Origin: Monocercomonoides exilis PA203
Lineage: Eukaryota > Protista > Preaxostyla
NCBI GenBank assembly: GCA_001643675.2
Contig: LSRY02000069.1
Location: forward strand, 169,227 to 233,226
DNA length: 64,000 nt
Direction: 5' to 3'
Shown: piece by piece, positions 1-64,000 of the stretch
Position numbering within the stretch: the first letter of the stretch is position 1
How the letters are laid out: the number at the start of each line of letters is the position of its first letter
The notes under the pieces: model-generated
The model's database searches: none
What the model saw: the letters and a program-made list of their open reading frames with translations, nothing else
Told to the model about the DNA's origin: nothing
Translations under genes and position numbers: made by a program

Positions 1-960
1 TGAATTACACGTAATCTTCGCCTCTTCATCGTCCACCTTCCCATTCTCATTCTGAAACTCATCTTGCATCGCCCTTGTCACTTCTCTGTTGAAATTCTTC
101 ATCCCCATTTCACCCAATGTCACCACTCCTACTCCAACAACAACAACAGGTAACAGCGACATTGTAGCTGCACCAACAGCTCCTCTCCCCATCTCCATCT
201 CTTTGATGAACACAATCAACGCTCTCCTTCCAACACATCTCCATCCGCCTTCCATACGCTTCCCTCGTGTTAAATGTATCGTTCCAAAGGGATCTCTTGC
301 AGAATAATATTGCCTAGGCAGTGGAGAAGGAGATCGAGTTGGAGATGGAATTGTTGTTGAGTTCAGTTGCTGCTGTTTTTGCTGCTTTTCCTATGAAAAA
401 GGCTCTGGTTTTGGCTCATTATAATTCGTTTCGCCTTTTTTGTTGTTTTGAATAGACTCTTTTGTGTTTGTATTCTTTTCTGTTTCCGCTTGATTATCTT
501 TCTTTTGAAGTCTTTCAACACTTTCTTGAGCTTCATTGTTTTCATTTCCTTTCTTTTTCATCGAAATACTTTGTTTTGTTTCAGTATCATTTGCATCATC
601 GTTGTGTGCTCCTTCCTTTTCACTCATATCGCTCTCCAAACTTTCAGTTGATTCGTCATCTGATAGAATTCCCCCAACATTCACCACATTCCCATAGCTC
701 ATCAGCTTCAGAATATTCTTATCATGTGCATTGCCCTCTTCATACAGCCATCCATCCCCCGAGCTTATTCCCCACCAGTCGCAGTCGTCTAACTCTTCTT
801 CTCTTCTTCTGAACACTTTCACAATCTCCTGTATCTTCCTCTTCTCCCTCCTCCTCTTCTTCTTTCTTGTTCTGTCTGTGGAGCTTATCCAGTACTTTAT
901 ATAGTTCTTTTCTTGACTTTTCAATCTTTTACACGGTGATTTTGTTCTGTAACATTTCAT
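1..960 (-). pseudogene. Fragmented member of an uncharacterised dispersed gene family (paralogue of 42918-44764)
   Basis: Nucleotides ~20-420 align by eye with 43600-44010 (ccaacagctcctctccccatctccatctct, cgcttccctcgtgt, ggctctggttttggctcat shared). ORFs are broken and the copy runs off the window start. Confidence 0.55.
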
Positions 961-1032
961 ATTTCTGATACACTTCCTAATGAAGTGAAATATTGATAAT
1001 TTGATAATTATTTCATATCACACATTAACAGC

Positions 1033-1623
1033 AATACAATAATTGATTTTTGAGTATTTTGCAAATTAATAATAAAAACAAACTTTGTTAAAAATGAACA
1101 ACAGTTATCAAAGTCACATTGAATAGTCTTTCTGTTTGTTTCATCAAAAATTGTCTATGTGCCAAACAAAATAACCAGTTTCTAAACAAATAGGTCAAAA
1201 TTCTTGAATTAATGAAAAATAACAACGATTTGTTCCAAACCTTTTATGTAGCTTTGACATTATATGTCAAACGTTCTCACATATTAAATATATCGAATGA
1301 CTGTAAAATAATAAGAAAAATCTTCGAAGACGGTGCATGGGAAACAATTCATTTCACACAACACTTCATCCCAAATAAAAAATATGTTAAAAAACAAATT
1401 ATTACCAACTTTTTCCACTAACAGATTTTCAAAAAAAGCATCAGACATGTTTATTATTGTTATTTATTCACATTGAGCAAAATAGATCATGGTATTCTTA
1501 ATGGCGCCATTAATAATAATTTGTATTTTTTATGATCAAAAATTTCAAAAATGAATGACAATTTTTTATTTTTGTTTCATTTAATTTGTAATTATTATTG
1601 CTTTATTAATGCAAACATGTCAT
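1033..1623. repeat. Left arm of a ~591-bp near-perfect inverted repeat
   Basis: Reverse complement of 4636-5226. The ORF track shows an identical 69-aa ORF at 1212-1421(+) and 4838-5047(-). One mismatch seen, at 1620. Confidence 0.95.
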
Positions 1624-1758
1624 CAAAAATTAGTTTTGATTTTTTTAATGTTTGAATAAAGGTGAAAAAAAAATTAAATAAAATGCAATCTTTTAATGGT
1701 TTTTTTTAATAAAAAATATTTATGAAAAATTAAAAATTAATTACAAAAAAATAAATTT

Positions 1759-4207
1759 TTATTCAGTAAGTTGATAAAATGTAAATCCAGACTTCCATCC
1801 TTCCAGTGATAAATTTTTCCAACACTGATTCCATTTATCTAGTGCTAGCAGTGACACAACCTCATCGTCGCATTCAAAGAAAATGCTTTTCTCGTCAATC
1901 AAATGCTTTCTATCCTTCACAATTGCAATGAAATGTCCATCTTTGAATTTTGATGTTGAATGAATCACAGTTCCACAAAGCTGATATTTTGCTGTTATCA
2001 TATCATTATCAGAAAAGAATTTCAGGGAAGTTTTTGATTTCAAAGGATCAAAAAAGCAGATATCAAAAGGGCCATTTCCTTTTTCAGCAACAAACAGTTG
2101 AGTTAGAGGGGGATTGACTGATGAAGGTGTCGGATTGTTATGAAACACACACATACCACATGGAAAAGCATCAAGCCTGATCCATTTCAATTCAATTCTT
2201 CCAGTTGAACATTTTCCACACATCTGTTTCTGTTGATCCTCCTCCTCTTTGACAACAGAAAAATAAGAATTTAAACCTTCAACAATGTCAGCGTTTGATA
2301 TTGGCACCTCCAACATTATTCCCCTTGGCTTTGAAGTCAATTGATTACAAGACTGACATTTCATAAACTTGTGACTGTGAAGTTGAAACTTTTTAATAAC
2401 ACCATCATCCTCCTCCGACAATAACTCCAAGAATTTTTCATATGTTGAAAGAGAACCTTTAGGTTCCATCAATGGTCCAAAATTATTCTCATACATTTGA
2501 ATCATTCTCTTCGTTCCCCAATAGAATTTCTGAAAATCACACCCACTCAAACATTGCAGAACCAATTGAAGCGATTGTCGATCTGTTAAGTTCTTTTTGC
2601 TCGAAAAGCTCCTTCCCAAATCCAGAGATGCAAAACATTGACACAATGAACTGAATGAACAAGTCTTTCCCAGATTCCTCAATCCTCTTTTCGAAATTTT
2701 GTATTTGTAAACACAAGATCTTGAACCTATATCACCATCAATCACATGCATTGATAAACAGTCGATAAATCTCTCAATTGGTGCAAACATCAGATAAACA
2801 ATGTCAGTTCTTGAAGGATTTTTTGAATTGGATTCCATATCGTCATCTTCGTTTGAAGATATTTTCTTTTTGCTGTGAAAGAGTGTTGCTAACTCTGGCT
2901 CTAAGGGTGATGAAGTTGACAAAGTTAAAGAGGGAGAGGAAGGGGAGGAGGAGGAAGAAGAACAAGAACAAGAAGAACAAGAAGAAGAGGAGGAGGAGGA
3001 AGAGGAAGGAGAGGAGTGAGATGGAGGAGAAGGAGAAGGAGAGGATGAAAATAAAGGAGAGGAAGAGGAAGAGGAGGATGAGAGAGAGGAAGGAGAGGAG
3101 TGAGATGGAGGAGAAGGAGAAGTGGAAGGGGAAGGAAAAGGAGAAAGAGAAGAAGACAAAGAGGATGAGGAAGAGGGGGAAGCAGGAAAGGAAGCAGATG
3201 AGGATGCGGATGAAACTGTTGAAGGATGAATATTCGAAGGAGTTAATGGAAAAGAAGATGGAAATGATGGGGAGGAAGAAGATTGAAATGAAGATGGAGA
3301 AGCCATATGTAAAGGATGGAAAGAGGATAAATTTGAAGGATAAGGAAAGGATGAGGAAGAAAATGAAGTCGATGGGAATGAGGAGGAGGAAGGAGATGAG
3401 AATGATGGGAAAGGTGAAGAAGATGATGGAATTGATTTTTCTGATGGAGGAAAAGCAGAAAACATAAAAGGAGATGGAAAGGAGAGAGGGTTGATTGAGG
3501 AAGATGAGGATGATGATAATGTTGAAGTTGATGATGATAATGAAATTGATTTTGGAGTGTCATTGTGTGAAATGTAATCTTCTGAATCTTCCATATCCAT
3601 TTCAATTGATTCAATTTTTTCATTTTCTGCTCCAAAATATCCAAAATACGATTTAGAAGAATTAAGTTGAGAAGAACGTTGTTTCCTTTTCATTAGCGGT
3701 GTTCTATCTGTTGACATTGCTTTCTTTTGATCGAAAAAGGATGCTCGAAAAGTCGGTGGTTTTATTTCAAACACAAACTCTTGGCTTAGTGTCTGCTGAG
3801 AGAATTCTTTTGTCAGAATCAATAGCATTTCACTTTGTAATTCATAGGAGAGGCTATTGAAAACATGACTCAGCTCTTTTATGGTTCGTTACAGCGGATC
3901 AACATATTGCAAAATAAAAAAATAATAATAATAAATATTTATAAATCAAAAAAAGAATATTTAAAAAAAAACATTGTATAAAGAAAAATAGCTTAAATTA
4001 AACATAATTAAAAAAAGACACGCCATTTGATGATTTCAATAAACTTCCGAAAAGTTGCCTTTTTACTTGTGTTTGTTGGAAAAACATAAATGAAACCATT
4101 TCTGCATGAGCGGGTGACATCTTTTGAAAAAAATTTGTGAGTTGGACCATATCCTTCTGCAGGCTTCTAAATTCAAATCCATTATGAACCCTTTTAGCAG
4201 ACAACAT
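1759..4207 (-). CDS. Transposon-derived N-terminal domain + Ser-rich linker + USP (peptidase C19) protein, no DDE core; possibly damaged
   Basis: Cys box GLRNLGKTCSFSSLCQCF, CxxC pairs (KCQSC, CGKC), His/Asp box YQLCGTVIHSTSKFKDGHFIAIVK...FFECDDEVV. Exon 1 ~4207-4020 ends LLKSSNG, then an AT-rich intron. There is an in-frame TAA near 3890. Confidence 0.8.
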
Positions 4208-4635
4208 TGTCGATAAACCGATCCAATCAATGAAATTGCAATATATGGGAATTTTTTTTTATGAGAAATGGAACTCATAAAACAATAAAAAAATAATAAA
4301 AATCAAATTCAACCAAAAATGTAAAATTTCTGACCAATAAAAAATTGAACACAAAAAAATAAACAGAGATTATCTAATTTTGAACAAATATTAAATTAGA
4401 TTCGATAAAAAAAATAAAAAAAAAAAATAATCGAAGTTTATTAAAAATTTCAAAAAATTTTTTTCTTTGCAAAAAAATAAAAATCAACTTAAATTGTCTT
4501 CTCATTATTTGAAAATTCAAAAATAAAATTAAAATACTTCAAAAAAATAAATATTTTTTATTTTAATAAAAAATAATTTTATTAATTTTTATATCACTTA
4601 ATAAATTATTTTAATAATTAATTGACAACATATAT

Positions 4636-5226
4636 ATGGCATGTTTGCATTAATAAAGCAATAATAATTACAAATTAAATGAAACAAAAATAAAAAATTG
4701 TCATTCATTTTTGAAATTTTTGATCATAAAAAATACAAATTATTATTAATGGCGCCATTAAGAATACCATGATCTATTTTGCTCAATGTGAATAAATAAC
4801 AATAATAAACATGTCTGATGCTTTTTTTGAAAATCTGTTAGTGGAAAAAGTTGGTAATAATTTGTTTTTTAACATATTTTTTATTTGGGATGAAGTGTTG
4901 TGTGAAATGAATTGTTTCCCATGCACCGTCTTCGAAGATTTTTCTTATTATTTTACAGTCATTCGATATATTTAATATGTGAGAACGTTTGACATATAAT
5001 GTCAAAGCTACATAAAAGGTTTGGAACAAATCGTTGTTATTTTTCATTAATTCAAGAATTTTGACCTATTTGTTTAGAAACTGGTTATTTTGTTTGGCAC
5101 ATAGACAATTTTTGATGAAACAAACAGAAAGACTATTCAATGTGACTTTGATAACTGTTGTTCATTTTTAACAAAGTTTGTTTTTATTATTAATTTGCAA
5201 AATACTCAAAAATCAATTATTGTATT
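4636..5226. repeat. Right arm of the ~591-bp inverted repeat
   Basis: Reverse complement of 1033-1623. Confidence 0.95.
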
Positions 5227-5282
5227 TTTTTAAGTGACTGAAGTGATGATAAGAAGATGAATGAAGTTATTAAACATTATAT

Positions 5283-5522
5283 GGGTTATTCTTTTTGAAA
5301 AGTCGCAAATGTTTAATTATCAAACAAATCAAAAATTTCATATATAGCTCAAATTTCTGTTTCTTCTCACGAATTTTCTTAAGAATGTTTGAAATAGCAT
5401 TATCAAGATATTGATTCCATGTTTGTGAAGTTTAGTGTATGTCAACAAATTTTTGAGCAAAATATGAAATTTTTGGTTAATTGGAAAATTAAACATTTGC
5501 GACTTTTCAAAAAGAATCACCC
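5283..5522. mobile_element. MITE, 240 bp, ~60-bp imperfect TIRs, GGG...CCC termini, ATAT flanks
   Basis: atat|GGGTTATTCTTTTTGAAAAGTCGCAAATGTTTAATT ... AATTAAACATTTGCGACTTTTCAAAAAGAATCACCC|atat. A 4-bp TSD with GRG ends fits Sola-type elements. ATAT is palindromic, so the TSD/TIR boundary is ambiguous. Confidence 0.75.
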
Positions 5523-5892
5523 ATATAAATAAATATATTTCTTCAAGAAAAATTGGAAAGGCTTATTGAAATGTTTTGTGTTGTTTGCTTTTTCGTTAAT
5601 TGTTTTAAATTATTTTATTTAACTTTTGAGTATATTCAAATAAAGATGCTCATCCCTGTTTATCTGCAATTAAATAATTTTCATTCTCTGTTCCATCATT
5701 CATTCAGAACCAACCGATGAGAGATATCGTCAACAACTTGTGCATTTTTCTCTTGTCTCTTCAGCATATTCCTCCTCTTCTTCTTCCCCTTCTTCTGTTT
5801 TGACTGATCTGTCTATTTGGCTGCTTAACGGAATCATTTATGCCAGAACACACGAAATAATCAAATAGTTTTAACTCCCAGTTCTTCGCATA

Positions 5893-7590
5893 TTGAACAT
5901 ATGCAGTGTTGTGCGTGTGATTGAAATGACAAAGAGAAATGAAATTGTTGTCCAGAGAAATTCAACGCTGATAGAGGTATTTACGATCCGTTTCAATCTG
6001 CTTGAATTTCTCCTGCTTCTTCTAAGATGTTGCAGAATTGAGAAGAAGAGAAAGAAACCAGCGAAATGCGACGAATGCAATTCAAACTCAATGTGACTTC
6101 ATTATGTGTGGCGACTAGCCTGGCGATCCTCCCCTCTGCAGCTGTTGTGGATGTTCACCTCTACAACATGGAGAAAGTGATTGCGTAAAAGATCTTTCAT
6201 TGAACCAGTTGAACCACACGTTTGCCCACGAGCTCACTCCAGCCGACGAGACATTCAACCGCAACGATGGGCTGCTCTACACAGAGGCTGGCATGCGCTT
6301 GCTGCTGGATCTGTTGCATTTTCCTTTCAATTTAGGTACCAATCCGCTGCTATATAAAGACACAGAGGTGTTTGTGTGTGTGTGTGCAAAGCAACATGAA
6401 AATATCCTATTGATTAGCATACACACAATTTTACAAATTTTAATGTAAGAGTGGAGTATTGAGTGGAGGTTGGAAATATGAGGAAGGTGATGATGCATCA
6501 GATGGGAGGTGTGGATTTGGAGGTAATGGATGAGGAGACGCAATTGGAGGAGAAGGAGGAGGAAATGATAACAACAATGGATGAGATGGAAGTGGTGGAA
6601 ATCAAGGAGAAAACAATTGAGAATGAATATGTACCATTTCAATAGATCCACGCGAGGGACATCTTGAAACAGGAGAAGAACATATGTATAGATTTTCATG
6701 TGACCCCCACAACGAAAATATTGATCAAGCATCGTTCATCTGGCAACTGCGAGGAGGAGCGAAGCAAGTGGTGAAGGATATAGCATGCCAGATACTGAAT
6801 CAAACCGAAGCGCATGTTGTGTTTGAGAGTGGACGAGGTGCAGAGACGACGGCGATGCACTTTCTGGAGCAGGTGCTTATCGGTGAGGTGGATGCACCAA
6901 TGAAGTCGATTGTGCTGCGGAACGAAGGTTGGACGAGCTTCAACGATAGATTTGATCTGACTGAAGTGGAGCGTCTGAATGCGTCTGCGTCTGATTTCCC
7001 TCCGTTTGAATGACTTTTCATGGCAGGGATTGTGCAAGTGCATGAAATGTGGCCAACAAATTGTAGCTTCCGTCCGCTGATGCAAAGAGGTTATTTGGAA
7101 AGGATTCCGATCAATCTGGGAAGCAGATTCAGCTCGATGAGTGAGATTAACGCGAATGTTGGAATAGGAGGAGTAGGGGGAGGAGATGGGAATGTGAATG
7201 GAACGAATCATTCACCATCATCGAACAATGGAATAGTGATGGGAATTGGTGGAGCACAAGGAGGAGCACAAGGAGCAGCCGGAGGAGGAAGTGATGGAAC
7301 AGAAGGAATAACTCACATGAAAACAGTTCTGCAAGCGCTGCTGGAAGGCGACGGTTTCATCGCGAAGGAAGGAGCAGAGCCACTTGTGGATGAGAAAAAG
7401 ACAGCAACTCCATGTTCCTCTTTCTCCGCTTCCTGGCCAGCTATGCTTATTGTCACATGAGCGAATTGGCTTTGGGAGTGTGGCAGGTGGGAGCATCGAG
7501 CGGAGGCTGGTGTGTCTGGTGTGTCTGCGTGCGAGGAGCACTCTGCACTGCAGAAGAGGGCGTGTGAGAAAGGAGAGAAGAGAGGAATAA
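5893..7590 (+). pseudogene. Interrupted hypothetical protein gene
   Basis: GC-richer, coding-like stretch with a chain of + strand ORFs (6200-6448, 6684-7013, 7020-7460) split by stops or introns. No family recognised. Confidence 0.35.
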
Positions 7591-8358
7591 TATTTGATAC
7601 AGAAGAGAGTCGTCCACTGATCAAGTCGGTTGCTGCGATAATTTAACCGATTGGGGGAAAAAGAACAAAAGGAGAGAAATGTGTGTATGTGTGTGTTGTG
7701 GAGTCGCATGTTCTTAAAGGCTGTTTAAGTTGAAGAAATTTCATTTCAATGAATTATCACTATCGTTATCTTCACATTTTCGATCTCAAATTGTTATTAT
7801 CTTTTTCAAATTAGAATGAAGTCGGTGGTGAAATTACAAAAAAAGCGAAGCAGAAATGGATGATTATTGGCATTTGGAGAAGAAAGTGATCAAAAAGAGG
7901 ATATATGTGTTTTAATTGTGATCGATGAATAATTATGTGAAAAAGAAAATAAAGGAAGATTTGTGAAATGAAACAAAGAAAAAATTAAAATTGTTTATTC
8001 ATTGTTATTGTTTCATCTCGGATATTTCAAAAAGAAAATGAATGAATAATTGTTGATGTTCAAACAATAATTTAACTTATTATTTTTATTTGTTCATCAG
8101 TTAAACAAATAATCTCTATTCAACACATCTGTGCAGTATTTAAAAATTTTTATCTCTCTCTCTCTCTTTTTATTATTTACTCATTTCAGAATTTTTTATT
8201 TTGAAATAATTTTTTTTATTTCTATTTGTTATCAAAACTAATTTATTTTAATGGCTATTTTCATTTTTTGATTTTTTTACAGGAAAAAAAATATTTAATA
8301 ATGAAAACGAACTTTAACAAAAAAATGAGTTAATCAATTCGAACTGGAAAAAAAAAGC

Positions 8359-8954
8359 AAAATGACAACTCGGGATTTTTCTTTATTTTTTGTTTTTTAG
8401 AAAAAAATATTTTTTCGAAAATGACTAATAACTTTATGTAGTTCAAAAACATCTGCATCATTTTATTTTTCCAAATAAAAATAATCACAAAAATGATGAC
8501 AAGCTCAAATGAGAAGTGTGATCAGTCACTTACAGATATATGAAAAAATGAGTATGATTAATCATTTCGATGCAGATGATTAGTATTTGACAAAAACAAG
8601 AAGGAAAAATTTTGCAAGAGGGAAAGTTATTTGATAAAGAATGATCGAAATTTTGATCTATCATTGTGTTTCTTTTTTTCTAATAACTTTCCCTCTTGCA
8701 AAATTTTTCCTTCTTGTTTTTGTCAAATACTAATCATCTGCATCGAAATGATTAATCATACTCATTTTTTCATATATCTGTAAGTGACTGATCACACTTC
8801 TCATTTGAGCTTGTCATCATTTTTGTGATTATTTTTATTTGGAAAAATAAAATGATGCAGATGTTTTTGAACTACATAAAGTTATTAGTCATTTTCGAAA
8901 AAATATTTTTTTCTAAAAAACAAAAAATAAAGAAAAATCCCGAGTTGTCATTTT
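8359..8954. repeat. Palindrome/foldback: 273-bp arms (8359-8631, 8682-8954) with a 50-bp spacer
   Basis: aaaatgacaactcgggatttttc...gggaaagttatt is mirrored by aataactttccc...gaaaaatcccgagttgtcatttt. No mismatch noticed by eye. Confidence 0.95.
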
Positions 8955-9001
8955 TTTATTAATTAATAATAATTCCATAATAAATTGTAATAATCACTTG
9001 A

Positions 9002-10012
9002 ATGTCATTTTCAAAACAGGAGTCAACTCTAAATTCACGGTGCAACGTTCTATGGAAAGAAATACAACGCATCGGTGGAAATGACGTTGATTCATTGCTC
9101 GTCTATTTGTTTTACAACTACAGAAAATCATCTGCAGTTATAAATGATTAACTGAAATCCTTGAATGGTTTGGACTTCAAAATTTTTTGATTGATAATAA
9201 CTTGAATTTTTCTCTTGTAATAGAATTTTTTAATTAATATTTGTTATTTTGTTATTTAAAAAACTTAGAATATTACGAAATTCTTCTGAAAGATCTCTCA
9301 GTTGTGTACAAGTACGCACAATTACATACGCAAACGATGATCCTACAAGCACTGACGCGCAACGCATCATTATCTGAGCTTCTGGACTATGGATTTGACA
9401 TTACTGAAGGAAAGTTTAATTATGCAAAACAAACTCTTACAAAAAACCAAGGATTTTTAATTCCGGCACAATTGCCTCACGCACCATCGTGTAAAAGTGG
9501 TTTGTATTGTATTTTTCTATAATTTCATTTTTAACTGTCTTTTTGTTTATTCATTTATTTAACTTTTTTGAGGTCTTAATGAACAAGATTGGGAAAAGGG
9601 CAACAATTGGATGTTGGCCCATTCCACAGAAGCATCAACGTCATTGCAATCAGCCAAGAAAAGATCAAAAAAGGTTCCAGATTACGCACAGTTCATTGAG
9701 GAATCTGCATGGGATAATATTATCATTACAGAAAAAAATAATTCTCACAATATACAATCTTCTCCATCAGAAAAATTATGCCAACAAAATAAAAAATCAA
9801 ATATTATATCAGAAAAAAAATCTTCTCCATCTCATGCAGTTAACGATCCTATTAACACTCCACTTCGAGCTGAAAGATGGACTACAAAAATCAAACAAAA
9901 TAATACACTTCATTACCGTCGAACTTCTCCATCACCAATACCATTTCATAAACTAGTTAAACGAAAATCTCCCATTTCATCATCATCTTCTTCCTCTCCT
10001 TCTTCTTCCTCC

Positions 10013-10044
<32 letters not shown>

Positions 10045-12928
10045 ATTTTCATCATCATCTTCGTCATCATCATCTCCTTCTCCCTCTCCCTCTCCTTCTC
10101 CTTCTCCTTCTCCCTCTCCCTCTCCTTCTCCCTCTCCCTCTCCTTCTCCTTCTCCTTCTCCTTCTCCTTCTTCCTCTTCCTCTTCATCTTCATCTTCATC
10201 TTCATCTTCTTCCTCTTCTTCCTTTTCGATCAAAGTTAAAAGAAAAGATACAATCAATACTTCTCCAGAAGACAAAGCAACCTCATCTTTTTGCAACGAA
10301 AATATATGGGTTAGCGGCCAACTTATGGAATATGTCACCTCATCCACTCTTATTCCTCCTCATACATTCCAAAATCTAGTCTCATCTTTCACAAAAGAGA
10401 GCAACACCTCAACACAATAACAAAAGTCACAGTTTATTACAAGAGATAATTCAACAAATATTGATTCATTTATTTCTTCTTCATCCAAATCAACGGCTAA
10501 TGTTTTAAAATTCACACCAAATACTCCATTAAAAACAGTAAAAGGGTTGGCAAATCTTGGAAACACATGCAACTTGGCATCTCTTCTGCAATGCTGGTCC
10601 TCGATCTGCAGTTCAAAACCAACGATCTTTACAAAATCACACTTAAAAGATACATTATCATTTCAAATGATGAGTATTTGCAATCAAATCCTCAAAGATG
10701 GAAAAAAAGTACATTCATGGATCCCATCAATTGTTAACAAATGGGAAAAATTTTGCAGATACGGAAGCAAGCAGCAGCAGAATGTGTTAGAGGCATTCGA
10801 TAATCTTCATAGACTTTTCGAAAAAGATGGAATGATAAAGAAAGATTGCTTCTGTCCTATTTTGATTTTTCATTTCAAATGATTTAAATGTCAAAAACTC
10901 ACATCACATATCGACAACATCAATAATAGCATAATCATCAATTCTTCATCTATTCACAATGGTTTATCTTCTTTGTTTTCAACTGAAATATTGAACGGAA
11001 AAAATGCTGTCTATTGCAATGAATGCAAAGAAAAATACTGCACTGCTAGGTGGGAGGAAATGATTTCATTTCCAGAGGTCCTAGCCCTCTCCCATGAATG
11101 TACCGATCCTGCTAGTTCTCCACCTTCTCGAACACTTCTAATCGAGACTGATATGTCGAATAAACGTTCATTTTGCAAAGGATTTACAAATGAAAATAAA
11201 ACTTCATTTCACAACCAAAATAAAGAAACAACATTCTATCACTTAATTGGACAAATCCTTCACAAACAGTTTGATAATAGCAACGGTCATCACATTGCTG
11301 TTGTGGAAAGAAATAAAGGAATGAAAAAGATGTGGATCACCTGTAACGATGATGATATTGATGCATTTGACAGTGATAAATGGTCAAAGTCATGGAAAGA
11401 TCTCTTTTCTCAGGGCTATATTCCTTCTTTATCATTCTACGTGAAAGAGAAATCACAATCAACTCAACTAAGTGTCCAATTTGGTGGTTCCTCTATTTCT
11501 TCCTCCTCTTCTCAATCTTTAAATATCAACAACACAAACACAGACACAACTCCATCATCATCGTTTATCACACCACCACATCATTCTTCTTCCATTCCAC
11601 AACTTTCTTCATCAATAATAACTAACTATGGATTGGAAGCACTTAAAGAAAAAAGAAAGAAAACGGGCATCTTTTCTCCCAACGAAAAGAGATTAATCTT
11701 CAAGCCAAAGACGAAATTATGGAAAGAGTTTTCTGAAGAAACAAACATCAAAGTTTCTCTTTCTCACTTCTACAAACTCACCACCAATTTCTCCAAAGCG
11801 AAAAGACGAACGGATCTCTGCGGCATGTGTGAGAAGTTGAACTATCTGGAAAACAAATTGAAGTCATCGCAAAACAAAAATGGACTGTCTGAAGCAGAGT
11901 TTCATACACTTAAATTACTTCGACAACATCGTCTTGTTGCAGAAATGCAACGAAAACATTATCAATCAACTGTTGATAATCTGAAAGAGGGAGAAGCAGT
12001 CTTCGTCTTCGACTTCAAAGAGAAATGGAAACTCCCTATCAGAAAAAATCAACTTCAACAAGAATTCTTTAATTACCAACAAGTTTCTCAATTCACAATC
12101 ATCTCTCTTCAAAAAATTAATAATCAACAAATAAAAAGAACTTTCAACTTCTTCTCCGACTGCCTCTCAAATGATCACAGATTTGTTATTGAGTGTCTGG
12201 AATCTGTGATCAAAAGACACTTCTTCTCAGACACTCACACTTTTAAGTTCTTCTGCGATTCGGGTCCACACAACCGAAATCGCTTCCTCCTTCACTTCAT
12301 TCTCTCCAAACAATCCAAACTTCTCAAAAAGAAAAACACCCAACTCAATTTCTTCGCTGAACACCATGGAAAAAATATTTGTGATAGTGAATTTGGTGCG
12401 TTAGTGAATGCAATCGACAACAATCTTTCGACTGAACACATCACCACACTTCATGACTTAATCAACTTCTTCGAAAGCAATATGAATGTTTCGACATCTG
12501 TTTCATCATCATCACAATTTAATGTTTTTGAATCATCCTCATCAAACAACTCCCCATCGTCATCATCTATCAAGGAGTGTGTGCATGAGAGGTACTTTGA
12601 AGAATATGTACCATCTCAACAAATCTCATGGCCATCATTGTCAGTTCCCCACATGAAAGATTACTTGTATTTTGAGCGCAAGGGCTCATTTGTCTGCGCA
12701 TCTGCTGTTGGATATCTTCCTCAACGCTCTCTGGTTGCACTCGAATCTTCAACAATGAAAGAAAAAGTTCAACGTTCAAGAAAGTCATTTCACTCTGATA
12801 TCACATCATCTAACTCTTCTCTTCTTTCTCAATCTTCTCAAGATCTTCTTTCAAGGAGATTTGAGCTTCTTCTTGACTCTTCTTCTATTAATGAATCTCA
12901 AAATTGTTCTTTTGGTGTCCCCTATTAA
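9002..12928 (+). pseudogene. USP-Sola2-like DDD transposase fusion, copy 1 (exons 9002-9167, 9269-9499, 9573-12928; three in-frame stops)
   Basis: USP Cys box GLANLGNTCNLASLLQCW and His box YHLIGQILHKQFDNSNGHHIAVVE...WITCNDDD. Transposase motifs TDLCGMCEK, FVFDFKEKW, FFCDSGPHNRN, FFAEHHGKNICDSEFG. ORFs 9611, 10547 and 10973 share a frame. Stops at ~9148 (TAA), 10418 (TAA) and 10880 (TGA). Confidence 0.85.
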
Positions 12929-12932
12929 GAAA

Positions 12933-13080
12933 CTAGTTGTTGTGTATGCTCAGCTGGCACTCAATCGGAAGGGTGCTGGACATGACTGTTCGTATTAGAT
13001 ATTGCAGCCTTCGGGCTGCTTTATCCGGACCTGGATACGACGAACAGCCTCCCAGGTGCACAACAGTTAGAATCCGATTG
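12933..13080 (+). ncRNA. Putative structured RNA immediately 3' of the transposase stop codon (copy 1)
   Basis: 14-bp closing helix 12933-12946/13057-13070 (3 GU pairs). Stems 12954-12962/12971-12979 and 12986-12993/13040-13047. Hairpin gcagcc-UUCG-ggctgc at 13004-13019. Candidate pseudoknots 12963-12969/13073-13079 and 13029-13034/13052-13057. Near-identical in all three copies. Confidence 0.7.
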
Positions 13081-13669
13081 TTTTCTTGTGCTTTTTGTCC
13101 CTATAATGTCCCTATTTTCACTTGGTAATTGTCCCGAAATCTATATTTGTATATCTAAATAGAGATTCATTTTTTGATGGGTGTTGTGAAGAGTTTCAAT
13201 GATTTTTGAATTTGATTTTAGGAAAGGAGAATAGCTGAGAGTGTGAAGTGATGTTTCATCACTGTGTCTGCCTTTTTTCTCTGTTGAATTTGATCTTTTT
13301 GAGTTTGGACAAGAGAAATATCAGAAAGTGCAGAGTGAGAAAAAAACAAAAGATAAACATTCAAGTTTGTTTTTGGACTTAAAGAATTTGAAATCTTTTT
13401 TGCTTGGAATTGACTATGACACCATGTATTTGTTGTAATAGTTATGCTTTTTATTGAATCTTTTATTGTTCATGCAAATTGGTATAGAATTGACAATTGG
13501 GGAATGTTTTAATGATGATGTGGTAAAAATATTTTTTTTAGAAAGTGATGCAACAAGAAAAGAAACTTATTTGTTGTTTTCTATTTTCAAGATGATTAAT
13601 ACAATGAAGTGTTAATGTTATTTATGTGTTATTTTGTTTTATGATTGTTATCAAATTAGCAATGTATTT

Positions 13670-13697
13670 GGGTGATTTTTTTTGATATCATAAAAAA
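13670..13697 (+). repeat. Solo GGGTGATT terminus-like motif
   Basis: attt|gggtgattttttttgatatcataaaaaa is shared with 41144 and resembles the TIR of the 5283 MITE. Confidence 0.5.
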
Positions 13698-14357
13698 TTA
13701 CGAAGTTTGATCAAAATATTTTTTCATTAAGGGTGGGGTTGAAAAGAAAATATTTCAGAAAAAATTTGAAAAAAATATGCATTAATATATTATTATAATT
13801 ATTAATTTGTTGATTTTAATTTGATTTTAATTGTTTTTATTACAAAATTTGAAGAAAACATAAAAAATTAATTGAAAATATCGATAATTCAATAAACAGA
13901 ACGATTCAAATGTTCACTGGTATTTTAAACGTGAAAACAATAATAACAATATGAAATTAATCAATTTTTTATTTAAAAAACTTGTTTTATGATGTTAATG
14001 CAAAGTAATTTATAAATTGACTATGAAGATCTTGAAACATTTATAGAAAACGAATAATTTTCATTAACACATATTGAGAAATATGATGGAAGCACATAAT
14101 ATTTGTCGAATAAACAATTGTTCATTGTTAATAATTGTATTTAAATTAATAATTCTTTAAATTAGTTATTTAAATTAATTGATCAAAGCTATTGAAAAAA
14201 ATTACAAAAGAAACAATATGATATTTAAGAATTTCTCATTCAGACACTTTTTAATCTTCCACAGAACGAAAATCTTCACTTGAACTTTTTCTTTTTCCCC
14301 TCTCTCAATTCTTCATCATCTTCCTCATCTTTCATCCTTCATCCTGATACTACCTCC

Positions 14358-15865
14358 TCAGTTGCTCGGCTTTTGCAGGCTGCTCTTTTTATATGCAGAC
14401 TCCACAAACACCTTTTTCATATGCAACTGTGGAAGCGGTTGAAGTGCGTGTGTCTTATAACAACTGCGCCCTCTCCTTTTCATGTATATTGTGTCAGTTT
14501 CTGCATCCACTTCCTCTGAACTTAAATTCCTCTCAGTCTCGTTTTCTTTGATCACTGTCGCTGCCCTCGATGTTGTCAGCCCACCCACACTGGCCGGAAA
14601 GACTGTCTCGAGGTTGGCGGTCCAGACATTAGAAATGTCTTCGCTTTGGGCTTTGCCAACATCACCAGCATCGTGCTGTCATGCAGCGGGACAGTTCTAG
14701 CGGGAAAGCGGAGAGGAGATGTGCAGAAGACTGTGCTGCCTAGGCGTGAGTGTTCACCAGTTGCTCGCATTGATTTGCATCCTCATCCAGTGCATCATCA
14801 CTTGCTCAACAAACAGCGACTGCCTCTTTCTCGACTGCTCCCACAAAGCTGTCGCATCTGCCAACCCCATTTCCATCCTCGCTCTCCGCTGAGCCTTGAA
14901 TAACGCCTTTGCGGGCAAGTGCATCTTTCTCCAGTGCTGCAGCATCCAAGCCAAAACAACGAGTTCCTCTTTTCCCTTCGCTTTTTCCAACTCTCTCTCG
15001 TCACGGAAGCCTCCTTTTGCGACACCAACTCCTCCCGTCCCGGCCTCAACTTCGATGCCGGTCACGATCTCATCCTCTTCTTCTTCTACTGCGCCCAACA
15101 GATATTCGTCGATAAAGCCACCAGATCATCCGCTTGCCCTTTAATCCTCTGAATCGATAACACTCGTCAATATCTTTTGGATCTCCTCCTTCTCTTTCGA
15201 AGCCCATATCCCTCTTGCCAAAATCCGATTCTGGTTTATCTCCAGAAGTCTTGATCATGTTCATTTGAACACCATCAGTTGGCTTCCGTTGTGTTTCTCA
15301 ATGACTGCATCATCCTTTAAGCCACCTCTCCTTCAAATGTTCCTTCGCATCCTCCCTTTTTTCTCCTTCCAACCAACGTGCCTGCATCAACTCCAAGCTT
15401 CTTTGTGCATGCAAAAACACCACTCACCTCTCCAACGCACCTGTTCGTCCCTTTCGCCTCTTTCCTTATGCTTCTTGTACTCTCACTGCTTTCTCCCTTA
15501 ATCTCTTCCACATCAACCTCTCAGTTCTCAAAGTTGCTTCAACTTTGCTTATGCTTGACGATGAATCAATAAGCATCTTTGAACATCTTTTAATAACAGT
15601 CCTCGCCATTGTTAGCAAAAGCATAGTTTTTCTTTATCTTTCTGGAATATAAATGTCAGAAATCTCCTTCATCATGATGCGCTTTATCTTTACTATCATT
15701 TTTCTCGGCTAGCTCTGTCGAAGCATGCTCGAAGGCCACTTTCAACTCACCAACAACAGCCTCTCCATCCTGAATTACCCCTCCACCTTCCACAACAGCA
15801 ACTGCTTTAACTTTTGTGTACTCCTCATTGCCTAACCCTGGAAAGGCTCCTGAATGCTCTTTCAT
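14358..15865 (-). pseudogene. Fragmented hypothetical protein gene
   Basis: Several short minus-strand ORFs with coding-like composition. No domain recognised. Confidence 0.3.
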
Positions 15866-16263
15866 TTACTCACATAGAAACGAAACGGTGGATATTCTTT
15901 CCTCTGCTTCGCCAATCAATTCCCTTTCATGATGATTGTTGCAATGCTCCAAAGAGCATATGAAAAAGAAGAAACGGACGGAATGGTTCTGACATTCAAC
16001 GAACTCTTCTTGCTTCATTGTCGCGTACTGTTACTGTTCGTCGACGTCTTCTCTTCAAACTTCTCTCCATTTCTTTTTAACTTTAACATTTATCAATAAC
16101 TTCATTTTTTTCTTTCAAATTTCCAACCATCATTTATTGACAAATCAAATTCTTCTTCTCTTTATCTTCATTCTCTTCATTCACTTATCATCTTCTTTTC
16201 ATTTTTTTTAAAGAAGTTGATTTCTTCATAAATTCCATTCTTTTTAATTTCTGCTATTATCCA

Positions 16264-19042
16264 TTATGAAGATGCAAAAAATGAAGAAATACGATTAGGA
16301 AAAGAAGAAAAAGTGATCGTAGTAGTAGAAGTGAAATGGAAAGAGGAAGAGGAAGAAGAGGAAGAAGAGGAAGAAGAGGAAGAAGAGGAAGAATAGGAAG
16401 AAGAGGAAGAAGGAGAAGTAGAAGAAGAAGAAGAAGAAATAGCCTCATCAATCGAAAGCGGAAGCGAAGAAAACGGAACTCTTAAAGCCAGGCTCACAAA
16501 ACGATCATGAATGAAGAAAGAAGAAGAAGAAGAAGAAGAAGAAGAAGAAGAAGAAGAAGAAGAAAGAGAGGAAGAAGAAGAAGAAGAAGAAGAAGAAGAA
16601 GAAGAAGAAAGAGAGGAAGAAGAAGAAGAAGAAGAAGAAGAAGAAGAAGAAGAAGAAGAAGAAGAAGCGTAGAAAAAGAAATATCCAAGAAGGAGAAAGA
16701 AGGAGAAGAAGGAGAAGAAGGTGAAGAAGAAGGTGAAGAAGAAGAAAAGGAAGAAGAAGAAGAATAAATTGAAGAAGAAGAAGAAGAAGAAGAAGCAGAG
16801 AATGAGGCATTGAGTGTGCCAGTAGCAGCTGAGGCTGTTGAGAAAGCATCGACTGAACGGCTAGCTGTCTGCACACTCCGACGAGAATTCCGCGATGCGG
16901 CAGTGATCGCTCTTCTTACCTCTCTTCTTTCTCCTCTTCTGCTTTGTCTGCTGATATTCTCAACTTCTTCTTCTTCTAAACTTCTTTCTCTTTCTCCCTC
17001 ATTTTCAATTTCAATATCGTCTCTTTCTTCTCTTTCGTTTGAACTTCCTTCGTCATTATCGTTGTCATTATCTTCTTCATTCTCTTCATTTTCAGCTTCT
17101 TCTGAATCCAGCGGTGTTATATGCTTTCTATTTAAGCTGCTTTTGATGTCTGCAGGAATTAGTTCTGGAGGGGTTGGGGAAGCGATCTGGGCGATGAAGG
17201 GATTATTTTCTGAAGTTGCATTGTTTTGAGCAAAATTCGAAGGAGATAGCGGACTTGGGCTGAATACGTGCTTTCTATCTGAATCTATGGAAGTTTCTCT
17301 TATATCACCTTCTTTATTATTATCATCCACTTCTTTGTTACTTCCTTCTTCTTTTCCTTCCTCTTTCCTCTTCTTCGCATACGCCTCCCCTCCCATTCTT
17401 GTCATCTTCAGCACGATCCCAAAGATATCCATCTCCACCAGCTGCTTTCTAAAAGCCCCGCTAATCTCGCACACAACCACCACAAAACTCAGCACATTCG
17501 CCAAGTTAATTCCCTCCATCGTCTCCAGCAGCTGCGGAACAACAGAAGAGAGCAAGATATGTGTGGAAGGCCAGGAGGGGAAACTGATTCTGATAGAAGA
17601 CAAAGAATGTGCTATGCGTCTGTCTTGCTTGGCAAAGTGGGTTAAGGCGCGGGAGGCGTAGACGAGAGGAGGAGTTGGGCAGAGGCGGAGGTAGGCGTTG
17701 GGGCTGGTGGAGGAGAGGGAAGAGAGAGAGGTGAGGGAAGGGAACTTGGTGAAAAAGAGGGATATGAGAAGGCGGATGAAGCAGGTGCCGGAGTCGAAGG
17801 GAAGTTTTTGGTCGGAAGAGGAATATGAAGAGGGAGAGTAAAAGGGAGAGGAAGAAGAAGAATACATTGCTTCCGTCGCATTTGCTGCTGATGCGATTCT
17901 TCCACTTCCACTTCCACCCCCACCAGGAGAAGAAGCCGGAGAAAAGAAAATCGACGCTTTTTCCTCCGGTTTCTGGTACAGCTGCAGCGCAATCCTGTCT
18001 TCCATCACGTCCTCTGCCCCAAAGCCCAGTTCAGCAAAGGCCGAAATGCAAGCGACAGCCAAAGAGACTGTGCGTGGTGTGTGCGTGAGCGGGTTGATCA
18101 GCTTCAGCATCGACTCGAACGTGAACGAGTACATCTTCACTGCCAGCATTTCGCAGGGGCAGCCAAACCGCACTCCATTATATTCCCTCCTTCTTGTGAT
18201 TGAAGTGATAGCGCTGTCAGCGTCAGGCCGGTTGTGTCTCGTGCCCAGCATCACCACGAAGAACTGCAGGGCGCCAAAAATAAGCTCATCTGGAACTGAT
18301 CTCAGCCCTGCAGACGCCCACTCGATGGCTCTGAGGGAATCCAGCGACAGACGCTCGCTTTCTCCCCTCTTCGCTGCCTCCAACAGGATCTGCAGGACGG
18401 TTGTCTGAAGAGCTGTGTTTGGGATACCAATAAAAGGAGCATGCGAGGCATTGCAACTGAAATGTGCTCAAAGCTGACAGCAGACGATGCAAACAGCGCG
18501 ACATGCGAGGCGGAGAGGGAGCGGTCGACCTCGCAGTACCTCTTCATCTGCTCTGCATTCAGTAGCTCAGGAAAGATCGGGTTCCACAAGTCGAAGTACT
18601 TTGAGGGCGGGTGAGTTTCAGCCAGGCGGTTGAGGGCGAGCAAAGCAGCGTGCTGGACGGTGGGGGAACTGATGCGCAGGCATTCTTTTGCCCATTTGGC
18701 TCCTGTGATGTCAGGGTCGTCGATGCTGTCGCCGCCGCTGAAGAAAGAGGCGAGGACGTCTGTGGTAGCAGAGCTGAGGTGGCTGTTGCTGTTCCCACAG
18801 AATGTGCAGATGAGGAAGAGGCAGCTGCGCACGTGGAGGGTCACAAACTGTTTTAATCTTTCTCTTTCTGACAGGATCATCTTTCGCACACGCACGGGGG
18901 AGGCGGCGGGGGAAATAGAGAGGAGACAGAAGGCGCAGGAAACGAGTGAATTTGAGTGCCTGGTGTGAGAAGAGAAGATGGCGACACAATAAAAAGTGCA
19001 GAACACCCAAGTGAATAGGATAAGTTGGAGTGATAAATCCAC
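16264..19042 (-). CDS. Hypothetical helical (ARM/HEAT-like) protein with Ser-rich and acidic tracts, frameshifted
   Basis: Overlapping ORFs 18302-19042 and 16494-18383 contain amphipathic helical segments (e.g. FRKQLVEMDIFGIVLKM). The 3' end runs into a (TTC)n tract. Confidence 0.45.
16512..16667. repeat. (GAA)n microsatellite with interruptions
   Basis: Directly visible. Encodes poly-Ser on the minus strand. Confidence 0.95.
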
Positions 19043-19255
19043 CTTCGCTCTGCGTCTGAGAGACGGGAATCAAGTTCGTTCAATGCCAGACGCTGCAGAA
19101 GAGCTGCTTCTGAGTCTTCGGCTGTGCCAAATTCTTTCATTGAATCACCTTCTATTTAAAGGAGAAGAAGAAGAAGATGATGATGATAAAGGTGTTATTT
19201 CTGTTATTGAAGAAGGAGGAGGAGGAGGAGGTGAAGAAGAAGAAGAAGAAGAAGA

Positions 19256-22200
19256 TTATGAATTAGATTGTAGCTGTGAGATAAGCAGAGCAAGTAGGAC
19301 AGTTGCAGGTGTAGTTGATAGAGCATCCTTTAACAAATGAGAAAGAATTCGAGAAAGTTGACTTCTCATCGTCGAATTCTTAGGAATTGTTCCTGATGGA
19401 TGGGAGAAAAGAAAAAGAAGGAGATGTTCGTTTTCCACTCTGAAGTGGATGAGAATGAGTCGAAGGAAAAGGGAGGGAAACTGAGGATGGAGAATTTATT
19501 GATGTGAATGACGGAGAAGAGGGAGAAGGAGAAGGAGATTGCGAAAGCAAAAAGAGAGGAAACTGAGAGGAGGTTACGCTTGTCTGAAGCTGATGTGGAA
19601 GAATTGCTGAGAATTGGCCAATCTTCATCCAACAGGGAAGTTCTCCTCTTCTTTCACTTGCTGTTCTTTATGCATTTATCGCATGCCAACAGAAGTTGTA
19701 TTAGCTTCATCAGCAGCAGAATTTGAAGATCCACTCAGGTCCAGTGCATCTGTTGTTATATTCGATGCCAATGAAGTTGACTGAGGCTCAGATGTTTGCT
19801 GAGAAGATGCAAAAGAGGAAGGTGTGACTTGTTGTGTGAATGAAGCACCAACGGCCTTTAACCGCTGAATGAGAAAGGAAGAAATAGACATCGAAGGAGA
19901 AGAGGATGGTTTCTGGTCATAGTGTGTCTCGAATAAAGCTGATATTTTGTGAGGCAAGTCCTTCTTCACCATTAGCAAAAGAGTGGCGGTGACAATAGCG
20001 GTGAGTGCAGTGCGTGGTGCTAGCAGACGAAGCAGCAGGCGATTGGATGATGCAGCAGAAGGGCAGAGTGGCTGTGCGGAGAATGAGACGATGGCAGGTA
20101 TTGTACTGTAAAAATGGCATGGACTGAGAAATGGAAATAGAAGCGACACAGGAGGTGAATAAAGAAGGGATGGAGTACACGGAAGATGAAGTGAAAGATA
20201 CTGAAAGCATCTTTGAAAGCAGAGTACGGATAATTGAAGTTAGAGGATAAGAAAGCGTGAGAGGGTACACGTAGACAAGAGGCACCCATGAAGACTTGAG
20301 AGAAAAAGTCAGAATCGAATGCTTCTCTTTTTTCTGTGGATGTTCAATGAGCAGCGGAGCAACACGAAATGTCTAATTTATCAATTCGAACAGAGTTTCT
20401 CCGATGGATGGGACATATGCTGTTCTTTGAGGAGGAACTGAAATTGTATTTTCTGAGGCAGACAGCAGAAGTTGTTGGTCTTCGAAAAAGACAGACGAAG
20501 CAAACAAAAGCGGGTCAAGCAGAATATTCGCATTGATTGCATATGACTCTCTTTCCACTGCATACAAAGAGAAATTATTTTCATCATTCTTCCTATTGAT
20601 CTTTTTATGCACTTCAAACTCGTTGCTGTAGATTCACCTCTCTTCGCAGAACAGCTCAGCTGTGTCTCTCGCCTCGTACACTCCTTCCACAGCTGCCCTT
20701 CCTTCTCCTCTCCACAAACTCATCTACTTTCTCATGTTCTCCACCAGTTGCATATCTCTCACAGTATCTTCTCCTCCCAAGCTGAACAGCCTCGTTCCAC
20801 ACAACAGGCTCAGAAACGAGTTCGCATCATTTGCCAATATTCCCTTTGTTGTCCCGGCATGCGAAGAAGGAATGGTTGTTTGCTTTGGAAGCTGAGGTGA
20901 CCAAAACTGGTTGAAAAGATGGAAGAGTGCCTTTCCGAGAGAGTGAAGCAAAGAAGCGCCTTCTTTCTGCCCAATCTGTTCATCAACCTCACAAACAGCT
21001 TCTTCGGCCCAGTCTTCTGTTTGTTTTTCTCCCCAAACACAGAATTGTACCCAAGGTCATCTACTCCTCCTCCTCTATCTTCTCCATTTGCATTGGCATG
21101 CAGTCTAACAAGACACACTTGCAAAAGAAGAAGCTATCGCAAACCCGTTTTCCGCAGCTGCTCTGAGATGTGCCTGCAATTCTCTGCCGAGTGCTGCTCT
21201 GATGGCAGACAGGACAAGATGTCTTCGTGACACAGAAACAGCCGCCAAGCTGTGGTTGATGTGTCTTCTGTGCGGGCTCTGCAGCGCTTCTCTGCTGCCG
21301 TCTGAGCCAATTGTGTTCTTGTATTCTTCTTTCTCTCCATTTTCCTTTGTGGACTTGGGTGAAGGAAAGGTAAACTGCAGAGGGGTCGAACTGAGCTCTC
21401 CGCTGGCGATGGTTGAGGTGTGTAAGAAAGTGACATGCGACTTCTTCTGATTGCTCTTTTGGGATTCCGATGAAAGCATCTTTCGCTGCTTGGGAGTGAA
21501 GCGCAGGGCAGGGCGTGAAGTTAAGTCTTCTTTTCTTTCTGTTGTCTTTTATGTTTCATCGGCATTTGATGTTTCAGCAGATCGTGTTATATCCAAACTG
21601 TCTTCATCACCGCTAACGTCACTATCATCGCTATCGTCGTTGTCATCATCTTCACTGTCTTCTTCTGCTTCTTCAGTGTCTGTTGTACCTGCTCCGTTCA
21701 CTCACTCTTTCCTCTCTTCATTTCGAATCAAATAGTTCATGTTCTTCCCTTTCCCTCTCGGCAAGAACTTTCTTTTTTGCTTCTTTGCCTTGCTTTCCTC
21801 TTCCTGAACGAGATTTGCATAAAGTCTAATATCGGTTGGATTGATTGTTGGAATGATCCTTCCATGTATCTGCTTCAGTGTGTTCTTCATCAATTTCGTA
21901 AGTGAATCTCTTTTCTCCCTGTCCTTCATCTCAGTTGTTATAAATGTTGCTTCGATTGAGCTGTTTTCTCTTATTTTTGCTGAGTTGAATGTGGAAGAGG
22001 TGCCATATTCAAAAACAAATCTGATCTTTTTCGGTGTCTGCCGATTTGCCCGTGTGCTTGTCATGGATATCTTTGCACTAAGAATCCTGTCTAACTCCAC
22101 GTCTTCTTCTTCTTCTTCCTCCTCCTTATCATCCACTTCCTCGTCATAGCCATTCCACTCAATGTCACTTCTGCTTCTTCCACTTGTCTTACGAGTGTCA

Positions 22201-23613
22201 GATTCAAAAGAGTCAAATGTGATGCTGCCATCTGCCACACAAAGCAGCTCCAACTTTTTCGAAAGAAGCTCACTTAGGACAGCTTATGAACCCATCATCG
22301 GACTTGTCTTTGATTGGAATGCTTTTCCTTTCGCTTTTTTTTCCCTTTCACTCCCGCTTTCCCTCTGCACTTTGCTCCTCTTTGCCTTCAAAACTCCTAT
22401 TCATCTGAAGGAAGCTCATCAAACACAGAAATAATTCTTTCCTTATCTTTCTCCTTTCTCCTTTTCCCCTTCTCATCTTTTTTCACTTTCTTTTTGTTTC
22501 CAAGCTTCCTCTTACTCTCCAATGCCGCAGCAGTTGACTCCAAACGCCTCGTATTCTGCGCTGTTGCATTTGCATTTGCACATCCTTCACTCTTCTGAAC
22601 CTGTTGACTCAGCCCCATCGCAGTCATCATCTTCTTCCTCCGCATCTTCGGTGGTCTTCCTCTTGGAATAGCCAGCAGCACTTGCCACATCCCCACACGT
22701 AATAGCTTCTTCTTCTTGCTGTTATTATTATTATTGATGTTATTTCCACTTCCTCCCATCTTATTTGTCAGCCCTAGCACTTCTGATTTGAACTCTGGTG
22801 GAGCAATTCTTGAGTTTGTGTATGTCTTCATACGAACTGTCCGCTTGAAGGCAGCAAGCGCTTTTCTGCCTCTGCTTCGTTTGAGTGCTCTTCCGAATGC
22901 AGTTGATGGCATGCTCAGCAGTGAAACAGAAGAAGAAAAGGATAAAGAATTCTTGGCTTGAGCATTTGATATAGGGAAAGAGGCAGCTGGTAAGCCAGCA
23001 TTTAACGATGCAGAGGTGGAAGAAGAAGCAGCAGAAGCAGAAGTTGGATTATTCTGTAGCAAATTTGCAGCTTTGAGCAACTTCGATGTGCGTGTTGTTG
23101 TTCTTGCCCTGCGCGAAAGTTTGATTTGAGGTTAGAATTTATTCGGCGCGTGTGTCGAGGCAGCTGTTCTGACTGATTTTCCAGTAGATTCTATTTTGAT
23201 TGCCACAGAAGAAGAGGAAGAAGACAGAAGATTGAGTAAATTTGAGCTTCCTTCTTCCACTTTTGTGTTGGTTAGCTGTTCTTCACTGGCTTTGTTTAGA
23301 TCATTAAGCGAGTTGTTTCCATAGTTATTTTCATTCCTATTTTTATTTCCCTCTTTCTTCTCTTGCCTTTCTCGCTGTCAGAATGGATAAAACTAAATAA
23401 CTGGCATTACATTAACAATAAACAGCTCTCCAAAAAGGCGAACATAAATTCAAGCATTTCATGATGCAAATGAAGTCTGCTTCCTTTCTCATCCTCATTC
23501 CCATCACCATTCTCGTATTCAGATTCAGATTCAGAGAGAATCTCCTCTGTTCTTCGCATTCCTCTGTTTCTTCTCATTTCTTTGCCACTAAAACACCTAG
23601 CAGCAAGGCGCAT
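19256..23613 (-). pseudogene. Large fragmented low-complexity hypothetical gene(s)
   Basis: Run of minus-strand ORFs (22397-23080, 21702-22253, 21105-21479, 19676-20149 and others) separated by stops or frameshifts. May be the 5' part of the 16264-19042 gene. Confidence 0.35.
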
Positions 23614-23945
23614 TCTTCAAGTGAAAAGAGATGTGAAATAAAAAAACTTCCCTTCTTTCCAAGCATTACAAAAAGAGCAGAAGATTAAAGATTTCAAAAA
23701 ATATTTAATAAAGTTAATTTAAAATAAAATGCCTTTTAGGACAAATTGCATTAAACCTGTTTCAACACATTTAGAAACGTGAAACAGCAGAATCAAATTC
23801 CGGCTTCAATTGGGGAAGAGCGAAAAAAATGTCGAGTGAGAAAATAGAAAGAAATATTCAAAATATATAATAGAATCATTGGCAAGTTGTACAAAAAACG
23901 AAAATAAAGAATCAAAACAAAATTTCAAACCTTTTTCTTCATTGA

Positions 23946-24110
23946 AATCCCATTTCAAATTTCATTTTTATTGTTGATCAGGAATTTGCAGAAATGCTTT
24001 TTTGATATATCAAGATAATTCCTATATAATGTTGAAGTGTTTCATAAGGTTAATAACGATTTCTGCAAATTCCCAAGTAATGAAAATTTTTTTATGATCA
24101 TTGAGATCTT
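23946..24110. repeat. Left arm of an imperfect inverted repeat pairing with 33415-33578; contains internal IR GGAATTTGCAGAAA...TTTCTGCAAATTCC
   Basis: cccatttcaaatt...gttgatcaggaatttgcagaa and aacgatttctgcaaattccc...tgatcattgagatc match the reverse complement of 33415-33578. Confidence 0.7.
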
Positions 24111-26465
24111 TTGTGAAACAGTTAATTGTTTGTTGATCAATTAGCTAAAATTCATTTCTTTCAAATAAATACTAACCCTGGGTGACGTACTGACTTCTGA
24201 CGTGAAGTTTTCGATTTTTGACGGACGTGACAAAAATTTCCACGTCACAAAGCAAAACCAACATTATTGTTTTATTGTTTCATAAAAATAAATATTTCTA
24301 AAATAATTTTTTTTGAAAATACTAGATATTTTACGGAGAGTGTGATTCTTTCTGAAAAAATGAACAAATTACGAAAAAGTTTCAGTTGTTACGAATAAGA
24401 AGCACTTGTTACAAGAATAACTCACAATATCTGTCAAAGTCTAATTCTTATAATGGAAACCATTGTTGCATTGAGAAATCAAGATGTTTCGGGAGATTTT
24501 TTGATTTTCAAAAAAATAACAAAAGAACATTCACACATTAACAAAAAACGATTGGGAAAATATATTAATATTTGATAGTTTCTTATTTGAACAAACGAGA
24601 TTTTTATAGGAATATCATGGAGAATGAATGTTCACAACATTATAAACAAACATAATCCATGAAATAATGAAAAGGCTTCGCTGACTGAGTGATTTGAAAG
24701 TTTTTTTCATTAACCCACAACAATTTCATTTTATTGATTACCAAAAAATACAATGTTATTCCGAGAAAGACAGACCTGTTACGGGTTTTTCATTGTTTAT
24801 CAGTAAAAAAATTTTATTAATCGAAGGAATGAGTAATTGGAGGAACAACATAGAGGTTTCAATTAATAGCTTTTGTTATTCGTAATAACTTGTTTGTATT
24901 TAGTAAATATTATTATTTACGAAACAATTCATAGTTATCGTAAAATATCTACTGAAAATCATATTTTCCATTATAATTTTTTTTTAACTGACGTGTAAGC
25001 GGTGATCGGATTTTTGGAACGTTACTGAAGTCAATGACGTCATTGACTTCACTTCCTGTCAGCTATTCGAAAAAGTCGAAAGAATGAGCAAAAGAACAAA
25101 AAAAACCACACATATCAAAAGAAAGTTTTTGATTTCATTTTTCTGAAAAAACAACCATTAATTTTCTAATAATTTTTGATAATTCAACAATTTTGATGAA
25201 AGAAGCCATGACAAATTTGAAAAATCAACAAAACAATGCTATGTGTTGTTTTTTTTCCAATTTTGCAAACATTGGAATAAAAATATTGACATGGTTTGAA
25301 TTGTTCATCAATTTTTTCAATATTTTATAATCTTATTTGAACTAATTCATTTTCATAATGTTTTTCAATCATGTTCGGCGTATGCATATCATTCAATAAT
25401 ATCAATAGAAAATTATGATCTATTTCAAATTACCCTAAAAAACAACAGATGAATGTATTTCATCAAAGGATTCATGTTCTATTCACATATTATAATAAGA
25501 TGATAACATATTCTCCTTTGATAATTTGCAAAACATCACCAACATCTGAACTATAAGTTGTTAGAACTGACACATGCAATAACTCGGATTGATCAAAATT
25601 GTTGTTTGCAAAACATAAATTTGATGATTTGTATAAGATTAAGAATTTTCACAAGGAACAAATCTTCTCATTTTAATTTCAAACATTTGGTATATTTAGT
25701 ATTTATCTTTCAGACATATAGAAATTCATTTCCTTATCATCAAAGATATTTATCTCTTCGTTTTAAAAAACAGGTTTTTTTTTATTCGAATTCTTTCATA
25801 ACTTCTATTCATCAGCTTTTATTTCTTGCGATCAGGTTTTATCCAATGCCAATAACTCTCTTCTGAAGTTGTTTGAAATTTCTGTTATTGAAGCGAAATT
25901 AATGAGGTGGTGAGATAAGCTTTTTCAAAAGAAAGAAATGGAGAAGATACAGCTTAGAATAACGGGAGAACGAGATGATATCCTTATTTTTATGAAATAT
26001 ATATACAGATAAGTTGTTGAAAAAAGATTTTCGCAGAAGAAAATCAGAAAATGGAAACATTTAAAGGAATTGTCTATATTTCTCGATTCACTTCTTTTTG
26101 AAAAAGCAAATTTTAACCAAAACAGCATAGAAAAAGGCTCAAAAAGATTCTTTGTATTCAATTTTGTGAAATTAAAATGAGTTCGAGTTAAAAATGAAAA
26201 ATTTCTCTGTTCATCACTCATTCATAAAATCGAAGTTAAATATAAACTGAAAATCAAATCTATCAAAATTTTATTTGCAAATAATCAAGAATTTCATAAA
26301 ACAAAATGATAACATATTTGTGTTTTTTCCTTCCTTATTTATAAATATTTCCATTTTGCTTTTTCCATTTCATTATCTGTATTTTCATCCAATCTTCAAA
26401 AAAGTTCCAAAAAGAAACACACACAATTCAATTCTTTCACTTGCCATTTCATTATTCAGTGTTAA

Positions 26466-27592
26466 TTATTGCAGTTCTTTAAAAACGGTGTCAGCCGCGC
26501 AACTCTCAAACAAGTCTTCAACTTCAATAGCTCTGCTAATCACAGAATTTCGCTGGGAATAAATGCATGTGTCGCTAATAACTCTGTGATCATCATTCGC
26601 ATCTCGAAATACCTGAAAAACGCTGTCAATCAATCTGATTGACTTTTTATTCAACGATTTGCAATCGTCAAGAAATGCTCCAGAACTTGGATCCATCTTA
26701 TTATCGCAAGCTCTTCTTTCGTTTCTCTTCCTCTTTCTTCTTTTTTTCTTTTCCATTCCACACATCTTGTCAGCTCTTCTAATTCTCTTGATGCTTCTCT
26801 CGTAAAATGCAGTTCATTCACAACAACATCTTCCAAAGATCTGTCGTAGGCTAATCTGAAAATTAAAAACTCCCAAGCAGATTGATAGGCAAGATGTGTC
26901 AAATTGTTGTGTTCTTGATGATAAAGGATAATCTCTTTGATTTCATTCAAATGCAATTCTTTATCCATTTTCTAATAAAAAAGAAATGATAAAATAAAGC
27001 AAAATCAATTCAACAAAGGGAGAAAAGAAAGATCATACAAAACATTTCCCAATGTGACATAAAGTCAGCAATACCATTTCCACATCTTTCTAGACTTCTT
27101 TGTTCTCCTCTTTTTTCAATGCAGCTTTCAGAAGGCAAGGCACAGTAATTGATATCAATTCCTTTGAGAAGTCGGATCTTATAGAAACATGGCATTCACA
27201 AAGATCAACCACATTATTTTCATTTCTTTTTTCTTATCTTCATCTTCAATCATCTTCTCGAATCTTTTGTTCAATGAAGAATACCCAAAACCAAAAACAC
27301 ACATATCTTTTAAAACGATGCAATATCCAAAATGTTTCAGCAAACAAAAAGCATTTGCAATTTTTATTTTCCCTTCTTTAATCATTTCGTCCATTTCATC
27401 GATCTATTTTTTTGTGAAGACAGATTCAAATTCTTCTCCCTTCATTTCTTCAATTATTTCATTTATTTCTTCAATTTTCTGCGCTTGTGCATTCTCGTAG
27501 TAATGTCCCATCTCATGAAGAAATTTTTCAAAAAAAAATAAATAGTCAAATGCAATAATCATGAAATAAAAAAAAAAAAAAACAGCAGACAA
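26466..27592 (-). pseudogene. Degraded member of an expanded Monocercomonoides-type uncharacterised helical protein family
   Basis: Segments QKIEEINEIIEEMKGEEFESVFT, LLKHFGYCIVLK, LHLNEIKEIILYHQEHNNLTHLAYQSAWEFLI and VNELHFTREASRELEELTRCVEWKRKKEE resemble, from memory, a highly expanded oxymonad family. Frameshifts and deletions are present. Confidence 0.65.
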
Positions 27593-27944
27593 ACTGAGAT
27601 ATTTTTTGATGAAATTCTATTTGTCCGTATTTCGAAGTTGTCATGCAAATAAATCATCACGATGTTTGTTAATCTTATTGAACAAACAAAAAGTTGAATA
27701 AAATTGTTTTCTGCAATTCAAACGTATTGCATTCTCAATGATATCAAATTTCACACCATTACGGAAAGAAATATTCATATTTTATTGGATTATATAAAAT
27801 ATAACTTGAATTGTGACTTGAATCATATTGTAATGGGATCGATTGATCAATCGTTTTTAATAGGAAATTAATTAAATTATGAAAATTTACTATTAAATGT
27901 TATATTTCAATTGTTCATTTTTTTGCAATAATAGAAACAACAAT

Positions 27945-27946
<2 letters not shown>

Positions 27947-27990
<44 letters not shown>
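27947..27990. repeat. Poly-T tract (44 nt) near the right end of the TIR element
   Basis: Directly visible. Confidence 0.95.
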
Positions 27991-27991
<1 letters not shown>

Positions 27992-28762
27992 GAAGTGGAA
28001 AATTGGTGACGGACGTGACGAATTTTTTTCTTCACGTCACCCAGGGTTAATAAATACTTATTGCTTTTAACGTTAATTTAAGTAATATGGAAAAAACTGA
28101 AGATGAATTCTAGATAAAAAAATTTTATATTTTCGAATCTGAATCAAAATCGAAATGGAAAAAATATCAATGAAATGAAAAAAATACGAAAAATATTAAC
28201 AATCGTTCACCAATCAAAATGACATAAATAAACAAAAAGTACTTCATGATATTGATCATTAAAAAAATTGAAAACAGTCAGATATATTCTAATCAGATTC
28301 AATAACTTTCAAAAAAACACAATTCTGTCACATAATCATAAAACAATCACCAAATATCAACTAAATATTAGCAATTTTGAACAATAAAAGATATGAGAAA
28401 AAACAATACTTCAACATCAAAATAACTGTATCAAAGACAATTCCTAACAAAAAAGAATACTTATATAAAAAGTTCAAAAATCTATAAGTCCATTTTCCAT
28501 CTGTTTTCCATCCACTCTTCCCTTTCTTATATTTCTCTCCCTTTGACTCAAAAAGATCAAATCCAACATTGAAAAAAGACAGACACAATGATAAGACAAC
28601 ATATCACACTCTCAACAACTCTCCCTTTCATAAACCTCACCCAAAGATCAATGAATTCCCTCACAACTCTCTCTATTAATGAATCTCGATAAATACATAT
28701 ATATGCGGGACAATAACCAATTTTATTATAGAAACAATATAGGGACAAAAACCACAAGAAAA

Positions 28763-28910
28763 CATTCGGATTCTAACTGTTGTGCACCTGGGAGGCTGTT
28801 CGTCGTATCCAGGTCCGGATAAAGCAGCCCGAAGGCTGCAATATCTAATACGAACAGTCATGTCCAGCACCCTTCCGATTGAGTGCCAGCTGAGCATACA
28901 CAACAACTAG
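28763..28910 (-). ncRNA. Putative structured RNA, copy 2
   Basis: Reverse complement matches 12933-13080 except tccgaatg for tccgattg. Directly follows the TAA stop at 28915-28917. Confidence 0.7.
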
Positions 28911-28914
28911 TTTC

Positions 28915-30278
28915 TTAATAGGGGACACCAAAAGAACAATTTTGAGATTCATTAATAGAAGAAGAGTCAAGAAGAAGCTCAAATCTCCTTGAAAGAAGAT
29001 CTTGAGAAGATTGAGAAAGAAGAGAAGAGTTAGATGATGTGATATCAGAGTGAAATGACTTTCTTGAACGTTGAACTTTTTCTTTCATTGTTGAAGATTC
29101 GAGTGCAACCAGAGAGCGTTGAGGAAGATATCCAACAGCAGATGCGCAGACAAATGAGCCCTTGCGCTCAAAATACAAGTAATCTTTCATGTGGGGAACT
29201 GACAATGATGGCCATGAGATTTGTTGAGATGGTACATATTCTTCAAAGTACCTCTCATGCACACACTCCTTGATAGATGATGACGATGGGGAGTTGTTTG
29301 ATGAGGATGATTCAAAAACATTAAATTGTGATGATGATGAAACAGATGTCGAAACATTCATATTGCTTTCGAAGAAGTTGATTAAGTCATGAAGTGTGGT
29401 GATGTGTTCAGTCGAAAGATTGTTGTCGATTGCATTCACTAACGCACCAAATTCACTATCACAAATATTTTTTCCATGGTGTTCAGCGAAGAAATTGAGT
29501 TGGGTGTTTTTCTTTTTGAGAAGTTTGGATTGTTTGGAGAGAATGAAGTGAAGGAGGAAGCGATTTCGGTTGTGTGGACCCGAATCGCAGAAGAACTTAA
29601 AAGTGTGAGTGTCTGAGAAGAAGTGTCTTTTGATCACAGATTCCAGACACTCAATAACAAATCTGTGATCATTTGAGAGGCAGTCGGAGAAGAAGTTGAA
29701 AGTTCTTTTTATTTGTTGATTATTAATTTTTTGAAGAGAGATGATTGTGAATTGAGAGACTTGTTGGTAATTAAAGAATTCTTGTTGAAGTTAATTTTTT
29801 CTGATAGGGAGTTTCCATTTCTCTTTGAAGTCGAAGACGAAGACTGCTTCTCCCTCTTTCAGATTATCAACAGTTGATTGATAATGTTTTCGTTGCATTT
29901 CTGCAACAAGACGATGTTGACGAAGAAGTTTCAGAGTGTGAAACTCAGCAGAAGAAAGTCCATTTTTGTTTTGCGATGACTTCAATTTGTTTTCCAGATA
30001 GTTGAGCTTCTCGCACATTCCACAAAGGTCAGTTCGTCTTTTCGCTTTGGAAAAGTTGGTGGTGAGTTTGTAGAAGTGTGACAAAGAAACTTTGATATTC
30101 GTTTCTTCTGAAAACTCTTTCCATAATTTTGTCTTGGGCTTGAAGATTAATCTCTTTTCATTGGGAGAAAAGATGCCCGTTTTCTTTCTTCTTTCTTTTA
30201 GTGCTTCCAATCCATAGTTAGTTATTATTGATGAAGAAAGTTGTGGAATGGAAGAAGAATGATGTGGTGGTGTGATGA

Positions 30279-30341
<63 letters not shown>

Positions 30342-30343
30342 CA

Positions 30344-30375
<32 letters not shown>

Positions 30376-32834
30376 AGTTAATGTTGTTGTTGACGATGAT
30401 GATAAGTTATTTGAAGTGTTTAAATTTGATGTTTCTGAAGAGGATGAAGAACCACCAAATTGAATAGCTGATAATGTTGGCTTTGTTTTTTCTTTTGTGA
30501 AAAATGAAAGTGAAGGAATGAAACCCTGAGCGTAAATATCTTTCCATGAAGAACTCCATTTGTCACTATCGAATTCAGAAACATTTTCATCATTGCAAAT
30601 GCTCCAAAAACTGTTGATTCTACTCTTCCTTTTAACAATAACAATGTAATGTCCATTTCTTTGATCCAGACGTTAATATAGTATTTGTCCTGAAAGATGA
30701 TAAATGATTGTTTCCTTATTGCTCTCTTGAAGATGTTGAATGTTTTCTGTTAAAAACCCTTTGCAGAACGTGCGCTTGTTAGTGCGATCAGTTTCAATTA
30801 GAAGCGTTCTCGAAGGCGCAGAACTAGCAGAATCAGTGCATTCATGACAGAGGACCAGCACCTCTGGAAATGCAGTCATTTCCTCCCATCGAGCAGCACA
30901 GCATTTCTCTTTGCATTCATCGCAATAAACATTGTTCTTTCCATCCAAAATTTCTGTTGCAAAAAGTGAAGATAGACCTTTATGAGGAGATGATGAATTT
31001 ATGATAACATTACTACAGGCTTCATTGAAATGATTCGAAACTTTTTGACATTTTTGACATTTGAAATGAGTAATGAGCACAGGATTGAAGGTATCCTTTT
31101 CAAATATCTTATTAATTTGAAGAAGTTGATGAAGATTTTCAAATGCTTCTATCACATTCTGTTGCTGCCTGCTGCTGTATCCGCAAAAGTCTTCCCATTT
31201 GTTGATAAGCGATGGGATCCACGAACGCACTGCCATTCCATCTTTAACCAGTTGTTGACAAACACTTATTACACGCGAAGATGTGTTCTTCATAACTGTT
31301 TGTTTTTTGATAAAAGATGGTTTTTGCGTGATGATAGAAGACATGCATTGAAGAAGAGAAGCCAAAAAGCAAGTGTTTCCCAAGTTTGGTAATCCATTTG
31401 TTATTTGTGATGATGTTTTCGAAGAATTGAATGAATTTGAAGAAGATTGAGAATGAGAATTAATTTTAATTGACTTTTCTTTTGCATTCTTTTTTGAAAT
31501 ATTTTTTGAAGAATTACTTTGTTGATGTATTTCTTTATTTGAAGATTGAATGCTTTGTTGTTGATGTATTGAAATGTCATTCTCTTTTGAAAATGAAGAA
31601 AAGAGAGTTTGAAATGCTTGAGGTGGAATTAATGTGGGTGAAGTGGCATAATCCACTAATTGCTCACAAACCCACACATCATCGTTATTAAAGGAAGTTG
31701 AAGATTCTTCAATTGCATAAGAATTTAAATTTTCTTTCTGTTTCTTTGCGAAAGATGAGGAAGATGAGGAAGATGAGGAAGATGAGGAAGATGAGGAAGA
31801 CGAGGAAGACGAGGAAGACGAGGAAGACGAGGAAGACGAGGAAGACGAGGAAGACGAGGAATTGGATGATGTTGTTTTCTGTTTGAAAAGTTTATGAATT
31901 GGAATTGGAGATGGAAACGAATGACGTTTATGATGTAATTTCTTTGTTTTTCTTTTTGTTGAACTCCTTTCTCTTCTTGTTGGAGTACTGATTGGAGCAT
32001 CAACAGCTTGAGAAGAGGAGGAATTTGAAGATGGAGAATTTTTTTCTGAAATGGGATTAGATTTTTTATTTTGTTGGGACGATGTTGAAGAGGAAGAAGA
32101 TTGTTTTTTATTTGAAGAAGAATTTTCTGTAATAATTTCTTCATCCCACGCTGCTTCGTCTATAAATCTTGTGTAATCTGGCTCAGCTCGCTGCTTTTTC
32201 TTTGCTGACTGAAGCGAAGTTGAGGCTTCAGTCGAATGGGCTAACATCCAGTTATTGCCCTTTTCCCAGTCCTGTTCATTTAAGCCTAAAATAAACACAG
32301 AAAATAATTATAAAAAAATATTAATAAATTCAAACCACTTTTGCAAGAAGGAAGATGAGGTCTTTGAGGCTGGATAATGAAGCCTTGGTTTTTCTTCAGC
32401 GTTTGCTTCGCGTAAGTGAATTTTCCCTCTGTGACATCATATCCATAGTCCTGTAAATCGGATAATGATGTGTTGCATGACAGTGCTTGTAGCATTGTTG
32501 TCTGAGTGTTCAATGGAGCGTTGTTGCACACCACAGACAGGTCTTCCAGCAGCTTAATGTGATATTCTATTTCAAAAAAAATAAATAATAAACAAAAAAA
32601 TAAGAAAATGACAAGGATGACAGTTCATAAATTTTTCAATATAAAACTTGAAAAAATAAAAATCAAACCGTTCAAAGACTTCAGTAAATCGTTAATAACA
32701 GAAGATGATTGTCTATAGTTGTAAAAAAGATAGATGAGCAATGAATCAACGTCATCTCCACCCATTCGTTTTATTTCGTTCCAAAGAGTTTTGGATCTTG
32801 AATTAAGAGTTGATTGAGGTTTTGAAAAAGACAT
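28915..32834 (-). pseudogene. USP-Sola2-like DDD transposase fusion, copy 2 (3 exons; two in-frame TAA stops at ~30673 and ~29791)
   Basis: Exon 1 MSFSKPQSTLNSRSK..., Cys box GLPNLGNTCFLASLLQCM, His box YHLSGQILY*RLDQRNGHYIVIV...ICNDEN. The transposase half is almost identical to copy 1. ORFs 30673, 29791 and 28915 share a frame. Confidence 0.85.
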
Positions 32835-33414
32835 TTTTATTTTGAATGTAATTTAATTATGGTTTGATGATATTGGAAATTGATATGCTGTTGTTTTAAT
32901 AAATAATACTTTTTATAATTTTTTTTTTGGTTTTGTATTTATTTATAGAAAAATTGACAAATAAAATATTCAAAGAGCTTCCAAAAATGAATTATTATTA
33001 TTCAAAATTATCCTTCTAAAATTTGCTTACAAGTCAAAACTGACATGAATCTTATTTCGTTTTCCACATCATTTGAGAATGAAAATATCAAACAATGAAA
33101 ATAAATATAAATTTTTTTAAAATTGTTAAAAATATCATTTATAAAACAAAAAAACAGCATTTCTGTCTCAATCAAAATTTAATGAACATAATTGTTATTT
33201 TTGTGTTTATATTAAAAAATGACTTAAATCAAAATAGGATTTTTTTTATAATTATTGTTTTTGGTAAATGATAAGTTTTTGCAAAAAAAATTTTATTTCA
33301 ATAGTGACAAATAATAAACAATGAAAATTTATTGCATCGATTGAAATTTATAAAATAAGATTGTTTTTTTAAAAAAATGTTTCTGATAATATTCATTCTG
33401 AAAATTGTTCGATT

Positions 33415-33578
33415 TGATCTTATTGATCAATGAAAGATTTTAATTACACGGGAATTTGCAGAAATCGTTTTTGCGTATATTTATCTCTTCTTTATATCAT
33501 TTATTCCATTTAAAACTAAAAATTAATCAATTCTGCAAATTCCCGATCAACGAAAAAATTAAAATTCGAAATGGGTTT
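33415..33578. repeat. Right arm of the imperfect inverted repeat (pairs with 23946-24110)
   Basis: gatcttattgatca...gggaatttgcagaaatcgtt...ttctgcaaattcccgatcaac...gaaatggg. Confidence 0.7.
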
Positions 33579-34701
33579 ATGGAAAAATTTAAAAATTTGA
33601 TTTTTCTGAAAAGGAACTTTGTTTTTTGAAAGCAAAATTCAAATGTGATTCATGTCTTCTTTTATGCTTCTTCTTCCTCGTTGTTTTCAAGTATACTGTT
33701 CTTCATTTCCACCACAAAATTGGAATAAAAGCATTCATCATTTTAAACCTCTTAATTATCATAATTGTTATTACACCTACAATTATGACATCCTTCGTTT
33801 CCTTATCTTTCTTTCTTCTTCGCAAATTCCTTCTGCTCCGCAACACTCATCTCTTTCGACAAGCAAACACAAATTATCTTCTTTTCCATCATCTTCGCCT
33901 GCGCTATTATCTTCCCCGAATCCACTCATTCGTTGAATGATCGAGACGATGCTGCTTTCTCCTTCCTCTTCCTTCTCCTTCCCCTTCTCCACCACCTATC
34001 TTTCAACCAATCCCTTCTCCTCGTCATTCCCATCCATTACCACCACCTCTCATCTCCTTCAGCTTCTGGCAGATCTGATGCTTTCTTCTCAATCTGGCCA
34101 GCTCTTCTTCAGCATAGCCATGTTTGTGAAAGAAGTGTTGAGGGAAATGTGGATGAGAAGAGTGGTGAAGAGGATATTAAGGAGAAGATGGAAAGAGGGG
34201 AGAAGGGAGGGAAGAGAGGGAAGAGGAAGTTGGATGAAGAAAGAAGAGGAAATAATATGGAAGGAGGGCTGTATGGTGTTTGAATAGAAGAAGAAAATGA
34301 AGCTGAAGAGGATAATATGAGATTGGATGAAGGAAAAAGAGAAGAAGAATAAAAAGAATGAAAGATGAGAAGAGAAGAGAAAATCAAGGAAGAAGAAAAA
34401 GAAGAATCCAAAAGAAGTGAAGAAGAAAGGATTTGAAAAAGAGAGCAGTAGATAGAGAATGAAGGAACGAAGAGCGATGAGATGCCCACAGAAAAGGCAG
34501 TCATCGAGTATTGTATGCAAGTACTCACCAACATCGCGAGAATTCGAATAATAACAAATTCTACATTGATCCTGTGCTCCTTGGGCTGGTTGTGGAATTG
34601 ATGAGGTTTGCCTCATCTATTTTTCTTTCTATTTATTTGATCAATTTAATTATATTCTTTTTGAACTTTCATTTACATATTCTTCAAATATTAATTATAA
34701 T

Positions 34702-35445
34702 ATGAATGACATTTCAAATGAAATGATCATCCCCTTCATTCAAAGTGATTCTGTGTCTGTTCTGCGAGTGATGGCGTTCCGCTTCTTTGTGAACTTCTCG
34801 TGCGGCAGCGAAGAAGACATCCAGGGTCTTCTGCTGCAGCCCTCTTTCTTCGACGTCTTCGCCTCCTACCTGTCCTCCTCCTCGTCCTGTCTGCGCCACG
34901 AGGCAGCGCTCCTCGCCTGCAACATCAGCGCCGGCACCTCCTCCCAGGCATGCACCCTCCTCCGGCCGAGGTGTGTCTTCGCCCTCTGCCACATCGCCCA
35001 GGCAGACACACACAGCGCCCAGTGCCACGCGCTGAGGGCACTGAGGAACGTGGGGCTGCTGGGGAAGGAGGCTGCGGGGGTGATTGTGGAGGCAGGATGT
35101 ATCGAGGCAGTGACGCAGATTTTGAAGAGAGGGAGGCATCGGAGTGTGGTGTGCGAGGCGATGGATCTGCTGTGGGTGCTGCTGGGGCAGTGTGAAAAGA
35201 AGGATAATGAAGAAGAGGAAGAAAAAGGAAAAGAAGAAGAAGGACGAGAAGAAGAAGAAGTCAGAGGAAGAGAAGGAAGAGGGATTGCTGATCGGGGGAG
35301 AGTATGTGAAGAAAAGAGGAAGAGGAGGAGGAGGAGGAAGAAGAAGAAGAAGAAGCATAAGAAGATAATGTTAATGAAGAAGGATCCACAATATTTGTCT
35401 TTGGAGGGCATAAAGGTGATAAAAATTGGCTTCGCTACTGTTTGA
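34702..35445 (+). CDS. Importin-alpha-like armadillo-repeat protein fragment
   Basis: FVNFSCGSEEDIQGLL, LRHEAALLACNISAGTSSQ, ALRALRNV and IVEAGCIEAVTQIL are typical importin-alpha C-terminal ARM repeats. Upstream exons (~33650-34600) look degraded. Confidence 0.6.
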   Translation: MNDISNEMIIPFIQSDSVSVLRVMAFRFFVNFSCGSEEDIQGLLLQPSFFDVFASYLSSSSSCLRHEAALLACNISAGTSSQACTLLRPRCVFALCHIAQADTHSAQCHALRALRNVGLLGKEAAGVIVEAGCIEAVTQILKRGRHRSVVCEAMDLLWVLLGQCEKKDNEEEEEKGKEEEGREEEEVRGREGRGIADRGRVCEEKRKRRRRRKKKKKKHKKIMLMKKDPQYLSLEGIKVIKIGFATV

Positions 35446-35711
35446 GAGAAAGTAATAGAATGTTGGGTATTTCTTTTTCATTTTGTTTGCTTGTTGGTTT
35501 GTTGAGAGAAAAAAGAAAAAGAAAAAGAAATGAAAGAGAAAGAGGAAGAGCTGGACGAGTTGAAAGAAGCGATGGATGATGAAAGAGACAGGAAAAAACG
35601 GTTTGCATTTCTTTTGATGAACACGTAGATTGCAATGAGAAGCTACAAAGCTAAAGCGATGGTAATGAGGAGTGGAAGCGGTATCACAGAGAATTCAATG
35701 AGAAGGAGAAA

Positions 35712-38700
35712 TTGCTGAGCAAAGCAAAAGAACTGATCTGGAGGCGCCGAATGTCCAGCAGCTGGAGTGTTATGCGGGGCGCGTTTCTCGAACAGCAGCA
35801 GCAGGAGAACAGGGCAGCCGAGATGTGGAAGTTGAAAAGAGTTAAGTCTCTGTTCTGCCAGTGGAGGAGGAGCATTCAGGAGCGAAAGGATAGAAAAACG
35901 CACAACATGCAAATTGTGGCGCTTTAGCAGCGGCTGGCGGACATCCGGCTGGTGCGTTGGGTGTTCTTTGCGTGGCATTCCGCACACAAAGAGAGGAGCG
36001 AGGTGTGCTTGCGGTGGAAGGCAGCAGAGCAGAAGAAAGAGAGGCTGGCACCACGCAACTTCTTTTTCCGGTCGCGTGTTTCGTATCTGGAGAAAGAAAA
36101 GACTCGCGCTGAAGGGATCAAAGAAGAGCTGTCGCGGCTGACGTCGGCGATGGCGGAGGTGAACATTGCAGCGTCACCCAGAAGCCAAAGCACGAATGCC
36201 CAGGAGCCTTTCGCTGGGGTACCATTTGCAGAGGAGAAGGGGAAGCAGCTGGATGCTGAGCCACTTGCGGAGGAGGATACGATTCACTCCGGACATTCAC
36301 TGCGAATAACACAGTGAGAACGAACATGCCTCAGAGCGCTTCTCACCCCACAACACTGCAAACTCCCTCCGCTTCGCCCAGTTTTGCTGCAGCTCAGACG
36401 CTGTCGCTGTTCCAGCAGCAGAGCTGCAACAGCGCTCTTGTCGACCAGATACGCAGCCTGGCCGCAGAAAATGCGTCTCTTATTCTGTTGCTGAAGGAAT
36501 GCGATGAGCACATAGCAGATCTTGATAGGGCGCTGGCAGAGGTGCTGGTGAAGCAGGAGTCGCTGCAGGCACAGGCTGCTGAAGCGAAGGCAGATATCAA
36601 GCGCTTCGAGCAGATCAAAACAGAACTGGAAGAGCAAGCGGCGTCGCTTATGTCGAGCCAGTCGGAGGAGCAAGTGGAATGGCTGATGGCGAAGCAGAAG
36701 GTGGAGAAAGAAGTGGAGGAGCTTAGAGAAAAAGCAGAGCAGGCAGAAGAATTGAAGCTGAAAGCGTAAGAAAGAGAGGCGCAGTTGAGTGAAGCGAGAG
36801 ACAAAGATGCCGTTGAGACAGCACAGCGGATGAAGGAGACGACAGAACTGGCAGCGCAGCAGAGGGTGATGTTGCAGGAGAAAGAGGCGCAGGATGCTGA
36901 GCTGAAAAGGGAGAAAGAAGAGCTGGAAAAATTGCTGGAAGACAAAGACACGACAGTGCGTGCGACGATCGAAGGGACGAAGGAGCATGAAGAGCAGATG
37001 CCTGCATTCCGAAGCAAGATTGAGAAGCTGAACGAGGCGAATGCGGAGCTGAAGCGCCGGATTTCGGATGCAGTAGATCTGAATGCGGAGAAGGAGCGAT
37101 GCTGCTGCAGCTGAACTACGAAGTAGAGCTGCTGCGGAAAAGAGAGAGTCTGAAAGTGGAGAAGTTCATTTCTTCTGTTGCCTCGCATGCGCGTGTGGCG
37201 TCGGTGAAGCAGGACAGAAAGATGGAAGAACAAGAAAACAGAGAGGAAGAGAACAAGACAGAAGAAGTTGAGGGAGCAAACATGAAAACGAATGATCAGA
37301 ACATCAGTGGAGACGAAATGGAAGCAGAAGCAATCAACCCACAGCAGCAGTCGTCATCAACCAATTTGGCATCTTCTCTGCTTAATCCACTTTCAACTGT
37401 TAATTTAGCAACAACTTCTTCCTCATCAACACTGTCATCTTCATTATCATCTTCATCATTGTCATCATCATCTTCTTTTTCTTCTGACTTTGAGGAATCC
37501 TCTTCATACGCAGCCTCTGTATCCAGCGATAATCTGTCAAAAAGCGCAGCCGGTAGTCCAGAGACCGAACAGAGCTCGTCTTCGAGTGTACTGACGTCAG
37601 AGCCAGACTCCATCAACATGTTCCGCTTTGCGATCGGAGGGTTCTCTCTTCTGTGCAGCTGCGGGCGGATCAGCGAGACGGAGGCAGTGCTGCGTTCAGT
37701 GGTGTTCCCTACGGCTGTGGTTGAGGCGGAGTAGGAAGCGGGGTAAGCGCAGAGTATGTTGTGGATCCGCAACTTCCCCGCTGGCACAGGAGAGCGGGAT
37801 GTGCGGCAGCTGTTTGGGGAGCTTGGGCAGCCGGATTATGTGGCAGTGAACCAGAAGAAGTGATATGCGTTTGTGGCGTTCTTCACGACAGAGGAGGCAG
37901 TCTGTGCAAAGCTGACAGTGGAGGCAGCACTGAAGGAGATGAAGGAGATAAAAGGATATAAGGAAAAGGAAAAGGAAGAGATAGGGGAAGGTGAAGAGAA
38001 GGAAAAGGTGATTGAAAAAGGCAAACAAGAAATAGAAAAACAGTGCTGTATGCATATTGGATATGCGAAAAAGACTATTCCATTGTATCACCATAGTAAC
38101 AACTCAGCAAGAAAAAAGAAGAAAATGAACAAAGTCAAAAATGAGGAAAAGGATGAAAAGGAAGACAACCATAATCACACAATGAAAGAAGGGATCTTTT
38201 CATTGAATCAGAACAAGAACGCTATTTTTCCTACAGCTCCTCTTGAAAATGTTGATTTGGAACATGTGATTGAAAAGATGGCGATGTATGTTGTGGTGAA
38301 AGGAAAAGGATTTGAAACAAAGATGCGGGAAGAGAAGAAGCAGTTCCCGTTGTTCAGTTTCCTGCGTGAAGGTGGAGAAGGGAACGAGTACTACAAATGG
38401 CGTGTTTTCTGTGCACTGAACGGGATTTCGGAGGAAGAAAGCGACAAAAGAGTGATCCGATATGCACAGGGGAAGAGATGGGATGTTCCTGAGTGCTTCC
38501 TCGGAGCCAGACACCCAATAATAAGCAAAATTGTTCGTCCAGATGAAGAGGAAGAAAAATGTGCTGATGGAAAGGAAGAGGCAGAAAAGGGAATAAGAAC
38601 ACAAAATGATGGTGATTGCAATCGAAAACAGTCGAATTTGAAGATTGGTGATTCATCATCTTTATCAAAGTCTTCTTCTTCTTCTTCTCTTTCTTCTTCT

Positions 38701-39473
38701 CTTTCTTCTTCTTCTGCTGCTACTCCTTCTGCGCATTCATCACATCTAACCACATTTTCACCTCTTTCTCAGTCTCAGTCATCTCACACATCACAATTAC
38801 TTCAATCTCCTTCCAATTCAACCCCAACTGCACCAAACATTTCTTCCTCTTCCTCTTCTTCTTCCACAGCACCACCCCTTCCTCCATCTCCACTTCAAAC
38901 TCCTCTTCTTCACCTTCATCTCGTCCCCGTGTCCCTCCTCGTGTTTCCATGAAGTCTCAATCATCGTCTGCCATCACTCACTCTGCTGCTTCTTCTGCTT
39001 CTTCTTCTCAAATTGCCAAGGAGGCAGCAGCTGCTAAGCATCCCTTGCAGACAAGCCAGAGCTTCTCATACATCTCTTCATCTCAACTGAGCAGAGGAAA
39101 CAATTCCACTCAAGCACAATCACCACTTCATGAAACTGTCAAACAACCTTCTCCTTCTGTATCTCCTTCACCTTCGCATTCACCCTCTCCTTCATCCTCT
39201 CCTTCTTCTTCTCCTTCTCAGTCATCGCCATCTCCATCACCCTTGTTGCAGTCTGCCCAACCTCAACTTCAACCATCTTCTTCTTATTCCTCCTCATCTT
39301 CCCCTCTTCCCCTCTTCTTCTTTTTTCTCTTCATAGATAAACAACAAAAAATTGCCATTTTTATTTCATTCAACTTTCGTCAAATTCAGTTCCAATCTTC
39401 TTCTTTTATTTTCTTTTCGGAAGCACAAAACGTATGTTTATTTTATCACAGAATATTAGCAGAAATTATATAG
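35712..39473 (+). pseudogene. Coiled-coil + RRM + SURP(SWAP) domain gene, multiply interrupted
   Basis: SURP motif VIEKMAMYVVVKGKGFETKMREEKKQFPLFSFLREGGEGNEYYKWRV (~38267-38405). RRM-like LWIRNFP...DVRQLFGELG...KK*YAFVAF (~37755-37885). Coiled coil at 36314-37270. In-frame stops and frameshifts. Confidence 0.65.
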
Positions 39474-39644
39474 CATAGCAAGCGATGTTATTTGTCATTT
39501 TGTTAAAAATTTAATTTTATGAAGAAATGTGATATTTATTAAATTACTATTGTTTTAATTTATTTCAGGTGTTTTTTTTTTTCTGAAAAGAATGAATTTA
39601 CCATTATAATTGTTCTTACAAATATTTTTTTAATATAATTTTTC

Positions 39645-41159
39645 ATGTTTAGCACTTCCAAAGTGCATTATAGTTTCGACAGAAAAGTAATTAAACGTGA
39701 AGTCGCTCATATTTCAGGCATATTTCAAAAAATGCCATATGAAAGAGCTTTGTACATTCTTCGAGCTTTTATGCTTGAAGACTCTTTCGGATCGCAGCTT
39801 TTCAACGATTTTATCAAATCGTGTTTACGTTTGTATATTTTTTAATTTGCTTTTTTATGTTTATTTTAATTATTAATTTTTGTTTTTTAATTTTTTAAAA
39901 CAACAATTTATATTTTCACATAAAAATAATAACAACATGTTTATCAACAAGCGACTGTTATTCAAAAAGTCAGTGATGTGCAACATTTAGCAAATTCTGC
40001 TCTTTTTTTACCTCTCGTTAACTCCTCACAACAAGCACAGACACAATCTTCTCTTCAGCAGCAGCAGTTACAACAACAACAGCAGCAGCAGCCACAACAA
40101 CAACAGCAGCAGCAGCAGCCACAACAACAACAGCAGCAGCAGCCACAACAACAACAGACTATTCCAATGTCTTCTGCGCAGTCACCTTTTCAGACTCAAC
40201 CTCAATATAAACCTCAACCTCAAAATCAAAATCAACCTCAATCTCTTCTTCATCCGCAGCAACAGCAACAAACTTCTATTTATGACTTCACAAAAATCAA
40301 TACAGAAAAGGACGAAAAAAGTTCATCCACAAATTCACATCATTTCGATAAATTTTGTATTTATTTTAAAGCTAATTCTTCATTTCAAATAAATACAAAA
40401 GAAGCAAAGAAAAACACAAAACATTCGACTTTTTCTTCAGTAATTACAAAACAAACAAAACAACAATATGCTTTATCATCATCTTTTTCTTCATTATCTG
40501 CAAAAGAAAATTCAAGATCCTGCGTTGTGATGCTTCTTTCTTCACAAAGAGGCTTGAAAAATAATGGCAGCGTGTGCTCTCTTTCTGCCATTTGTCAATG
40601 CATGGCTTCTCTTGATGTTAAATTTATAGACATTTCGAAAATGAACAGTGTGCAAAAAACATTCATGCAGCTGTTTCATCTTCTTCGAATCTCTTCGTTA
40701 AATTTTAATGTGTGGGATGGAGGTCAGATTAATAAATTTTACGACATTTATCTTGGAGGAAAGAATCAGCCAAAAGAACTGTCTGCTGTTTTTAAAAGAC
40801 TTCTCAAAGTTCTTTCCAAAAATTGTAATGAAATAAATGATATGTTTGCCATCATTTCACCAAATGTTGAAATGTGTGTTCATTGTCATGATCGCTCCAT
40901 TTCAAGAATGAGCCATAAGTTTTTTGTTACAATTAGAGGATCAGATGTTGTTTCTGGTCTTCAAGATTTAATAACTTGTAATTTTTTTTTAGTTGAGAAG
41001 AGAGAAGGAGAGTGTGTATCATGTCACAAAGATAGACAATTTTTGAAATATGTTCGTTTTTTGTATTTTCCTAAAGTGTTTAGTGTTTTATTCAACGTTG
41101 GTGATTTTTTTTCTGTAATTGCTCCTCCTCTTTCTATTCATTTGGGTGATTTTTTTTGA
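39645..41159 (+). pseudogene. N-terminal domain + poly-Q + USP gene truncated before the His box
   Basis: Exon 1 (MFSTSK...FNDFIKSCL^gtttgt) is homologous to exon 1 at 52753. Cys box GLKNNGSVCSLSAICQCM, plus CVHC and CVSC. Homology stops after APPLSI, where the GGGTGATT motif starts (41144). Confidence 0.75.
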
Positions 41160-41589
41160 TATCATAAAAAAAGATCAAAAATCGAAAAAATAAAATTTAT
41201 AGAGGTATTTATTGATCAATAAATTAAATTGATTTATTTCAAGTATTAAGCTTTTATTTCTGTAATATGTATTTGTTTTATTATTATATGCAAAAAAACA
41301 TACCTTTTTAATGTTTTTGGTGAAAAAGAATTTTTTGATCAAGTTTTATAAAAAAATTGAAAAATCAATCTTTAAAAGGAAAATAGAAATTTCATAATTG
41401 GCAAAACAAAATATTGCAAAGAAAAAGTTTACAAAGAAGAATATTAAAGAAAAAAAGAAAACAAAATTGTTAATTTTTATTGATCAAAAAATGTTAATTT
41501 TCATTTTTTTTTCCCCTCACCTTTGTATAGCCAACAAATCTCCATTCCTTTTATTCGATTCATCGGATTCATCAAACGTTAAACGAAAT

Positions 41590-41845
41590 CGTGGAAAATT
41601 AGAAAAGCTGAGTTCAATGGATGGATCCCCCTCATTGCCCAGAACAAAATCGTTGCAAATGGTGGAACTGATGCTGATGTCTGTGGCAGACCCCAACAGA
41701 CCCCATGTGCCACCATCGAGTATGCCCTCAACGGCTTCATTTCCCTCCTCCAAGACGCCTCTCTTACACTCCTCAGCTCAACATTTGTTTCTCTTCAAAC
41801 ACTCACCTTCAGCGCTGTTGACACTAAAATCACTGGAAATGATAT
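41590..41845 (+). pseudogene. Fragment of an adhesin-like/beta-helix surface protein family (paralogue of 58014-58742)
   Basis: Reads GWIPLIAQNKIVANGGTDADVCGRPQQTPCATIEYAL, versus GWLPLISQNKIVSNGGSDVDACGRHQHAPCATIEHAL at ~58430. Confidence 0.65.
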
Positions 41846-42917
41846 TATTTTTCTTATTTCTTTATTATTCCTTTCATTTTCAAATTTTGACATTTTCCAT
41901 ATCATATAAAACTCCTTGAGCCTTCGTAGCTTTTCATTTGATGAATATATCTTTGCTTTTCTTTCATAGATCCGAAAATCAGCTCACATAGAAATATTTC
42001 TTTTCCGCTTTCTTATCTAATTTCGCTTCTTCATCAAATGCAAATTTCGCTTGTTGCTAAATGGAATCATCCGTTTTCCTTTCTTCAATCATATTTGGTA
42101 ATTTTCTTCAAAAACATTTATTTCCTCAACATTCCGATTTCAACATGCTTGTATCCGATTCACTTAACTGCCTTTTCCAAATTCTCTTTAAATAAGCCTT
42201 TTCCTCTGAATCAATTTCCCTCATCCTTTCATTTCCTGCAATTCACGTGGTTTTGATGTTGTGAAATCAATTGAAGGTTATTTTTTGGAACTCGTTCATA
42301 CCAAATATCATTTTTGCCCTGCTCCTTCTGTTTTCTGTGAATTCTTTCAATCTTAAAACGAAATGGCCAAAATAGAATTTCTTGTAGATTGCATGCCTTA
42401 TGATTAGCTTTTCTCGATAGGATTTAGAATCATTTCCGTTGCTGTGTCAGGTTGGTTGAAATTCTATGTCTGAATAAATATTTCTTTCGTCTTTCTGAGT
42501 AGGAATGAAAGACGAGGCCTGATGATGAATTTGACGGGAGCTGAATGAAAGAGAAGGAGCAGAAGATAACGATGGTGAAAGAGAAGACGAAGAAGTTACG
42601 GAAGGCAGGGATAGCGGAGAAAGAGAACCAGGATCAGCAAGACTAGCAGAAGATAGAAGTTTAGCTTGGGACTGCAGTGAAGGAGATAAAGATGTTCTGA
42701 GAGAAAAAGAAGATTGCTGTTGGATGTTCATAAACAAGGAAGAATTGACAAGCGAAGAAGTGCAGTTAGAGAGAGGATGAAGGGCAATGTTTGAATTTGA
42801 AGTGAAATCAACAGCTGAATCTCAAAGCGCAACCAAATTGTGGGTAGGGTGTTTCTGTATCAGATCCATCACCTTTGAATACTTCTTCAACGTGAAGAAA
42901 GATGCCAACTTTGAGAA

Positions 42918-44764
42918 CTACAACGTATCTCTTTTCCCAGGCACACTGCTCAGACTGAATGTTCTTGTCCCTTTCTCCTTCTGAAACAGCAGAGGTGATC
43001 CTTTCCCTGCTCCTTTCCTTCCCTTTCTGTGTGTCACCTCTGCTTCCTCTTTGTGTGTCCACCAGCCCCTCCACTTCATCCTCCTTCCTCTTCTCAGCTC
43101 CGCCCGGCTTTGCCACAGCCCACTCTTCAGCGCACTCATCAGATCCAACCGCGTTCTTGTCTGCCTCGCGTCTACTGCTGCATACGCAGGCTCTTTTCGC
43201 ATCTTCCACACAAATTGCCCATTTTCCTCGCTTTTGATACGCACATAACGGTAGTGCACATCCAGTTCATCGCTCAAATCTTCCAGGTCAGAATTTGCGA
43301 GGTCATTCAGCATGCAGTCCAATTTCCGCTCTCTTGTCAAAATTGGCGTTTGACTTTCTTTCGCCTCTTGCTGCACATCGCTTGTCATTTTGCTCTCTTT
43401 CTGGTTGGTTGGCGTGCCTGTCTCAAAGTGTGGTTGTAGTATTCCTTGGATGCTGCTAAACAGATTCTTCTCTTTTACTTCTTTCTCCATTTTCCTGCGC
43501 TCCCGCTCTTCTTTCTTCTTTTGTATTTCCTTCAGTTTCATCAGTCGAAGCAGTTTTTCTCTCTGATCATCAGATTCCAATGAACAAAATATGATCTTCG
43601 CTTTTTCATCGTCTTCTTTCCCTCTCTCATTCTGAAATTCATCTTGCATAACCTTTGTCACTTCTTTGTTCAAATCCTTCATCCTCATCACACCCAACGT
43701 CACCCCTCCTTCTCCTCCAACAACAACAACTGTTGATGGAAGCGTTATTGGTGCACCAACAGCTCCTCTCCCCATCTCCATCTCTTGGCTGTACACAATC
43801 AACGCTCTCCCTCCAACTCCTCTTCATCCACCGTCCATTCGCTTCCCTCGTGTAAAGTGTATCGTTCCAAATCACCTCCTCCGGAAGAATATTGTTTAGG
43901 CTGTGGAGAATGTGATAGCGTTGGAGACGGAATTGTTGTTCTGTTACTGCTGCTGCTTCTGTTTTTGCTTGGATTGTTATGAAAGAGGCTCTGGTTTTGG
44001 CTCATCTGAATGCGTTTCGTCTTTTTTGCCGTTTCTTATTGATTCTTTTGCGTTTGTATTCTTTTCTGCTTCTTTTTTATTGTCTTTGCTTTTCAAGCAA
44101 CTTCTTTGCGGTTGTTCATTGAATCATCCAAAATTGCTTTTTGATTTTCGTCTTTTCCTTCATCTGTATTGCCTTCAACTTCTTCCCTGTTTCCATTTCC
44201 ATTTCCAGAATTTGTTGCTTCTTTCTCTTCTTTCTCACATTCTTTATCATCTCCTTCATTTTTTGCAGCATTCCCACTCATTCCTGATCTTTTTATAGAT
44301 TCATCAATCGGCGTCGGAGAAAGCAGCAAGTTTGGTCTGACCATCAAAAGCACTTCGTTCACAACAGAATCACGTTGATGCTCAAGCGCCTGATAATACC
44401 TTCGCATCAATCTCTGTTTCTCTCTCCGTTTGTACCTCTTCTCTCTTCTCTCTTCTTCATCACTGATGATGGAGCTGTCGTAAAGGCATTCGCTTTCTTC
44501 ATTTCACTTCGGTTCCTTTAAAGAATTTCTTCTGATCAGTGAATAATTCTCGTTTTCTTTTGCTTTCACTTTATTTTCTTTTTCATCATCATTGTTATCT
44601 CCTTCATTAGCAGGCTTCAATACCTTCCTCAACTTAATTTGTCCTCTTATCCTTCGCTCTCTCTCTTTCTCTCTTCCTCTTCTCCAAATTCTCCGCATTC
44701 CGCTCCACCATCCGAAACTCTGCAAACAGCGGAAGCGCCTCAAATACATCGGGAGGGAGAACAA
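42918..44764 (-). pseudogene. Fragmented uncharacterised gene-family member (paralogue of 1-960)
   Basis: Shares MEMGRGAVGA...VVVVG...EVTKVMQDEFQNE and TTIPSPT segments with the window-start copy. Confidence 0.5.
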
Positions 44765-44840
44765 AATATTGTCTTTTCCTTCTTCTTCCGAACTGCTGCC
44801 TCATCCTCCTCATCTGCTCTTCGCTTGTTAGAAATCTGTT

Positions 44841-46675
44841 TCAAGAAGAGCGAAGCAACGAGGAGGAAGAAGAAGAGGAGGAAAAAGAAGAGGAAGAAGA
44901 ACAATGTGAAGCACCAGAAGCAGCAGTCACTTGCGCACAGCGGTTGAGATAGCGTCGGCGGAGGAGAGGATGCATTGCTCTTATGCGGCGAGCCATGGAA
45001 ATCTCAGAACGATGAGGTGGTTTAGGATGGAGAGAGAGGTCAGTTACTGCTGGAGAAGATGAGGAAGATGAAGAGGAGGAAGAGGAAGTTGAAGGAGATG
45101 ATTGAGGAAGAGAAAGAAAAGATTCATTGGACAATGAAGAAGGAGATGTGCCTGTTCCTGTGCCAACACCAGCAATTGAATGTGTCAAAAAGGTTTGTGT
45201 TGAATTTTGATTGCTTTTTCTCTGTCTTTGTCTTCGAGGCACATAAGATGGATTCTGCAGAGTTGCTTCTTGTGGCGGAAGGTTCACAGGAAGATGCAGA
45301 CGCGGCGCATGTATTCTTTTGAATTCTTCGATGATTTCATCAATTTCTGCTTTTTCTGCTATTTCTTGCGATGAATTCACTTCTGACTGTACGGATGAAG
45401 AGGAAGATGAAGAAAAATATGATGATGATGATGATTTCCGTATTGATGTCAATGATAACGCTTATTTCTATGACTATGCCTGTTCTACTTCATTTGTCTG
45501 TTTCTATCTCATAAACATTCGCACACCGGAAACACACATTCTTCTGTCAAATCGTCTGTCATTGGAATAATCTGCAACCAAATGCCGAAGGCTCTCGTTT
45601 TCGCTGATTGGAGCTAAGGAGTGGCAGAAGCGATGATTTGATGCAAGAGCAGCTTCAGAACAGAATTTGGCGTAGTAGAAGAGGCTGAAGAAGAAAGTGT
45701 TGATATTTCATCTGCATTGCTCCACATCTCTTTGTCTTCATCTTCAGTCTTTTCAATTTCTCTTCCTTCTTTTTCACTTTTTCTCTCTCCTTCTCTCTTC
45801 CTCCTTCTTTCTCTAAATAACCTCCATTTCATTAATGAATATCTTATATGGGAACAATAATTTCTTCAACTCATCATCCGACGCTGCTGTTAGCTATATA
45901 AAATAAATGATACAAAAGACTCCATTTTTCTGTCCATTGTCTTTTTGTTAATAAATACCTGTGCTTGAAACGCCCAGCAGCGGTGGTGCAAAGTTTGGAG
46001 AGAGGAAGGAAGAGACGACGTTATTGATTAAGGAATGCGCTTCAGGCGTGAAAACATATGAATACGATGGGAAGAATTGAGCGATCAGTTCATTGATGTT
46101 CTTTTGGTGGAAGGAGGTTCTTGTAAAAGAAGAAGAACGTTGGGATGAGTTGGAAGATGTTGAAGATCTGCAAAAATCCACATATTGATGGCTCGTGGCA
46201 GCTCTGGTTGTGCTTGTGATGTTACACAAAAAAGATGTTCTATCTGCCTAGGATATTTGAGGCAAGGGAGCTTTTGGTGGAAGCTGAATCATTTATTGAG
46301 GCAAAGTGAGAAAGAAGAGAGGAGGAGAAGGAGATCTGTGGTGTTTGAATGGAGTGTCATTCACAGAAGATAAGGAGTGACATTGAAAGAGGAGAACTTT
46401 TATTGGAAAGAGGAGATAATTCCTGCTTTTTGAGAAGCGCACATGACTTACTCGATCATGGAAACAACAAAGCTGCTTGTGTATGACTGATTTGAGAAGG
46501 AAGAAGAAGAAGAAGGCATTGATGACGAAGAGAAGAAATGTTTAGTGGTCTGTGAGAAGAGGAAGTCTCGTTTCATGTGGAATGAACAGTCAGCTGCAAC
46601 ACAGTGACAATAGTGGAAGCCAAATGCGCAGAAGAGAGTTCCTGGTTCATTCTTTTTCATCAGCTCTGATTCCAA
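44841..46675 (-). pseudogene. Ser-rich hypothetical gene fragments
   Basis: Short minus-strand ORFs with Ser tracts. No domain recognised. Confidence 0.3.
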
Positions 46676-47659
46676 TGATGAAAGAAATGATGTGAAGCGG
46701 TTGTGGTTTAGACACAGTGCTCAAACTTAGAAAAAGAATCTGTATAAAAAAAAACATGAAAAGGGATAGTTCATCAGTTTATGTATCAATTAATTGAAAA
46801 AAATTAAAATAAGAGTTTGAAAAAATAAAAAATAGAAAAACAAGTAATACGATAAAAACAATAATAACAATAATCAAAAAAAATTTCAAACCTTATTAAA
46901 TGATGAATTGCTCTTTCATCGTATCTTGTATAGAGCTTATTAGCAATTGTTTGAATAAGTCCAATCTGACTGGAAAGATTGAATGAATCGGTGATTTTCA
47001 TGCAGATGTGACACATACAAAAAATTCGATGAAGATTGAAAATAAGCACATTCACAAAATGGACGTTGCTGTCAACACACATAAAAAAGATGAAGTTCAT
47101 AATGAATGATGGAAAAAAATTCAGAAAATTTCAAAAATTCAAAAATACATTAAAAAATAAACACACAATAATTCTTTGTTATTATTATAAGAAAATTTCA
47201 ACTCACACCACATCGCTTCAGATCTTCTCCATTGCAAAAGTAGATCCGTCTGGAACTCTTTTCTTTTCTCTCGCTGAGTTAAGAATCTCCTCAACCTCCT
47301 TCACCATCTCCGCTTTCCTGACTTATCTCTTCTTCGAGAAATCTGGCAACATTGAATGGAAAAACTCAATTTCCGCGATAATTGCTGTATTCACTTGCTG
47401 TTCTTGCAAAGCTTGCTGCTCTGCGCTCGCTCAACTTCGACTCCTCTCCAAACTCCTCCAATGATATAAATTATGTCTTTTTTTCGATCGCAATCTTCTT
47501 TTGCCGTATGATATTCTTTTTTGTCAGCGTTTCTGTCCCATTTGACACAAACAGCGAAGAATCCAACGCGGACAAATTGATCCCACTGATGTTTCCATTT
47601 CCCCCTCTTCCTCTGCTGCTTCTTCCACATTCATCAGTAACTGGTCTGCGTGTTGTGAC

Positions 47660-47998
47660 TCAAATATTAACCACGAAGCTTACACATTCTCTTCTGTTGT
47701 ATCCTCCCAGGCTGCGCGGATAACAGTGCAGGTTAAAGAACTTTGCAAGGGGGTCCGCACCTAAAATGAGCAGGTCGTTCGTCGCCCACTTCTCATCGAC
47801 AGTGAGTCTGCCATCATAAACAATCCAGTTCTCGTTTAGCACATAGAAGAGGTTCGTATCCACGTACCGCACCGCAAACAAAATATACAGCGCGCACTTA
47901 CTGTTCATCTGAAGTATCCTCGTCGGCTTCTCCTGTCGCAGCCTACAGAACAAGTTCATAGCATGCTGTGGATCGGATGAAGGCTGTGGAGCAAGCAC
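47660..47998 (-). pseudogene. CFAP61-like (cilia/flagella-associated protein 61) fragment
   Basis: VDTNLFYVLNENWIVYDGRLTVDEKWATNDLLILGADPLAKF resembles the CFAP61 motif LVYDGRLVID..FHTND..I.AAGPLTKF, recalled from memory. Surrounding frames are broken. Confidence 0.55.
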
Positions 47999-48911
47999 AA
48001 GAGAAGAGATTTCGCTGTTAACATGCTGAGTATTCTTCGCAAACTGTGTTTATGGAAGATGTTGACCTTCACCTCTTCGTCATCTGCCTCGTCCCGCTTG
48101 TCAAACATCCTTTAAACCACAGACACTCTTGACGCGCCTTCCTCTCCTCCTTTCCTCAGGACTCTTATTCCTTGTTCCTCATTCTTCTTCTCCTTCAGGA
48201 GCGATTGCAGATGGCAGATCTTGTCCAAGTTTTTGTTCTTTGTTTCCTCAAATCGCATCAACTTCAGCTAAATACGATTTGTGACTGGAATTAATGATAA
48301 ATCCTTTTGCTCCATCCTTCCATTTAGCCTCCTCAACCATCTGTGCCTTCGTGAAATTTTTCTGTTTCTTTTCTTTTCTTTTCTTTTCTTTTTTTTCTGC
48401 CCCTCTTTTTCGTTCTCAATCTCTTTTTCTGTTGCTCCTTCCACTTCCTCGTTTTCCCAAACCTGTTCCATTGCCTTCCTCTTTCTCCTCTTCTTTCCTT
48501 TCTTCAGGACCCTCAGAGCATGAATCTCTGGAAGAACCTGTTTCAAACATAATATCAAATTCACGAGTTCCGATGAACTGCTGTTCGATTAGCTCGTGTC
48601 TTTGGTTTTGATCTATTCAAGCAGCTCCATCTTCCGCTCATCTCCTGTTGAGAAGATGAAAAAACTCTTATGCAACAAATGAAGCTCATACAAAAAAGAC
48701 ATTATAACAGCCATGACGAAAATTGTTGGGAAAAATTAAAAATAACAAATCAAAAGGAAAAGGAAGAATACGAAGATGATGCTTGCGAAGATTATTGGCA
48801 ATTCAATTGTAATACCTAAATATTAAATTACAAAGGCAATTATCATCAACTGAACGAAATATTTGAAAATTGATTTATCTTTTATTTTTTCAAAAAAATT
48901 TATTAATTGAA

Positions 48912-51900
48912 AAGATCATGGGCGTTTTGGTCATTTTATTTTTTTGCTTAAAACAGCATAAAATGATATTTTCAGCTTGTAAAGTACAGAAAAAGTGACT
49001 TTCAATGTTGACCAAAATGCACAAATAATTTGGTTTTTTTAAGATCATTAATTTTGAATATTCTATTTAATTTTTTTTTTTTTGTTTTTTTTTTTTTTTT
49101 TATTTTTTATTATTTAATAATTAACTTTTTGTTATTTTTATCGAATGATTCAAATGAATTTCTCTTTTTCTATTTCTTTTTTTTTTTTATTAATTTTTGT
49201 TACAAAAACTGAAGTGAGAAAAAACAAGCATTAGCAATAAATTTGAAGTGTGAAATATGTCACATGACTTTTTTATAAAAAGAAAGTGAAGGTTTCCAAT
49301 TTTCTTGTGACATTAAAATCCAGTATTCCTCCCATTTGTCTGGAATTATTTCTGACACGCTATTATCATTGCACTCCAAAAAAATTGAAGAATATGACGG
49401 TCTATTCACATCCTTTTTGACAATCGCAATAAAATGACCTTGCTCGTATATAGCTGTTGAGTGAATTATGCAACCAACCAAATCATAAACGATAGATCGC
49501 TCAATATCCTTCAAAATCAGATCCCTTTCTTCCTTGAACTTAAATGGGTTTTTTATTTCCATGTCATTCGGTCCCGGTCCCTTTACAACAAACACAATCG
49601 ATTTTGGAGGTGCGACAACCCTGAAAGATTCATTGACATTATGATTAATTGTAAGAATATCTGGAAATGATACAAAACGCACGAAAGGAATACAGGGTTT
49701 GTCCGTTTCACACCTATTACACCTTCGATTTCGTTGTTCTGTGATAAGATTAATGTTTGTTAGTAATTTTAACAGGCCTCCGATAATGTCAGATCCATTT
49801 ATTGTGAAATAATACCTCGTTTCACGATTCGAGACTAAGAAATTTTCACAATGAGTGCATTCACGAACGTTTTGGCTGTTGATTGAAAACATATGATAGA
49901 TTTTATTCTTTTTATCCGACAACATATCCAACATTTTGTCAAAAACATCAGTCAGTTTTTGTGCCACATTTCTTGGTCCAATTTTCAATTCGTAAAAGTT
50001 CCATATAACTGTTCCATTCCAAACTTTGCTGTTCTTTTTTGACTTCCGGAGCATTTCGAATAATTGAATGAACTCTGCTTGTTCATCGTTCATCATTGCA
50101 ACTTGATTGCTGTTAATGTCAAGTGCAGCGAAACATTGACAAACAGAAGATAATGAACAGACACTTCCTGTGTTCACAAGCCCTCTTTTCGACTCCAATT
50201 GTTGCAACACACATGAACGTGATTTCTCTTCGTTTTCATCATCCCGTTTGAGTGTATATGAAAAAGGTTTTAATAGTTCGTTTGAATCTTTCTTTCTTTT
50301 TTCAATATTTTCTTCAGCTTCAAAATGAAAATTATTAAGATAATCAACTATTCTATCAATTGAAGAAGATGGAGAAATTGTCTTTTCTATTGGGACAGTT
50401 GGTGGTTGTGAGAAAGATGATTGTTCTGGAGCAAATGATGGAGAATTCTGCAGAGAGGACAAAGAAAAATTATGATATGCGTAAGATGTTGAATTTTTCG
50501 CGTTTAAAAACAGCAGTGATGATTGTGGTGAGTTTCCTGAAGGTGATGAAGAATTTGAATCAAAAGGAGAAGATGCTGTGAATGCTTCTGAAGTTGGGGA
50601 AGAAGAGAACGCAAAAAGCGATTCTTGAATAACTGTTTGAGAGGTTCTTGTGGATTTTTCATTTTGGAATGGAGTCTTCATAGAACATTCTGATAAATGA
50701 AATGAACCGTCTTCAGTTGCTGAAAAGGGAGAGGAGGGAGGGGAGGGAGGGGAGGGAGATGAGGGAGATGAGGGAGATGAGGAAGAGGAAGAGGAAGAGG
50801 AAGAGGAAGAGGAAGAGGAAGAGGAAGAGGAAGAGGAAGAGGAAGAGGAAGAAGATGAAGAAGTGTGAGGCGGTTCAGAAGAAGAAGAGAAAAAAGATGA
50901 AGAAATAAGATCTTTTTGTGTGGATGGTAAAGTTTGGTGAAGTTGCAATGAAGAAGAGGAAGGTGAAGGGGAACAAGAAGAGGAGGAGGAGGATACAGAA
51001 GAAGATGATGAAGGAATAAATGAATAATTAGGAATAGAATTAAAAGAAGGAGGAGGAGAAGAAGAAGAAGAGGAAGAAAAGGATAATGAGGAAGAGGAAG
51101 AGGAAGATGATGATAACAGAGGCAAAGGAGGAAGTGCAGAAGTTGATGATGCTTGGATAGAAGTTGAAGTTGAAACATCTTCTGCAGCGGGTGATGAGGA
51201 AGGAGACAGAGAAGAAGGCTGAGCTGAAGTTGTTGTTGCTGAGGAAGCTGATGCAAAAGGAGAGGATGAGGAGGAAGTAGAATTGATCTCATTTTTCAAT
51301 GAAGAAGTGTTCGCATGAGAATGATATGATACATTGGAAAGATCACTTTCAGAGTTGATATTGCTCACGTTAGGCGGAGGAAATGAGCGATCAACTGAAG
51401 CAGATAATGATGAGGAGAAGATAAGTGGTGTTCCAAGTGAAGAAGAAGAGGAAGAAGATAAAAAAGGACAAGATGAAGAGGAAGTGGAAGAAGATGAATT
51501 GCGTTCAAGGGATGCATTGAAAGGGGATGAAGATGGGGGAGAAGAGACATCGGGTACGGAAATGATGGGGAAAGAGGAGATGTTGGTGAAGGAGTTGGGT
51601 GAGGAAGAAGAAGAGGAGCAATGCAATGAAGAAGATAACAATGGCTGAGAAGGATTTGAAGCCGAAGAGTTATTATCATTTGATGATGACGGAAACTTTG
51701 ACATCATTGATTGATCAGTATTATTCTTCAATTGTGGCAATGTTGAATGAATGAATGAAGAACTCGAAGTGAATGAAGAAAATGAGCTTGTTGATGTATT
51801 TCCCAGTGGAGATGCAACTGATGAGACTGGAACAGAAAAAGAAGGAATCGAAATATTTTTTGAAGCAATATTTTCAGGCAATTTGTTGCGTTTTTTCTCT

Positions 51901-53065
51901 GTTAGAGAAGGCTCATGAAAAAGTGATGAAGTGGATGGTAAAGGAAGAGAAGCACTTGATGAAGAATGAGCTAAAGATGAAGAAATTTTTTCTGAAGAAA
52001 AAGGAACGAATGAGGATAAAGGAAATGTGTTGAAAGGAGAGTCAGGTGAGATGGAAGGCGGAGATGAGAAAGGAGAAGGAAATGAAGTCAACGATGAAGA
52101 AGAAGACTGAACATGAAGAGGGTTAAATGAAAATGCTTCTTTTCTTTTATCTTCTTCGTCATATCTCCTGCTCGATGATGTGTCGCTTTCTTCATCAAAA
52201 CTGAGCAAGAATTCCTTACTGAAATTTTCATTTATTTCACTTCTTCTGAATGTATTTTCTTTCGGAAGCAGTTTCCTTTTTCTTTGTTGAATCCAATTAG
52301 CATCATCATATAAGGATATTTCTATATTGTATCCGTATTCATTTCGTAATTCCTTTTGTGTATAATTTTCTGTTAATGCAATAATCATCTTATTCTTGAT
52401 GGGAGCAGAAGCATCATTGAACGCAAACTTCAATTCTTTCACAAGACACGTGAGAGGTGCTTCAAAGAAGGTTTCGAAAGAAAGATAAATTTATAAATTA
52501 GGAAAAAAATGTTAGCACAAAGAAAAATGATGAAAAAAAATTTAGAATGATTACAATAAAAAAACAAACAAAGAGGTGATTTCATGTAATCAAAACAAAG
52601 CAATTTGCCTAAATCGTTTTCATTCACGAACTTCGTAAACACAAGCAAGGCTCTATCGTATGGCATATTACGAAGCAATTCTTCGATGCTGTCAACGTCT
52701 GCTTTAATTGACTTCCTGCTCATTCCATGATGTTTTCTTCCAGAATTGAACATAGAAAAATATCTTTTCTTCAATTTTATCAGCAAGAAATAAATATTGA
52801 TTGAAGATAGTTAAAAATAATGAAAACACAAAATTATAAAATTTCAAATAATGAATTCAGTGCTGTTCTTAACCTCTTTCACAAAGATGAATAGAAAATG
52901 AAAACAGGAAAAAATGTTTTTAAGTGATTTTTGATCAGAAATATACAAATAACTTGTGCATTTTGCGCGATCCAAAAAACTTTATTTTCCTATTCTAATT
53001 TGTATTTTTGATCAAGTTGTGCTGAACAAAACAAAAACAATTCATGCCCAAATTGCCATGATCTT
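48912..53065. mobile_element. Non-autonomous TIR element (~4.15 kb) with a 4-bp TSD TGAA, carrying a USP gene
   Basis: TGAA|AAGATCATGG ... CCATGATCTT|TGAA. ~140-bp imperfect TIRs (48912-49055 / 52928-53065) share CAAAATGCACAA.T.ATTTG...GATCA. Confidence 0.7.
49260..52753 (-). CDS. Transposon-derived N-terminal domain + long Ser-rich linker + USP (peptidase C19) protein, no DDE core
   Basis: Open 1060-aa frame. Cys box GLVNTGSVCSLSSVCQCF, CTHC/CNRC pairs, His box YDLVGCIIHSTAIYEQGHFIAIVKK...FLECNDNSV. Exon 1 runs from 52753 (MFNSGRK...YMKSPL^gtttgt). Confidence 0.85.
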
Positions 53066-53288
53066 TGAAAATAACAAAAAAATTTCCAAACATGAATATT
53101 CGTTATTTATTCTTTATTATTAATGAAAAAAAAATAAAACTTGCACACTCAGACTAAAATTTGAAGTTCAAACTGATTTAAACATTCATATCTTGAAATT
53201 GTGTCATTTTGGAAACTTTCATTCGGAAAAGTTCTTGAAGAAGTTGATAAAGAACTGACTGAAAGAATCGCAAACATTTGAACAAGAA

Positions 53289-56238
53289 TTGGGGCTTGAA
53301 ACTGCTGAGCAAATCAATGCAAAATTCGAAGACGATATTGTGAATATTTTTTTGTCAGAACTGATAAACAAGAAATGTCATTATTCAAGGTTAAAAAACA
53401 GGAGAACAGAAGAAGTTCAAATCAGAATAAACGATACAAATATTTCTCTCATCAGTGATCCTCATTCGGATGCGTTGAACAGAATATTTTCAATGATATC
53501 TGGAGAAACAACACTTGAGACATTGGAAATGGAAGGATTCCGCCTTGCAGAAAAGGAAAATGCATCATCAGCCACAACACTTCCTGGAAAGACAAACCTG
53601 TTTGCTCCGCTGTAGTATTCAACAAACAACATACTGCAAAACGACAAGATGGGGGCTGATGCAGACAACTCTGAACATTCCGAGAAAATTGGCAATGCCG
53701 AACATGAAAAAATGCCTCCACATATCTGGAATTAGTTATCAAGAAGCCGTGCTTTTCTGAAGAAAACGATATAAGTTGTGGATTCCTTGCGGAGCGTCAC
53801 ATAATTTGTGGAAGAGCTCAACCGACGTTTTATTTTTTCGATCTTCTGTTCAAATCCAATCCTGTTTAAGTGTGTGACGAGCAGAGTTGGCGGTGCGCTC
53901 ATCCACTCATCATCGTTACCTGCCCAATTTGCACGTTTCACAACTGTACAAGTCGCTATTTCTTAAACAGGGAGAAGGAAGTGATGGTGCTTCACATTCA
54001 CACCATTCATCTGGGTTTAATGGTGGGGCAGGATGGAATGATGAAAGAAGGGAAATATCAGTATTTGTAAAGCAGTCACGTCAAAGATTATCAATTCGGC
54101 TGGGAGGCTCAAAACTCCTGCAATTCTTTCCTTTTAAAAATCATTTTATATTCAGTGGATGAGACATGCCTCATCAACGCAAACAACAGAAAAGCTTTCT
54201 TTGATTGGCTCTCCTCCGAACAGCACATCTCTGTCGCTGAGTACACCACCAAATCCATTGGAGCATATTTCCCATCATCAGATTTCGCACAAGAACCAGT
54301 TTTCCTTCTCTCAAAACAGACAATCAACGTTTGCCTCGCTCTTTTCTGACCAATACGTCATCGAAACAGGCTATGCACCATCAACTTGAGCATTTTCGTT
54401 TACGACTTTTGCTTTTTACACTGTCATTCAGTCTGCAGCTCCAATGTTTTTTCAGTCGACTGGACAGCAGATACCATTTCACCGATCGGCTTCTCTTTCT
54501 GTGTTTTTTTCATTAACAACATCACGAAGCACAACAGCCTCGTTTTTTCGCCAGTCCTTTGGGCATTCTCGAAACGGCTCCTTCTCTATCCGTGCATGTG
54601 GCAGGTTCAACCACAGATCGTTTTCATCTGTCAGCTCGCATCAGCCTGTTCGTGCATTGACACACGAGCAGAATACTATTTTCTTTTTAAAGAACAAGCA
54701 GCTCAAGTTTGACGTGGTGGAGTTACGAGTAACACCCGATCCAACATCTCCTCTTCAGTCCGTTCCAGATGACCAGCCATATGTGTGCAGCTTTTGCGAA
54801 ATGCGGTTTGTGTTAGTTGTGTCGCTTCCAACACACATCCACCAGGCATACTCGAAGATGGACATGACGGAGCTGATAAAGCAGCTTTTCGAAGCGGAGA
54901 GAGAGTATCTGCTCAGAGGAATAAAGAAGATAACAATGTTGGAGAAGTTGCTGCACATTGTTTTGCACATCTTCAGTTCGTATGAACTGTCTACGCTGAA
55001 GTCAACAGAAAACATCCATTCTCAACAAGTGATCTAACAACAGCAAAGACAACAACAACAATTCAGTTCATTTGGAGCAAGCGCATCTGCGTCACAGCCT
55101 TATTCCCTCGATTTGCTGACTGAGAAGAAGATTCCATTTTGTTTCAGAGGAGATGCGAAGAAGCGTTAAGGAGATGAAATTAGCCTAATCGAATTCAACA
55201 GAATGGGCGGTGGTCTTTCACATTCTGGTGGCTCAACGTCTTCAATTGCAACAGTCTCATCAGGGTCAATAACAGTTTTTTCAACCAACACGTACACCTC
55301 TGCCTTTGTTGACTCTGTTTCCTCATCTTCAACTTCTGAGCTCTAAAACTATAGATATTCTCCATTATCTACTGAATCTTCTCTGCCTTCCTCAATTATG
55401 ACATTCATGCAACCTTCTTCTTTATCATATTCAACTTCTTCTATGAGTGAATATGGACCAGTGTCACACAACAGCATTTTCCGCTCAATCGGAGCAATTT
55501 CGCGGAAAGTGCTTTCACTCGACAAGATTTCAATGGGAATTGCGCGATCAGGTTCTGTTCTGATCCAACCGCCACCCGAGCCGCTGATTGCAAACCTTGT
55601 CACTTTATTTTTATACGTCGTTAGTCAGCTCGTCAGTTGTGCTTTCGTTCACCTCTGTCATTCTTGAGTTCTTTGTTCAGCTTTTGTAGTGGCGGACCGC
55701 CTTTGCGAATCGACTTGATGCTGAACTTTGTTATCTGATAATAATAATTGTTGAATCGCTGACTTAGACGATTCAAAGCGTGGATGTTTCATCGGAAAAA
55801 ATCGATAAAATGCGTAGACTTTCATCTGAGTTTTCAGACTTTCTCGGCAGAAGAATCGATTTTCAGATAAAGTTTAATGATGTGAACGAAGAGATCACTC
55901 AGCTTGTGAAATATCGACCAGAAGGCAACGAGAAGATTTTGTCACTTCTGAATGAGTCGACGGAATCGGACAGCGCTTTGGAGAAGACTCATGCAGAATT
56001 TTTGGTAGAGCTGGAAACGAAGAAGAGTCAGCTTGTGGAATATCTCTTGCACAACCAAGAGGAATTTGTGTCCGGTCTATCAGTTTTGGTGGAAGGTGCG
56101 TCTTCGGCTCTTGCTCTGCTGAATGATCCAGAGAGAGACACAGATATGCAGACAGAGACTGCCCAGCGTTATTTTGACCATGTGAAGGAGAAGAAAGCAA
56201 AGCAGCGGGAGCTCAACAGGGATGAGGTGCTTTTGTGA
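53289..56238 (+). pseudogene. Degraded hypothetical gene(s) with Cys/His motifs and a C-terminal helical ORF
   Basis: Chain of + ORFs including CPICTFHNC, a C2H2-like YVCSFCEMRF...LPTHIHQ, and ORF 55780-56238. Many stops. Confidence 0.3.
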
Positions 56239-57499
56239 TGAAATTGAAAACTTTTCGACAATTGAACGATTTGGATGGGGAATCACATTATGAACGAAAC
56301 CTGTTTGTTCTCATTGATGATAAATGAAGGTTTGCAACGAAAAAATGAGATGATCCTGTTGTGAAAAAAAAAACTTGTCAGAGGAGAAAGAGCCTAAAAA
56401 CAATCTTCTCATCATCAAGCAATAATTAAATGCAAACTATTAATGTCCATCACAGTGTGCTCTTTTTGAAAAGTTATTTATTCTCGATGAGCCTGAATTA
56501 TCAAATTGATTCTCAAGACTCTTTTGTCGTAAATATTTCTCTCTCCACCCCTCCTTCCTATTAAAAAAAAATTTAAAAACAAAAAAAATTTTTTTGAGTG
56601 ATATTAAAATATCTGTTTTTAATAATATAATTGAACTTTTTGAAAGAAAATTCCAATACCATCATCATTTTACCAAATCTTTCTTCAGATATTAAGATAT
56701 TGGTAATAATTTTTTTTAGATTATTTGTTTTATTTTGTCATAAAGTTTTCAATAAGAAAGGCTAGCTTTCATTTTTTTAAGATGCAATGGTAAATACCAC
56801 ATTAATCAAGAAATTTCATTTCATTTCCAATAAAAATGCAAGTGGAATCTATTTCAAAATAGGAGTGAAGTGAAGAAAATGTGAACAAAAAATTGTCATA
56901 TAAAAATATCGTTTTTAATCGAAAAATATTTTTTGCACGATATTATGCCAATTAAGAGACCAATATCAATAAACTGAATATATTTTCATAATTGTACTTG
57001 TTAAAGAAACGATTGTCACAATATGTTTTAGAATTATTCTCAAAAACAAAAACACATCATTTAACATATTCTAACAAATAACATTTTAATGAATATTATC
57101 AATAAAAATCTCTATTAACAAAATCAAAATTTGAAGATATGAAAACAAAGTTTTTTTTTAGAAATTCTTCAACAACCCATTTTTGATTATTCTCAATGTG
57201 AGTTGTTCATAAGTTTAAGATTTTGGAATGAAGTTCACAACTGAAGAGTTATTTTGATATTTCGTTTACACAATTATAAAAGTTTTCAAATGCTAATGCG
57301 AAAAAATGCTATCCGGATTTTTATTAACAACTTTTTTAAATTACATTGTTTAACAAAATTTTCTGCAAGATTTTTCGAAAGAATAATTTTGAAAACGTGT
57401 GGATTGATTTTTTTATTGTCATGATTAACATTGATTTTTTGTGAATAAAGAAAGATTATCCAAAAGTTTTCTTTATTTACATCATCTTTTTCAGATTTG

Positions 57500-58742
57500 T
57501 TTCAATATTTCATAGTGAACAAACTGTCATTTGTTGTGCTATCCTACACAACTTCAACAGTCCTGACACTTCTCTTTATGCATTCAACGCTTCTTTTAAC
57601 TATCAAACACGATTTTTATCAAATTGTCTTGTAAAATATAATGGATCTGAATCTCACAGAGAGAAATTAAGTAGATTATCCTTTTCTGATTTGAATAGAA
57701 ATCTCTTCGAATGGTGCGAATGGAACGATTCAACTGGTGGTAGTGATCATAGTGGTGCACTTTATGTTTCTTGTACAAATGCCAATCTCACAATCATTTC
57801 TTTTTAATTCAATAATTGGTTAACCGAAGATCATGGAGGAGCGTTGTGCTGAAATTGTTTGTTGAATATTGATATGATAAAATCCAATATTTCAAATTAT
57901 TTGCTGCTCATGGAGGAGCAGTCCATACTACAAATCCACAGCAAAATTCTGCTTATTACCATTCAGAAAACAAAGTCGAAAATTGTTCTATCACAAATTG
58001 GTGTGGAACTGGTTTGTATTTTTATATTGGTGCTTTTCCATCAAACAGTCAATTCCTGTTAACAAAATGCCAGTATATTTCAAATTCTGGTGGTAATTCT
58101 GCTGGTTCTCTCACATTTCCAAGTCCACCAGGAAACGATCCAAATCAATTTTTTGTTTATGAGTACAAATTCATAAACAACAAATTGACAAGTTCAACAT
58201 CAACTCTTGGTGGGGCAGGTATTTATTTGTACGTCACTTATTCCTGGATGAGCGGAAATAAATTCATCACATTCTGTTTCTTTGATGGCAACGCTGCAGC
58301 CAATGGCAGAGGGAATGATGTGTTCTTCAGTGGCAGCAGCATTACTCAATCTCCATTCGAGAATTGTGGTTCAACAACACCAACTAAAAGAGTGTGGAAT
58401 GCAGGAACTGCAGATAGCGATGTGTACAATGGCTGGCTCCCCCTCATCTCCCAGAACAAAATAGTCTCAAATGGTGGAAGTGATGTCGATGCCTGTGGCA
58501 GACACCAACATGCCCCATGTGCCACCATCGAGCATGCCCTCACCAGCTTCATTTCCCTCCTGCATGACGCCTTCCTCACATTTCTCACCTCAACGTTTGT
58601 TCCTCTTCAAACACCAACCTTCCGTTCCACAAATGCGAAAATCACAGTAAACGGAAAAATTACTCAATTGCAACCAGTGCAACAAAATGACAACATTTTC
58701 AATCATCATGTTAATTTATTTCTTATCCATCATCGCACATAA
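57500..58742 (+). pseudogene. Adhesin-like/beta-helix surface protein family fragment
   Basis: GGAGIYL, FCFFDGNAAANGRGNDVFF, G.D...CG...PCATIEHAL motifs of polymorphic beta-helix repeat proteins. The upstream part is frameshifted. Confidence 0.55.
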
Positions 58743-59187
58743 CCTCTTCACTCAAACGAAAAAAATGTATTATATGTTCAGTATTTAATTATTAAAGATA
58801 TTTTCATAAATATTTTATGTTATATTTAAATGATTGAACAATTTTACACATGAAATACAACAGACATTTTTTCATAACTTAAAAACCAAATTCAATGCAT
58901 TTGTTATTCATCAATAAAACGACAACCTGCAGACTAGCATTTTTATGTTGTTTTGTTTTTATCAATTCGTTTCCAGCTGTTATATTAATTCGTTTGATAA
59001 AGATAAAAAAACCTTTTTCACAAATAACTTTTCTCTCAAATAATTAATTTATTACCAAACAGAATTTTTGAGAATAAAATTAACATCAACATATGCTAAT
59101 AATTTTTCATGTGCAATTAATTAACATTATAAATTGAAAATTAAAATTGAATAAAATTTAATATTTTCTTAATTTCAAATATGTCGA

Positions 59188-59495
59188 AAGATCATGGCGT
59201 TGTGGGCATTTCATTTTTTTGCTCGAAACAACATAAAATGATATTTAACAACTATCTGGTGTTGAAAAGTCCTCCTCCACTTTTGCCCAAAACGCACAAA
59301 TAATTTGGTTAACTTATGATCAAGAATTTTGAATGTTTTAAAATATATTAATAAGATCATGGGCGTTTTGGTCATTTTATTTTTGCTTAAAACAGCATAA
59401 AATGATATTTTCAGCTTGTAAAGTACAGAAAAAGTGACTTTCAATGTTGACCAAAATGCACAAATAATTTGGTTTTATTATGATCATTAATTTTG
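59188..59495 (+). repeat. Two tandem terminus-like units (59188-59335 diverged; 59353-59495 near-identical to 48912-49055) upstream of transposase copy 3
   Basis: aagatcatgggcgttttggtcattttat...aaagtacagaaaaagtgactttcaatgttgaccaaaatgcacaaataatttgg occurs at both 48912 and 59353. Confidence 0.85.
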
Positions 59496-59777
59496 GGAAT
59501 GTGATATTTGTTTGAATATTATTCATTTAATTTGTGAATATTATTGCTTTAATAATGCTTACAAGTCATCAGATAATAGTTTTGTAATTTTTATCGTTCA
59601 ATATGAGGTTAAAAAAATTCTGAAACATATATTTCTTATTTGAGCAAAAATATTGATATTTGGTTTTGTTTATCGAAATTTCTATGTTGAAAATACAATT
59701 AAAACAATAAATGCAGAGCTGTGAAATTTTTATTAATTGATAATAATTCCATAATAAATTTGAAAAAAATCACAAAT

Positions 59778-62700
59778 ATGTCATTTTCTAAACAAGAGTC
59801 AACTCTAAATTCACGGTGCAACGTTCTATGGAAAGAAATACAACGCATCGGTGGAGATGACGTTGATTCATTGCTCGTCTATTTGTTTTACAACTACAGA
59901 AAATCATCTGCAGTTATCAATGATTTACTGAAATCCTTGAATGGTTTCGACTTCAAAATTTTTTGATTGATAATAACTTATATTTTTCTCTTGCAATATT
60001 GATTTTTAATCTATATTTGTTTTTTTGTTATTTAAAAAAAACTCAGAATACTACGAAATACTTCTTAAAGATCTCTCAGTTGTGTACAAGCACGCACAAT
60101 TGCACACGCAAACGATGATCCTTCAAGCACTAACGCGCAATGCATCATTATCTGAACTTCTGGACTATGGATTTGACATCACTGAAGGAAAGTATAATTA
60201 TGCAAAACAAACTCTCACAAAAAACCAAGGATTTTTAATACCGGCACAATTGCCTCACACACCATCGTGTAAAAGTGGTTTGTATTGTATTTTTCTATAA
60301 TTTCATTTTTAACTGTCTTTTTGTTTATTCATTTATTTAACTTTTTTGAGGTCTTAATGAACAAGATTGGGAAAAGGGCAACAATTGGATGTTGGCCCAT
60401 TCCACAGAGGCATCAACTTCACTGCAATCAGCCAAGAAAAACCAAAAAAGTTCCTGATTACGCACAGTTCATTGAGGAATCTGCATGGGATAATATTATC
60501 ATTACAGAAAAAAATAATTCTCACAATATACAATCTTCTCCATCAGAAAAATTATGCCAACAAAATAAAAAATCAAATATTATATCAGGAAAAAAATCTT
60601 CTCCATCTCATGCAGTTAACGATCCTATTAACACTCCACTTCGAGCTGAAAGATGGACTACAAAAATCAAACAAAATAATACACTTCATTACCGTCGAAC
60701 TTCTCCATCACCAATACCATTACATAAACTAGTTAAACAAAAATCACCCTTTTCATCATCTTCTTCTTCCTCTCCTTCTTCTTCTTCTTCTTCTTCCTCC
60801 TCCTCCTCCTCATCATCATCATCATCATCATCTTCTTCTTCTTCTTCTTCTTCTTCTTCCTTCTTCTTCTTCTTCTTCTTCTTCTTCTTCTTCTTCTTCT
60901 TCTTCTTCTTCTTCTTCTTCTTCTTCTTCTTCTTCTTCTTCTTCTTCTTCTTCTTCTTCTTCATCTTCATCATCATCATCTTCATCATCATCTTCATCTT
61001 CATCTTCTTCCTCTTCCTCTTCTTCCTTTTCGATCAAAGTGAAAAGAAAAGATACAATCAATACTTCTCCAGAAGACAAAGCAACTTCATCTTTTTGCAA
61101 CGAAAATATGTGGGTTAGCGGCCAACTTATGGAATATGTCACCTCACCCACTCTTATTCCTCCTCATACATTCCAAAATCTAGTCTCATCTTTCACAAAA
61201 GAGAGCAACATTTCAACACAACTATCAAATTCGAAATGCATGTCAAGCGACAATTCAACAAATATTGATTCATTTATTTCTTCTTCATCCAAATCAAAGG
61301 CTGTTGATTATAAATCCACACCTAATATTCCAATAAAAACAGTAAAAGGGTTAGCAAATCTTGGAAACACATGTTACTTGGCATCTCTTCTGCAATGCTG
61401 GTCCTCGATCTGCAGTTCAAAACCAACGATCTTCACAAAAACACATTCAAATAAGACATTATCTTCTCGAATGATGAGTATTTGCAATCAAATCCTCAAA
61501 GATGGAACAAAAGTGCATTCATGGATCCCATCAGTTGTTAGCAAATGGGAAGACTTTTGCGGATATGGAAGCAAACAGCAGCAGAATGTTTCAGAAGCTT
61601 TCGAAAATCTTCATAAATTGTTTGAAAAAGACGGATTATTAAAACAAGATAGTTTCAATCCAGTTATAATTTCACATATGAAATGCGTGAAATGTCAAAA
61701 ACTCACATCACATATCGACAACATCAACAATAGCATAATCATCAATTCTTCATCTACTCACAATGGTTTATCTTCTTTGTTTTCAACTGAAATACTGGAT
61801 GGAAAAAATAGTGTATATTGTGAAGAGTGCAAAGAAAAATGCTGTACTGCTTGTTGGGAGGAAATGATTTCATTTCCAGAAGTACTAGCCCTCTCCCATG
61901 AATGTGCTGATTCTGCTAGTTCTCCACCTTCTCGAACACTTCTTATCGAGACTGATATGTCGAATAAACGTTCATTTTGCAAAGGATTTGCAAATGAAAA
62001 TAAAACTTCATTTCACAACAAAAATAAAGAAACAACATTCTATCACTTAATTGGACAAATCCTTCATAAACAGTTTGATAATAGCAACGGTCATTACATA
62101 GCCGTTGTGGAAAGAAATAAAGGAATGAAAAAGATGTGGATCACCTGTAACGATGATGATATTGATGCATTTGACAGTGATAAATGGTCAAAGTCATGGA
62201 AAGATCTCTTTTCTCAGGGCTATATTCCTTCTTTATCATTCTACATGAAAGAGAAATCACAATCAACTCAACCAAGTGTCCAATTTGGTGGTTCCTCTTC
62301 TTCATCTTCCTCTTCACAATCCAAAAATATCAACAATTCGTCCACAGAAACAACTCCCCCGTCATCGTTCATCACACCACTGCATTGTTCAACTTCCATT
62401 CCTCAATTAACTTCATCAATCAGAACTGACTATGGATTAGAAGCACTTAAAGAAAAAAGAAAGAAAACGGGCATCTTTTCTCCCAACGAAAAGAGATTAA
62501 TCTTCAAGCCAAAGACGAAATTATGGAAAGAGTTTTCTGAAGAAACAAACATCAAAGTTTCTCTTTCTCACTTCTACAAACTCACCACCAATTTCTCCAA
62601 AGCGAAAAGACGAACGGATCTCTGCGGTATGTGTGAGAAGTTGAACTATCTGGAAAACAAATTGAAGTCATCGCAAAACAAAAATGGACTGTCTGAAGCA

Positions 62701-63726
62701 GAGTTTCATACACTTAAATTACTTCGACAACATCGTCTTGTTGCAGAAATGCAACGAAAACATTATCAATCAACTGTTGATAATCTGAAAGAGAGAAGCA
62801 GTCTTCGTCTTCGACTTCAAAGAGAAATGGAAACTCCCTATCAGAAAAATCAACTTCAACAAGAATTCTTTAATTACCAACAAGTTTCTCAATTCACAAT
62901 CATCTCTCTTCAAAAATTAATAATCAACAAATAAAAAGAACTTTCAACTTCTTCTCCGACTGCCTCTCAAATGATCACAGATTTGTTATTGAGTGTCTAG
63001 AATCTGTGATCAAAAGACACTTCTTCTCAGACACTCACACTTTTAAGTTCTTCTGCGATTCGGGTCCACACAACCGAAATCGCTTCCTCCTTCACTTCAT
63101 TCTCTCCAAACAATCCAAACTTCTCAAAAGAAAAATACCCAACTCAATTTCTTCGCTGAGCACCACGGAAAGAATATTTGTGATAGTGAATTTGGTGCAT
63201 TAGTTAATTCTATCGACAACAATCTTTCGACTGAACACATCACCACTTCATGACTTAATCAACTTCTTCGAAAGCAATATGAATGTTTCGACATCTGTTT
63301 CATCATCATCACAATTTAATGTTTTTGAATCATCCTCATCAAACAACTCCCCATCGTCATCATCTATCAAGGAGTGTGTGCATGAGAGGTACTTTGAAGA
63401 GTATGTACCATCTCAGCAAATTTCATGGCCTTCACTGTCAGTCCCTCACATGAAGGACTACTTATACTTTGAGCGCAAGGGCTCATTTGTCTGCGCATCT
63501 GCTGTTGGATATCTTCCTCAACGCTCTCTGGTTGCACTCGAATCTTCAACAATGAAAGAAAAGGTTCAACGTACAAGGAAGTCCATTTCACTCTGATATC
63601 ACATCATCTAACTCTTCTCTTCTTTCTCAATCTTCTCAAGATCTTCTTTCAAGAAGATTTGATCTTCTTCTTGACTCTTCATCTTTAAATGAATCTCAAA
63701 ATTGTATTAATGGTGTTCCTTTTTAA
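59778..63726 (+). pseudogene. USP-Sola2-like DDD transposase fusion, copy 3 (exons 59778-59943, 60047-60277, 60351-63726; several small frameshifts)
   Basis: Canonical Cys box GLANLGNTCYLASLLQCW, His box GHYIAVVE...TCNDDD, TDLCGMC, FFCDSGPHNRN. Indels fall mostly in homopolymers or repeats (~60440, ~60860, ~62790, ~62920, ~63130, ~63245, ~63585), so some may be sequencing errors. Confidence 0.85.
60752..61028. repeat. (TTC)n/(TCA)n microsatellite encoding the poly-Ser linker
   Basis: Directly visible. Confidence 0.9.
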
Positions 63727-63730
63727 GAAA

Positions 63731-63879
63731 CTAGTTGTTGTGTAATGCTCAGCTGGCACTCTATCGGAAGGGTGCTGGACATGACTGTTCGTATTAGATA
63801 TTGCAGCCTTCGGGCTGCTTTATCCGGACCTGGATACGACGAACAGCCTCCCAGGTGCACAACAGTTAGAATCCGATTG
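63731..63879 (+). ncRNA. Putative structured RNA, copy 3
   Basis: Differs from copy 1 only by a 1-nt insertion (tgtaatg) and caatcgga to ctatcgga, whereas the last codons of the ORF and the downstream DNA differ more. Confidence 0.7.
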
Positions 63880-64000
63880 TTTTCTTGTGCTTTTTGTCCC
63901 GATAATGTCCCTATTTTCATTTATAGTCCCGAATGCAAATTATAAACCTGAATAAGCCGAAATTCATTTTTTGATGGGTGTTGTGAAGAGTTTCAATGTG

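Follow-up and report, generated by a model that had tools for sequence, protein, structure and literature searches.

Eukaryotic cut-and-paste transposons are generally held to require no more than a transposase and their DNA ends, and to our knowledge no conserved structured RNA has been described in them apart from those of the Fanzor nucleases. Self-cleaving ribozymes are known from retroelements, HDV-like in R2 and LINEs and hammerheads in Penelope elements, and small ribozymes typically combine a small invariant core with helices that vary. Sola transposons have terminal inverted repeats and duplicate a 4-bp, AT-rich target, and the Sola2 elements of slime moulds carry Fanzor1 (PMC3627910). 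The omegaRNA ends at the element end and draws its guide from the flank; those of TnpB and Fanzor2 have a conserved 3'-terminal pseudoknot, which that of Fanzor1 lacks (PMC13565253). In the twister-sister ribozyme either C or U is tolerated at the -1 position, and the change G5C abolishes cleavage (PMC5660989). Literature searches returned nothing on Monocercomonoides Sola elements or on Sola elements with a structured RNA. We describe here a structured RNA directly behind the transposase gene of a Sola-like element, which represents a real and hitherto undescribed family of RNAs in one clade of eukaryotic DNA transposons.

The window, the whole stretch of DNA analysed, comprises 64,000 nucleotides of Monocercomonoides exilis PA203 (contig LSRY02000069.1, positions 169,227 to 233,226). 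It holds three copies of the transposase gene, all broken by stops or frameshifts, copy 1 having in-frame stops at 10418 and 10880. The spliced gene was queried in separate pieces. The protein encoded upstream of the RNA matched several uncharacterised M. exilis proteins at 90-93%, and its USP domain was recognized as a Pfam UCH match. Residues D377, D459 and D501 of the DDD domain are invariant, and the predicted model of the transposase domain resembles RNase H/DDE transposases and has a plain RNase H/DDE fold; Atlas placed the protein with DUF7869 eukaryotic clusters. The motifs DFKE, CDSG and HGK-x-CD we take to be Sola-like. The host element is a Sola-like (Sola2-like) DDD transposon carrying an in-frame USP domain. 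A TIR/TSD pair was sought in the window and none was found, only internal inverted repeats. The elements are large: other copies keep aligning for more than 7 kb beyond the RNA, which is therefore internal to the element.

Several other repeats were observed around these genes. The internal inverted repeats (33416-33663 and 23932-24175, ~250 bp, 70% identical) bracket the transposase gene inside the larger element and contain repeated TTTGCAGAAAT-like boxes; they are possibly old ends or transposase binding sites. A 3.9-kb insertion within copy 2 (24176-28048) has piggyBac-like ends, with terminal inverted repeats beginning CCCTGGGTGACGT and CTAA/TTAA flanks, and host-gene-like cargo in which no transposase was seen. 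Just upstream of copy 1 lies a 280-bp near-perfect palindrome with a 36-nt spacer (8359-8954), and an older, decayed palindrome is found at 5277-5528; the segment between the two is inverted relative to loci L001 and L003. One USP-only gene (1759-3888, minus strand) sits within 611-bp, 98% identical inverted repeats (1013-5246), and a second spans 49260-52490.

The preliminary description of this locus had drawn attention to a GC-rich island behind the transposase stop codon, closed by a 14-bp helix. Both features were borne out. The RNA begins 4 nt past the TAA at 12926-12928 and has a GC content of 51%, compared with 24% in the following 920 nt, and its closing helix, P1, consists of 11 Watson-Crick and 3 G-U pairs with no A-C mismatch. 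The sense strand folds with -54.2 kcal/mol (z -3.46), better than all 200 shuffles. G-U pairs and a UUCG loop that work only on the sense strand had also been taken to favour RNA: the G-U/A-C count agrees with this, but the minus strand also folds well (-47.8 kcal/mol, z -3.10) and the strand preference from energy alone is therefore only weak. The parts of the RNA and its surroundings are listed in Table 1.

Table 1. Coordinates of the transposase gene, the structured RNA and flanking repeats in the window, and related loci.
Feature	Position	Strand	Remarks
Transposase gene copy 1	9002..12928	+	spliced; N-domain, USP and Sola-like DDD
Catalytic Asp codons, copy 1	12011, 12257, 12383	+	
Left arm of decayed inverted repeat	12446..12900	+	3' end of transposase CDS
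Structured RNA copy 1	12933..13080	+	three-way junction and family-specific 3' tail
P1, 5' arm	12933..12946	+	pairs with 13057-13070; first 4 pairs canonical in 5/5 families
Junction strand (U/G)GCUYA	12947..12952	+	conserved; 12951 is the variable C/U position
P2 hairpin	12954..12979	+	12954-12962 with 12971-12979; differs between families
P3	12984..13049	+	12984-12993 with 13040-13049
Interior of P3	within 12984..13049	+	GAUA-containing linker, P4 (13004-13019), GG(A)C-Y-K-G segment
Junction strand UCCCAGG	13050..13056	+	conserved; C(C)C(A/C)GG across families
P1, 3' arm	13057..13070	+	
Right arm of decayed inverted repeat	13161..13612	+	decayed inverted copy of CDS end, ~60% identical
Structured RNA copy 2	28763..28910	-	within conversion tract common to copy 1
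Structured RNA copy 3	63731..63879	+	behind frameshifted transposase copy 59690-64000
Locus L005			second M. exilis family; transposase 42% identical
Locus L006			metagenome; transposase 40% identical
Loci L009, L010			metagenomes; transposases 30-31% identical

A model built from the query family, scanned over the window, returned the three copies in Table 1 only. They are 98.7-99.3% identical, as the reported near-invariance had implied; copies 1 and 2, however, share a gene-conversion tract (11553-13115 with 28728-30290), being 99-100% identical from ~11950 through the RNA and 55-76% identical further out, and the invariance of the three copies is therefore not independent evidence. Among four other genomic copies, the RNA (p 0.054) is far less diverged than the catalytic domain at its synonymous sites (0.30). 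In the same four copies, p is 0.058-0.065 at synonymous positions in the final ~110 codons and 0.072 over the 100 nt next downstream; within the family the RNA is about as conserved as both. The divergence noted downstream is a gradual decay, and the DNA there is still homologous. Changes within the query family's RNA are one-sided only. Gut-metagenome contigs differ by 3.7% over the RNA, compared with 8.1% over the coding region. A broad trough in diversity among copies, synonymous sites included, spans 12584-13180 and is centred near the RNA, which suggests repeated conversion or hitchhiking there.

It is conceivable, then, that the RNA has no function, its conservation arising from gene conversion or recent copying and its fold from decayed inverted repeats. 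The tract shared by copies 1 and 2 and the equal conservation of neighbouring neutral sites within the family agree with this reading. Neither process, however, can yield compensatory helices and identical junction strands in families that are 30-42% identical in protein and come from different hosts. A profile search gave 696 related transposases, and the DNA was examined for part of them. In four loci (L005, L006, L009 and L010) a complete related fold was found just 3' of the stop codon, on the sense strand (z -6.3, -3.8, -6.3 and -5.8), and a fifth, L025, ends inside a related fold. In the five transposase families (the query and these four), the RNA core lies 17-95 nt past the stop and follows a common plan: P1, (U/G)GCUYA, P2, P3, C(C)C(A/C)GG and P1'. 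P2 is variable and sometimes comprises two hairpins, P3 encloses one or two hairpins, P1 extends to 20-26 bp in L009 and L010, and the whole RNA ranges from ~110 to ~190 bases. A strict descriptor matched at these RNA sites only, in the loci and the window; a relaxed one gave five more matches elsewhere in 465 kb, all folding more weakly.

Covariation across the five families was also assessed. The first four pairs of P1 were canonical in 20/20 cases (shuffle mean 11.0) and those of P3 in 40/41 (shuffle mean 23.0), and each column of both helices shows two to four pair types; the alignment was anchored by hand, which favours pairing. Run over 77 kb, a covariance model from the query family alone placed L009 first (E 0.015) and aligned the junction strands in the same way; it did not recover L005, L006 or L010. 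Over the start of the RNA and the final codons L009 and L025 share 84% identity, compared with 66-72% in their best coding blocks. From the folds in diverged families, the covariation, the conservation and the confinement to one clade, the structure is therefore real and selected, as the preliminary description had suspected of a conserved sense-strand RNA, and the absence of any function has been largely refuted and is a slight prospect at most. Conservation resides in the junction rather than in the tetraloop or the terminal pseudoknot.

That last point departs from the preliminary description, which had stressed a C(UUCG)G tetraloop and two pseudoknots. The tetraloop is replaced by UCUG, UUUG or CGAA among family copies and cannot be regarded as conserved. 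Both complementarities do exist (12963-12969 with 13073-13079, and 13029-13034 with 13052-13057). The first, between the P2 loop (12964-12969) and the 3' end (13073-13078), is possible in the query family only: it comprises 6 bp in most copies, with a U-U at the seventh pair in five of seven copies and one G-U change, and no equivalent was seen in L005, L006, L009 or L010. The UUCG loop and the terminal pseudoknot are embellishments peculiar to this family. The second candidate is invariant in the query family and therefore uninformative, and it competes with P1 and with a hairpin; all families have a CYUG/CUGG-like segment in a comparable position. The core is compatible with two registers, either a covarying U-A/G-C pair and a G-C pair with a GG bulge, or C-G and U-A/U-G pairs.

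The RNA-bearing transposases all fall within one clade of 25 rows (SH 97). The motif was not found behind transposases outside this clade, behind the Blattamonas member, or behind the transposases of L011, L012, L014, L020, L021 and L022, and, as already noted for the USP-only genes, it was absent behind both of those in the window by fold, descriptor and model. The best reading is that the RNA family belongs to one Sola-like clade of oxymonads and related gut protists. The earlier suggestion that the RNA tracks with the catalytic core of the transposase is upheld by its absence after the USP-only genes and its confinement to one clade, and both facts would suit an RNA that is a cofactor or autoregulatory ligand, the transposase binding the junction, whether carried by its mRNA or by a released fragment, for assembly in cis, for being held inactive, or for guidance. 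The RNA has also travelled with the core, both within the conversion tract and between subfamilies that share only ~67% identity in their N-terminal halves. Simple linkage, however, also explains such co-travel, many related transposases (the six loci named above) do without the RNA, the modelled core is a plain RNase H/DDE fold, and the loops and flank, taken as guides, matched neither the element's inverted repeats nor other sites. We regard a ligand of this kind as unlikely.

Other structures were observed near related transposases. In L022, ~430 nt behind the transposase, there is a different block of six or seven hairpins (1895-2235) with a possible loop-to-downstream pairing, on a contig that was binned as bacterial but has introns. 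In L019 (Blattamonas), 3 kb away from the transposase, a long hairpin (9765-9831) precedes an RT-like frame; its apex, GCUCA..CAGG, may be due to chance. L019 also contains a 580-bp, 99.7% identical inverted repeat (946-2298). Downstream of the L011 transposase is a tandem array of ~75-80-nt GC-rich units (4040-4800).

The RNA was compared with known families. Rfam 15, ribozyme models included, matched nothing over the motif in the window, the locus or the homologs; ARAGORN found no tRNA or tmRNA, BLAST against phages and plasmids gave chance matches only, and viral contigs searched by protein and with two DNA patterns gave none. Two outcomes named in the preliminary description as refuting, a lack of covariation and a match to a known family, thus did not occur. 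Stop-codon readthrough and a SECIS element were considered and fail because neither the stop type (UAA, UAG or UGA) nor the spacing to the core is constant and because the reading frame ends, in copy 1 after 18 codons; a SECIS element is also wrong on the core. HDV, twister, pistol, hatchet and hammerhead ribozymes, group I P3/P7, RNase P P4, SRP Alu and xrRNA were set aside by eye for wrong topology or missing cores, as were a Helitron 3' end and a MITE. An SRP helix 8 look-alike occurs on the minus strand of the query family only and was also dropped by eye.

An analogy with omegaRNA scaffolds had been raised at the outset, together with the remark that no RuvC nuclease is encoded. The remark holds for unspliced cargo and for those parts of the giant elements that lie within the loci: no TnpB/Fanzor motif was found in six frames of the window and loci, and Pfam gave no RuvC-family match among 20 ORFs, ten further ORFs included. 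The analogy fails because no nuclease was found, the position is internal and there is no guide, the 3' flank being conserved in seven copies with alignment continuing for kilobases downstream. An orphan scaffold left by a lost Fanzor gene would account for the similar size and 3' position, and Fanzor1 does occur in Sola2 elements (PMC3627910). An internal RNA with a conserved 3' flank is nevertheless unlike an omegaRNA, and the omegaRNA of Fanzor1 is the one without a 3' pseudoknot (PMC13565253). An orphan would moreover decay, whereas this RNA is under constraint in five families, and we consider such an origin highly improbable.

The RNA sits in the spacer, or apex, of a decayed ~460-bp inverted duplication. 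In the 450 nt that follow it, the final ~490 nt of the CDS recur as a decayed inverted copy (score 109.5 vs. 33 +/- 4); the arms are present in six copies, weakest in copy 2, and L010 has a shorter pair. With these L010 arms and the 20-26-bp P1 of L009 and L010, fold-backs centred on the motif are seen repeatedly and may be a by-product of the RNA's stable hairpin. G-U pairs are in excess in the long inverted arm (29/61 vs. 19/106); strand-biased mutation or T-richness would give the same result, and selection for a long duplex is therefore not claimed. The motif could in principle act not as RNA but as single-stranded DNA or a protein-bound DNA site, a hotspot for recombination or fold-back, since in two families it forms the apex of inverted duplications, it occupies the middle of the diversity trough, and G-T wobbles form in DNA too. 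Its constant placement on the sense strand just behind the stop argues against this, as does a multi-helix junction with conserved unpaired strands, which suits RNA; cut-and-paste transposition, furthermore, has no long-lived single-stranded stage. Action at the DNA level is thus very unlikely.

One resemblance bears on what the RNA might do. GCUYA, present in 5/5 families and adjoining a helix, corresponds to the cleavage strand GCUC^A of the twister-sister and lantern ribozymes, and its sole variable base is the -1 base, C or U. The opposite strand, CCCAG, shares four of five bases with GCCAG of the OR4K15 lantern ribozyme in three families, in the right register beside the helix, and is CCCGG in two; both strands together match the OR4K15 loop at 7-10 of 11 positions (PMC11620745). 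Membership of the twister-sister/lantern class (twister-sister, PMC5660989; LINE-1 and OR4K15, PMC11620745) is opposed by three differences: the base equivalent to the essential G (G5/G36) is C in 5/5 families, the SL4 hairpin loop (UGCAAGU) was sought in the folds of the RNA family and is absent, and the loop leads on its far side into a three-way junction rather than a second helix. The likeness was found post hoc among about a dozen ribozyme classes, and, with the number of classes tried taken into account, we estimate a probability of a few percent that it is due to chance. The mechanism we favour is metal-dependent self-cleavage at GCUY^A, as a putative and tentative one that we hold to be less than probable; a twister-sister-like cut would fall between 12951 and 12952.

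We think it reasonably probable that the motif is a new family of cis-acting structured RNAs occupying the beginning of the transposase mRNA's 3' UTR, on account of its position, its strand and its small invariant core with free periphery. The RNA would be made by read-through of the transposase transcript and would act on the fate of that mRNA; it probably regulates this message and perhaps does so by cutting it. Putative cleavage would detach the ORF from the poly(A) tail, the antisense arm and the downstream cargo, and detachment could tune transposase output and end read-through. A non-catalytic structure that binds protein or blocks exonucleases could serve the same purpose, and within the cis-acting reading we give it about the same weight as cleavage. 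The absence of the motif after the USP-only sister genes counts against a cis-acting mRNA element, a generic one of which might have been kept there.

A bolder proposal is that the RNA is either an obligate partner of a eukaryotic cut-and-paste DDD transposase, released and bound by the enzyme for assembly or targeting, or a new ribozyme class with a twister-sister strand in a three-way junction; this is a genuine possibility, though one that we would not presume. If either were true, it would be the first such structured RNA in a eukaryotic DNA transposon without an RNA-guided nuclease; either the known ribozymes would gain a class or DDD transposition would gain an RNA layer. As it stands, a clade keeps a covarying RNA fold behind its transposase in families only 30-42% identical, without a Fanzor-type nuclease. 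What is new here is the five-family covariation with metagenomic homologs, the demotion of the UUCG loop and terminal pseudoknot, and an exact candidate cleavage site.

The host element resembles Sola transposons in its DDD triad, RNase H fold and DFKE, CDSG and HGK-x-CD motifs, and differs from them in its in-frame USP domain, large cargo and downstream RNA. Like an omegaRNA of TnpB or Fanzor, the RNA is a ~150-nt structure at the 3' end of a transposon ORF, and its 5' helix can overlap the stop codon (L009 and L025); unlike one, it accompanies no RuvC nuclease, lies away from the element end, has no flank-derived guide and does not conserve a 3' pseudoknot. With twister-sister and lantern ribozymes it shares the GCUYA strand, with C or U at -1, and a CCCAG strand one base removed from GCCAG; C in place of the essential G, the missing SL4, the three-way junction and CCCGG in two families set it apart. 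It differs from retroelement ribozymes in its host, a DNA transposon without an RNA intermediate, in its location 3' of the ORF, and in the absence of HDV, hammerhead, twister, pistol and hatchet cores by Rfam and by eye. What it has in common with them is that it is a compact, conserved RNA on a mobile element, plausibly for transcript processing.
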